A program made the position numbers and the translations under genes. A stretch of 61,033 bases of DNA, counting the filler, from Nemertoderma westbladi (lineage: Eukaryota; Animalia; Xenacoelomorpha), in NCBI GenBank assembly GCA_032718475.1. It is 3 parts of 3 records of this genome, joined end to end, with 100 filler letters (N's around TTAATTAATTAA, not from the genome) between each part and the next. Parts side by side here need not be neighbours in the genome. Positions count along the whole stretch, not along the records: positions 42,635 to 61,033 come from JAUCBJ010005807.1; 2 more parts are not named here. One strand, written 5' to 3'. Positions 1 through 61,033 of this stretch are shown piece by piece (within the stretch, counting starts at the first letter, position 1; each line of letters begins with the position of its first letter). The notes beneath the pieces are model-generated. The model did not search any database and was not told the DNA's origin. It worked only from the letters and a program-made list of their open reading frames with translations.

Positions 1-979
1 ACCTGCCCAATGCTGAATACATCATGAGCAGAGCATACAGGGGAAATACACAAAATATATATTACAATAGAAAGTATAAAAGGTTCAGTAAGTAAAATAC
101 TAACAAATATAAAAAAAGTTTTCAAAAATTTATCGGGAATACAACGAAACTTTACTGCGATTAAAATAGCTTTTGAATATTATATTATTTATTAGTACAC
201 TTTTTTCAAATGTAAACCCACTATACTTGCTTAACGGTACATTTTATATAATTAATGCTCCAGTGCTCCTAATAGAAGAGGTGTCAGCCACAGCAGGAGG
301 GTGGAGGGGGGGGGGGGGGATTGTATGATAACAATAAGGAAGGTAAATGAAAATAATGAGATGGATGGAAAAAAGTTAGAACAATACAGATAATTATATT
401 TTATTTATAGATATGGATTAATAAAAAAATTGTCTGCACTATAAAAATGTTGGTGGAACTTGTTTGAGAATCATCAGCCAAATGTTCGTATATTCTGAAC
501 ACAATAGCAAACACCATTTTAGCTTTTGATAAAGCTTTAGAGATTTTTAGAAACTCAATTCAACAAACTGCTTTAAATATATCGTTTGACTAGAAATTAA
601 ATGTAGCATGTTTTGGAATGCTTTTATTAAACGATGTTATAAGCTATTCGTTTTGAGAAACACAAACATTAGGTAACTTTGAGAACATTTTGATGCCTCA
701 TTGAAAACTGCGTCAATATATAAAATACGGCACCACGCATGTAATTAATAGTCTTCCGTATAAAATTTAAGTCAAACAACTTTAATAGTTTAAATGGCCA
801 ATAACATTTAACGAGAGTTTCAACTCAAAGGAAGATAGAACAGCCAATAGAAGATGCGTAATCAAAACTAGAAGCCCTCATTGGCTATAATAACTCCAGC
901 CGCGCAATATTCAACTTTACGGGATCTGAAGCGAAATTTAACTTTAGTGAATATTTTAATTAAATTTATTTAAACCTGT

Positions 980-3900
980 TTAAACATCCAATTCCGGAAA
1001 TTTTATACTCGAATTGTTATTCGCTGGTTCATTTCTAGTTGGATGGAAGGTGGAGTGAGTTGATTGGTTGGGGTAGTTATTGTCCTCGCTCCTATTGGCT
1101 GCGTCCTTGAGGCGTTGGAAGTATAGTCGATTGTTCTGTAGGTTCACCACAGTCGTGTCTCCCGTGCTCCCATTGGTTAAACTTTTCATCTCGTCGCCCT
1201 CTTCCGGGATCATCTCGCACCTGTTTTTATACCAGTATAAGTTTTAGCAGTTAATATAATATTTAATTAATTATTACATTAACTTTATTTGTCGCAGTAG
1301 AACTGGTTTTTCCACTAAATTAAATTGTTTTTTTTAATAAATTGTTGTCTTAAAAATTTATAAATATAAATTATTCTTCCACTAATCTATATGAATTACC
1401 ACTAAAATGTATAATTTTATCACCAAAATAAAACTAAATTGAATTTCGTTTATTGTTTTGGTTAGAATAACGTGTATTTTCCACTACATATTAGTGATAA
1501 TTAAAATTGGTAAACGACGGAAGTCCGTCATTAGCGTAAAGTCCGCGACATTATCCGTAAAAGCAAGAAGGGTGTTTGAAATAATTAATAGATGAACTGG
1601 TAATTAATAGACTTACTGGTGTGATAATTTCTATAATTTTAGTGATAAATAGTTTAGTGGAATCTGAATATTTTAGTGAATCGTTCCGTATAATGCCATG
1701 AATATATGACATTCTCTTGAAATACCGGTATAGTTAACAACGGAAAAGGTCAAATTACGTTTATAGGTAAACTCATTAACCTAGTACAAAATTAATTATT
1801 AATTTTGATGATCCATAAGTAAATGAAGTAAAGTAGTAAACACAAGAGGCAACCCGGAGCCTCCTGTTACCTGTAACACGCCACACTAACTCCCAAGATC
1901 GGATATCCTCTCAATCCAGCCATTTTCTTTACTTCCCCAGAATATCTGACAAGTTTCCATCACAGAACAACTGGGTGAGGTAAAGAATTTGTTAGTACAA
2001 CATACCTGTAGATAGCCTGTTGAATAGCGGGTTTGTTTCTTTCTGAATTGGGTTTACCGCAGACACCTGCGCAGAGGAAGTACGTGACGCCGCAGCTGTT
2101 TATTACGGAACAGCTCACGTCGATGGCGATCAATAAAAGCACAAACGTGGCGATTACGATTCCCGCTATAGCCTCTAGGGGGAGTCCCATGCCTGACGTC
2201 CGCAAATGGGATCCATTCTCCTCAGAGTTGCCAACACGGGTGCCTAGGAAACAATAACGGTTGAATTGAAACTGAAAGTAAATATAATCACAGTTAGTAA
2301 GGACGTTGCCATTTTACAGAGAATCAATTTATTTGAACTTCATCAGTTTTATACCTACCTTTACCGCTAGTAGCCCAAACTGACACCACATAAATTAAAT
2401 TAAATAAATTAAATTAAAAACAAATTAAAAATAAATAAATAAAATAAAATAATAAAATAAATTAAAAACGACGCCGTGATACTTTACTATTGTATACGCG
2501 ACTAAAGCGAGAAACGAAAACGCAGTTTTATAGAAATAAATTACCTATTATGCCTAGTTGTATATCGAAAATTATAATTCACACGTAGTTACAGTAGTTT
2601 TAGATAGGCTGGGATGACCAATTGCTAATTAGGTTTAGTGCAATAATAATTATTCAGTTTATTCCAACTTTTTACATGTAGATCATGCGAGTTAATAAAC
2701 AAATTATGCTGAATTCCAGTCTGTGTACGTAACTGATCATTCTCCTAACACATTCCTCAATGGTAAATCAGGTTCCCAAGATAAAAACTGAATGATAACA
2801 ATAATATATTCTTAACGATGGTAAATTTCGCTTTACTAAAGCCACAAGGAACGTATTGAAAACAGCTGATTTGTATACGAAAAACCTATTATTATGATGT
2901 TAACCGTTTGTGATACAGGATGGCTCTATGTACTTATACAGTAAAGTGTTGTTCAAAACATTTTGTAGTGAAAAATTAATTAACTAAGCCCAATTAAAAA
3001 ATAATTATGATAAGTTTACAAATGTTCTTAAAATGTGTTTATTCTTAAAGTTGTTTAGTTAATTATTAGTTGGAAAATATTCAACTAAAACTTAACCAAA
3101 TAGAAAAATTTTGAGTAATACTGGTAACCATAACAACGGTTGTGTTTGTCGTTTCGCAAAGGGCCAACACCCCCCCCCCCCCCCCCCCCCAATCTATATT
3201 GAGTATGGCCTTTCATATGGAGTACCATGTTACCATAACAATGAGTTAATGTTATTACTTGTTATTGTTAGAGAGGATTCCTCTGGTACAGGGGGGAGGG
3301 GGGGGGGGGGGGCAGAAACAATAAAGTTCAGCTTTCGGAATTTAGTTAGATTTTAGTTGAAAACTAAACTATTTATTTATAAAAACCACGTTAACTAACT
3401 AAAATTCGCAATGACAACTTAAAAGCACTTTAACTATAAATATCATCAAATTACAGTAATTACACGTTCGTGAGGCCTTCGCGCAGCACGAAGTGAGCAA
3501 CACAATAATCGTCCTCCTCTTATGCCTCGTTGCTTTCGTTCATTTTTCACCAAACTGCAGATTCTTTCTAAACTTTTGACGGACTACACACATACCAAGT
3601 TTCGTTTAATTTCATCAAGAAATAACCGAGTTATTAGCGATCAAAAATTTACGACGACGACGACAGACTACTCGCCAATGGCACCCATATGCTAAGGCTT
3701 CGCTCACTTCGTGGCTCGCCCCACAGGGTGGTTGACATTATTTTATACGATTTCGCAAATTTCTCTCATAATCTAATTAGGTAACAGGGTGCGCCTAACT
3801 GAATGTAAAAATTATAAAAAATTGTATTACCGTTAGTTGTACCTATCTTGCAAATACTGTATAATAATATTCAGTAACTACTGTATAGCAACTACCATTT

Positions 3901-6470
3901 AGTAGGCCTACTGTTGTAGTCCTTAATGTTTACCAGGGATTATTGTTTAACTAACCAATCAGCTAACAGATGAAATATTAATGCAGGTGAGTATAATTTA
4001 GTTTCATGCAGCCGATGCAGAAAGGTGTTCCTAACGAAAATTATCTATATAAAAAGAGTTAATTTTATCGATTAGGTTGTACTATTTATAGCATTCATTA
4101 TCATAACCCTGTTAACAAATAAAGTCTACTTTTTCTATCTACAGTAACTAGAATATAACACAATCACGCAAACAACATTTATTGTAATAACTATATTTGT
4201 TGAATGCAACATATTATTTCAAAAAAACGTTTGATTAACTCGAACAGACACAGTTGTTTTAGGCTGAAACTTCGAAATTTGAGAAAATGCTTAATTATTT
4301 TTATGTTTAAGAATTATAATTTTTTTAAAATATCTACACACTTAGTTAAAGATTTTCTACATTATCTAAATAAATATGTCCCGGTAGAGAGAAAACAAAA
4401 TGCATAAAAATGTAACTTTACAGTAAAACTATACTGTCAACAATTAATATACAAATAAAGCACGGTGCATTAAACTCACGCACCCTCTAGCGTTAACTTT
4501 GGTAATTTGATTAACGGCTGTCCCCCTAATTGTAAAAAGTGAAAATAATGAATAATTTATTGAATATAACGAGTTTCGAATGAATTAGTTTGCTGTCAGT
4601 ATTATTTATAACGGCAAGTAATATAAAATACTCTTTGTGGGAAATTCCAGAATTATTTAAAAGTTAACTTCTAAAATGTAGTAGTTACAAGGTTGGACTG
4701 GGCTACGTGCATATGTAAGTAAAAATTAAAAATATTAATGTATATCAAAATGGATGCAGGGTAGGGTTGGGGTTACATACGGGGTAACAATGTAGGTAGT
4801 TCGGGGGGGGGGGGGGGGGGGGGGGTTGCACAAGGAAACTTTAGGGGGTATTATTTATGGTTGGTGTAGATTTTCTACACAAAAATAAATCCAAATCTGA
4901 AACTTAACGAATTGCTTTAAAATAAAATAATTTATTTTAGTTATGGCCTAATCTATACGATATACTTAATAGGAAATAAATCATTAGGCCTATTTAATAT
5001 TGAAAATATGTATTTAGTATATTCTTACCCGTAGTAAAGTGCCAAATCTCCCAATCACTTTCCCCAAGAGAGTTGAAGGCCTGTATCATAACGGTATACT
5101 TAGACGAAGGAGTTAGGTTTTCTATTAGGAAGCTGGTAGTATTACCGCTGACTTTTTTTCTCTCCCAACTAGCCTCATGTGTTTGTTCTAGAATTCCCTT
5201 TCTAACCACACCCAACTGTAAAGTAATCCAATATTTAGTTATTTTCAGTATATTTAGTTTTTAGTTTAGTATACTGTATTTAGTATTTATAGTATATTTA
5301 GTTATTATGTTGGGCGAGACAGAACTGTGAGCTATCTGAGATGGGGCGAGCCACGTAGTGAGGCTCAAATCACTAGAATTATATCTTATTCAGTAAAGAA
5401 ATTACGATTTGTCGAATGTAAATGTTTTGGGTCTGCATATAAGTACCTCCGTACACCACCGAATACACCAACGTAAAAGGCAAAAGTTGAAACTTGAACT
5501 ACGTTGTGTGTATTATAGTGTTTATACGGATCCCGATCCCGAAAAACTGGGATTCCGGCGAAAAATGCAATCCCGGTCCCGATCCCGCCTTTTTTGGACC
5601 GGGATCCCGAGGTAAATATAGTTAAGTAATTTTATTGGATATCTGATAAATAATTCCAGCAGAAAGGAAATGTTTTGATTATATCGGATTTTTATTTCAG
5701 TAAACCATCCAGTAATCAATTGCAAAATAATTTTAATATAACTTTATCTTACTAATATTTCAGAAGTGTAAGATAAAGTGAGTGTTACCTAAAACCCGCC
5801 AAAATTACTATTAACTTTAAGGAATTTACTCAAAAATTGCTATCCCGATCACGAAAAACGGGATCCCGAGAGTGATAATCCCGGTCCCGGAATTCCCGAA
5901 AAGTCTGATCCCGTTTAAACACTACCACGTGAGTAAATCTCTAAGCAACTAACTCACCTTTTTGTAGCGTATGTTGTACCCTTTCACGCCACTTGGGGGC
6001 CACCACTTTAAGTCATAGATGTTGGCGAAATCAGTTACTGAGGCACTTTTTATAACCGGTTTAAAAGGTTTAACTGAAACAGAATCGCGATAAACAAATA
6101 CTTTAATTCTCGATTGAAAAAGAAAACTATACAATTACTTGTTTTGGAATTGGATTATTCCATGACGTCGTTGGTTTGTTCCACTTTCAGGGTGGAAATT
6201 ACAGAAAGTAAGAATTTATTTATTTAGGGGTAGGAATTTAGAATAAGCACCCTATAAACACAGAATTGTTTAATTTGGTGGACCAAACCAAGAAACGTTA
6301 ATAATAGGCAAAATTGTAAGTAATATTTATAAATTATATAGATTGCTGGAACTAACTTGGTTGAGGTGTTACGAAGTTAACACTCGCCGACGATTCACTT
6401 AGACCGACTGCGTTCATCGCTTTTATACGGACAACGTATTCTGTGTCGGCCTGCAAATTATCTAGTTTAG
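980..6470 (-). CDS. NCAM: NCAM/fasciclin II-like cell adhesion molecule, 3' part (end of FN3-1, FN3-2, TM, cytoplasmic tail); 5' exons not found
   Basis: Phase-consistent GT-AG exons at 6470-6357 (KLDNLQADTEYVVRIKAMNAVGLSESSASVNFVTPQP), 6073-5958 (KPFKP...YDLKWWPPSGVKGYNIRYKK), 5215-5029 (NLTPSSKYTVMIQAFNSLGESDW), 2243-2006 and 1220-980. The TM/juxtamembrane segment AIAGIVIATFVLLLIAIDVSCSVINSCGVTYFLCAGVCGK closely resembles vertebrate NCAM1 as recalled (AIVGILIVIFVLLLVVVDITCYFLNKCGL...LCGK). Confidence 0.85.
3465..3722 (+). mobile_element. Short non-autonomous Helentron-associated (HINE/DINE-like) element
   Basis: Subterminal inverted repeat CACGAAGTGAGC (3487-3498) / GCTCACTTCGTG (3702-3713), an internal CCAAGTTTC motif and a (GAC)n microsatellite. 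A related 3' end lies on the - strand at about 5343-5367. The family assignment is by architecture only. Confidence 0.45.
5516..5924. mobile_element. hAT-like MITE in an NCAM intron
   Basis: Ends read TAGTGTTTATACGGATC ... GATCCCGTTTAAACACTA, with many subterminal GGGATCCCG/ATCCCG motifs. No TSD is retained. A related end (GATCCCGTTGCAACACTA) occurs at about 45720-45793. Confidence 0.55.
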
Positions 6471-7903
6471 CTGTAACACCTAAAAATTACAATTATAATA
6501 GTTAAAGGAAAAATGGATAAATTAATCTACATCATTGTCTATTTGTTCATCCATATTTCATAAATTGTAATTTCAAAGGTTAATGGCGTAATATTCTACG
6601 GATAATGGCGCAAGGTGTTTTCTAACCAAAACAATAAACGTAAAACTGTATTTCGTAATCACGTTCTTGGGAACAATTTGCGTTGGAGATAATTTTTTCA
6701 GATGAAACAAATCCCTGTAACACTCGATAACACCTCCATATCTATGGCCTCGTCCAATCGATTCAGTCAATGACAAAAATATTTATAAATTAGAAATACT
6801 GTATATCTCTTAACTTCATATTCCTGTGAGTGCTCGAATATCGTAATATTTGTAGAATTCTAGAACAGCAGAAAACTAGTCAAAATGGAGTGGAAAAGAA
6901 ATTGACTTTATAGCCAGGTCTGTTTCCAAGTTAATGCGTAATTCAGACATTGTCGATATTAATCAGTTTAAACTGTATTTCATCTTAAAATATTTGGAAT
7001 ACACTTATTGTGATGCCCAAAACACTGGCCTAGATTATACAATACAAGACTAATGCAGGAGTTTTGTTTTACAGTTTCAGTAAGTATGTTGAAACCTTTT
7101 TGTGTTAAAGTTTACAAGTCTATTAGGAAATGAATGTGTCTAACCCTCCAACTCAATGGAAAACACGTACAGTACAAAACACCGCACCAAAAAACAGTAT
7201 ATTCCCCTATGTTAAAGTGATCGTTGTTGAGAACTTATTATTATATTTAGTTCATCTGAGTTTAATCGAATTCGATAAACTAATAGAAACATTATTCCCA
7301 GTCTATTAATTGCCCTATAATATTCCCGTAGATGCCTGATAATATCGTAACTCTAAAAACAAGCGTTGTTTGCTTCGGGGTTCAAATATAATGCGGGGGG
7401 TTAATCTAAATATAACAGCGGGGTAGCCAAGATGGTTGGGCGCCTGACCTGCTAATAAATATCCAAAACAGCTAACCAAAACAATAAACGAGAGACAATA
7501 AAACAGGTTACTGTTTCATTTTTGCTAGAAATCAGCTGTTACTCGCATTAATTTTCCCCTGAGTGAAAGGGATAAATTTTTTAATGCGTCACGACACCCC
7601 CACCCCCCTTTCGTAAAATGATTGTTTACTGGAAATGCTTTTAACTAAATTTCCGTCGGTGGTGCAGTACACCTTAAATATTTTATAAGTTTAACTTAAT
7701 ATTTACCATAAAAATCCACACAACCATCCCAGAAAAAAGTGAATCAGTGAAAACGGATCAGATAAACAATAATTAACCCAAAATTTTGAAATGTATAAAT
7801 ATTTAATTACATAAGGGCATATAATAATATAAATAAGCAACGCGGCACAAAATTAAAAACAATTTACTAAATAATGTTTTTTAGTAATTACTTTCAGTTT
7901 TTA

Positions 7904-8701
7904 TTAGTTTGCGACGTATATAATCCTGTGTCTCTCAACCATCTCGATGTCGGTCTCTAACTGCTTCATATCGGCTTCCAGACGTTCCTTCCTTGCTTTC
8001 TTAGGAACGGTATCCGTAACAACAGAAAGCCCTTGATACTGATGGTGCAGAACCTCCCAATTGGCTTTCAACCCATCCAATATCTCTTGCCGCTCACCGT
8101 CTCCTAACTTCTTCATGGCTCCTTTCCGTTGTAACCCAATAACATAATTATCGTAGTCGGCTTTGGCGCTTTCGAATTCATCTTTCCGCTTTGTGATATA
8201 TTCAGGAATTTCTCCAAAATCTTTTTTATAAAGATATTTGGGGTGGAGGCCGGATGGGGTTAAAGGAAAACCGTCTCCGAAACGTGTATCTATAAAATTA
8301 TGCGCGGGTTTTTTGGGGACAGACATTACGTTCTCCACGGCGTTAGAAGTTATAAAATTCTTTTCCGATCTGATCCCCATCAAAGGAACGTCTTTCCGAT
8401 CAGGAACTTTCGCTTTTCGTTTTTCCAACTCGCGTGGCGGCTGTTTTTCCGGGAGTGCCGGTTCGTGTTCGTGAGCTTTTAGGTATTTCGATGTAGATAC
8501 GTCGTATTTAGCGGGGCCCATGGTTTTGTGTTGCGACTTTGGGACTGAGAATATTGTGTGTACTGTCTGGGTGTTGGGTCCGACTTCGTGAGGGTGGTTG
8601 GACTGGAAGCGATCGGATTTACGGGTTTTACGAGGCGCTTTCGGGATTAGGTTGTAGATGCATTCGTCGCCTGGGTTGGCGGCTAACATTGCGGCGGCCA
8701 T
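7904..8701 (-). CDS. ENKUR: Enkurin (axonemal calmodulin/TRPC-binding protein), intronless CDS, 265 aa
   Basis: End-to-end motif match to enkurin: ECIYNLIP, KTMGPAK, MGI.S.KNFI, PSGL.PKY..KKD.G..PEYI, GLK.NWE..H, KQLE.DI...E.H.IIY.AN. Confidence 0.95.
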   Translation of the reverse strand: MAAAMLAANPGDECIYNLIPKAPRKTRKSDRFQSNHPHEVGPNTQTVHTIFSVPKSQHKTMGPAKYDVSTSKYLKAHEHEPALPEKQPPRELEKRKAKVPDRKDVPLMGIRSEKNFITSNAVENVMSVPKKPAHNFIDTRFGDGFPLTPSGLHPKYLYKKDFGEIPEYITKRKDEFESAKADYDNYVIGLQRKGAMKKLGDGERQEILDGLKANWEVLHHQYQGLSVVTDTVPKKARKERLEADMKQLETDIEMVERHRIIYVAN

Positions 8702-8844
8702 TCCCCTGGTGATTGATTTTTAAATTATTTGTATAAATTATAGAAATAGAATAATCTTTTCCGTTAAAATTCCGTTAGCCTACGTACAACACAGGGTATA
8801 TTAATTAGCTGCGAGATGTACCGGGTAGGTGTTTAATATATATG

Positions 8845-9240
8845 ATTTACTACAAACATACCGTAGCTATCGGGGCTACCGCTGCTACCGGTAGAGTGAT
8901 AAGAAAGTAGGCTACCGGAACGGTAAGAATTAAATTTTACTACAAACAGACCGTAGCTACCCCTACTGCTACCGGTAGAGTGGTAAGAAATTACGGTAAG
9001 AATGTAAGTTTACTAAAAACACACCGTAGCTACCCCTACGGCTACCGGTAGAGTGGTAAGAAAGTACGGTAAGAATGTAAGTTTACTAAAAACAGACCGT
9101 AGCTACCCCTACTGCTACCGGTAGGCGGTAGAGTGGTAGGGAAGTACGGTAAGAATGTAAGTTTACTAAAAACACACCGTAGCTACCCCTACTGCTACCG
9201 GTAGGCGGTAGAGTGGTAAGAAAGTACGAATGTAAGTTAT
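8845..9240. repeat. Tandem repeat of about 5 copies of a 73-90 bp unit just upstream of enkurin
   Basis: Recurring CCGTAGCTACCCC...GCTACCGGTAGAGTGGTAAGAAAG(T)ACGGTAAGAAT at about 8861, 8951, 9024, 9097 and 9177. Confidence 0.9.
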
Positions 9241-9402
9241 ATTCTACAGTAGTTGTGACTACCCGGTAGTCTGTAGTTTCGATTCATGCCATCGTTAACT
9301 TATGAAAAAGCGCAGTACAATACAGTCAAGAGCAGTAGGCCTACACTGTACACAATAAACTCTGCTATCTGATAAATAGAACTCTATCTGTTTTGTTGAT
9401 TA

Positions 9403-9415
9403 GTTACCAAGCAAC
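9403..9415. promoter_or_regulatory. RFX X-box upstream of enkurin
   Basis: GTTACCAAGCAAC fits the consensus GTNRCC(N0-3)RGYAAC and lies about 700 bp 5' of the ATG of a ciliary gene. RFX control of ciliary genes is well established. Confidence 0.6.
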
Positions 9416-10015
9416 ATCCTAATCAAATTAATTTCGCGTATATTTAATTTCATATTATTAAATAACGAAATAATTCTGAAATCATTTTGTGGAGAAGAAT
9501 GGCATTATAGCCTTGCCGTACAATAGCATATGCATGCATATAACAAAATGATATTCTTATCGGAAAAACATTCTAATTTATTCAAATATTAGAGACTATA
9601 TTCGTCAATTCGTTTGCTACGTTTTTTTAACCACGACTTTATTACCATAACAAAAAAAACACAGCAAAAAAGACACATATAACGATAATGGAAAGAAAAT
9701 GGTCTTCTAAATTAAAATCATGTAAAATATTTGTTTCATTCACTTGAAATATCATGCAAGTTTAGAGAAGATAATTATTAGGTATTTGAAGATAATTATT
9801 AGTTATTAATTATAACTTTATACGGTATAAGCGATTTTATTCGTCGAATGCTTTAAATGGCGAGTGAGAATGCTTTATATGGCAGGGAATAAACCAAACT
9901 CTGTATTGGTATTCTGTTATTAAAATCATCACAATTGTACTCAAAATGTAATTAATATTAAATAGTTACTTTATTCAACGTAACTAACTATATAATAATT
10001 TAGTAGGAATAAGTT

Positions 10016-10453
10016 CTACTCAATCTGTTCACCTTCAGACGCGACGGCCTCTCTATTATTATTATTATTACTGTTGGACTTGGAGCCCAAGTAACCTTGA
10101 ACCCCGGGGGCATCCTTCCAGTTCAAATCGTGCCGAACCTTCCCGAGTTGTATGGGCTGCGACTCGGGAACCTCTTCGCTGTACGAGGAAGACCCCGTAG
10201 AAGAACTCGATGACTCTTTCCTTATATTTTGCCTTCTAGGATCCGTCATCCGATAGATAAGAAGATTCATCCGTTGGTTTCTCATCCGTTTATCATCTTG
10301 TTTTTCCTCTCTCTCCACCTTCCACCGCTCCTGTTGCCGATCGTATCCCGCCATTCGCGCATCGTGTCTCAACCCGTATTTAGTCATCTTCTCCTCTCGG
10401 GTATCGCAGCAGCCCAGGAACTTGAGGCAACAGCAACAACAGAGCCAGCAGCC
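10016..10453 (-). CDS. Orphan small protein A (Cys-string, charged helix, Ser-rich linker, conserved C-terminal motif); 5' end unresolved
   Basis: Stop-free from 10453 (GCWLCCCCCLKFLGCCDTREEK-MTKYG...), first ATG at 10387. GC-richer than its flanks. Shares LGKVRHDLNWKDAP with the ORF at 15394-15768. Confidence 0.6.
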   Translation of the reverse strand, partial: GCWLCCCCCLKFLGCCDTREEKMTKYGLRHDARMAGYDRQQERWKVEREEKQDDKRMRNQRMNLLIYRMTDPRRQNIRKESSSSSTGSSSYSEEVPESQPIQLGKVRHDLNWKDAPGVQGYLGSKSNSNNNNNREAVASEGEQIE

Positions 10454-10592
10454 TTAGTTACCAGCACAGCGGCGATAACCCCTGGACTATAGATATCTGG
10501 CCCCACATCGAGTTAATGGCACAAAATTACCGCGAAGTCCAATTATGTTTAGTGTGTTTAAATAATTAATTAAACTTAATTTAAAAGAATTA

Positions 10593-11916
10593 GGGGAGAT
10601 GGTACCCCAGTATTTTTCGAAAATTGAAAAATTTTCGAAAAATTTTTTTTATTTATTAATTCTAAATCAGAATTTAACGTAGATTTCAGAAATCAAAACC
10701 CTAACATCACATCATAAGCTTAAGTTGTCTGTTTTTCTGTTTGTCTGTCTATTGGTCTGTTTTTCTGTTTGTCAACAAATTATGGAAATAAAAATGTACA
10801 CCACCTAACTAAAATAATTGCTACATGGGTTTTCGTGGTCGCGGATTTCATTTCCGTGGTCAGTTCTCAAATAGTTTGTCTGCCTGTTTGTCCGTCGGTC
10901 GGTCTTTCTGTCAAAAACATAACGAATCACATTACGTAACCAAAATTTTCACAATTGGGGTTTTTAAGGTCGGTGATTTCATTTATGGTGTTATCTTTCC
11001 AGTTTGGATGAGTCTATTATGCCTGTATATTTGTCTGTCAGTCGATCTGTCTGTCAAGAAAGACATACAGACAGACTTAAACAGACAGTCTAGGTTCATG
11101 CAATTATTAAATATGACATGGGAAATCAAATCAGCAACTAGGAAAACCCCCATATCAGAAATTATAGTAAAGTGATGTGTTTACTTATATTTTATCTGTG
11201 ACACCGACAGTAAGTCAGACAGACAAACAGACAGACAGACCGACCGACCGACCGATAGACAGACAGACAAACAGACAGACAGACCGACAGACCGATAGAC
11301 ATACAGACAGTCCAGATGTCACCAATCATTAAAACATGTAGTAGAAATTAAATCAGCGACTAGGAAAACCCCCATATCTGAAATTTTATTCAGGTGACAT
11401 GCCTCTTTATATTTTGACTGACAGACAAACAGACATAAAAACAGACAAACAGACATAAAAACAGACAAACAGACATTCTAGGTTCAGTTAAATATTAAAA
11501 TTTACATCGGAAATGGAATCAGCGACTAGGAAAACCCCCATATCATAAATTATAGTAAAGTAAAGTGATGTGCTTACTTATTTATTGTCTGTGAGATTGA
11601 CAGTGAAACAGACAGACAGACAGAATGACAGACAAACAGACAGACAGGCAGTCCAGATATCATCAAACATTAAAACAGATAACAGAAATGAATTCAACGT
11701 CTACGAAAACCCCTAAATCGTAAATTTTGGTTCGCTGGAGTAGTTTATTATATTTTGGCTTATTTTTGAAATGTTGAATGAAGGTTCCAGGTGTGTCTCG
11801 ATAGTTATTCCGCCCTTCTGGAAATTTTCATGAGATTCCATCTCGTAGAACCAGCTAATGGGTACATATGTGTTAGCAGTAAAATGTATGGGGATAGCCT
11901 GGGGTACCATGTCCCC
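10593..11916. mobile_element. Non-autonomous TIR DNA transposon with TTA target duplication (PIF/Harbinger-like; Kolobok not excluded)
   Basis: TIRs GGGGAGATGGTACCCCAG / CTGGGGTACCATGTCCCC, with TTA on both flanks (10590-10592, 11917-11919). Internal ~180-220 bp repeats carry AATCAGCGACTAGGAAAACCCCCATATC, with (GACA)n tracts in both orientations. Confidence 0.75.
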
Positions 11917-12002
11917 TTAATGGAAAGGAGCAGGTTACTGTTTCTGTTTTCGAATAAAAACAATAAACAAAATTTTAATTCATATACGTCCAATTTGCAC
12001 TG

Positions 12003-12115
12003 GAGATCACTAAGTGCATCACTAAGTGAGATAACTAAGTGAGGTACTAAGTGAGATCACTAAGTGCATCACTAAGTGAGGTACTAAGTGAGATCCTAAG
12101 TCGAGATCACTAAGT
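12003..12115. repeat. 12-13 bp minisatellite (GAGATCACTAAGT-type)
   Basis: About 9 tandem copies of a ...CACTAAGTG-type unit. Confidence 0.85.
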
Positions 12116-12589
12116 ATAAGTCTTATACTTATATTTATGTACCATTGATCCAACCAACACTAGCATCCAGAGGTTATCGGTGTGCGGTTGATGACCTTTC
12201 AAGCACGAGAATACAGTCATAGATAGTAGTAGTAATATTGTGTTGTAGGTAATTATATTTACAATGAGTATTCATCAACAGTAATGGTACGGTTTCAAGG
12301 TATACTTCATCATATTAATTTTTGCAAAGATACCGGTACAATAATAAACTATGTAGTTTGTCTGAAAAAAAAAACTAGCTAGAAAATAATATTTTATCGT
12401 ACAGAAATATTTTTGAGTCATTGTAGCAAGTAATTTCATTAGTTTGTATTCATTAACTATAATTATTTTAAAAATTCAATTTTATCGATATTATTGTTAT
12501 TACTATATAATATTTGTATATTATTATATTTATATAATATTGTTATTAATATATAATATGCCACTAAAATTGGCATTGGTACACCTTGG

Positions 12590-13283
12590 GTACCAATGCC
12601 CTACACTTTTTAAACCTTAATCATTGTTACTATGGCAACAATAGTAGTTATTTATACATTTTATATATTTTACACATATTTTATACATTCGTATATTTTA
12701 CAATAGTTGTTTTTACAAATCAAAATAGCTAGTCTTTTAAAAAAAATTAAAAAGTTTTTAATAAATTTAGTGTTAAATAAATGTTATAATTTCAGGTAGC
12801 TAGTATTTTTAAAATAGCTAGAAATATAAGATAGCTAGTATTGTCAAGATAGCTAAATACTTTAGCTGTGATGTTTAAATAATTGTTTTCGAACATTTCT
12901 GTCGCTCTTAACGTCGCGTAGCGAAAGAGCGACACGTACTGTACTGTACATGTCGCTTTTTTCTTTATATAATTTTAGTATGATATTTTATTTTTAATTG
13001 TTTGCGATTTTTTTTGCTTTATTATCTGCCACAAAAAATACTAGTTCTCTTAAAAATTACTAGCTACCTGAAATTATAACATTTATAATAACACTAAATT
13101 AAATAAAAAAATTTTGAATTTTTTTAAATATTAGCTATTTTGAATTTTTAAAATTATTACATTATATTTTATTCTATTTATGTTCTAGAATAGTTAAATA
13201 ACATTTATATGGTATTCTGGAACTCCCCATGATTGCCATAGTGACATTGATTTATGTTAAAAAAGTGTAGTAGCATACGGAAC
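12590..13283. mobile_element. Palindromic AT-rich MITE, family shared with 20807-21225
   Basis: Inverted arms (CTACACTTTTTAAAC...ATTGTTACTATGGCAAC versus ATTGCCATAGTGAC...GTTAAAAAAGTGTAG; TGTTATAATTTCAGGTAGCTAGTA versus TACTAGCTACCTGAAATTATAACA). Degenerate, so boundaries are approximate. Confidence 0.6.
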
Positions 13284-13467
13284 CGTTACCAAATATTTAC
13301 CAAATCCCAAATAATAGATAATAAATATAATCATAATCATAATGATAATACTGCATATATATAATAATTCTGCAACATTTATGCAAAATACCCTGCAAAA
13401 TATATCTGCAAAATAGGTAAAAATTGCTATTATAAAATGAATATTAATGGATAAACTATTACAATTT

Positions 13468-14156
13468 TTGTTACATTATGTCAACTTAACAGCGTTCTAG
13501 AGAATTACAATGTAACGCTGCAAAGTACCACTTTGCAGCGTTGCGGCCTATAGGACGGGAAACTGCAAAGTAATCAATGACATGGAAACAACTTAAATTA
13601 TCGTATTCCAGAATGTATTATTTCCATTTATATTAATGCCTGCTGCTTTATTCAATAAAGCAGCACGTCACGTGAATAATGCGTGCGTCCAGTTTGCAGT
13701 AACGAGACTAGCTACTGTATGTAAATAATTGTTTAACGTGTAAGACTGTATGCCATATGTCGAAACGTCCTATAGAAGACATTTTAGAGAAAATGAGCAA
13801 AGAAAATATGGCGATAGTGTTCAGTAAAACTGAACGGATACAGACGGTGACTCAATTTGGTTCAGACGACGATGGATCAAAGATTAAACTTTAATTAGAT
13901 AGTACCGGTACCTGTTAATAATTTTCACTAATATTCGAAATAGTATACATATACTCAAAATCGAAATAGTACATAGTACACATACAATATGTTTAAATGG
14001 GCATCCATAAAATCCTTTCTTCACAAACCGAACGCTGATAAGTTGACATAATGTAACAAAATGACATGTATATAATTTATGTAAACCTCCCTCGCTGCGC
14101 TCGCTCGGTACATAAATAAACTCGGGTCATAACGCTGCAAAGTGCTACTTTGCACA
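13468..14156. mobile_element. Unclassified non-autonomous element with internal inverted repeats
   Basis: TTTGTTACATTATGTCAACTTAACAGCGTTC (about 13468-13498) is inverted at about 14030-14060. The hairpin AACGCTGCAAAGT-ACC-ACTTTGCAGCGTT at about 13515 is repeated at about 14131. Confidence 0.45.
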
Positions 14157-15393
14157 CAATTGTAAATAGTTATTTCGGAGAATATTTAATTTATGTTTGA
14201 ATAATATTTTAGACAATTTCACAATTAGAATTTGAGAGGTAGAAAATAGTACAAAATCAAATTCACGATCTGCCATATATTACTATCAAAAAGTATTGTT
14301 CTAGAATCTGATGATGTTATAATTTCAACTACATAAAAATAGTAGCTATATTATTTGTTATTTGCATTGCTGAATTACTGTAACCGTAATACAATTCAAT
14401 CAATTCAATTCATAATACATTCAATACAAGGAAAGATTCCAGAAAATAATTATAATTGAAAAATTGTTACTTTTCACATTGATCCGAATAACATCACCAG
14501 AGCCCGCTACTAGTAAATAAATTTTAACAAAAATATGTCTGGAAAATTAGTAGCATAAAGCTTTTTACAGTAATTTTTAAGGTTTTCACTTACTACAATG
14601 AAAAACACTAGTTACTCTGAAAAATATTAATTAATAATGTTTAACACTGATCAATAGCAAAAACAAAAAAATTAAAAATAGCAGAATCAGTGGACAGTTA
14701 TCGCAATTGAGTAGCTTCAGATTGGCGGTATTTTCTAATATTTCAACAATAATTGAACCTAAAAATACGTAAAAACGTAAACCCAAAAAAAGTGAACCCA
14801 AAAAAGTAATATTTCATTAAATATTTCCTTGTAAGTAATATTTGGTCAAAATCCACCCATTTCCGTTAAAATAAGCAATAAACCTGAACGAAGTTATGGG
14901 TTACCTCAAAGTAATTCTAGATCACCTTGAACCGACTGTATCCATGTTGGTCATTCTAGAACGTCTGTTGCTATGGGTTTGTTGTTAATGACTGCAGCAC
15001 CCGAAACGTGTTTACGAAAACACACTTGGTGTTTCATTACGTTTATCAAAATTTAATTAAAATCAAAATATCTATAAAAAAATTTAATGGGTATTATTTT
15101 ATCATTTCAATACTATAGGGGTAAGGGAATAAGCCTGAAAATACTGTTCTTAAAAATGACCAACAGCGTTTTACTTCCATTGAATCTTCCATTTATGAAT
15201 AACCGAAGGTTAGAAAAAGATTACCCATGGTGCAAGGTGCTATGGATGGATATATTGTTAGTTTTATAAAATAATAATGAAAGATACAATTACATAGTTT
15301 CCAAATTTATCAAACCCTTTCTAGAACAATAATATTATTTGACTATTACACAATACCATGATTTCCGATAAGAAGAAATCACTTTGATTTAAA

Positions 15394-15768
15394 TCAATAA
15401 CGATTAATATTCCGCGTTCCAGGGTATGCCGCTGCAGTAGGCGAATCCATCCAGTTGAGGTCATGTCTGACCCGACCCAAAACAAACGGAATTACTGTGC
15501 TAGCTTCACTCGCATCCGAAGATCCAGGGGTCACAGTCGAACCGGAAGAGCTAACAAAGGACTCATCAATAACTCCCTTCTTCTCCTGAAGTTTCCGTTT
15601 CAACATCAACTTAGTTCTATTATGCAACATTTTATCTTCAACAGCGTTCAGCTTGTCTTCCATATTTCTTTCACGCTGAAACTCTTTAAATTTTAACTTG
15701 TCTTCATATTTTAACCTCGATTTAACAATATTTTCCTCTTTTCTCCTATTACAGTAATCCTGACAACC
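15394..15768 (-). CDS. Orphan small protein B, paralog of protein A; 5' end unresolved
   Basis: Stop-free from 15768 (GCQDYCNRRKEE...), ATG at 15663. It has a charged helix, an SSSGS linker and LGRVRHDLNWMDSP...Y.G. Confidence 0.6.
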   Translation of the reverse strand, partial: GCQDYCNRRKEENIVKSRLKYEDKLKFKEFQRERNMEDKLNAVEDKMLHNRTKLMLKRKLQEKKGVIDESFVSSSGSTVTPGSSDASEASTVIPFVLGRVRHDLNWMDSPTAAAYPGTRNINRY

Positions 15769-16159
15769 TTACCATATACATTTCGGTAATATACGCAGTG
15801 TTAACAATTGGTCTTAAAGCTCTCATATAATAATATTATATATTTTTATGCCCCCAGTCGGGGCAAATGGGTGGGTGTCACACAGGTTACTGTAAACTTA
15901 TATTTATTAAAATTATTAAAATTTGAGTTTAAAAAAAAGAGAATAAAAACCTAGAGGCAGATAGTTCCAGTAGAGTTGGGCGGTTTGGGCAGATAGAACG
16001 TGGTAGCGGTTCGAACAACAACTATTGCATAACGAGCAGCTGCCATATAAAACTTAATATAATTGTACCAAGGCGTACCAAAAATAAGAAGCCATTCATC
16101 CTTGCGGGACTGCAGACAGAATTTCAATATTGCAGAATTGCAGTCAGTCAGGTGAGGAC

Positions 16160-16660
16160 CATCGCATACGTAAGGGGAAGGCATGGGCAGCGTTAAATAG
16201 TCTGTCCAGGATTTGGAAGTCCCATAGAATAAAACGAAACCATAAGGTTAGATTATTTAGGGCTGTAGCAGCACCAGTACTCTTATATGGGAGTTTATCT
16301 GGGCTATAACTGCAGACGATACCTCTGGATGTCAATTTCACAAGAATGATGCACCGGGTTCATTGTGTCAAGTACAATGAGTACATCTCCAATCTGTCTC
16401 CACAACATTGGATGTATTTCATTAGTCTCCCCTAGCTTGAAACGTGAACGGAACCGCCTCCGCTTTGCAGGACATTTCTTTCGCAGTGAGGACCAGCCAG
16501 TGCATAATATTGTGCTTTGGCGGCCTCATGGAGTGAATAAGCAAGGTTGACAGCCCATGGCTCTCTTGAGACGCCTCTTAAAGGACACTGGCCTTGAAAA
16601 TGCGGATGATCTAGCAAATGTGATGGGTGATAGTGAGTTGTCGCAATTTTGTGGACAAGC
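16160..16660 (+). mobile_element. Degenerate RTE-clade LINE 3' fragment
   Basis: Broken translation RIRKGKAWAALNSLSRIWKS...KVRLFRAVAAPVLLYGS...RLRFAGHFFRSEDQPVHNIVLWRPHG, typical of the post-RT region of RTE ORFs. Confidence 0.75.
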
Positions 16661-17777
16661 CGGCATAGCATTCATAATATGTATGTAATATATATAATGC
16701 AATGCAGCATGCCGATCGTATTAGTAGTGGCCATAATTTGTTGCTATATTGTCTACTGATCATCGCTCGGGATATATCCTCGTAACATCCACCGCCTGGC
16801 CCCTGCAGGTCGGAACTTTGCAAAGTAAATAATAAATAACATAGAAACAATCGAGTTCTGGAATATATATTGCGTATTCTACTCTAGAGTGAATGATAGC
16901 CATTCTGTATGATAAGTGTAAGATCGTTTACCATAAAGTTGTCTTAGTAACTACAGTGAATTGCATAAGAATTTCATCAATGTAGTAAAATGACTAACTA
17001 TTAATTTCGTTAAAAACGAAATTAATTTGTTAAATAAGTTTAAAAATATTTAATTTTGTTTTCTAGAACAGATATTTCTTGTAAGAACATTAAAAACGCT
17101 TTCTAAAAAATATTAATATTTTTTTATGTTTCTTTAAATTAATTTGTGTTAAAAACAGTGTATTAAAACAAATCCATCATGGTAGCTGGTGATTTTTATG
17201 TTAGCTATAGTAATTTATTTTTAAATTTAAATTTTTATTTAAAAATGAAAGAATTTTATAAAAAGATTATAGAGCAAAATATATTTTAAATTAGAAAATA
17301 TGAAACAAAAAGTAGCTAGTATAAAAACAATGGGAGGGGGGAGTGTCCAAAACATAGTCGACAAATAGTTGTAACTCTAGTCGGGGGGTCACCCACCTGT
17401 TACCAATTATAATAGGTAAACCAATTGTTGACATAAAGAGTATTCAAATAGGGCAAATCGTACATTGTAAACACGACAATATTAAACACATTGTTTATAT
17501 TTTTTCACATAAATTAAATTTTCTTTCGGTCTAAAGAACAGCTTGAAATTAATAATATAAATAATATCATAAATAATCCTAAAATATCAAAATATCCTAA
17601 AAAAATTATATTTAAAAACATTGTTGCCATAGAGAAGACAAAAAATATCGTAAAAAAAATTCAACAGTTAATTAATTCAAGAATAGTCGATAATAGTTAA
17701 TTAATAAATTCTGAAATGATGACATTTATTAGTAGATAAATTAAATAATATTTAGCGGGTAAAATGGTTATGGGGAA

Positions 17778-20700
17778 ATGGAACGCCACAGATGTACAGT
17801 GTTCCTAAGTGGGGCTGTGCTTGGCGCCTCTGTAGCTGTGGCTCTAGGATTGGTGGCAGCGGCGCGCGACTTCGTACTGTCTGGGTCGCCGTTGGATTTG
17901 TTACACAGAGTTGTGGACGCGATTACTTTAAGCGACCACAACAGCGTTGAGTTTCAACAAAAGTTGTTAGATCGAACCCTAGTGAACCCGGATGTTGACA
18001 AGTTGTATCAGCTATTGGGTGAGTCAAGAAGAACCGCAATATAATGAAAATTTAATTTCTTCGTAGTTCGTATGCCATTACTAGTCCCGTGTGCTATTAC
18101 ACTAGTTCCGTATGTCATTACACTAGTCCTGTGTGCCATTACACTAGTTCCGTATGTCATTACACTAGTATCGTATGCCATTACTAGTCCCGTGTGCCAT
18201 TACACTAGTTCCGTATGTAATTACACTAGTACCGTATTCCATTACACTACTTCCGTAGTGTAATGAAATACGGAATAGCTATAATTTTATTTATAAAATT
18301 TTTCTGAGTAAAATATCTAATAAATCAGAATAAATAAAATGTTTTACTGAGTTGAAGACCAAAATTTGTTTGTCTTAAAACAAAATATATTTTTAAATAT
18401 TACAGCAAACATATTGTAGAACATATTCACATAAATCTATAAATTTAAAAACTACGAACTTGAACTGCAAGTCGGGAGGCCTGATCATCAAGCGACATGG
18501 TGAGATACGCGAGGTCTTTGGGGACCTCATAGCCTCCGCATTCGGGGAGTCGTGTGTACAGCGAGAAGCCACGCTGTGCACCGGCTACGTCGACAGGAAC
18601 GGTCGCGAGGTAGGGGGAGTGCGGGCGGATCTCCTAGCGAGGGGAGTCTGGACCGAACAGAGGGTGGCGTTAGTAGGCGATAGTAAACGCCGACGCCCAC
18701 TCGTACGTTAACCGGTCCTTGGATGCTGTCCTCGAGCAGCGAATCCGAGCCAAGAAGGTCCACTACAGCGCGGTGGTATGCGAGAATCGGAAGTTATCCT
18801 TACAGTGGATTACGTAGGCGGCGCTACTCCTCTCAAACTCCCTCTGTTTGCTCGCGCGGTGGTTGGAGGCCGGGGAGGGCGTTAGGTTTCGGAGATGGGG
18901 CTGCTCTGAGAGGAGCCGATTTCCAAGGCGGGCATTAAAACTATGAATGAATTGTGCCACGGGCGGAACTCCAACCAAAAAATTTAACCGGTTGAATTAA
19001 TGTGCAATATATTATATTAGAATGTCATTTAGCAATAGTATAACTGTAATTTTTATTATTGATTAAATAATATTAATGTAATACTAGTACAATAAATCTA
19101 AAAACTACTAAACTGAAATTATTAAGAAATATATTTTAGAAATATTCAGGAAGAAAATTTATCCAAGAACAAAATTTGGTTTTAAATAATTAAAAAAATA
19201 AATAACTCAATATAATACATAATATTTATTTTAATTGCTAACAAACAAATACATACGTGTTGTAGACAAAAACTATGGTAAACCATAATTAAAAACATTC
19301 TGTGAAAAATGTTCTAGAACTTTAAATGTTCTAGAGAAAACGTTTTTGAAAAAATAAAATAGTTTATGTCCCAGATTATTTGTTAAAATGCTACAAAAAT
19401 TAAATAGTATAACAAATATAGGGTGTGTGGTGTTCCCAAAACACAGTTACATACTGTAGTACCTCTTCTTAGTTAATAAAACATTAGTTAGTTATAAATT
19501 TTTGCCACAAATATAAAACTATAATAAAACGAGTTTTAAAAAATGTAGTAAAAAATTTAAAAATTTAATTTTTATGGCTATAATAAAAAACACTTTCTAT
19601 CTAAATATAACACCATATCATGCACTGTAATAAAACACTAGCTAGCCCAAAATTATTGCTTAAAATATGGTATAGATTATAGTACGACTTTTTTTAGAAA
19701 AAAACTTAGTAGCATTCGGAACTGCTACCAAAAAATAAACACTTGCTTGATTTGGTTTGATACAAAATTCTTCAAAGTAATTAAAGCTTTTGACTTTTTC
19801 ACGTAAATTTTTATTCAAATACAACAAATTGCCCATTGGCACATTTTGACCAATTTTTTGGCAACAATATGGCTATTCTTTCGATGGCTGTTGTTCTCGA
19901 AACAAATATTTGACATTCTGACAGTACAATGATAACCAATACAAATACAATGATACAATACAACAATACAAATGATAACCGCGGTAGTAATTTTTATTTT
20001 ACAAAATTCTACAAAGCGTTAAACATGAAATTCTCAAATTATTATTTTTAACAAACAAATTTACAGCGATAGAAAAAAGTCAAAACCTTTACCTTCATAA
20101 AGAAAACACACTGGCAAAAGTCGAATTAAAAATGACGCAAAATTTACAAATGGAAGATCAGAAGGCCAGGATGGCTGCCGAGAAAATGTTGAATAGCGCC
20201 AACATGCAACTCAGCTTAAATCTTGAGAAAGTTGAGAAAACTGAGAAAGATTTACTGAATTTAAGGTCAGTATAAAAACAATTTATAACTTGATACCGTA
20301 TTTACTCGAATAAGAGCCCCCCCCCCCCCCCCCTCGAATAGACGCCCCCTCGAATTAATGCCCCCCCCCCCCCCCCCCCTCAACTTAAACGCCTTCCCCG
20401 AATAAACGCCCCGGTGTTTAATAATTTTACATTGTGGGACGTTAACAATGTTGAGAGTTAACTGATAGACTGAAGGTAAATGTAGTAGGGTGTTGTACCG
20501 CTGTAATAGGCTGCTTTGTAATAAAGATAATCCTGATTATATTAGAATTATTTCATTTGTTTAACTTGTTTTATTGAATTTAACAACATTCTTTATTAGG
20601 GTATTTAGATTCAAAATGCTGAAATCCTGAACATAAATATAAACGCCCCCACTCGAACCACACAATTTATAAGCTTAAACGCACAGGCTCCTATTCTTAT

Positions 20701-21830
20701 TTAAATTAATTAAACTTATTGTTTAGGTTATAAAAACGTGCCAATGCAACATGTTCCTTTCCCTTGATAATTAACAATGTAAATTAACCGGTAATTATAA
20801 AGGCTAGAGTTCCGTATAGAACTGCATTTTTAAAACATATGTCATTGTTACTATGGCAACATTGTAGAGTTCTAGAACAATATAAATATACCTAATCAAA
20901 TAAATATAAACATAAATAAAATATATAATGTTCTAGAACATATAGCTAATTTTTTTTAATTTTAAAATAGCTAGTAAATTTAAAAAAATATCCAATTTGG
21001 TAGATACATTTTCTAATAAATAAATAATATAAATAAATAAATTTTTTTGTATTACTAGCTATTTTAAATTTGAAAAATAACTAGCTATATGTTCTAGAAC
21101 AATAATTTTTTATTTTATTTTTGTTCTAGAATAGTTTACATTATATATTTTTTGTTATAGAACTTTCCACTGTTGCCATGGTAACAATGATTTATGTTAT
21201 AAAAATTCAGTTCTATACGGAACTGTTACCATTATAAATATTGTTTAGGAATCAGCTGCAACAGCGGAAGAATCTGTGTCACGTGCAAACACTGCGTAGG
21301 TTGGAGAGCGATCGCAGGTTGCGAGAGATGCAAAAGGAGTCGAGACTGGAATGTTTGAGGCAGTCACATAATGCCAGGGAAGTTAATGAAGAAGATACCC
21401 TCGAGACTGATGGAATTCCGACAGAAATTATTAAAGACGAGACTTTGATTTATAAAGACCTGGACAATGAGGAGACCAGAGAGTGCGCAAAAGATAACCT
21501 AAACACTAAGTTGGTTTGACCAGGAATACAAAGAGTTAAAATAAATTACGGTATATTTAGAATCCAGTCGGTCTAAATATTAGTTGGGTTTGCTATTTGT
21601 TACACAGCTGCCAATAAAGTAAATAATTGGTTTCTATCCTGCCAGTCATGAGGGAGATTATAAAAATACTTTCTCCTTTCAGGTCGAGTATTGAACTCCT
21701 TCTCTCGGATGTTGATAGTCAGGTAATGGCAATGAAAATACAAGTTGGAGAAGATGAGCTAATTGGGAAACCCATGGTCAGCACGGATGAAACATTAGCA
21801 AGTGAAGGCGTATCAGCTGTTATTGACTAA
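17778..21830 (+). CDS. Four-exon gene for a 282-aa protein with an N-terminal hydrophobic anchor and a coiled coil; family not recognised
   Basis: Exons 17778-18018, 20067-20265, 21249-21509 and 21683-21830 join GT-AG in frame with no stops (849 nt). Hydrophobic segment VFLSGAVLGASVAVALGLVAA followed by a heptad-rich E/K/L/Q region. The exon 3 donor (GTTGGT) is the least certain. Confidence 0.7.
18065..18260. repeat. About 21-23 bp intronic minisatellite
   Basis: About 9 copies of (G)TATGCCATTACACTAGTTCCG variants directly after the exon 1 donor. Confidence 0.85.
18460..18940 (+). mobile_element. Fragment of a restriction-like endonuclease (REL) non-LTR retrotransposon, CRE-like, frameshifted
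   Basis: NCKSGGLIIKRHGEIRE...RADLLARGVWTEQRVAL, then in a shifted frame VNADAHSYVNRSLDAVLEQRIRAKKVHY. This fits the C-x-x-GG..RH / R-x-D / KKxxY pattern of REL domains. The segment is a GC-rich island in an AT-rich intron. Confidence 0.7.
20294..20415 (+). mobile_element. Remnant end of a Tc1/mariner(pogo)-type MITE
   Basis: TA-CCGTATTTACTCGAATAAG start followed by repeated CGAATA(A/G)ACGCCCC subterminal motifs. The opposite end is not evident. Confidence 0.45.
20807..21225. mobile_element. Palindromic MITE carrying two X-box motifs
   Basis: TIRs GAGTTCCGTATAGAACTG / CAGTTCTATACGGAACTG, and near-whole-length inverted symmetry. GTTACTATGGCAAC at 20847-20860 and GTTGCCATGGTAAC at 21172-21185. 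Confidence 0.8.
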
Positions 21831-22729
21831 ATATAGTGCGAAAAATTCTAGAATTAATTATCACTAATTTTTATTTATATAAATATACACTATTTCAACT
21901 TAAATGCTGGTCTATAAATTTATAACTCGTATTTAGGAGTAAATGATCTGAACATTATAAATTTTAACAATGCGATGGAATGAGACTAATTGGGGTCTAA
22001 TGAATGAGACCAGTCTGGGTTAGTTGTCATGGTGACTCGAAATGCAGATCTCTGTACTCTCTGAAATTAATAGCCTTAAAGTGTTTGTTTGCGATATGGA
22101 ATTTAAGCGTCTAAGAAATGAAAAAATATAACTGAAAAATTCTAACGGGTGCAACTCAATACACTAAAGGTAAAAAATCAGCTGTACTTCGTCAACTATA
22201 ATTAGCATACTATGACTTCACAACAGACTAACTATAAACTCACCGCTGACTTCTATGTCTGTGACGTCACCACCGCTCCCAGAGGCTGTTTCATATAAAA
22301 CGTAGTAGCGAATAATCTTAGTTCCCCCGTCGCTGAGTGGGGGGGACCAGTTAATATCCACCGAGTTGATATTGGTTGTATCAACAATCGCTTCTAAGTT
22401 GATTGGAGGATCGGGTGGGACAGCATCTACGGTGAAATTATATTAACCAATAGCAGGGCTCCAAATATAAATTCATTGGCAACACAAAATATCCTATTCC
22501 TACTTGCTAGGGCCTATTCTTTCAGTATCAATGAATGTACCGTATTATACGGTCACGCTGAGTTAGGCCTAACAGTAAGTCATTAAATAACAGGTGCAGA
22601 CAGCACAAAGATAGTACCGCACTGTACCGGTGTCACGCATTCTGTCGCTGCCTACATCTAGTAGGCCGGCCTACTTACTTATGCAGTCTGTAGGCTGCAG
22701 TAAACCACAAACTACATCAACATAGGTTG

Positions 22730-22829
22730 NNNNNNNNNNNNNNNNNNNNNNNNNNNNNNNNNNNNNNNNNNNNTTAATTAATTAANNNNNNNNNNNNNNN
22801 NNNNNNNNNNNNNNNNNNNNNNNNNNNNN
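22730..22829. other. Assembly gap (100 nt, N44-TTAATTAATTAA-N44 spacer)
   Basis: N-run with an artificial all-frame stop linker, identical in design to 42535-42634. Confidence 0.98.
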
Positions 22830-25800
22830 TCAATCAATCAATCCCACCCTCCACAGATCCTCCTGTACTTCCAACTCCGTCTCCCACACCCTCCACAGAT
22901 CCTCCCGTACTTCAGGCTCCGTCTCCCACATCCTCCACAGACCTTCCTGTACTTCCCACTACGTCTTCGACACCCTTCACATATCCTCATGTACTTCCAA
23001 CTCCGTCTCCCACACTCTCCACAGATCCTCCTGTAGGCCTACTTCCCACTCCGTCACCCACACCCTCCACAGACCTTCATGTACTTCCCAATCCTTCTCC
23101 CACATCCTCCACAGATCCTCTTGTACTTCCCACTCCGTCTCCCACACCCTCCACAGATCCTCCTGTACTTCCCACTCCGTCTCCCACACCCTCCACAGAT
23201 CCCCCCATACCTCCCTCTCCGTCTCCCACACCCTCCACAGATCGCCCATACCACCCACTCCGTCTCCTACACCCTCTACAGAATCTCCTGTACTTCCCAC
23301 ACCCTCCACAGATCCTTCCATACCTCCCACTCAATCTCCCACACCCTTCACAGATCCTCCTCTACTTCCCAGTCCGTCTCCCACACCCTCCACAGATCCT
23401 CTTGTACTTCCCACTCCGTCTCCCACACCCTCCACAGATCCTCCTGTACTTCCCACTCCGTCTCCCACACCCTCCATAGATCCTCCTGTACTTCTCACTC
23501 CGTCTCCCACACCTTCCACAGATCCTCTTGTACTTCCCATTCCGTCTCCCACACCCTCCACAGATCCACTTGTACTTCCCACTCCATCTCCCACACCCTC
23601 CACAGATCCCCCCATACCTCCCACACCCTCCACAGATCCCCCCATACCTCCCACACCCTCCACAGATCCTCCTGTACTTCCCACTCCGTCTCCCACACCC
23701 TCCATAGATCCTCCTGTACTTCCCACTCCGTCTCCCACACCCTCCACAGATCCTCTTGCACTTCCCATTCCGTCTCCCACACCCTCCACAGACCTTCCTG
23801 TACTTCACACTCCGTCTCCCACACCCTCCACAGATCCTCCCGTACTTCCCACTCCATCTTTCCCACCCTCCACAGATCCTCCTGTACTTCCCACTCCGTC
23901 TCCCACACCCTCCACAGATCTTCCCGTACTTCCCACTCCGTCTCCTACACCCTCCACAGACCTTCCTGTACTTCCCACTACGTCTCCCACACCCTCCACA
24001 GATCCTCTTGTACTTCCCACTCCGTCTCCCACACTCTCCACAGATCCGCCTGTACTTCCCACTACGTCTCCCACACCCTCCACAGATCCACTTGTACTTC
24101 CCACTCCATCTCCCACACCCTCCACAGATCCGCCTGTACTTCCCACTCCATCTTTCCCACCCTCCACAGATCCTCCTGTACTTCCCACTCCGTCTCCCAC
24201 ACCCTCCACAGATCTTCCCGTACTTCCCACTCCGTCTCCTACACCCTCCACAGACCTTCCTGTACTTCCCACTACGTCTCCCACACCCTCCACAGATCCT
24301 CTTGTACTTCCCACTCCATCTCCCACACCCTCCACAGATCCGCCTGTACTTCCCACTCCATCTTTCCCACCCTCCACAGATCCTCCTGTACTTCCCACTC
24401 CGTCTCCCACACCCTCCACAGATCCTCCTGTACTTCCCACTCCGTCTCCCACACCCTCCACAGATCTTCCCGTACTTCCCACTCCGTCTCCTACACCCTC
24501 CACAGACCTTCCTGTACTTCCCACTACGTCTCCCACACCCTCCACAGATCCTCCTGTATTTCCCACTCCGTCTCCCACACCCTCCACAGATCCTCCTGTA
24601 TTTCCCACTCCGTCTCCAACACCCTCCGCAGATCCGCCTGTACTTCCGTCTCCGTCTCCCACACCCTCCACAGACCTTCCTGTACTTCCCACTCCATCTC
24701 CCACACCCTCCACAGATCCTCCTGTACTTCCAACTCCGTCTCCCACAGCCTACACAGATCCGCCTGTACTTCCTTCTCCGTCTCCCACACCCTCCACAGA
24801 CCTTTCCTGTACTTCCCACTCCGTCTCCCACACCCTCCACAGATCATCTTGTACTTCCCACTCCGTCTCCCACACCCTCCACAGATCATCTTGTACTTCC
24901 CACTCCATCTCACACACCCTCCACAGATCCTCCTGTACTTCCAACTCCGTCTCCCAAACCCTCCACAAACCTTCCTGTACTTCCCACACCGTCTCCCACA
25001 CCCTCCACAGATCATCTTGTACTTCCCGCTCCGTCTCCCACACCCTCCACAGACCTTCCTGTACTTCCCACTCTGTCTCCCACACTCTCCACAGATCCGC
25101 CTGTACTTCAGGCTCCGTCTCCCACATCCTCCACAGACCTTCCTGTACTTCCCACTACGTCTTCGACACCCTTCACATATCCTGCTGTACTTCCCACTCC
25201 GTCACCCACACCCTCCACAGACCTTCATGTACTTCCCAATCCTTCTCCCACATCCTCCACAGATCCTCTTGTACTTCCCACTCCGTCTCCCACACCCTCC
25301 ACAGATCCTCCTGTACTTCCCACTCCGTCTCCCACACCCTCCACAGATCCCCCCATCCCTCCCTCTCCGTCTCCCACACCCTCCACAGATCGCCCATACC
25401 ACCCACTCCGTCTCCCACACCCTCCACAGAATCTCCTGTACTTCCCACACCCTCCACAGATCCTTCCATACCTCCCACTCAATCTCCCACACCCTTCACA
25501 TATCCTCATGTACTTCCAACTCCGTCTCCCACACCCTCCACAGATCATCCTGTACTTCCCACTCCGCCTCCCACACCCTCCACAGATCCTCTTGTACTTC
25601 CCATTCCGTCTCCCACACCTTCCATAAATCCTCCTGTACTTCCCACTCCGTCTCCCACACCCTCCATAGATCCTCCTGTACTTCCGTCTCCGTCTCCCAC
25701 ACCCTCCACAGACCTTCCTGTACTTCCCACTCCATCTCCCACACCCTCCACAGACCCTCTTGTACTTCCCACTCCGTCTCCCACACCTTCCATAGATCCT

Positions 25801-26737
25801 CCTGTACTTCCCACTCCGTCTCCCACACCCTCCACAGATCCTCCTGTAGGCCTACTTCCCACTCCGTCACCCACACCCTCCACAGACCTTCATGTACTTC
25901 CCAATCCTTCTCCCACATCCTCCACAGATCCTCCTGTAGGCCTACTTCCCACTCCGTCACCCACACCCTCCACAGACCTTCATGTACTTCCCAATCCTTC
26001 TCCCACATCCTCCACAGATCCTCTTGTACTTCCCACTCCGTCTCCCACACCCTCCACAGATCCTCTTGTACTTCCCATTCCGTCTCCCACACTCTCCACA
26101 GATCCTCCTGTAGGCCTACTTCCCACTCCGTCACCCACACCCTCCACAGACCTTCATGTACTTCCCAATCCTTCTCCCACATCCTCCACAGATCCTCTTG
26201 TACTTCCCACTCCTTCTCCCACACCCTCCACAGATCCCCCCATACCTCCCTCTCCGTCTCCCACACCCTCCACAGATCCTCCTGTATTTCCCACTCCGTC
26301 TCCCACACCCTCCGCAGATCCGCCTGTACTTCCTTCTCCGTCTCCCACACCCTCCACAGACCTTCCTGTACTTCCCACTCCGTCTCCCACACCCTCCACA
26401 GATCATCTTGTACTTCCCACTCCATCTCACACACCCTCCACAGATCCTCCTGTACTTCCAACTCCGTCTCCCAAACCCTCCACAAACCTTCCTGTACTTC
26501 CCACACAGTCTCCCACACCCTCCACAGATCATCTTGTACTTCCCACTCCGTCTCCCACACTCTCCACAGACCTTCCTGTACTTCCCACTCTGTCTCCCAC
26601 ACCCTGCACAGATCATCTTGTACTTCCCACTCCGTCTCCCACACTCTCCACAGATCCGCCTGTACTTCAGGCTCCGTCTCCCACATCCTCCACAGACCTT
26701 CCTGTACTTCCCACTACGTCTTCGACACCCTTCACAT

Positions 26738-29700
26738 GTTGTGATCCTATCGGAAAGACAGATGAAGAAGGTGGCAGGGTGAAAGGGTTTAGCTCCTTTG
26801 TCATCACATGTAAGTCCGAGGAGGTGGAACAACTACTCGACGGTAATAACTGGCCCAAGTATAGTCGTATTAGGCCCTTTGTAGGGTACTGGAGAGGAGC
26901 TGCCAAACCGGTAGCCGAGTTTCTTCCGGCGAACGGCACCGCGGGTAATTCTGTGAATGTAACGACGCCGACGCCCGTCTAATGCGTAACTAACTGTGCT
27001 ATTCGACGATATAGTATAATTATTGTATATATTGTTTGTTTATTGTGTTATTGTATATAATGATTGGTTTTTTTCCTGGTTTCTAATTTTCATATTTTTT
27101 TAAAATGGCTAATTTGAATATTGTATCTTATAATTGTAATTCGGTTAGGACGCTAGATTCAATGAACACCATTAGGGAGTTGTGCAATCAATCGAAGGAT
27201 ATAATTATTTTACAGGAGCACATGCTCCCAGTCCAGGATCTCAGTTTTTTGGGGAGCATTGATAACCGCTACTTAGCCGTAGGTATTTCGCCTGTGGATT
27301 ATAGCGCTGGACTACTGAGAGGGCGACCTTTTGGTGGTCTCGCGATACTATATAAGCGCAGTATTGCAGCTGCCATAGAGTGTGTGAAGTATGATGATAA
27401 CAGAATTTTGGGGGTGAAAATTAAATTACACAATGATCAGTATATTTTGCTTCTCAATATATACTTACCCTATCAGTGTAAGGATAATGAGGCTGAATTT
27501 CTAGATTATCTTGGCCGTATTAGTGCAATCACTGACTGTGCTAATACACCATATTGTTTAGTTTTTGGGGATTTTAATGCGGATATTAACACTGAATTCT
27601 TTACTTACGTATCCGATTGGTGCAGTGATAGTAACTTGCATTTATGTGATGTAATGAATTTGCCAGTAGGTACTGATACTTACGTTAGTGCCGCCCATGG
27701 GTCTCGCTCGTGGCTTGACCATGCAGTATGTACCGGTTCCTTATTACCGTGTATCAATAATTTTTATGTTCATGATGAATTATCTGTAGATGATCATTCC
27801 CCGATTTCGTGCAATATATCTGTTCCGGCTACTCTTTTCCAGACAACCGTTACCACGTCGCATGCTGCGAGTAGCCCGAATGTTCGTGTTTTTGATTGGA
27901 GTAAAGCAACACCGCTTCAATGTCAACAATATGAGTTGACATTATCTAAATTGTTGTCAGAGATTGTGGTGCCATTAGCAGCCTTACAATGTCACAATAG
28001 CAAGTGTACGGTACATAAATGTTTAGTAGATAATTATCATAACAATATCACCAAAGCTATGCTAGATGCTGCAGCGCAATGCATTCCAATTAGACGCGGT
28101 GGTGTTGGTATAGATAATAGTAAGAACATTCCCGGTTGGAATGAGTATTTGAAAGATAGATATAATTATTCAAGGCTAATGTTTCGCGTGTGGCGCTCGA
28201 ATGGGTGTCCCAGGCAAGGTAATATATTTGATGAGTATATGCAAACCAAACTTGAATTTAAAAGGAGTATGCGGAACGCTAGGCGAAATGTAGCTAAGAT
28301 AAAAAGTGACAAGCTGGCTGAGTCGGTTTACTCAACCAATCAGAAAGAGTTTTGGTCGAATGTCCGAAAGCTCAGCGGTTCCAGTACTCCTTTATCAAAT
28401 AAAGTGGGTGACGCCGTAGGTGAGGAAAATGTGTGTAACCTTTTTAAAAATAAATTTGAAAATTTATATAACTCAAAGCAGGCAGATGTTCACAAAGAGT
28501 TTGTAGAAGGTGCTTTATCAGATATTAAATTTAGTGCAGAAATGATTGTGAAACCTATAGAAATTGTTTTTGCTGTAGATAAGTTAGTTAAGGGTAAAGC
28601 GACTGGTCCTGATAACTTATCAAGTGAGCATTATTTACATAGTCCTTATAATTTAAAAGTTCACTTAGCCAATCTATTTACGATTATTAATGTGCATGGA
28701 TATATTCCGCCTGGTGTATTAGTTAGTAACATGATTCCCCTTGTAAAGGACAAGAACGATGACATAACCAGCATCGATAATTATAGGGGTATTGCTATTT
28801 CTACTGTATATAGCAAAGTATTAGAATTGGTTTACTTAGAACGTTTCTGTGATAAGTTATTTACATCGGATTCACAATTTGGTTTTAAGAAAGGCTCAGG
28901 GACTGATTTGTGTATTTTTACACTTAAAGAAATGGTACAGTATTACCTGGATAATGATAGTGCTGTGTATGTTTGTTTTATTGACAGTTCGAAAGCCTAC
29001 GATTTAGTTAATCACTACACATTATTTCGGAAACTGATAAATAGGGGTGTTCCGTTATTTTATATTAGGGTATTATGTATGTGGTATAGATCACAGGTTC
29101 TTTTTGTAAAATGGGGGGAGTGCATATCAGAGAGTTTTCAGGTTTCAAATGGTACGAAACAGGGTGGGATATTATCGCCGTACCTGTATAGTGTGTATAT
29201 AGATGACCTAAGTAAGGAACTTTCTAATTCGGGGATAGGGTGTCAAATGTCAGGGGTCCGTATTAATAATTTAATGTACGCGGATGACTTAGCGATATGT
29301 TCGAATTCGATTAATGGGTTACAAAAGTTACTTCATATTTTTGAATCGTACGCATTAGAACATTGTATAAAAGTAAATTGTAAGAAAACCAAGTGCTTAT
29401 TTTATTTTCCAAAATGTGCGAAGAATACAGATGTCGGTCAGGTTACAATTAATGGTCTTAATATTGAAGTAGTGTCAGAGGTAAAGTACTTAGGGCACAT
29501 CCTGTGTAGCTCTACCGATGATGATTTTGATATTTACAATCAACTTCGTAGTTTTTATAGGCGTGCGAATATTATAATTAGGAGATTCGGGGGGTGCTCG
29601 GTTACGGTAAAAATTAAATTATTTCGTAGTTTTTGTACCCAGGTATACTGTAATTATCTGTGGGCCAGGTCAAATTATTCTAGTATGGTGCATAATAAGT

Positions 29701-30087
29701 TTAGGGTAGCGTATAATAATACAGCAAGGAGGTTATTCAAATTTCCATGGGGGTGCAGTGCTTCGTATATGTTTGGTAGCCTGGGGTTACCAAAGTTTAT
29801 TCATATTAGATCGGGGGCTATAACGTCTTTTTTAGGCCGTGCCTATAGTTGCCCGAATAGCCTCGTACAGGCAACTATTATGACCACTTGCTGCCATAGT
29901 AGAATCATGGGGATGTCTGTTTTAAGAAATTGGGCTGAATAATGGTCTTATTAATTTATTACGTGTACATACAATTGTGTTTCCTTACTACATTACTTTA
30001 CTCTACTTTTTGTTTGTGCTAGAACTATAGGCCATGTACGTTATGGGACACCAGGGAAACTTGGGGGTCCTGGAATAAACAATTATT
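26738..30087 (+). mobile_element. 5'-truncated LINE (CR1/L2 group, clade unresolved) with ORF1 C-terminus and intact ORF2
   Basis: ORF1 tail SSFVITC...LLDGNNWPKYSRIRPF (to 26982), then ORF2, then a 3' UTR with a stem-loop, AATAAA and a short (ATT)n tail. Both junctions fall in one satellite unit (CCTTCACAT|ATCCTCATG). Confidence 0.93.
27105..29942 (+). CDS. LINE ORF2: APE endonuclease plus reverse transcriptase, 945 aa, uninterrupted
   Basis: APE motifs SYNCN, LQEH, NIYLP, GDFNAD, LDH and DDHSP. RT motifs NYRGI, QFGFK, DSSKAYD, QGGILSP, YADD and KYLG. Confidence 0.95.
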   Translation: MANLNIVSYNCNSVRTLDSMNTIRELCNQSKDIIILQEHMLPVQDLSFLGSIDNRYLAVGISPVDYSAGLLRGRPFGGLAILYKRSIAAAIECVKYDDNRILGVKIKLHNDQYILLLNIYLPYQCKDNEAEFLDYLGRISAITDCANTPYCLVFGDFNADINTEFFTYVSDWCSDSNLHLCDVMNLPVGTDTYVSAAHGSRSWLDHAVCTGSLLPCINNFYVHDELSVDDHSPISCNISVPATLFQTTVTTSHAASSPNVRVFDWSKATPLQCQQYELTLSKLLSEIVVPLAALQCHNSKCTVHKCLVDNYHNNITKAMLDAAAQCIPIRRGGVGIDNSKNIPGWNEYLKDRYNYSRLMFRVWRSNGCPRQGNIFDEYMQTKLEFKRSMRNARRNVAKIKSDKLAESVYSTNQKEFWSNVRKLSGSSTPLSNKVGDAVGEENVCNLFKNKFENLYNSKQADVHKEFVEGALSDIKFSAEMIVKPIEIVFAVDKLVKGKATGPDNLSSEHYLHSPYNLKVHLANLFTIINVHGYIPPGVLVSNMIPLVKDKNDDITSIDNYRGIAISTVYSKVLELVYLERFCDKLFTSDSQFGFKKGSGTDLCIFTLKEMVQYYLDNDSAVYVCFIDSSKAYDLVNHYTLFRKLINRGVPLFYIRVLCMWYRSQVLFVKWGECISESFQVSNGTKQGGILSPYLYSVYIDDLSKELSNSGIGCQMSGVRINNLMYADDLAICSNSINGLQKLLHIFESYALEHCIKVNCKKTKCLFYFPKCAKNTDVGQVTINGLNIEVVSEVKYLGHILCSSTDDDFDIYNQLRSFYRRANIIIRRFGGCSVTVKIKLFRSFCTQVYCNYLWARSNYSSMVHNKFRVAYNNTARRLFKFPWGCSASYMFGSLGLPKFIHIRSGAITSFLGRAYSCPNSLVQATIMTTCCHSRIMGMSVLRNWAE

Positions 30088-32639
30088 ATATCCTCATGTA
30101 CTTCCAACTCCGTCTCTCACACTCTCCACAGATCCTCCTGTAGGCCTACTTCCCACTCCGTCACCCACACCCTCCACAGACCTTCATGTACTTCCCAATC
30201 CTTCTCCCACAGATCCTCTTGTACTTCCCACTCCGTCTCCCACACCCTCTACAGATCCTCCTGTACTTCCCACTCCGTCTCCCACACCCTCCATAGATCC
30301 CCCCATACCTCCCTCTCCGTCTCCCACAGCCTCCACAGATCGCCCATACCACCCACTCCGTCTCCCACACCCTCCACAGAATCTCATGTACTTCCCACAC
30401 CCTCCACAGATCCTTCCATACCTTCCACTCAATCTCCCAAACCCTTCACATATCCTCATGTACTTCCAACTCCGTCTCCCACACCCTCCACAGATCATCC
30501 TGTACTTCCCACTCCGCCTCCCACACCCTCCACAGATCCTCTTGTACTTCCCATTCCGTCTCCCACACCCTCCGCAGATCCTCTTGTACTTCCCACTCCG
30601 TCTCCCACACCCTCCATAGATCCTCCTATACTTCTCACTCCGTCTCCCACACCCTCCACAGATCCTCTTGTACATCCCATTCCGTCTCCCACACCCTCCA
30701 CAGATCCACTTGTACTTCCCACTCCATCTCCCACACCCTCCACAGATCTCCCCATACCTCCCACTCCGTCTCCCACACCCTCCACAGATCCTCCTGTACT
30801 TCCAACTCCGTCTCCCACACCCTACACAGACCTTCCTGTACTTCCCACTCCGTCTCCCACACCCTCCACAGATCATCTTGTACTTCCCACTCCGTCTCCC
30901 ACACCCTCCACAGATCATATTGTACTTCCCACTCCGTCTTCCACACCCTCCACAGATCCTCCTGTACTTCCAAATCCGTCTCCCACACCCTCCACAGACC
31001 TTCCTTTACTTCCCACACCGTCTCCCACACCCTCCACAGACCTTCCTGTACTTCCCACTCCGTCTCCCACACCCTCCACAGATCATCTTGTACTTCCCAC
31101 TCCGTCTCCCATACCCTCCACAGATCATCTTGTACTTCCCACTCCGTCTCCTACACCCTCCACAGACCTTCCTGTACTTCCAACTCTGTCTCCCACACTC
31201 TCCACAGATCCGCCTGTACTTCCGTCTCCGACTCCCACACCCTCCACAGACCTTCCTGTACTTCCCACTACGTCTTTCACACCCTTCACATATCCTCATG
31301 TACTTCCAACTCCGTCTCCCACACACTCCACAGATCGTCCTGTAGGCCTACTTCCCACTCCGTCACCCACACCCACCACAGACCTTCATGTACTTCCCAC
31401 TCCTTCTCCCACATCCTCCACAGATCCTCTTGTACTTCCCACTCCGTCTCCCACACCCTCCACAGATCCTCCTGTACTTCCCACTCCGTCTCGCACATCC
31501 TCCACAGATCCCCCCATACCTCCCACTCCGTCTCCCACACCCTCCATAGATCCCCCATACCACCCACACCGTCTCCCACACCCTCCACAGTATCTCCTGT
31601 ACTTCCCACACCCTCCACAGATCCTTCCATACCTCCCACTCAATCTCCCACACCCTTCACATATCCTCATGTACTTCCAACACCGTCTCCCACACCCTCC
31701 ATAGATCCTCCTGTACTTCTCACTCTGTCTCCCACACCCTCCACAGATCCTCTTGTACTTCCCATTCCGTCTCCCACACCCTCCACAGATCCACTTGTAT
31801 TTCCCACTCCGTCTCCCACACCCTCCACAGATCCCCCCTTACCTCCCACTCCGTCTCCCACACCCTCCACAGATCCTCTTGCACTTCCCATTCCGCCTCC
31901 CACACCCTCCACAGTTCTTCCTGTATTTCCCACTCCGTCTCCCACACCCTCCACAGATCCTACTGTATTTCCCACTCCGTCTCCCACACCCTCCGCAGAT
32001 CCGCCTGTACTTTCCGTCTCCCTCTCCCACACCCACCACAGACCTTCCTGTACTTCCCACTCCGTCTCCCACACCCTCCACAGATCATCTTGTACTTCCA
32101 CTCCGTTTCCCACACCCTCAACAGATCCTCCTGTATTTCCCACTCCGTCTCCCACACCCTCCACAGATCCTCCAGTACTTCTAACTCCGTCTCCCACACC
32201 CTCCACAGACCTTCCTGTACTTCCCACTCCGTCTCCCACACCCTCCACAGATCCTCATGTAGGCCTACTTTCCACTCCGTCTCCCACACCCTCCGTAGAT
32301 CCGTCTGTACTTCCCACTCCGTCTCCCACACCCTCCACAGATCTTCCTGTACTTCCCACGCCGTCTCCCACACCCTCCACAGATCCTCCTGTATTTCCCA
32401 CTCCGTCTCCCACACCCTCCACAGATCCTCTTGTACTTCCCACTCCGTCTCCCACACCCTCCACAGACCTTCCTGTACTTCCCACTCCGTCTCCACTCAC
32501 TCCTCCCACTGCTCCCCTTGCACCTCTACCTTTTCCCCTCTGACCTCCAACTGCTCCCCTTGCACCTCTATCATTTTCCCTCCCACCTCTAACTGATCCC
32601 CTCACAACTCTAATATTCTGCCCGCCCACCTCTAACACA

Positions 32640-33168
32640 TCATCTTGCACTTATACCGCTATCCCCTGCCTCGCCACCTCCACCTATATCTCTCACTTCT
32701 CCCTTACTTACATCATCAGCATCCAATATTCCATCTGATTCATCGTCTTCAATAGTTTCAATGACACCTTCCGCCTGAGACACATGGACTGCCACGCCAT
32801 GCTCGATGCAGAATAGTGGACTCACTTTCGTACAAGAAATATTTATCGTATAGTTATCGCCACCCTGGTTTTATATAATCTCGTGGGCCTTTCCTATTCC
32901 CTGGAGGGGGCCTATGTTACTTGGTATGGTATCCTTTACCAGTTCCACATCATTAGGCGAGTATGAAAATATCTTGGTTTTAATACGAGATTTCAGCATG
33001 GCAATCATGTCATTGAAACTAGGGGTATCGCCATCAATGTGCATGCCAATAATGTTTGACAATGTCCTCTTAATCGTTCCACCAACTCCATCCGCTGATC
33101 CCTTCCCGTGACCAGCCTCCAAATATATACAACGGATTTTCTTATTCTTAGCCTTAGCAACTTCATTA
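32640..33168 (-). pseudogene. C-terminal fragment of a DDD-type transposase (Sola-like HGKGxxDGxGG motif) with an in-frame stop
   Basis: KIRCIYLEAGHGKGSADGVGGTIKR...IGPLQGIGKAHEII*NQGG...ISCTKVSPLFCIEH... ORFs 32871-33122 and 32640-32825 are in the same frame. The superfamily assignment is from memory of the motif. Confidence 0.65.
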
Positions 33169-34252
33169 ATTTATTTATTTATTTAATATTTATTCCGGAC
33201 ACAATTGACATAATAATAATATAACTACCAAATTACACCAAAGGTCCATATGGGTCCATGCGGGTCCAAAGGCACAGTAAAATAAAATAAACATAATATT
33301 GAACAGCAGATAGAGATTACATATTTAAACACAGAAAGACAGATTATTATTAATTATATATTTCTAAAATTAATTATGTCTGGCATCTAGTAAAATTATC
33401 TTTCAATTCAGAAACATGGCTACAAAGATTACGTAATTGAGGTTAAAATAGTATTATCCGATTTATAAATTCTAGTAAAAAGAATGGCAATAGAAATTCG
33501 TCTGAGATGCAGCAAAGAGTGAAGTCTAAGTTCAGTAAGCATACCACTTGCACTGTAATTCACGTCATGGCTGTATTTAAAAAGTTTACGGACAGTGGTG
33601 TTGTAGGCTACGCGAAGCCGATTTAAGGTCGTATCTGCAAAATATTTATCGGCCCATAGAACATTACAATAAAAATTTATGCAGTAAGAATTATCGAGAT
33701 AAAAATTACCAGTATATAAATATGAACGTGACGCACTTTGTAGAAAAATACATTTAGACTTCTTAATATTAAAAGTTATAAAGTTAAATTTGGCATAAAA
33801 CGTGGAAATATTAATTAGATCTTGTAGGCCTGCTGATGATGTTGATATTAAGCAAATATCATCAGCATAAATTAAATGATTAACACACACATAGCCTACA
33901 TTAGCACCAGCTTTCGAGTTGCTCAGTAAATTACTTAGTTTGTCCATATACACATTAAATAAAAACGGTGAGATGATGCTGCCTTGACGCACACCATTAG
34001 TGCAGGTAAAGGGCCGGGAGAGATAACCGTCCCATAGTGCCTGTACAGTCTGAAAGTTATACCAATAAATAATTATATTTAATATATAGTCTGGAATATT
34101 CCTATCGGATAATTTCTTAAATAGAATATCATGATCAATACGATCAAATGCTTTGGTAGCATCAAGGAAAGATATATACACATTAGAACCTTTGCGTAGG
34201 TAAAAATTAATTAATTCTTTAATTGCATAGATGCACAGCTGAGTTCCGTGAC
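33168..34252 (-). mobile_element. 5'-truncated, internally deleted LINE related to the 26738-30087 element
   Basis: FLDATKAFDRIDH, GVRQGSIISP, YADD, RVAYN and SASGML; the KYLG region is missing. An AATAAA + (TAAA)n tail at about 33168-33198 abuts the transposase fragment. Confidence 0.9.
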
Positions 34253-34309
34253 CATAAACAAAATACCATTAAATAGAAATACAATTAATAGTCCAGCGGT
34301 TCTACTGAA

Positions 34310-35212
34310 GTGTTACAGATGAGACATGTCCCACTCTGTAGCCCAAATTTATTCGATTTACATGTTACATGTGGGACGTCCCGCCCTGTAACGATTTTTT
34401 GTGTTACAGGCTTTTGTTACAGGTGGGACAAAGCTCATGCTGATAAATGTAAAAGCAACTAAAGTCTATTCCATAGTCAATTGTTGCCACAAATGATTAC
34501 TCACGCAAAAGACCAATATCTGGGCTATCTGCTGATAATAAAATCTTCATATCATGTTTGTTAGAACTGATTCTAGAGCGTGGTAAAAAAAGCACTTGGC
34601 GTTACACATGGGACAATCCTAATTGAAATAATCGACTCGCACGTATAAAACCAGCCATATCTCCGGTTGTGTTTTGTATTTTTTCGTAAAATCTGGAACA
34701 TTCAACTTCTCGAAGATTATCCTTTCAAATAAGAATTTAGTTTATAGAATCCCAATAAAAACCTTTTGGTGAATTCAGGTGTTACCGTTTGGGACAAGTA
34801 ATTGTCAAAAATAGGGGTATATTATCTATTGTTTTATTTAAATATGATATCAATAAAACAATCTGGAAGTTATTCCATTGCATTCCTTTATTATTTAGCT
34901 TTAAAATGTGCTATAACTTGTTGAATTACACCCAGTAGATGTCAAATTACATCCCCCACAATGCAATGAACTTTTTTGGACAATTGAAAAACCTGCATTT
35001 TTTAGTACTAAAATAAGGTCTGTAAAATCTTCCAAAGTCGGAGTGGCAGTATGATTTTTTGTGCATCTGTTGGACCATAAAATTATCTTCAAAAAACATA
35101 TATAACATTACTAGGTTGCAAAAAAATATCATTCTAAAATTAAGTCGAATCGCGTGGGAAACGTTTTTGGCCATTTTTTGTGAGTTTGGGCCCCCAGTGG
35201 TAATAGGATTAA
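34310..35212. mobile_element. DNA transposon end with subterminal GTTACANNTGGGACA repeats and a CCCCAGTGGTAATAGG-A-TTAA terminus
   Basis: At least 5 copies of GTTACA(G/T/C)(G/A)TG(G/A)GAC, some inverted, at 34312-34796. The terminus at 35192-35212 nearly matches the right TIR of 35781-39831. Confidence 0.5.
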
Positions 35213-35476
35213 TTATCCGGGGGGAAATTGGCGGGGAGCAATTGCCCGGAAGAAATTGTCCTCGGGGGAATTAAAGGGGGGTTGGGAAGCTTTAAACATA
35301 ATTTAAAATTTCTTTGAAATAATAATAATAATTTACTATTATTTATATAGCGCCCAACTCTATAAATAGATTCTAATGACCCATTTAGATATTAAACGCT
35401 CTATTGTAGAGTTCTGTTTTTAAACCGACTTTAAAGTATTAAAAGACATAATTAATTGAATGTGGCGAGAATAATA

Positions 35477-35654
35477 GAAAAAAACAATGGTGTAAGGACT
35501 TTCAGCCACAAAAGGTGTTATAGTGTGTATTGCAGACGTTTCAATAAACATAAATTGATAAAGATATTGATAAAGATAAACTTTGTTTATTGAAACGTCT
35601 GCAATACACTATAACACCTTTTGTGGCTGAAAGTCTTTACACCATTGTTTTTTC
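35477..35654. repeat. Near-perfect hairpin (arms of about 72 bp) inserted in the L2 fragment
   Basis: 35477-35550 is the reverse complement of 35584-35654 with only a few differences. Confidence 0.9.
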
Positions 35655-37029
35655 GACTTTACAAGTGTTTTATTTGAGTAGCAGTTCTTAGGTTAAGTGG
35701 GAGGGTATTAAAAACCACTGGCGCGGAATAACTGAAAGATCTGGCCCCAAAGCTTGCTAGTTTGAAGGCAGGGACCTTAACCCTATTCCTATTACCACTG
35801 GGGGGGGGGGGGGATCGGCCCCTTCCTAGTTTTTAATTGCTCTATCTATGCAACCACATTATATGTACCAGCCCAATTTTTTATGAGAATTAGTTACATT
35901 TAATGGCGCATATTTTGCAAAAAACGGCGTTGCAATTAGATTTCAACTTTTCGATGCGTGTGCCACCTCAAAATGTGGTCCCCAGCAGAATTTTTTTTGA
36001 AATTTTCGAATTTTACAAGGTCATTTGTGAGTTAGTAATTCTTTATGTTGGGGCTTTTTTTATTGATTCTGATTCGTATGGAGTACTCTACTACTCTATA
36101 TAAGTATGTAAGGGAAGTGGTACGTCATTTTTGGTGCACTAAAATTAGGGCGTGGCACTTCAAATTTTCAAAATTGCAATATTCGTTAAATACTCCGAAG
36201 TTTTGATTTCAACGCATTTGTATGGGGTTTCTGGCCCGCTTATTCGAGTGAAAGTAATATAGAAGACTCAATTCTTAATGGTACATCATTAATGGTGAAC
36301 CAAAATTTGGGCATGGCAAGTAGGCTTACTTCAAATTTTCAAAATTACGATATTCAGAAAATACCACAAGGTTTTAATTTCAACCCATTTTTATAGGTTA
36401 TCTGGACCGCTGAATCGATTGAAAGTAATATTGAAGCTTCAAGTCTTAGTGGTACGCCATTATTCGTACACCACAATTAGGGCGTGGTACTTTTTCAAAA
36501 TTTGAAAAGTACCACTCCCTAATTTTGGCAAAAATGCCGAACCACTAAGTCTTCAGGCTTCTATAATACTTTCAATTGATTTAGTGGTCCAGAAAACCTA
36601 TATATGTGCGTTGAAATCTCAACTTTGGTTTATTTTCCGAATCTCGTATTTTTCAATATTTGAAGTGCCACCACCCTAATTTTGGTGCTCCTAAAAGGAC
36701 GATCAACTAAGTCTTCAGGCTTCGATATTATTTACAATCGATTCAGTGGTCCAGAAAACTTATAAAAACGCTTTGAAATCAAAAGATGGGGTATTTTCCG
36801 AATATCGTATTTTTCAAAATTTGAAGTGCCACGCCCACTTCTTAGGTGCACGAAAAATAGCATCCAGTTCAACTTTCGGAAATGGAATATAATCACATTT
36901 AATTCAGCATAGTGAAAAAGCTACTAATGCTAACTAACAATGCCACACTATCAGTTTTTAGAATATAAAAAAAATTTATATTTTGTCCTGGGACTACTTA
37001 TATTTTTCATGAAAATTAGTATACCCACC

Positions 37030-39657
37030 CATGACCTACTAAATATACGACCATGAAAGCTGCATTCTACCTACTAAATTTAGTAGGCACACGTTCTTAA
37101 AATCATTTTTCATATATTTGAAGGATTTTATAATAAAAGTCTTCTAGAACATTTTTTTATGATTCATTCCAATAGTAAGTATTATAATTTTGAAACAACT
37201 TATTTTAATAGCTATTTTTATATATTATTGGTAATTGCCAGTTCCACTTCGTTGGTGCGTACCTACGCCATCTCCTGGAATATTGTGTCTTAATTCAGTG
37301 ACTTGGCCACCAATTATTTTTCTACAAATCTTAATGAGATTGCATGAAATTTGAAACATATATTGTTTTACCTCCGTCATCCATACTGGGTGCGTCAGAA
37401 TATTTATTTTCGCTTTCAATCCTTAACTACACGCGTTTGAAAAGTAATTAAATAGCCTCGAGACGATGCTAAAACTTGCCACTTCCGAATGCTAATACTC
37501 CACTCAATTGCATTAAGATTCAGAGGGGGGTGGGTTGCAATGAATAAAGACATAAAAAAATATCCTGTATTTTTGATATTATTTTTTGTTATTTATGCTA
37601 GCTAGTGTTTTTTCCAAGTATCTATTGTAAATTAAATTAGCTACTGTAAATTGAGATTTTTGGTTAACAAATCGAGCATTGATTAAAGAAAATATCGCCG
37701 TTGATGAAGTTTTATCAAGTGAACCAGAAAATTATTACGAATCAATTTGCATTGCTGCTGAAAGTCGAAATGAAATTGTTTTGGGTTTTCTTACCCACAA
37801 AATTATTCAACAGAAAAGGTAGGAAAGGGTGCCAAAACTGTGCGTGCAGTTTTACAAAATGAAACTGTTACAACTCACTTTACCACAGTTTGCTTGACAT
37901 GGGAAAGGAAGACTCACAAGACAGTTATGCGCATTTGTTGAAGAAACGTTTAAAACTTTAATAGCCGTTGAAGATTTGCTTGAAAAAACCCTTCAGTTCC
38001 GCAGCAACTTCGACTCTAACCAAACTATATGTGATAATTATCCCTACGTAATCAGCTGCCCTTCCCATACCGAACTAATTACAATAATTATTTTTCGCTC
38101 TCTCGTAAACATATTTGCCAACAATCGATCCAAAGCCCACTCCCAGACAGTGAGAGAATCTCGTAAAAGAATTCAAACTGCGTCAGCGTCATGTATAATA
38201 ACTAAATTATAGAACTGTAGTTTACCGGTACTCATCATCATTATTGAAAACATTATAAACATTAAACATTCCACAAGATTAACCAATTATCAACTATTTA
38301 TTTGCTTTTGTCCTTCTTCATTAATTTGCTAGTAAAAACACAATGTTTAAAAAAACACTGACTTCCAAAAAAACACTAGCTATGGTCAATTGAAAGACCA
38401 ATCTATCACATACCAAAAAAACTTCAAAATAATATAATGACGTAATGAATATAACGACCAAAAATCTCAATTTAGCTAATTTCATTTACAATAGATACTT
38501 AGGCCTCCCTCACACGGGACGGAGCAACTTGTTTCTGCAACTTGTTTCTGAAACTTGTTGCTGGACCCCCTCACACACAGAAACTTGTTGCTACAACTTG
38601 TTTCTGTGTGTGAGGAGTCCAGCAACTTGTTTGCGCAACTTGTTTCTGTGTGTGAGGAGTCCAGCAACTTGTTTGCGCAACTTGTTTCTGTGTGTGAGTG
38701 AGTCCAGCAACAAGTTGCTGGAAGTTATATTCCCAGCAACTTTTTGAAAAACTTTTATTACATTCCATTTTGATACTAGCTAATATTAGATAATTTGAGT
38801 GATTTGATATTATATATAAATGTATGGACTTGTTAGCGATTTATTTGCAAATAATTGATATTTTCTTCAGCAACAAGTTTCTGTGTGTGATGGGGTCCAG
38901 CAACAAGTTTCGGAAACAAGTTGCTCCGTGTGAGGGGGGCCTAAATTGCTAAAAAAAACTACTGTAGAACACTAACAAAAAAAATGTAATAAAAACTGTG
39001 TCCTAATAGCATATATGGGGGGGGGGGGGGGGGGGGGGGGCTGGACGCAATAAAAATTAATCCCTCTCCAGGGGAAATTGGACGCAAATAACAGATTATT
39101 ACTCTCAAAAATAAAACTGTAACCTGTTCTATTGTGTTTAGTTTTATTGTTTTGGTTAAAATAACGTGCCACTGTAACCTGCTCCTTTCCCTAAATTGAG
39201 AATTTAACATTGAGGCGGGATATTATTTCGCCAAGGCGGGGTTTGCGTCCAATTTGCCCCGCCCCCCCGTCTCCCTAATAGATAGTAATTAAATAGACTC
39301 AATAAAACTCGTGTAGTTAAGGATTGAAAGTGAAAATAAATATTCTGACGCGTTAAGATTTATAGAATAATAATTGGTGGCCAAGTCACTGAATTAAGAC
39401 ACAATATTCCAGGAGATGGCGTAGGTACGCACCAACGAAGTGGAACTGGCATTTACCAATAATATATAAAAATAGCTATTAAAATAAGTTGTTTCAAAAT
39501 TATAATACTTACTGATTGAATGAATCATAAAAAAATGTTCTAGAAGACTTTTATTATAAAATCCTTCAAATATATGAAAAATTATTTTAAAAACGTGTGC
39601 CTACTAAATTTAGTAGGTAGAATGCAGCTTTCATGGTCGTATATTTAGTAGGTCATG
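37030..39657 (+). mobile_element. P-superfamily (Galileo-like) element with ~305-bp TIRs, a 7-bp TSD and a decayed transposase C-terminus
   Basis: 37030-37334 is inverted at 39352-39657, with ends CATGACCTACTAAATATACG. TSD ACCCACC at 37023-37029 and 39658-39664. Internal decayed coding remnant (C..C, EETFK, CPSH...IIIF) at about 37650-38210. Confidence 0.78.
38502..38941. mobile_element. MITE, probably PIF/Harbinger-type
   Basis: TIRs GGCCTCCCTCACACGG / CCGTGTGAGGGGGGCC with TTA/TAA flanks. Internal 42-bp repeats CAACTTGTTTCTGTGTGTGAGGAGTCCAG occur in both orientations. Confidence 0.8.
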
Positions 39658-40599
39658 ACCCACCTTATGAAATTTTTATTTTTTTGGATTTGAAAATGTT
39701 CTTCGATAATTTTTTCACCTACAGCCCAAATTTCGTAGGATTTTATTGGATGATCACAAAAATACAGCGGGGGGCCGAATCGACCCCCCGCCAGTGCTGC
39801 TAATGGTCTAAACACCCCAGTGGTAATAGGGTTAAGGGTCCACAGATACTCTGTTCTCGTACAGTTGTAGTTGTGCTCTAACATATCGAGTATATAAATC
39901 GGAGCGAGACCGTATAAAGCTTTCCACGTTAAAAGCGCGATTTTATAGTCTATCCTGAATGAGATTGGAAGCCAGTGCAATTCCCGTAGCACAGGAGTTA
40001 TGTGCGAGCTGCTTCCTTGCCTCTTTATCAGCCGAGCACAAGAATTTTGTGCAATTTGGAGGCGGCTAAGGAGAATAATATAAAAGATAAAATGTGAGTC
40101 GGCTCGGCATTCTGGAGGGCAAATTAAATTGTTTTTTGTACTAAAAAGTTATTTTCAAAATTCCAAAATGTCCAAAACAGTTATCAAAATAAAATTCAGC
40201 TTTGATCTTTTAAGTTTATACAATTTGAAAAAATACCGTATATAAATTCAACAATAAAATAGAACAATATATTGATTGCACTGCGGTTAGTTATGTAAAG
40301 TATTATATTCTACAAAGTTAATAACTTATCGTAATTAAATCACTGTAGGGAGACAATATAAAGTCAAAAAGTTAACTGCATGCCCAGTTACAACCGGTAC
40401 CTGTGAGGCATTTATAGGGCGGGATGTCAATCATTATACCGCATAATTAAATAAAGGCATAACGATGACATTGAGTGACGTCACAATGTCAGTGTAGTTA
40501 TATTATATCCAATATACCGGCGCCGGGTGGATACTATAATGAGATCCACACGAGTGTCCGATCCGATGATTGCGAAGTGGAGGTGTATTACCAAACGAT

Positions 40600-41181
40600 C
40601 TAATCGGATAATTCTATTACGTCACGATCGACGCAGTTCCGTGTCTCATCGGCTTCGGCGTTTGGAACTTCGTCGTTCTGTTTATCATCGTCTTTGGAAT
40701 CATCAGCGGACTGATTTTCAGTTTCTTTTACGACCGCGGAATCTCGTTTCCGCTTCTCTGCCGCGTCTTTCTTATTCTTAACACCAGCTCTATAAGCTAG
40801 AGAGAGAATAATAAGTATTAAATATTAATAATTTATCCGAGAAGTAAGTTTAATTAATGTCATCCTTACGTTTACTGAATAGGTATAGAAAATAAAGCTA
40901 TAGATTAGATAAATTAGATAGATTAGATTAGTAGCTTAGATAATTATCATATATAAATTATGGCAAACTAACAAACCTTCTAAAGTTTGTGTTAATTTTG
41001 GGACGAAGTGATCAAAATCCATATCCACTAATCCATCAAAGATATCCTTGGCTGTTAACGTCTTTCGTTTATTTTTTTCAGCATGTGAACTGGCTAATCC
41101 AGCAGCATAGAGGATAAAGATACTAGCTGACCTTGTAATCGCAGTTCTCGCCTCTGCTGAAATTTTCACTCCTTCAGGCAA
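40600..41181 (-). CDS. POLE3: DNA polymerase epsilon subunit 3 / CHRAC17 (histone fold), exons 2-3; first coding exon not found
   Basis: Exons 41181-40977 (LPEGVKISAEARTAITRSASIFILYA...KRKTLTAKDIFDGLVDMDFDHFVPKLTQTLE) and 40796-40600 (AYRAGVKNKKDA..., acidic tail, TAG) join in phase. They match POLE3 [27 protein letters not shown]...EALEAYR as recalled. Confidence 0.9.
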
Positions 41182-41547
41182 CTGTATAAAATATAAGGCA
41201 ATATAATAATATTAATATTAATTGTAAAACGTATGCCAAAACTATGTAACGAAATAATTGTTTTGGGGTTTAACTTGGAAGCCTCCCCAAATATTTCATA
41301 TATAATTATATTTAAAATTATTTTCATGATCATGGTCTGGTCTGGTCATTCACTCGTCTTTACTGCAGTTAGAATTTTGTTTTCATGCAACACAGTTTAG
41401 AGTTCTAAATTACGAACTCACATAACATATTCTATAGGCCTAAGCAATATAATATTAACCTTAAAGCAATATAGTCAGCCAACTATTGGGGGGGGGGGGG
41501 GGGGGGGGGGGGGGCAGGTTGGAATTTATGTAGAGTTTGCTCAACAT

Positions 41548-42255
41548 GTGTGGCGCGGATTAAGGATCCTGGCGCGTAGTGACAGGGGCGTGTGGCGCGG
41601 ATTAAGGATCCTGGCGCGTAGTGACAGGGGCGTGTGGCGCGCATTGAGGATCCTGGCGGTCCTGGCGCGAATATGGATGTAGGGTTAGGTTGGGACAGTA
41701 GGAGGTAGCGTAGCAGTGCACTAGCAACACATCCCACTCTACAGCTCTATTTGAAATTATTCCATAGGTTTAAATAGATTGAAAAATGTCCGCTCGCTTC
41801 GCTCGCGTTTATACTGTAAAGTCTACTCTTAGTACTGTCTGGCTGTGGACAAATGGAAACGGACAGATTGAGCATGACCATTAAAAACATGACTTATTGT
41901 TTCAAAAGTTTTTCAATTGTCAGATTCTTCAAACCAATAAAACCATGACAGCCTGCATGATTCAGCAGAATTTCCGTGCTCGCTACGCTCGCAATTTACA
42001 GGTAATGACATCTGCATTTCTGATTTGAAAACAGTCCGTTTGCCTACTTTAAATGCTGAAATGTTAAAATTTTCGTGCTCGCTACGCTCGCATCTTGATC
42101 ACATCTGCATTTAAAAACAGTCAGTTGACGTTGACCTACTACTACTACTACTACAACTACAGCACTATCTGACTATTACCTGATTACTGTCAGACAGTCA
42201 GACTGTATTTATGTTAACATAATTGGAAAATTTCCTTGCTCGCTACGCTCGCATT
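41548..42255. repeat. Transposon-like repeat: 42-bp GC-rich tandem duplication plus dispersed GCTCGCTACGCTCGC motifs
   Basis: GTGTGGCGCGGATTAAGGATCCTGGCGCGTAGTGACAGGGGC about 2.5 times at 41548-41660. GCTCGCT(A/T)CGCTCGC at about 41792, 41978, 42077 and 42238. Confidence 0.55.
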
Positions 42256-42534
42256 TTAATGTTAACATACTGTAGGGCTACAGAATTCAGGAATTATAAA
42301 CTGATAAATTATTACAATTAAGCAATTACTGCAAAATTTCATAGTCAATTGTTGGCTTGGCGCGCATTAGATATCATGGCTGGCGCGATTTTCGTTTAAC
42401 CAGAACGCGTGTGGCCAGGGTTGGCAACCAATGGTTTTTCTCACCATTGGTTTTTTATGGTTTTTTGGTTTAACCAACTTTTAAAAAAAGGCGAAAAAAT
42501 TGGTTTTTTATGGTTTTTCATAAAATTTTACAAT

Positions 42535-42634
42535 NNNNNNNNNNNNNNNNNNNNNNNNNNNNNNNNNNNNNNNNNNNNTTAATTAATTAANNNNNNNNNN
42601 NNNNNNNNNNNNNNNNNNNNNNNNNNNNNNNNNN
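42535..42634. other. Assembly gap (100 nt with TTAATTAATTAA spacer)
   Basis: N-run with an artificial linker. Confidence 0.98.
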
Positions 42635-44882
42635 CTAAAGCAGATACTGAGCCATGCAATTTAAGCGAAAAGGATTTTAATGACTCGAAATCGCTTGAGT
42701 TAACATTTTGGACAGAAAAAAGCTGTTTAATATGGCTAGAAGCAATGAGATGTTTATCACCATAAATTCTGCGAATATCTCTCAATGTTTCATAATACAA
42801 TGTAGGGTCATCTATAGTAGCAGCTACACTATTACGAATCTCAGGGGATAATAAATTCCTAAGAATAGAGAGACGAATTGCGTCGTTTGGAATTCTATCA
42901 TGCACTAAAGCACGGAATGATGAAATAAAACCAGGCCATTTAATGGGTGAGCCATCAAATGGATCGATTGGTACCTTAAATAGAGCCTGCAAATCTATCG
43001 GACCATGACCACCAAAAAGCGCGTCACTTCTGTCATCGGAGTCAGGAGAGTCAATCCAATCATCTACACGCCCAGATACTTTGGATCTATTAACTGGACG
43101 AGATGAAAACGAAGGAAGGTCATATGTGGCCGACACTACTGGCTCACTAGCCGGCCCGTTAACAATGGGCCGACCCGGACACCTCTCAGGACCCCCAAAG
43201 GGTTGGCCGCTCGGGCGATACACAGGGTCAGACGCATACTCAGGACGCAAACCAGTCGCAGTACATGGCACACAATGTACACTATCATTGGTAGAGCCAC
43301 CATACATATAACTCACAGGGGCACACACTCCCTTCAATCCGCTAACCAAATTAGAATCAGGCGAGGCAAATCCACGGGGTACAAACTCAGGGCTAGATAA
43401 AGCCCAAGTGCTATTACAGTTACTTAAAGGTTTATAATTATTTATTGAATTACTATCAAATGGAAAAATAGTTCGCTGGTTAAAGCGGGGCAGAGTTGCC
43501 GTGGTTGGGTGTTCTACAGCTACAAAGTTTGGCACTGAAATATTTATAAAATTATTACCGGTGGTATCCTTATTGAGTACACGGAGCGGGACAGATTCTA
43601 CACTACTAATAATCGGTACCGGTAATGACTGCACAAATGAACCGCTGGAGATACTAAATATAACACCAGATTTTCTATTCATATTACAATCACTTACAGT
43701 ATTAGTAGCTAAGCTAGAATTACATTGAGACGGTTTAAACACTGTATCAATAATAGGACACGATTGACACGAACTCTGTAATATATTATTACTAGTAATT
43801 TCATTAGAACTATGAATTACCGGTACGTTACTAGGCGGGTAACGGGGTGACTCAACCGTGAGCTGTGTCACTGGATCGGATAACGGATGACCTGGGAAAG
43901 GATTCGATCTCCTGGATGCGAGAGGATAATTGGGAACCGGTTGGACCCCGCCGGCCCGGTTGGAGTCCTCATCCTCAAGGAAATCAGCGAGAACCCGTTC
44001 CCTGAGGTTCGCAACTCCGGCCTCCCTGTTTTCTATTTCCTCGGTACGAACAGACAACTCGAGCAGCTCCACCTCGTTCTGGAGGCGACGGAGCTGCTTC
44101 CTATTGTTGAGCGCTAGCTCCTTCTCGCGAAGCTCCCGATCCCTTTCGAACTGCTGGAGTTTTAATCTTTTCTCTTCCAGTTGCCGCTTCGAGGAGTTAA
44201 TACCACCTCCCGGGGATCGCGAGGAGGATACCTTGGATTTACTTCCACCAGCTGAAGAAGGTTCGCCTCTCCGGGAGGCGAGGTAACTTTCAGCTTCACT
44301 CCGACAGCGCCGATAACCCTCGCGGACGGCAGCCAACCATTCCTCCTCTATGGCTTTAGACTTAGAATCGGTTCCGGGATCCAGATACTGAAGACACTTA
44401 CTGTGAGATCGAACACAGTCGTCAAAGTCCTCGTTGAGTTCCCCTAGGAAGCCCTGGATTAAGGTGCGACTGCCACGGGAATCGACTAGAGAATGAAGCT
44501 TGGCAGCCAAACAAGTGAGCCTCCGCTTGGTATTGGCTCGAGTAATCTTCGCGTCTTTCAATCGGATGGGTCGCTGGCTGTCGGTAACTGCAGGGCTAGC
44601 CTCTAAATCATCCGCAGGATAGAACGCAATATCAGGGTCTAGGACCTCTAGGTCCGCGGTATCGAAACCCTCGAAACGCGTACCGGTATCACTCGAACCG
44701 GGTCGGGATTCCAAGGGTTCAAGTCGAGATTTATCCTCACCATCGGATGTCGTAGTTCCATCGCCGAGTCGAGGAGAGCTCAGACTACCATGAAACGAAC
44801 CATTCCCTTTGGCGGGGAGACCACCCGACGTGGCTCCACTAACGATGTCAGACTCCGCGTCCGACATATCGAGAGAAGGCAA
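42635..44882 (-). CDS. BEL/Pao gag polyprotein N-terminal part (DUF1759-type domain)
   Basis: About 750 stop-free codons: a coiled coil, then PFDGSPIKWPGFISSFRALVH...RLSILRNLL...YYETLRDIRRIYG. The start codon is uncertain. Confidence 0.85.
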
Positions 44883-45396
44883 CGGATAGTTGAACTGTCC
44901 AGCGATGGATTGTGGATACTCCGAGGGTAAGGATAATCTGTGACGTGGAAACCTTTAGACCAGGTTTCCCGGCATCGGAACCAGAATGTAAACCACAGAA
45001 TTTGGAATTGGCGTTGTGGTTTCGAGTTTCGTCGGGATCGTTATTTCATTAGGCCTATTTAATCTTGAAAAGACGTAGTTATAATTATGTCAAGTTACGT
45101 ATGTTGAAATAAGTTTTACATCAGTACATAGGGTATCTCCAGATCGGTTCTACTTATATGTTCAAACAAATACAAGAATTACTGGTGCAAAACACGTTAA
45201 GAATAAGGTAGAATAGGCCTACTAAGAATGATCAAATCCTATTGGCAGATACAGAAAGCAGGGCCATGGGGCAACCTTCCTACAGGGAAGCAGTGTAACA
45301 TAAACGGTGTGTATTGCACTAATATACCTAAGCTAGTATAACGATGGGCTAAACTACCAAGCGATAACCAGCAGGATTTAAGGGCAGTTTGTAACA
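42635..45396 (-). mobile_element. BEL/Pao LTR retrotransposon, 5' part (LTR, PBS, gag), truncated by the gap
   Basis: 410-bp TG...CA LTR at 45396-44987 and PBS TGGTTCCGATGCCGGGAA at 44983-44966. A long stop-free ORF follows. Confidence 0.88.
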
Positions 45397-46244
45397 CTTT
45401 TTTTTAAGTCCGAAAGCTTATGAATCGAATTAGAATAACATTCACATTTATCTAAATTAATAAGATAAGAATTAAAATCAGCTGACGAAGTCTTTCAGCC
45501 ATCCTCAACCATCCCTTCCTCCAATATTGCTCTCTTTCACACTTAATCTAGGGGATTGTGGCACTGGAATCAATTAATTTTAATTAAAAATTACGAAGTT
45601 TTTCAATTACAAATTGTGGTTTCCGGAAGGTTTCAAATTTTCTGGAAGCCCGCCTATAAAGTGGGCATGGCAGATAGCCAGTTTAAGTTTTGAACGAGTT
45701 GGCCGCAATAAAGTTAGAAACCCCCATCCCGAAAATCGGGATCCCGACAGTTGCAATCCCGAAAATTGTGGATCCAGATCCCGTTGCAACACTATTGCAT
45801 ATGCCGGCTGCACTGCAAGGAGTTTCCTTCAACTGACGACAGACTTTCTGCAAGGCGAGAGCAAGTGCTTATTTCTTTCAGGACCGCAGTTCAAGGCTTA
45901 AATTAATATGTGCTAACCAAGAATAGCAAAACGGGGTACTAGAAATCATAACGTACTTTGGGTTTGGCAGGTTGGCTGTTAACAAATAATATTACCGCCC
46001 TAAATGAAAAGCTATATATTATATTCGCTTGAGTAATATGTTCATAATGATAATATTATGTTCTAATATGTTACAGACATACACAAAGTCTATAGATTTA
46101 TTTAAACATGGAAACTGATTTCAGAAATACAATCACCAACCTGGAATCCCCCATGGAGTACACATTTGTGAGAGTTGGTGTGTTTTATTATTTTTTTCTA
46201 ATTTTCGTTGGGGCACAGCTTAGTCAAAGATGGCAATGCACGTT

Positions 46245-46310
46245 CAGTTCCAGGTGGGGTCGAACCTGTGACCTCCAGGTTGGAGTCTGACGCTCTAACC
46301 ATTCATTTAG
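46245..46310 (-). mobile_element. tRNA-derived SINE head (degenerate)
   Basis: The minus strand reads TGAATGGTTAGAGCGTCAGAC...GGTCACAGGTTCGACCCCACC, i.e. A-box and B-box-like motifs without a full cloverleaf. Confidence 0.5.
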
Positions 46311-46499
46311 CGGTTCATTAAAAATAGACCTGGTCGACTGCTAAGCAGTGCCCATGCCCAACGAAAGTTATAATAATATTAAACCACTCATTCACCAAAA
46401 CACTAAATTATAAATATATTTTTTGACGGACAAACAGCTAAGACATACTTAGACAGACTGAAATACGTCTATATTCTAAATATGGAAGGTAAATATAAA

Positions 46500-47095
46500 C
46501 TATCCCGCTCATAAAGTGACAGACACCGATTTTGCCCTGTTTTTCTAATACGCTAGGACTATAGGAGATGCACAGCTTCTACTGAATAAAGTGGAGATGG
46601 CTGCTAAAGAGAGATATTAGATTGCATATAAATGCTAACAATAAGACACAAATTTACAGACTTTTATAAGACTTTTTTTTTCAGAGATTTACAATTTGCA
46701 GACACATATTAGAAAACATTAACTTCTGACTTCGTGATAATGGAAGCCTTGCTATATAATGAATATCGCGTAATGTTACATGACTTTAACTCTTTATCGT
46801 GCAATACCACCCGTATCAACTATAATCTACGTGAACACAGACTACGAGTCAATTGGCACTGCAGTGCTGGAGAAGTAGAGACGAGGTCATACCGGATCAG
46901 AAACAGATCCATTTTTCTGAAAACAGCTCTAGGTAGGCGTTCCTGTGGACGTCCCACTATGAAAGGCCAACTTGCACGGGATACTGGACTTGGGGGAAAC
47001 AAAGTTGTGTCTACCATGGTCAATCTGGAGGTCTGGAAGGACATCATTTACTTACACTGTCCGATCTCTCTGGACCTAGTTGTAGTTGTTTACTA
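46500..47095 (+). mobile_element. Degenerate RTE-clade LINE 3' fragment
   Basis: DAQLLLNKVEMAAKE...REHRLRVNWHC...GRRSCGRPT..QLARDTGL...M.N..VWK, with a short GTTGTA-type tail. Confidence 0.6.
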
Positions 47096-47215
47096 ATAAG
47101 TTTGTGTACATTTCTGACTAAGTTTCAAATATATATGAGAATTGAGAATATTAGTACACAAATTCTATCTTTAAAATCTTGTTCAAGTTTAATTTATTTT
47201 ATATTAATTGTTTAG

Positions 47216-50200
47216 ATTTTGAACCTTCCCGACGGGGCAACGACACAGAGCCAGAACGAAGTGGCGCCTACAGCCTTGTGTAACGGTCCAATGTTCGTTA
47301 CAAACGGCGACAAAGAGACTGGCATTAACAACATGGACACCTCCAGTTACACCGGTGAGGTAGACGAGTTAGACTCGGTGTCTCCGTTGGATACCGATGA
47401 AAGGCCAACCTCGGCTATAGACAGACCAGCATCAGCGTCTAGTCCGTACACAAGGTAACTACTAACTATCATTAGTTAATCAGTTGTTCTTATCTTTGTA
47501 TTAGGTATAGGACGACGTTTTTAAACCTTATCAATTGATATTCGTGTCGACAGCGGTTTGCGTCAAGGAGCGCCATCAAGTTTATTTCTATTCACTCTTT
47601 ACATTGATGTCCTAGTCGCCATGTTTGATTCACTAACGTCTACTAACACATACCTAAGAGCCTTGCATCTTCTCCTGTTCATGGACGATACTGCTATTTT
47701 AGCCGAGAACCGAGAGAGTTGTATAGAAAAGCTAAATATTTTAGATAAATTCTGTATGTCACATAATATGGTAATCAATGAGAAGAAGAGTAAGTTCATG
47801 GTCATAAATGGATTTATAGCTGAACAACCGTTGTTATGTGGAAGTGTACAAATAATTAATACAGATAAATATGTTTACCTGGGTGGTTTCTTCACACAGG
47901 ATGGTAGAATAGAATCAGTGATAAATTTACACGCAGGTGAAAGTAAAAAACAGGTAGCCAAGTTTGCAGCATTTTGTACCAGCAATCCAAATATGCCTTT
48001 CTGTCTAAAGAAAAAGGTGCTTGACTGTGCTGTAACGGCAGCGATACTGTATTCCAGCGATACCTGGTTAGCAATACGGGGGAGAAAGGAAATTGAAAAG
48101 ATATACAGTATAGTAAACTGATAAAAATACTTTTGGGCGTTAAAACAACAACACCGAGTGTGCTGTGCTATACAGAGATTGGTATGGCTGAGGTAGGATC
48201 CGTCATCGACAATAATATTAGAAACTCTATCCGAAGACTCAAGAAATCGTGGCACCGAGAAGATCCTGCACACATCGCGTATCATCTGGCAAAAACAGGG
48301 AACACCCGCGTTTTTAAATATCTAAATAAGTTAGAACTGACGGAAGGTAATATAATAGCTAGAAATATTAATGGTTTGAAGAGTAGAATTTAAAGATGCT
48401 GCACATATCCACACTAAATTGGCAACTTACCTGGAAATAAACCCTAATCTAACTATCCACAAGGTATATAATCAGCAGAAACCGTACATACACGAGCAGA
48501 ACAGGATCGATTTTACGAGATTTCGTTTAAGCGCGCATCGCTTAAGGGTAGAGACAGGAAGGTGGACACGTGTACCTATAGAGAAGAACGAGTCTGCAAA
48601 TGTGATGGATCGTCGGTACAGAACGAATTACACGTGTTATCGGGTTGTTCACTGACGAAAGATATATTGGGGGGAAAATCCTACTCCACGGTAGCAGAAT
48701 TTATGTTAATAAACAACGGGGAAAGAATCGTCAAAATAATTTCTGAGATTTTCAAGGAACTGCAAAGACACTAACTCGAGAAAATAACTGGGACATTTTC
48801 AAGTTACTAATTTGAAGGGACTAATTTTAGATCTAAAGTTATTTAGTTTCACTAAGTTTATATTTCATAATATGTAATTTCAAATATTTAATGATAATAA
48901 TGTCTTTTGTCGGATATTAGTCAATAAACATATTGAATCGAATAATTTACATTAGTTACTATATATATTAGCACCTATAATTTTGGCCGAAACCGAAACT
49001 AATGATTTAGGAGGACCATTACCCACAATTAAAGTGAAATTTAGGAATTTTAAATACAAATTTCATATATTTCTGTAGTTTGATAAAAGAGCATTCAAGT
49101 AGTGATATCGGTTTTCGCCCATGTGAAGAATACCAGGATTTCACTTTTCGGTCGACTTTTTATTTTAATTTTAGATATGAAGATTTTTTATTTTTTTAAA
49201 TTTATCTTTATTAAGTGTTTTATAGCGCTTATTTCTGTCTTATAACCTGTACATACATATACTAATTCGTTTATTGTTTTGGTTAGATTCAGCACTTCTG
49301 TAACCTGTGTTTTTGGTGAAAACCTGGTACTCTTTACATGGGGGTAACTGCAAAGTGAAATATAACGGCAGAAAGTCTGGTATTCTTCACAAGGGCCTCG
49401 GTTTTCACCATCGAGTGATTTTTACTCTCAATTTTCTAAAATTTTTAAAATTTTTTTTTCTAGATTTGAAAATTTCGAAAATTTTCACTTTTCACTTTTT
49501 GATATAAAAAAATTATTGAATTTTTAGATAATTTTGGTAATTTTCAATATTTTCATTGATTAAATATGAAAAAAGAAAAAAATTACCCCAGGGTACGGCA
49601 GAGTCCAAAAATGCACATAATATTTAAACAAGAACAAGAACGTATATGGCTGATATTCATATTCAAGACTCTCTATATAACAAGGTTTTTCTCTGTTTAT
49701 ATATTTGGACATTTTCATCACTGAATTCCCTAACTACTATTTTATTTTTCACTTAATTTTCATCTTTAGTTTGTGATTATTGGTTTTGTTATTTTTAATA
49801 TTTTATTTATTTGCTTCCTTTGGCTTATCTTTATGTGGTTATTTGCGTCAGTTGAGTCCTTGAATTGCGTTCAGAGTCACCTATCCTCCCTATTTTTACT
49901 ATTGTGTCAATGAGTTCATGTGTGTCGTATGAAATTAATTAATAGGTAGATAATGTATCACTTTATTTCCCTCTATAGCGATCGTTCTTCGTTAACTGGT
50001 CAGGAAATGGTGACTTTACGATCAACGTTCATCTCCAACGACATCGCGGCCCGTTCGTCCGACGCCACATCGCCTATCGGTCCGAGCGTCCTTCCGACCG
50101 ATATCGGGTACATTTCCGGCGCCCACCACGGCCCGACCAGTCCCCCGACCCAGCAGGGCCACGTCGACTCCCCTACATCCGTTCCGACTTCCTCCTCCCC

Positions 50201-53200
50201 CGGTAAGGGTTCATGGAGTTCCTCGCATTCCAACCCGCCCGAGGGATTCACGCCCCACAGTGTCAGTCCGGAGAAACCTGCTGAACCCGACAGGTTCGTA
50301 CCGGAACCGTCGATGACGTCACCCATGATGACGTCACCGAGCGGCGTGACGGATGTAGCCGTCGAGCCGGACTACCTTCAACCACTCCCGGATAGACTCA
50401 ATCAAGTTAATCTCTACGAAGAAGAATCTCCAGTCGAGATCGTTTCTCAGGAATTCGATGTAGAGGGCCGAACGGAATCGGCGAACCCAGTGGAGGATGA
50501 AGGATCGCCGAATCCCGAGAAATCGTCGCCGAAAAAACCGGACGACGCGACGGACGGCGTCGCCAAGACGACCGCCGCGGCGCCCAGCGCCCGTCGCTGG
50601 TCCGAACTGTTCAAGAACGAGCGCGACTGCAACAACGCGATCGTTATCTACCCGTCGGCGTACCGCGAGGATCAGCGGCCCGCGGCGGTCCGGAACCAAC
50701 CCGCGAACCGGCGCCAAGGCAGCGCGACTCTGAGTCCGGCCGAGGCCTCGCAGGATCTATTCGGTCGGGACATCGGCGTCTATCTGAGTCGCAGTAAACT
50801 CAACCACCGGCCGGTCCCGTTCAACCCTCGCGGACTCGTTAATCGCGGTAACCTATGTTACGTTAACGCCACCCTCCAGGCCCTCCTCGCGTGTCCGCCA
50901 TTCTTCCATCTCATTCGCGACCTTCCTCGTCTGCCCCCTAGCGGTCGTGGCCGCACCGCCACTCCGTTGATAGACGCCATCAAGCGTTTCGCCTGGGAGT
51001 TTTATATCCCGTCGCTACGCAACAATCCGGCGCCGCGTAGCAACGAGTTGGTCCTGGGTAAACCGTTCGAGCCGGATTACCTCTACGGGATGTTGGCGCA
51101 CATCGGGTTGGCCGACAGTCGGCAGGAGGACGCCGAGGAGTACCTTTCCGCGCTGCTGGTGGCGCTGCACGAGGAGATGGTCGTGTGTCTGGGGCTCGCG
51201 GGCGTTGAGCAGGCGCCCGCCACGCCCATGGGCGTCCTGGACGGGGGCGACCCCGGCGATTGGGAGCAGGTCAGTGGGCGTGGCAACCGAGCCATGCTCA
51301 CCCGCTCTACCAATCTCTCCCACTCGCCCATCGTCGATATATTTGTTGGTCGCATTCGCTCAACTCTTCACAAACAAGGTCAGTCGCCTAATATTTCATG
51401 CGAATTTTGAATTTATTGTATCTGACAAAACATTGTGTGAAATAATAAGAATATGATCTCGGTGATCTTTTCCTTTTCTGTGCTGAACACATTTATATAA
51501 TAAATATGAACAATATGTCCATTTATTGTAAGCTATGCAGTAACTTAAAATGAAATCCCTAGAAAACAAATCCAGAAATAAAATATAAAAATTTACTAAC
51601 AAACAACCATCGTACGGAAGGCTTAAATATAATTACACGTTCTTCGAAAAATGATAAAACAAAATTATAACATGGTACATCTTGTCCTGGAATATAGTGT
51701 CGTTATACAGGTACCTGCCCCAAAAGCCCCTACCCCCCACCACCAAAAAAAATTATAAGTCTTACTGAGATTACATGAAAATTGAAACAGAAATAGTTTT
51801 ACCTCCCTCCTCCTCCTTATGGGTGAGCCAGAATTTTATTTTTGCTTTCAATCTTTAGCTACAAACGTTTGGAAAAAGTGTCTCCGGCGATATTGCACCA
51901 GTCGCTGCAGTTATTCTACAACCTTATAGTGATTCGTATTATTGGTTTGGTACTGATAGAACGCTGATCGTTCAAGGATTCCAAATATGTAACACAAACT
52001 GAATTTCGTCGTCTTATTAAATTACATTTCATGTTCATAAAGCAAAAATTGCAAAAACGGCTAAGAAATGACGGAGAAAAATTATATAATTGTCTTCATC
52101 GCATTTACCGATATCGCGATATATCGGAGCCGGTATCTTCTACTCCAGATATCTCGAAAACTAAGCAAGATATGGGAAAACGGTTTACATATTTGGATTC
52201 AGCATGAGATTCTGCATTAGATAGGATATGTTTCAAAAATTCGACTTTTGGTCAGAAAATGCGCTACCCCCCCCCCCCCCCCACCCCCCCCCCCCCCCTA
52301 ATTATGTTTAGGAACCATTTATTATATTTTCTAGGTTCGAAAGAAACTGCGAATCTCGAGCCGTTTATTACTCTTCAACTGGATATCCATGACAATAACA
52401 TAGTTCGTCTTAAAGACGCCCTGGAGTCGTTCTTTGGGCCGGAGGAATTAGAAGGGTTCACCTCATCCAAAACAAGCAAGGTTTGTCTAGTTAGAAGCCC
52501 GTTAGGACTTCTTATTGTAAAAGTATTCACTATCTATATTTATTTATTTATTTAAATGTATTTCAGGTGAATTCTCCTCTGAAACTATAGCTCGTCCGTC
52601 AATGAATGTTATATCAATCCGACACAACTCAACCCCAGGATGTGGAAAAAAAGATTCGAAAAAATTTTTTAATGTGTCTTTTTATTTCAAAAATTAGCCC
52701 CTTAACACGAAAATTGCTGCTGGAGCTCATGAGGGCCTAGTAAGCTACTACTATTGATTGAATGAATAGGCCCAAACTGCAGAGAAATACATTACTTGCC
52801 AAGTTTATTACTCACTCACTATCTCTCAGCAACAATAAGCAAACATCAAAAACTGTTAGTTTGTAATTTATTACCCCGCCAGCTGAATAGCTCTTCCCCA
52901 GTGAATCCTATGGGAATATCTATAAGGTTACTCACTGTTATGTTAGGCCAGCTGATTGAATTATAACCACTTGGCCGTTCAAATGTTTTATAGTTTAATA
53001 ATAATGACATTTAGGGGGTTGTATTACTCTCCCAGATTGGGGCCCATCCTCTTACGTTTGTCTATGGATGGTCTTCTTAAAGCCAGGTTGCTGGATTTTC
53101 TGGTTCTACTAAACTTAAAAACTATGGAGTGGAGTAGGCCCACATAGGGTACATTTTGTTGGAAAATCATCCTCACTTAATAAGGAAAAATTAAATAAAA

Positions 53201-53635
53201 TACAAATTATTCGTAAAAATGCAATAAAATTTCGACCGAAAAGTGGAAACCTGGTATTAATTGTTCACATGGTGCAAGTTTTCGTCTTAAAAATATCGTT
53301 TGTTTTAATTCCTTTTTTCTTTTCACTGTGGATTTGTCAGTGCAATGCGATATAACTATATCTGGACAACTATTAATTATTGTCAATAACAACTAACTAT
53401 AACTGTCCCCATCTTTGATTGATCATTTTACAACTGATTCTCTCTTTAGGAGGTGGAAGCTTGCCGTAAACTCAGTCTCGATTTACTGCCCCCAGTTCTC
53501 ATTATCCATCTCAAGAGATTTCATTACGACCCAGAAAAAGGCAGGATGATTAAAATCGATAAACCAATTCAGTTTGATATGGCGTTGGAGATTCCAAAAG
53601 ATTGTCTCAGCCAATCACTAAAGCGGGATCCCATG
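47216..53635 (+). CDS. USP10: Ubiquitin carboxyl-terminal hydrolase 10 (USP10/Ubp3 family), partial
   Basis: Phase-consistent exons 47216-47454, 49979-51378, 52335-52480 and 53450-53635. Motifs include W.ELF, the Cys box PRGLVNRGNLCYVNATLQALLACPPF, QEDAEEYL..LL..LHEEM, WEQV, EPFITLQLDI and LPPVLIIHLKRF. The His-box exon lies beyond the window and the 5' exons were not identified. Confidence 0.92.
47540..48945 (+). mobile_element. 5'-truncated, disrupted LINE (RTEX-like) in a USP10 intron
   Basis: GLRQGAPSS, FMDD, YVYLG, then after a stop and frameshifts RFRLSAHRLRVETGRW and the C-terminal zinc knuckle C.C...QNELHVL..C. AATAAA at about 48924. Confidence 0.85.
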
Positions 53636-56600
53636 GTGAGTTCACTCAGCCAATCACTAAAGCGGGATCCCATGGTAAGTCCACTCAGCCAATCACTAAA
53701 GGGAGATCCCATGGTAAGTTCACTCAGCCAATCACTGAAGGGGGATCCCATGGTGAATTCACTCAGCCAATCACTAAAGCGGGATCCCATGGTGAGTTCA
53801 CTCAGCCAATCACACACTAAAGGGGTATCCAATGGTGAGTTCACTCAGCCAATCACTAAAGCGGGATCCCATGGTGAGTTCACTCAGCCAATCACACACT
53901 AAAGGGGTATCCAATGGTGAGTTCACTCAGCCAATCACTAAAGCGGGATCCCATGGTAAGTTCACTCAGCCAATCACTAAAGGGAGATCCCATGGTAAGT
54001 TCACTCAGCCAATCACTAAAGCGGGACCCCATGGTAAGTTCACTCAGCCAATCACTAAAGCAGGATCCCATGGTAAGTTCACTCAGCCAATCACTAAAGG
54101 GAGATCCCATGGTGAGTTCACTCAGCCAATCACTAAAGCGGGATCCCATGGTAAGTTCACTCAGCCAATCACTAAAGCGGGATCCCATGGTGAGTTTACT
54201 CAGCCAATCACTAAAGCGGGATCCCATGGTAAGTTCACTCAGCCAATCACTAAAGGGAGATCCCATGGTGAGTTCACTCAGCCAATCACTAAAGCGGGAT
54301 CCCATGGTTAGTTCACTCAGCCAATCACACACTAAAGGGGGATCCCATGGTGAGTTCACTCAGCCAATCACTAAAGGGGGATCCCATGGTGAGTTCACTC
54401 AGCCAATCACTGAAGGGGGATCCCATGGTGAGTTCACTCAGCCAATCCATGAAGGGGGATCCCCTGGTGAGTTCACTCAGCCAATCACTAAAGCGGGATC
54501 CCATGTTAAGTTCACTCAGCCAATCACTAAAGTGGGACCCCATGGTGAGTTAACTCAGCCAATCACTAAAGCGGGATCCCATGGTAAGTTCACTCAGCCA
54601 ATCACTAAAGGGGGATCCCATGGTGAGTTCACTCAGCCAATCACTAAAGGGGGATCCCATGGTGAGTTCACTCAGCCAATCACTGAAGGGGGATCCCATG
54701 GTGAATTCACTCAGCCAATCACTAAAGGTGGATCCATGGTGAGTTCACTCAGCCAATCACTAAAGAGGGATCCCATGGTGAGTTCACTCAGCCAATCACT
54801 AAAGGGGGATCCATGGTGAGTTCACTCAGCCAATCACTAAAGGGGGATCCCATGGTGAGTTCACTCAGCCTATCACTAAAGGGGGATCCATGGTGAGTTC
54901 ACTCAGCCAATCACTAAAGGGGGATCCCATGGTGAGTTCACTCAGCCAATCACTAAAGGGGGATCCCATGGTGAGTTCACTCAGCCAATCACTAAAGGGG
55001 GATCCCATGGTGAGTTCATTCAGCCAATCACTAAAGGGGGATCCATGGTGAGTTCACTCAGCCAATCACTAAAGCGGGATCCCATAGTGAGTTCACTCAG
55101 CCAATCACTAAAGCGGGATCCCATGGTGAGTTCACTCAGCCAATCACTAAAGGGGGATCCATGGTGAGTTCACTCAGCCAATCACTAAAGGGGGATCCCA
55201 TGGTGAGTTCACTCACCCAATCACTAAAGGGGGATCCATGGTGAGTTCACTCAGCCAATCACTAAAGCAGGATCCCATGGTGAGTTCACTCAGCCAATCA
55301 CTAAAGCGGGATCCCATGGTGAGTTCGCTCAGCCAATCACTAAAGGGGGATCCCATGGTGAGTTCACTCAGCCAATCACTAAAGGGGGATCCCATGGTGA
55401 GTTCACTCAGCCAATCACTAAAGGGGGATCCCATGGTGAGTTCATTCAGCCAATCACTAAAGGGGGATCCATGGTGAGTTCACTCAGCCAATCACTAAAG
55501 CGGGATCCCATGGTGAGTTCACTCAGCCAATCACTAAAGCGGGATCCCATGGTGAGTTCACTCAGCCAATCGCACACTAAAGGGGATCCCATGGTGAATT
55601 CACTCAGCTAATCACTAAAGGGGGATCCATGGTGAGTTCACTCAGCCAATCACTAAAGCGGGATCCCATGGTGAGTTCACTCAGCCAATCACACACTAAA
55701 GGGGGATCCCATAGTGAGTTCACTCAGCTAATCACTAAAGGGGGATCCATGGTGAGGTCACTCAGCCAATCACTAAAGCGGGATCCCATGGTGATTTCAC
55801 TCAGCCAATCACACACTAAAGGGGGATCCCATGGTGAGTTCACTCAGCTAATCACTAAAGGGGAATCCATGGTGAGTTCACTCAGCCAATCACTAAAGCG
55901 GGATCCCATGCTGAGTTCACTCAGCCAATCACTAAAGCGGGATCCCATGGTGAGTTGACTCAGCCAATCACTAAAGCAGGATCCCATGGTAAGTTCACTC
56001 AGCCAATCACTAAAGGGAGATCCCATGGTGAGTTCACTCAGCCAATCACTAAAGCGGGATCCCATGGTAAGTTCACTCAGCCAATCACTAAAGGGGGATC
56101 CCATGGTGAGTTCACTCAGCCAATCACTAAAGGGGGATCCCATGGTGAGTTCACTCAGCCAATCACTGAAGGGGGATCCCATGGTGAATTCACTCAGCCA
56201 ATCACTAAAGGTGGATCCATGGTGAGTTCACTCAGCCAATCACTAAAGAGGGATCCCATGGTGAGTTCACTCAGCCAATCACTAAAGGGGGATCCATGGT
56301 GAGTTCACTCAGCCAATCACTAAAGGGGGATCCCATGGTGAGTTCACTCAGCCTATCACTAAAGGGGGATCCATGGTGAGTTCACTCAGCCAATCACTAA
56401 AGGGGGATCCCATGGTGAGTTCACTCAGCCAATCACTAAAGGGGGATCCCATGGTGAGTTCACTCAGCCAATCACTAAAGGGGGATCCCATGGTGAGTTC
56501 ATTCAGCCAATCACTAAAGGGGGATCCATGGTGAGTTCACTCAGCCAATCACTAAAGCGGGATCCCATAGTGAGTTCACTCAGCCAATCACTAAAGCGGG

Positions 56601-59600
56601 ATCCCATGGTGAGTTCACTCAGCCAATCACTAAAGGGGGATCCCATGGTGAGTTCACTCAGCCAATCACTAAAGGGGGATCCATGGTGAGTTCACTCAGC
56701 CAATCACTAAAGGGGGATCCCATGGTGAGTTCACTCAGCCAATCACTAAAGGGGGATCCATGGTGAGTTCACTCAGCCAATCACTAAAGCAGGATCCCAT
56801 GGTGAGTTCACTCAGCCAATCACTAAAGCGGGATCCCATGGTGAGTTCGCTCAGCCAATCACTAAAGGGGGATCCCATGGTGAGTTCACTCAGCCAATCA
56901 CTAAAGGGGGATCCCATGGTGAGTTCACTCAGCCAATCACTAAAGGGGGATCCCATGGTGAGTTCATTCAGCCAATCACTAAAGGGGGATCCATGGTGAG
57001 TTCACTCAGCCAATCACTAAAGCGGGATCCCATGGTGAGTTCACTCAGCCAATCACTAAAGCGGGATCCCATGGTGAGTTCACTCAGCCAATCGCACACT
57101 AAAGGGGATCCCATGGTGAGTTCACTCAGCTAATCACTAAAGGGGGATCCATGGTGAGTTCACTCAGCCAATCACTAAAGCGGGATCCCATGGTGAGTTC
57201 ACTCAGCCAATCACACACTAAATGGGGATCCCATAGTGAGTTCACTCAGCTAATCACTAAAGGGGGATCCATGGTGAGGTCACTCAGCCAATCACTAAAG
57301 CGGGATCCCATGGTGATTTCACTCAGCCAATCACACACTAAAGGGGGATCCCATGGTGAGTTCACTCAGCTAATCACTAAAGGGGAATCCATGGTGAGTT
57401 CACTCAGCCAATCACTAAAGCGGGATCCCATGCTTAGTTCACTCAGCCAATCACTAAAGCGGGATCCCATGGTGAGTTGACTCAGCCAATCACTAAAGCG
57501 GGATCCCATGGTAAGTTCACTCAGCCAATCACACACTAAATGGGGATCCCATGGTGAGTTCACTCAGCTAATCACTAAAAGGGGATCCATGGTGAGTTCA
57601 CTCAGCCAATCACTAAAGCGGGATCCCATAGTGAGTTCACTCAGCCAATCACTAAAGCGGGATCCCATGGTGAGTTCACTCAGCCAATCACTAAAGCGGG
57701 ATCCCATGGTGAGTTCACTCAGCCAATCACTAAAGCGGGATCCCATGGTGAGTTCACTCAGCCAATCACTAAAGCGGGATCCCATGGTGAGTTGACTCAG
57801 CCAATCACTAAAGCGGGATCCCATGGTAAGTTCACTCAGCCAATCACACACTAAAGGGGGATCCTATGGTGAGTTCACTCAGCCAATCACTAAAGCGGGA
57901 TCCCATGGTGAGTTCACTCAGCCAATCACTTAAGCGGGATCCCATGGTGAGTTCACTCAGCCAATCACTTAAGCGGGATCCCCCTGGTGAGTTCACTCAG
58001 CCAATCACACACTAAATGGGGATCCCATGGTGAGTTCACTCAGCTAATCACTAAAGGGGGATCCATAGTGAGTTCACTCAGCCAATCACTAAAGCGGGAT
58101 CCCATGGTGAGTTCACTCAGCCAATCACTAAAGCGGGATCCCATGGTGAGTTCACTCAGCCAATCACTAAAGCGGGATCCCATGGTGAGTTCACTCAGCC
58201 AATCACTAAAGCGGGATCCCATGGTGAGTTGACTCAGCCAATCACTAAAGCGGGATCCCATGGTGAGTTGACTCAGCCAATCACTAAAGCGGGATCCCAT
58301 GGTAAGTTCACTCAGCCAATCACACACTAAAGGGGGATCCTATGGTGAGTTCACTCAGCCAATCACTTAAGCGGGATCCCATGGTGAGTTCACTCAGCCA
58401 ATCACTTAAGCGGGATCCCCCTGGTGAGTTCACTCAGCCTATCACTAAAGCGGGATCCCATGGTGAGTTCACTCAGCCAATCACTAAAGCGGGATCCCAT
58501 GGTGAGTTCACTCAGCCAATCACTAAAGCGGGATCCCATGGTGAGTTCACTCAGCCAATCACTAAAGCGGGATCCCATGGTGAGTTGACTCAGCCAATCA
58601 CTAAAGCGGGATCCCATGGTAAGTTCACTCAGCCAATCACACACTAAAGGGGGATCCTATGGTGAGTTCACTCAGCCAATCACTAAAGCGGGATCCCATG
58701 GTGAGTTCACTCAGCCAATCACTTAAGCGGGATCCCATGGTGAGTTCACTCAGCCAATCACTTAAGCGGGATCCCCCTGGTGAGTTCACTCAGCCAATCA
58801 CACACTAAATGGGGATCCCATGGTGAGTTCACTCAGCTAATCACTAAAGGGGGATCCATGGTGAGTTCACTCAGCCAATCGCTAAAGCGGGATCCCATAG
58901 TGAGTTCACTCAGCCAATCACTAAAGCGGGATCCCATGGTGAGTTCACTCAGCCAATCACTAAAGCGGGATCCCATGGTGAGTTCACTCAGCCAATCACT
59001 AAAGCGGGATCCCATGGTGAGTTCACTCAGCCAATCACTAAAGCGGGATCCCATGGTGAGTTGACTCAGCCAATCACTAAAGCGGGATCCCATGGTAAGT
59101 TCACTCAGCCAATCACACACTAAAGGGGGATCCTATGGTGAGTTCACTCAGCCAATCACTAAAGCGGGATCCCATGGTGAGTTCACTCAGCCAATCACTT
59201 AAGCGGGATCCCATGGTGAGTTCACTCAGCCAATCACTTAAGCGGGATCCCCCTGGTGAGTTCACTCAGCCTATCACTAAAGCGGGATCCCATGGTGAGT
59301 TCACTCAGCCAATCACTAAAGCGGGATCCCATGGTGAGTTCACTCAGCCAATCACTAAAGCGGGATCCCATGGTGAGTTCACTCAGCCAATCACTAAAGC
59401 GGGATCCCATGGTGAGTTGACTCAGCCAATCACTAAAGCGGGATCCCATGGTAAGTTCACTCAGCCAATCACACACTAAAGGGGGATCCTATGGTGAGTT
59501 CACTCAGCCAATCACTAAAGCGGGATCCCATGGTGAGTTCACTCAGCCAATCACTTAAGCGGGATCCCATGGTGAGTTCACTCAGCCAATCACTTAAGCG

Positions 59601-61033
59601 GGATCCCCCTGGTGAGTTCACTCAGCCTATCACTAAAGCGGGATCCCATGGTGAGTTCACTCAGCCAATCACTAAAGCGGGATCCCCATGGTGAGTTCAC
59701 TCAGCCAATCACTAAAGCGGGATCCCCCTGGTGAGTTCACTCAGCCAATCACTAAAGCGGGATCCCATGGTGAGTTCACTCAGCCAATCACTAAAGCGGG
59801 ATCCCATGGTGAGTTCACTCAGCCAATCACTAAAGCGGGATCCCATGGTGAGTTGACTCAGCCAATCACTAAAGCGGGATCCCATGGTGAGTTGACTCAG
59901 CCAATCACTAAAGCGGGATCCCATGGTAAGTTCACTCAGCCAATCACACACTAAAGGGGGATCCTATGGTGAGTTCACTCAGCCAATCACTTAAGCGGGA
60001 TCCCATGGTGAGTTCACTCAGCCAATCACTTAAGCGGGATCCCCCTGGTGAGTTCACTCAGCCTATCACTAAAGCGGGATCCCATGGTGAGTTCACTCAG
60101 CCAATCACTAAAGCGGGATCCCATGGTGAGTTCACTCAGCCAATCACTAAAGCGGGATCCCATGGTGAGTTCACTCAGCCAATCACTAAAGCGGGATCCC
60201 ATGGTGAGTTGACTCAGCCAATCACTAAAGCGGGATCCCATGGTAAGTTCACTCAGCCAATCACACACTAAAGGGGGATCCTATGGTGAGTTCACTCAGC
60301 CAATCACTAAAGCGGGATCCCATGGTGAGTTCACTCAGCCAATCACTTAAGCGGGATCCCATGGTGAGTTCACTCAGCCAATCACTTAAGCGGGATCCCC
60401 CTGGTGAGTTCACTCAGCCAATCACACACTAAATGGGGATCCCATGGTGAGTTCACTCAGCTAATCACTAAAGGGGGATCCATGGTGAGTTCACTCAGCC
60501 AATCGCTAAAGCGGGATCCCATAGTGAGTTCACTCAGCCAATCACTAAAGCGGGATCCCATGGTGAGTTCACTCAGCCAATCACTAAAGCGGGATCCCAT
60601 GGTGAGTTCACTCAGCCAATCACTAAAGCGGGATCCCATGGTGAGTTCACTCAGCCAATCACTAAAGCGGGATCCCATGGTGAGTTGACTCAGCCAATCA
60701 CTAAAGCGGGATCCCATGGTAAGTTCACTCAGCCAATCACACACTAAAGGGGGATCCTATGGTGAGTTCACTCAGCCAATCACTAAAGCGGGATCCCATG
60801 GTGAGTTCACTCAGCCAATCACTTAAGCGGGATCCCATGGTGAGTTCACTCAGCCAATCACTTAAGCGGGATCCCCCTGGTGAGTTCACTCAGCCTATCA
60901 CTAAAGCGGGATCCCATGGTGAGTTCACTCAGCCAATCACTAAAGCGGGATCCCATGGTGAGTTCACTCAGCCAATCACTAAAGCGGGATCCCATGGTGA
61001 GTTCACTCAGCCAATCACTAAAGCGGGATCCCA
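53606..61033 (+). repeat. 39-bp satellite (about 190 units, running off the window) made of the USP10 exon end plus 5' splice site
   Basis: Unit CTCAGCCAATCACTAAAGCGGGATCCCATG|GT(G/A)AGTTCA, with variants of 38, 40 and 43 bp and higher-order duplications. Confidence 0.98.

What the first reader, a model, noticed from the sequence alone, without database searches (positions are those of the whole stretch)
53606..61033. A satellite made of an amplified splice junction: about 190 tandem 5' splice sites in USP10
Seen: the first unit starts inside the USP10 exon (...EIPKDC-LSQSLKRDPM). Each unit is 30 exonic nt plus 9 intronic nt containing a consensus donor, ATG|GTGAGT or ATG|GTAAGT. The unit is 39 nt and stop-free in the USP10 frame (VSSLSQSLKRDPM). 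Donors at 53636, 53675, 53714, 53753 and 53792 are in frame, and the sixth unit has a +4 insertion that shifts the frame (stop at 53902). Known: this position corresponds to the variable loop just before the His box of USP domains, and duplicated donors compete, often favouring the intron-proximal one. Inference: the gene either makes a ladder of isoforms with 0-4 extra 13-aa inserts plus NMD-targeted products, or needs a mechanism to ignore about 185 decoy U1 sites. That would be a tunable repeat-based splicing system or a U1 snRNP sponge.
Basis: partly seen in the sequence, partly recalled or inferred. Interest (0 to 1): 0.88.

Follow-up and report, generated by a model that had tools for sequence, protein, structure and literature searches.

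The report
Splice-donor minisatellite in animal USP10 intron
A 39-base piece covering the end of a USP10 exon and its splice signal has been copied at least 188 times into the next intron, yet the one assembled RNA available is spliced at the first copy, so this is likely an unusually long but otherwise ordinary example of a repeat type already known from human and lancelet genes.

Summary
The array is real: 188 complete units plus one cut by the window end (53606-61033). Each unit copies the last 30 nt of a USP10 exon plus 9 nt of intron; 185 of 188 keep GT and 176 keep GTRAGT. DNA runs from two samples show the tandem unit at high depth, apparently with different lengths and variants. One run proved to be spliced RNA. 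Its 877-nt contig leaves the exon at the first donor (53635|53636) and continues in phase 0 into the next exon, restoring the normal USP10 loop length. The dominant product therefore has no insert. Contigs drop rare variants, so minor isoforms are not excluded, and that individual's array was not seen. The layout is a known class: human F7, CBS, IFI6, LMNB2 and PDGF minisatellites and amphioxus 'mirages', where the first donor dominates. No sign of selection on donors or frame was found. Only the size stands out (at least 188, roughly 360-580 units estimated, versus 3-25 in the papers read). The isoform ladder and U1 sponge are unsupported.

The parts
49979..51378 (+). USP10 large exon with the Cys box (UCH domain start); donor AAG|GTCAGT
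   Evidence: Pfam PF00443 E 2.4e-14; best homologues named USP10; RNA contigs cover it and join 51378 to 52335 over GT..AG; start read from the AG
52335..52480 (+). USP10 exon, 146 nt; donor AAG|GTTTGT
   Evidence: X4 contig joins 51378>52335 and 52480>53450; boundaries
53450..53635 (+). USP10 exon, 186 nt, phase 0 to 0, ending ...LSQSLKRDPM; its last 30 nt are the exonic part of unit 1
   Evidence: PF00443 E 1.3e-06; translation; RNA contig
53636..53641 (+). Authentic 5' splice site (donor 1, ATG|GTGAGT), the one used in the RNA contig
   Evidence: X4 contig stops matching after 53636 (a G that fits both sides) and goes on into the next exon
53606..61033 (+). Junction-spanning minisatellite, at least 188 units of 38-43 nt (mode 39), running past the window end
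   Evidence: tandem 'goes back 39' joints in DNA runs X2 and X3
53645..53800 (+). Units 2-5: four in-frame pseudo-donors (53675, 53714 GTAAGT; 53753 GTGAAT; 53792 GTGAGT) that would add 13, 26, 39 or 52 residues if used
   Evidence: use not seen in the RNA contig
53900..53902 (+). First in-frame stop on read-through, after the +4 insertion in unit 6
   Evidence: ORF 53450..53902; units table
54554..57480 (+). Higher-order block of about 38-39 units present twice (units about 25-62 and 63-99)
   Evidence: 15 identical units in a row at offset 38; autocorrelation 0.56 at lag 39; coordinates
57520..61033 (+). Higher-order region with a 41-unit (20+21) period
   Evidence: 32 identical units in a row at offset 41; autocorrelation 0.85 at lag 41

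Best explanation
This is a minisatellite made from the last 30 bases of a USP10 exon plus the first 9 bases of its intron; the assembled mRNA is spliced at the first copy, and the remaining copies are likely silent pseudo-donors that likely grew and change length by ordinary neutral repeat turnover. Shown: the unit's make-up, the real donor at 53635|53636, the phase-0 join to the next exon, and tandem copies in DNA of two samples. Inferred: (1) a 39-nt tandem duplication across the junction founded the array, because the 30 exonic bases are needed to give the normal loop length; (2) slippage and unequal exchange expanded it, because blocks of 38-41 units recur; (3) the first donor wins by position, since it is the first transcribed and gives the shortest exon (186 nt against 225, 264, 303 and more), as in the F7 minigene work, and not by sequence or structure; (4) a small leak to donors 2-3, as in CBS and IFI6, is possible and would be largely without function.
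For: X4 contig 26/12 (877 nt, depth 236.7) joins two GT..AG introns, leaves the reference after 53636 and reads on as AEVRRKNYRL (hand translation of the loose end), matching the ...TYRLFAVVYHHG strand of homologues. It is the 1 of 1 X4 record laid on 53400-53644. A donor-2 product would repeat exactly one 31-mer. The DNA contigs of the exon end there, at 53634-53635, in 3 of 3 DNA runs, while the RNA contig passes through; inference: no abundant alternative path. HLKxF-to-YxL distance is 50 with donor 1, 41-49 in 58 of 59 motif-matched homologues (1 mis-anchored row dropped; 32 of 91 lacked a motif), and would be 63 with donor 2. Donor positions mutate like the rest of the unit: 9 substitution types in 9 nt against 28 in 30 nt, p=0.85. 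Five frame-keeping units at the start have chance 0.19 at the array-wide rate. Donor 1 is neither stronger (147 of 187 downstream donors equal it in U1 duplex energy, none exceed it) nor more accessible (rank 13-45 of 55), which leaves position. Length and variants seem to differ between samples: one k-mer at about 140-220 copies in X2, against a ceiling of about 105-150 units in X3; X3 has GTGAGTCCA-type units that are absent from the window. The window holds another large minisatellite, and arrays fill 22% of it. Literature: PMC1557585, PMC3087553.
Against: The RNA evidence is one assembled contig from one sample (S3), and contigs drop rare variants, so minor ladder products cannot be counted. 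No DNA of S3 was seen, so that individual may carry a shorter array or none. X4 is listed only as 'DNA?'; that it is RNA is read from its splice joints. The F7 work is in mammalian cells with 5-12 copies, not hundreds. CBS and IFI6 do use two extra donors. Contig depths are rough and the tool says they are not copy numbers. Substitution counts treat related units as independent and have little power.
Confidence: 0.8

Rival explanations
1. Functional isoform ladder: donors 2-5 are used at a meaningful level and give USP10 forms with 13-52 extra residues before the His-box strand, while later donors feed decay, so the array tunes enzyme form or dose.
For: Donors 2-5 are in frame and stop-free. 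Donors 2 and 3 (GTAAGT) are predicted slightly more accessible than donor 1, and 8 of the 20 GTAAGT donors lie in the first 20 units. CBS and IFI6 minisatellites use two extra donors (PMC1557585 introduction).
Against: The assembled mRNA has no insert and is unbroken at the branch point. None of 58 homologues has a loop over 49 residues. The in-frame run is compatible with chance (p about 0.19), and any junction-spanning unit of 39 nt is in frame by arithmetic.
Confidence: 0.1
2. U1 sponge or splicing-factor condensate: the nascent intron loads U1 on hundreds of donors and seeds a local compartment or slows splicing and elongation, like chicken LL2R transcripts.
For: Donor density is 47 GTRAGT per 2 kb, against 'more than 5' predicted donors per 2 kb in LL2R, whose nascent RNA gathers snRNPs (bioRxiv 10.64898/2026.03.19.712899, section 29; the counting methods differ). 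There is no AATAAA on either strand of the array. Most array donors pair with U1 better than the gene's two other donors (-9.2 against -6.5 and -6.0 kcal/mol).
Against: It appears to be a single locus inside a spliced intron (one 5' flank seen). A few hundred sites on a few nascent transcripts are small against roughly 10^6 U1 per cell (recalled mammalian figure), so global titration is implausible. Donors are not protected from mutation. Length seems to vary several-fold between samples. Local folding predicts most donors paired in a stem.
Confidence: 0.05
3. The array acts at DNA level as a cluster of CCAAT (NF-Y-type) boxes that affects chromatin or transcription; the donor is incidental.
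For: 170 matches to YRRCCAATSR in the array against 6 in the other 53.6 kb, both strands (consensus recalled).
Against: The motif is simply the exon's Ser-Gln-Ser codons copied with the unit. 17 units break the CCAAT core. No functional data.
Confidence: 0.04
4. Assembly artefact or dead gene copy.
For: Long identical higher-order blocks (32 units at offset 41) could partly be mis-assembly, and the window ends inside the array.
Against: Tandem joints and depth hundreds of times single-copy in X2, and tandem joints in the independent sample X3; a spliced mRNA contig with the next exon in frame.
Confidence: 0.01

Closest known systems
Human F7 intron-7 37-bp VNTR (Borensztajn et al. 2006, PMC1557585; parts 1-4 of 6 read, plus passages)
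   Same: The first unit spans the exon-intron boundary, so the donor is repeated in the intron; unit size is similar; length is polymorphic; the most upstream donor is used.
   Different: F7 has 5-9 copies with 4 exonic nt. This one has at least 188 copies with 30 exonic nt, higher-order blocks, and an in-frame first five units; it lies in a non-mammalian animal.
Human CBS intron-13 31-bp VNTR, IFI6 (6-16), LMNB2 and PDGF minisatellites (seen only as described in the introduction and reference list of PMC1557585; original papers not read)
   Same: Donor-repeating minisatellites of 10-25 copies. LMNB2 and PDGF use only the first donor; CBS and IFI6 also use the next two.
   Different: About ten times or more as many copies here; minor donor use not measurable with contigs.
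Amphioxus 'mirage' minisatellites (Adh3, globins BflGb6 and BflGb9; PMC3087553, passages read)
   Same: [quoted passage not shown]
   Different: The globin cases have 2-6 units of about 150-160 bp (Adh3 units 10-72 bp). This one is far longer in copy number.
Chicken LL2R tandem-repeat RNA condensate (bioRxiv 10.64898/2026.03.19.712899; abstract and sections 22, 29, 33 read)
   Same: Transcribed tandem array rich in donor sites and poor in poly(A) signals.
   Different: LL2R is a non-coding 160-kb unit of 446-bp repeats, retained on lampbrush loops and shared across Galliformes. This is a 39-bp repeat inside a spliced coding intron, with no evidence of retention or conservation.

Membership tests
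Junction-spanning (F7-type / mirage) minisatellite | Head-to-tail array of 10-100 bp units | tested here: met
   Period 39, 188.7 copies, 92% matches
Junction-spanning (F7-type / mirage) minisatellite | First unit spans a real exon-intron boundary | tested here: met
   Spliced contig leaves the exon at 53635|53636 inside unit 1
Junction-spanning (F7-type / mirage) minisatellite | Splice signal reiterated in the intron | tested here: met
   185 of 188 units keep GT, 176 keep GTRAGT
Junction-spanning (F7-type / mirage) minisatellite | Authentic (first) site dominates; normal mRNA is made | tested here: met
   1 of 1 RNA contig uses donor 1 in phase 0; one sample, array status of that sample unseen
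Junction-spanning (F7-type / mirage) minisatellite | Length polymorphism between individuals | tested here: inconclusive
   Depth ratios and unit variants differ between X2 and X3, but contig depth is not a copy number
Junction-spanning (F7-type / mirage) minisatellite | Pseudo-sites become active one by one when upstream ones are inactivated | not testable with these tools
   Needs minigenes as in PMC1557585
USP10 orthologue | UCH domain with closest named relatives being USP10 | tested here: met
   PF00443 in two exons; top named animal hits are called USP10 or carry the generic UCH name, best 38% identity, E 1.2e-41; no tree built
LL2R-type architectural repeat RNA | Excess of donor sites and lack of poly(A) signals | tested here: met
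   47 GTRAGT per 2 kb, no AATAAA
LL2R-type architectural repeat RNA | Retained nascent RNA with snRNP-rich condensate at the locus | not testable with these tools
   Needs cytology or CLIP
LL2R-type architectural repeat RNA | Separate non-coding transcription unit | tested here: not met
   The array lies in an intron that is spliced out of a coding mRNA

The most novel reading that the evidence does not exclude
With about 47 donors per 2 kb over 7 to perhaps 20 kb, this length-variable intron is a natural U1-loading array: its nascent RNA seeds a local splicing-factor compartment or delays intron removal, so that array length tunes USP10 output and a minor +13n-residue ladder between individuals.
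Probability: 0.07. Interest if true: 0.65.

Novelty: new member of a known kind. Interest (0 to 1): 0.24.

Why it matters
If the ordinary reading holds, this is an extreme natural test of 5' splice-site choice by position: the first donor appears to win over at least 147 equally strong copies, against 4-25 in the published human cases read here. It extends the F7/mirage class in scale but not in kind. It would matter more only if array length were shown to change USP10 splicing kinetics, isoforms or nuclear organisation.

Tried and rejected
No whole genome is held for this window, so the array's far end, the next exon's genomic place and the genome-wide rate of such arrays could not be checked. 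The run search listed no RNA holder on record; this is no evidence either way, and X4 proved to be spliced. No X4 contig other than the mRNA lay on unit 1 (220.5 observed = 220.5 expected from that contig alone); absence of cover is not counted as evidence. Reads were laid only up to the end of unit 1, so donors 2-5 were tested only indirectly. Structure masking as the reason for donor-1 choice was rejected: donor 1 ranks 13-45 of 55 for accessibility, and the unit trimer folds no better than shuffles (RNA z -0.96, DNA z -0.66). Selection for or against donors was not detected. A recalled human UPF3A example was not found in 2 searches and is not used. Turri 1995 (PMC306954) is not held. PMC10078293 passages showed no junction-spanning case. 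PDB sequence search gave only distant USP7/9X/15/8/11 matches covering residues up to 53 of 62, so nothing on the loop. The expectation of tens to hundreds of donor-spanning arrays per genome uses assumed array and intron numbers and is only illustrative. Earlier-findings look-ups by place and by sequence were empty.
Full report
Observation. Tandem Repeats Finder reports one array at 53606-61033, period 39, 188.7 copies, 92% matches. Splitting it gives 188 complete units and a 28-nt piece cut by the window end, 48 distinct sequences in all; 133 units are 39 nt, 24 are 38, 19 are 43, 10 are 40 and 2 are 42. Of 188 units, 185 keep GT at the donor position, 176 GTRAGT and 158 ATG|GTRAGT. Donors 53636, 53675, 53714, 53753 and 53792 are in phase 0. 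The fourth is GTGAAT. Unit 6 has 4 extra bases, and read-through ends at a stop at 53900-53902. No 14-mer of the unit occurs upstream in the window.

The gene. Two exons hit Pfam UCH, and the best named homologues are animal USP10 at up to 38% identity. The exons seen are 49979-51378, 52335-52480 and 53450-53635. The organism is an animal by these hits; I did not identify it further, and no genome is held.

RNA. The run search listed no run on record as RNA. When laid, X4 turned out to be spliced: one 877-nt contig (depth 236.7) joins 51378 to 52335 and 52480 to 53450 across GT..AG introns, joints absent from the 3 DNA runs. The same contig matches to 53636, a G that fits both sides, and continues for 322 more letters that are not array. 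The first 30 of them, with that G, translate by hand to AEVRRKNYRL, which lines up with the ...TYRLFAVVYHHG strand before the His box in homologues. So the next exon exists, joins in phase 0, and the first donor is used. It was the 1 of 1 X4 record laid on 53400-53644. A donor-2 product would repeat one 31-mer. The DNA contigs of the exon stop at that place (53634-53635) in X1, X2 and X3, whereas the RNA contig runs through. I infer that no alternative path is abundant in X4, assuming 31-mer assembly. Limits: contigs drop rare variants, this is one sample, and no DNA of that sample was seen.

Protein context. From HLKxF to the YxL strand the window's protein has 50 residues with donor 1. Of 91 homologues, 59 matched both motifs; one was mis-anchored and dropped, and the other 58 give 41-49. 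This shows that the ten codons in the unit are the gene's own loop and not captured satellite, and that +13 (63) or more has no parallel among these homologues.

DNA of other samples. X2 (near-identical to the window, possibly its source) and X3 (another sample, same as X1) both show 'goes back 39' joints and unit depth far above single copy, so the array is not an assembly artefact. Rough depth ratios put two X2 contigs at 1.9-3.1 times their count in the window, about 360-580 units in all. X3 gives 23-33 unit-to-unit junctions and a ceiling of 105-152. X3 also has unit ends (GTGAGTCCA, GTGCTTTTA) found 0 times in the window. These depths are not copy numbers, so polymorphism is likely but not shown. 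In X3 the only loose end before the unit is another unit's tail, and one 1560-nt contig starts with a unit and runs on, likely the 3' flank (its letters were not seen); this suggests a single locus.

Array history and selection. Blocks of 38-39 units recur in units 25-100 and a 41-unit period dominates units 101-188, with 32 identical units in a row, as expected from unequal exchange (part could be mis-assembly). Substitution types are as frequent in the 9 donor bases as elsewhere (9 of 37, p=0.85). Five frame-keeping units at the start have chance 0.19 given 53 frame-changing units in 188. Another minisatellite of 42 bp, split by a LINE-like element, lies in the same window, and arrays make up 22% of it.

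Mechanism of donor choice. With a recalled U1 5' end, 147 of 187 downstream donors pair as well as donor 1 and none better. Local folding does not expose donor 1 more than the others (rank 13-45 of 55), and the repeat folds no better than shuffled units. What sets donor 1 apart is position: it is first transcribed and gives a 186-nt exon, against 225, 264, 303 and 342 nt for donors 2-5. In the F7 system, 50 constructs showed that the most upstream donor is used whatever the repeat number (up to 12), that inactivating it moves splicing to the next, that exon skipping grows with distance, and that only perfect consensus sites compete (PMC1557585). Applying this here is inference.

Known systems. 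PMC1557585 lists F7, CBS, IFI6, LMNB2 and PDGF as genes with minisatellites whose first unit spans an exon-intron boundary; two of them also use the next two donors. Amphioxus 'mirages' are the invertebrate equivalent and reportedly do not disturb splicing (PMC3087553 passages). The array meets the testable defining features of this class. Its copy number exceeds those in the papers read (up to 25). I make no claim that a larger case is not in print; the searches were made, and no supplements were read. This scan's own notes hold 26 findings with the same words in at least 15 genomes, 8 shown, with 12-63 copies where stated; these are unchecked AI notes and only suggest that the layout is common. 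The closest precedent for the sponge idea is chicken LL2R, whose donor-rich nascent RNA gathers snRNPs (bioRxiv 10.64898/2026.03.19.712899). The array here is denser in donors (47 per 2 kb by a simple motif count) but sits in a spliced coding intron, and nothing here shows retention or conservation.

Verdict. A real, very long, probably polymorphic splice-donor minisatellite of a known kind, with the first donor used in the one mRNA seen. Neutral first-donor reading 0.80, functional ladder 0.10, U1 sponge or condensate 0.05, CCAAT cluster 0.04, artefact 0.01. Interest 0.24.

Noticed in passing
window 22845-26736 and 30090-32494: A 42-bp minisatellite (about 92 + 58 copies) reading as [14 protein letters not shown] repeats on + with several frame changes; the two parts are separated by a LINE-like element.
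   Followed up: partly
window about 26740-30085 (+), ORF 27087-29942: LINE-like retroelement with an uninterrupted 951-aa endonuclease plus reverse-transcriptase frame (PF03372, PF00078), lying between the two halves of the 42-bp array.
   Followed up: partly
window 53606-61033: 170 copies of a CCAAT-box consensus (YRRCCAATSR, recalled) against 6 in the rest of the window, and 12 TGACTCA (AP-1-type) sites in a unit variant.
   Followed up: partly
window 53627-53653 and each unit junction: Each GTGAGT donor can fold with the start of the next unit into a 7-bp stem with a UUCA loop; overall folding is not better than shuffles.
   Followed up: yes
window 7904-8719 (-): Enkurin-family ORF of 271 aa in a single stretch without introns (PF13864).
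   Followed up: no
window 40936-41211 (-): Histone-fold (CBFD_NFYB_HMF) exon, POLE3/CHRAC17-like by recall.
   Followed up: no
window 1960-5260 and 22218-22442 (-): Pieces of an NCAM-like cell-adhesion gene (FN3 hit; transmembrane-like stretch); the family name is my recall.
   Followed up: no
window 42579-44954 (-): DUF1759 ORF of about 790 aa, typical of BEL/Pao-type LTR retroelement gag by recall.
   Followed up: no
window 51680-52340 and 52470-53260: High-copy interspersed repeats in two USP10 introns, with summed depth thousands of times single copy in all three DNA runs.
   Followed up: no
window 10016-10453 (-) and 15394-15768 (-): Two related short ORFs sharing a motif like LGxVRHDLNWxDxP, without a Pfam hit.
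   Followed up: no
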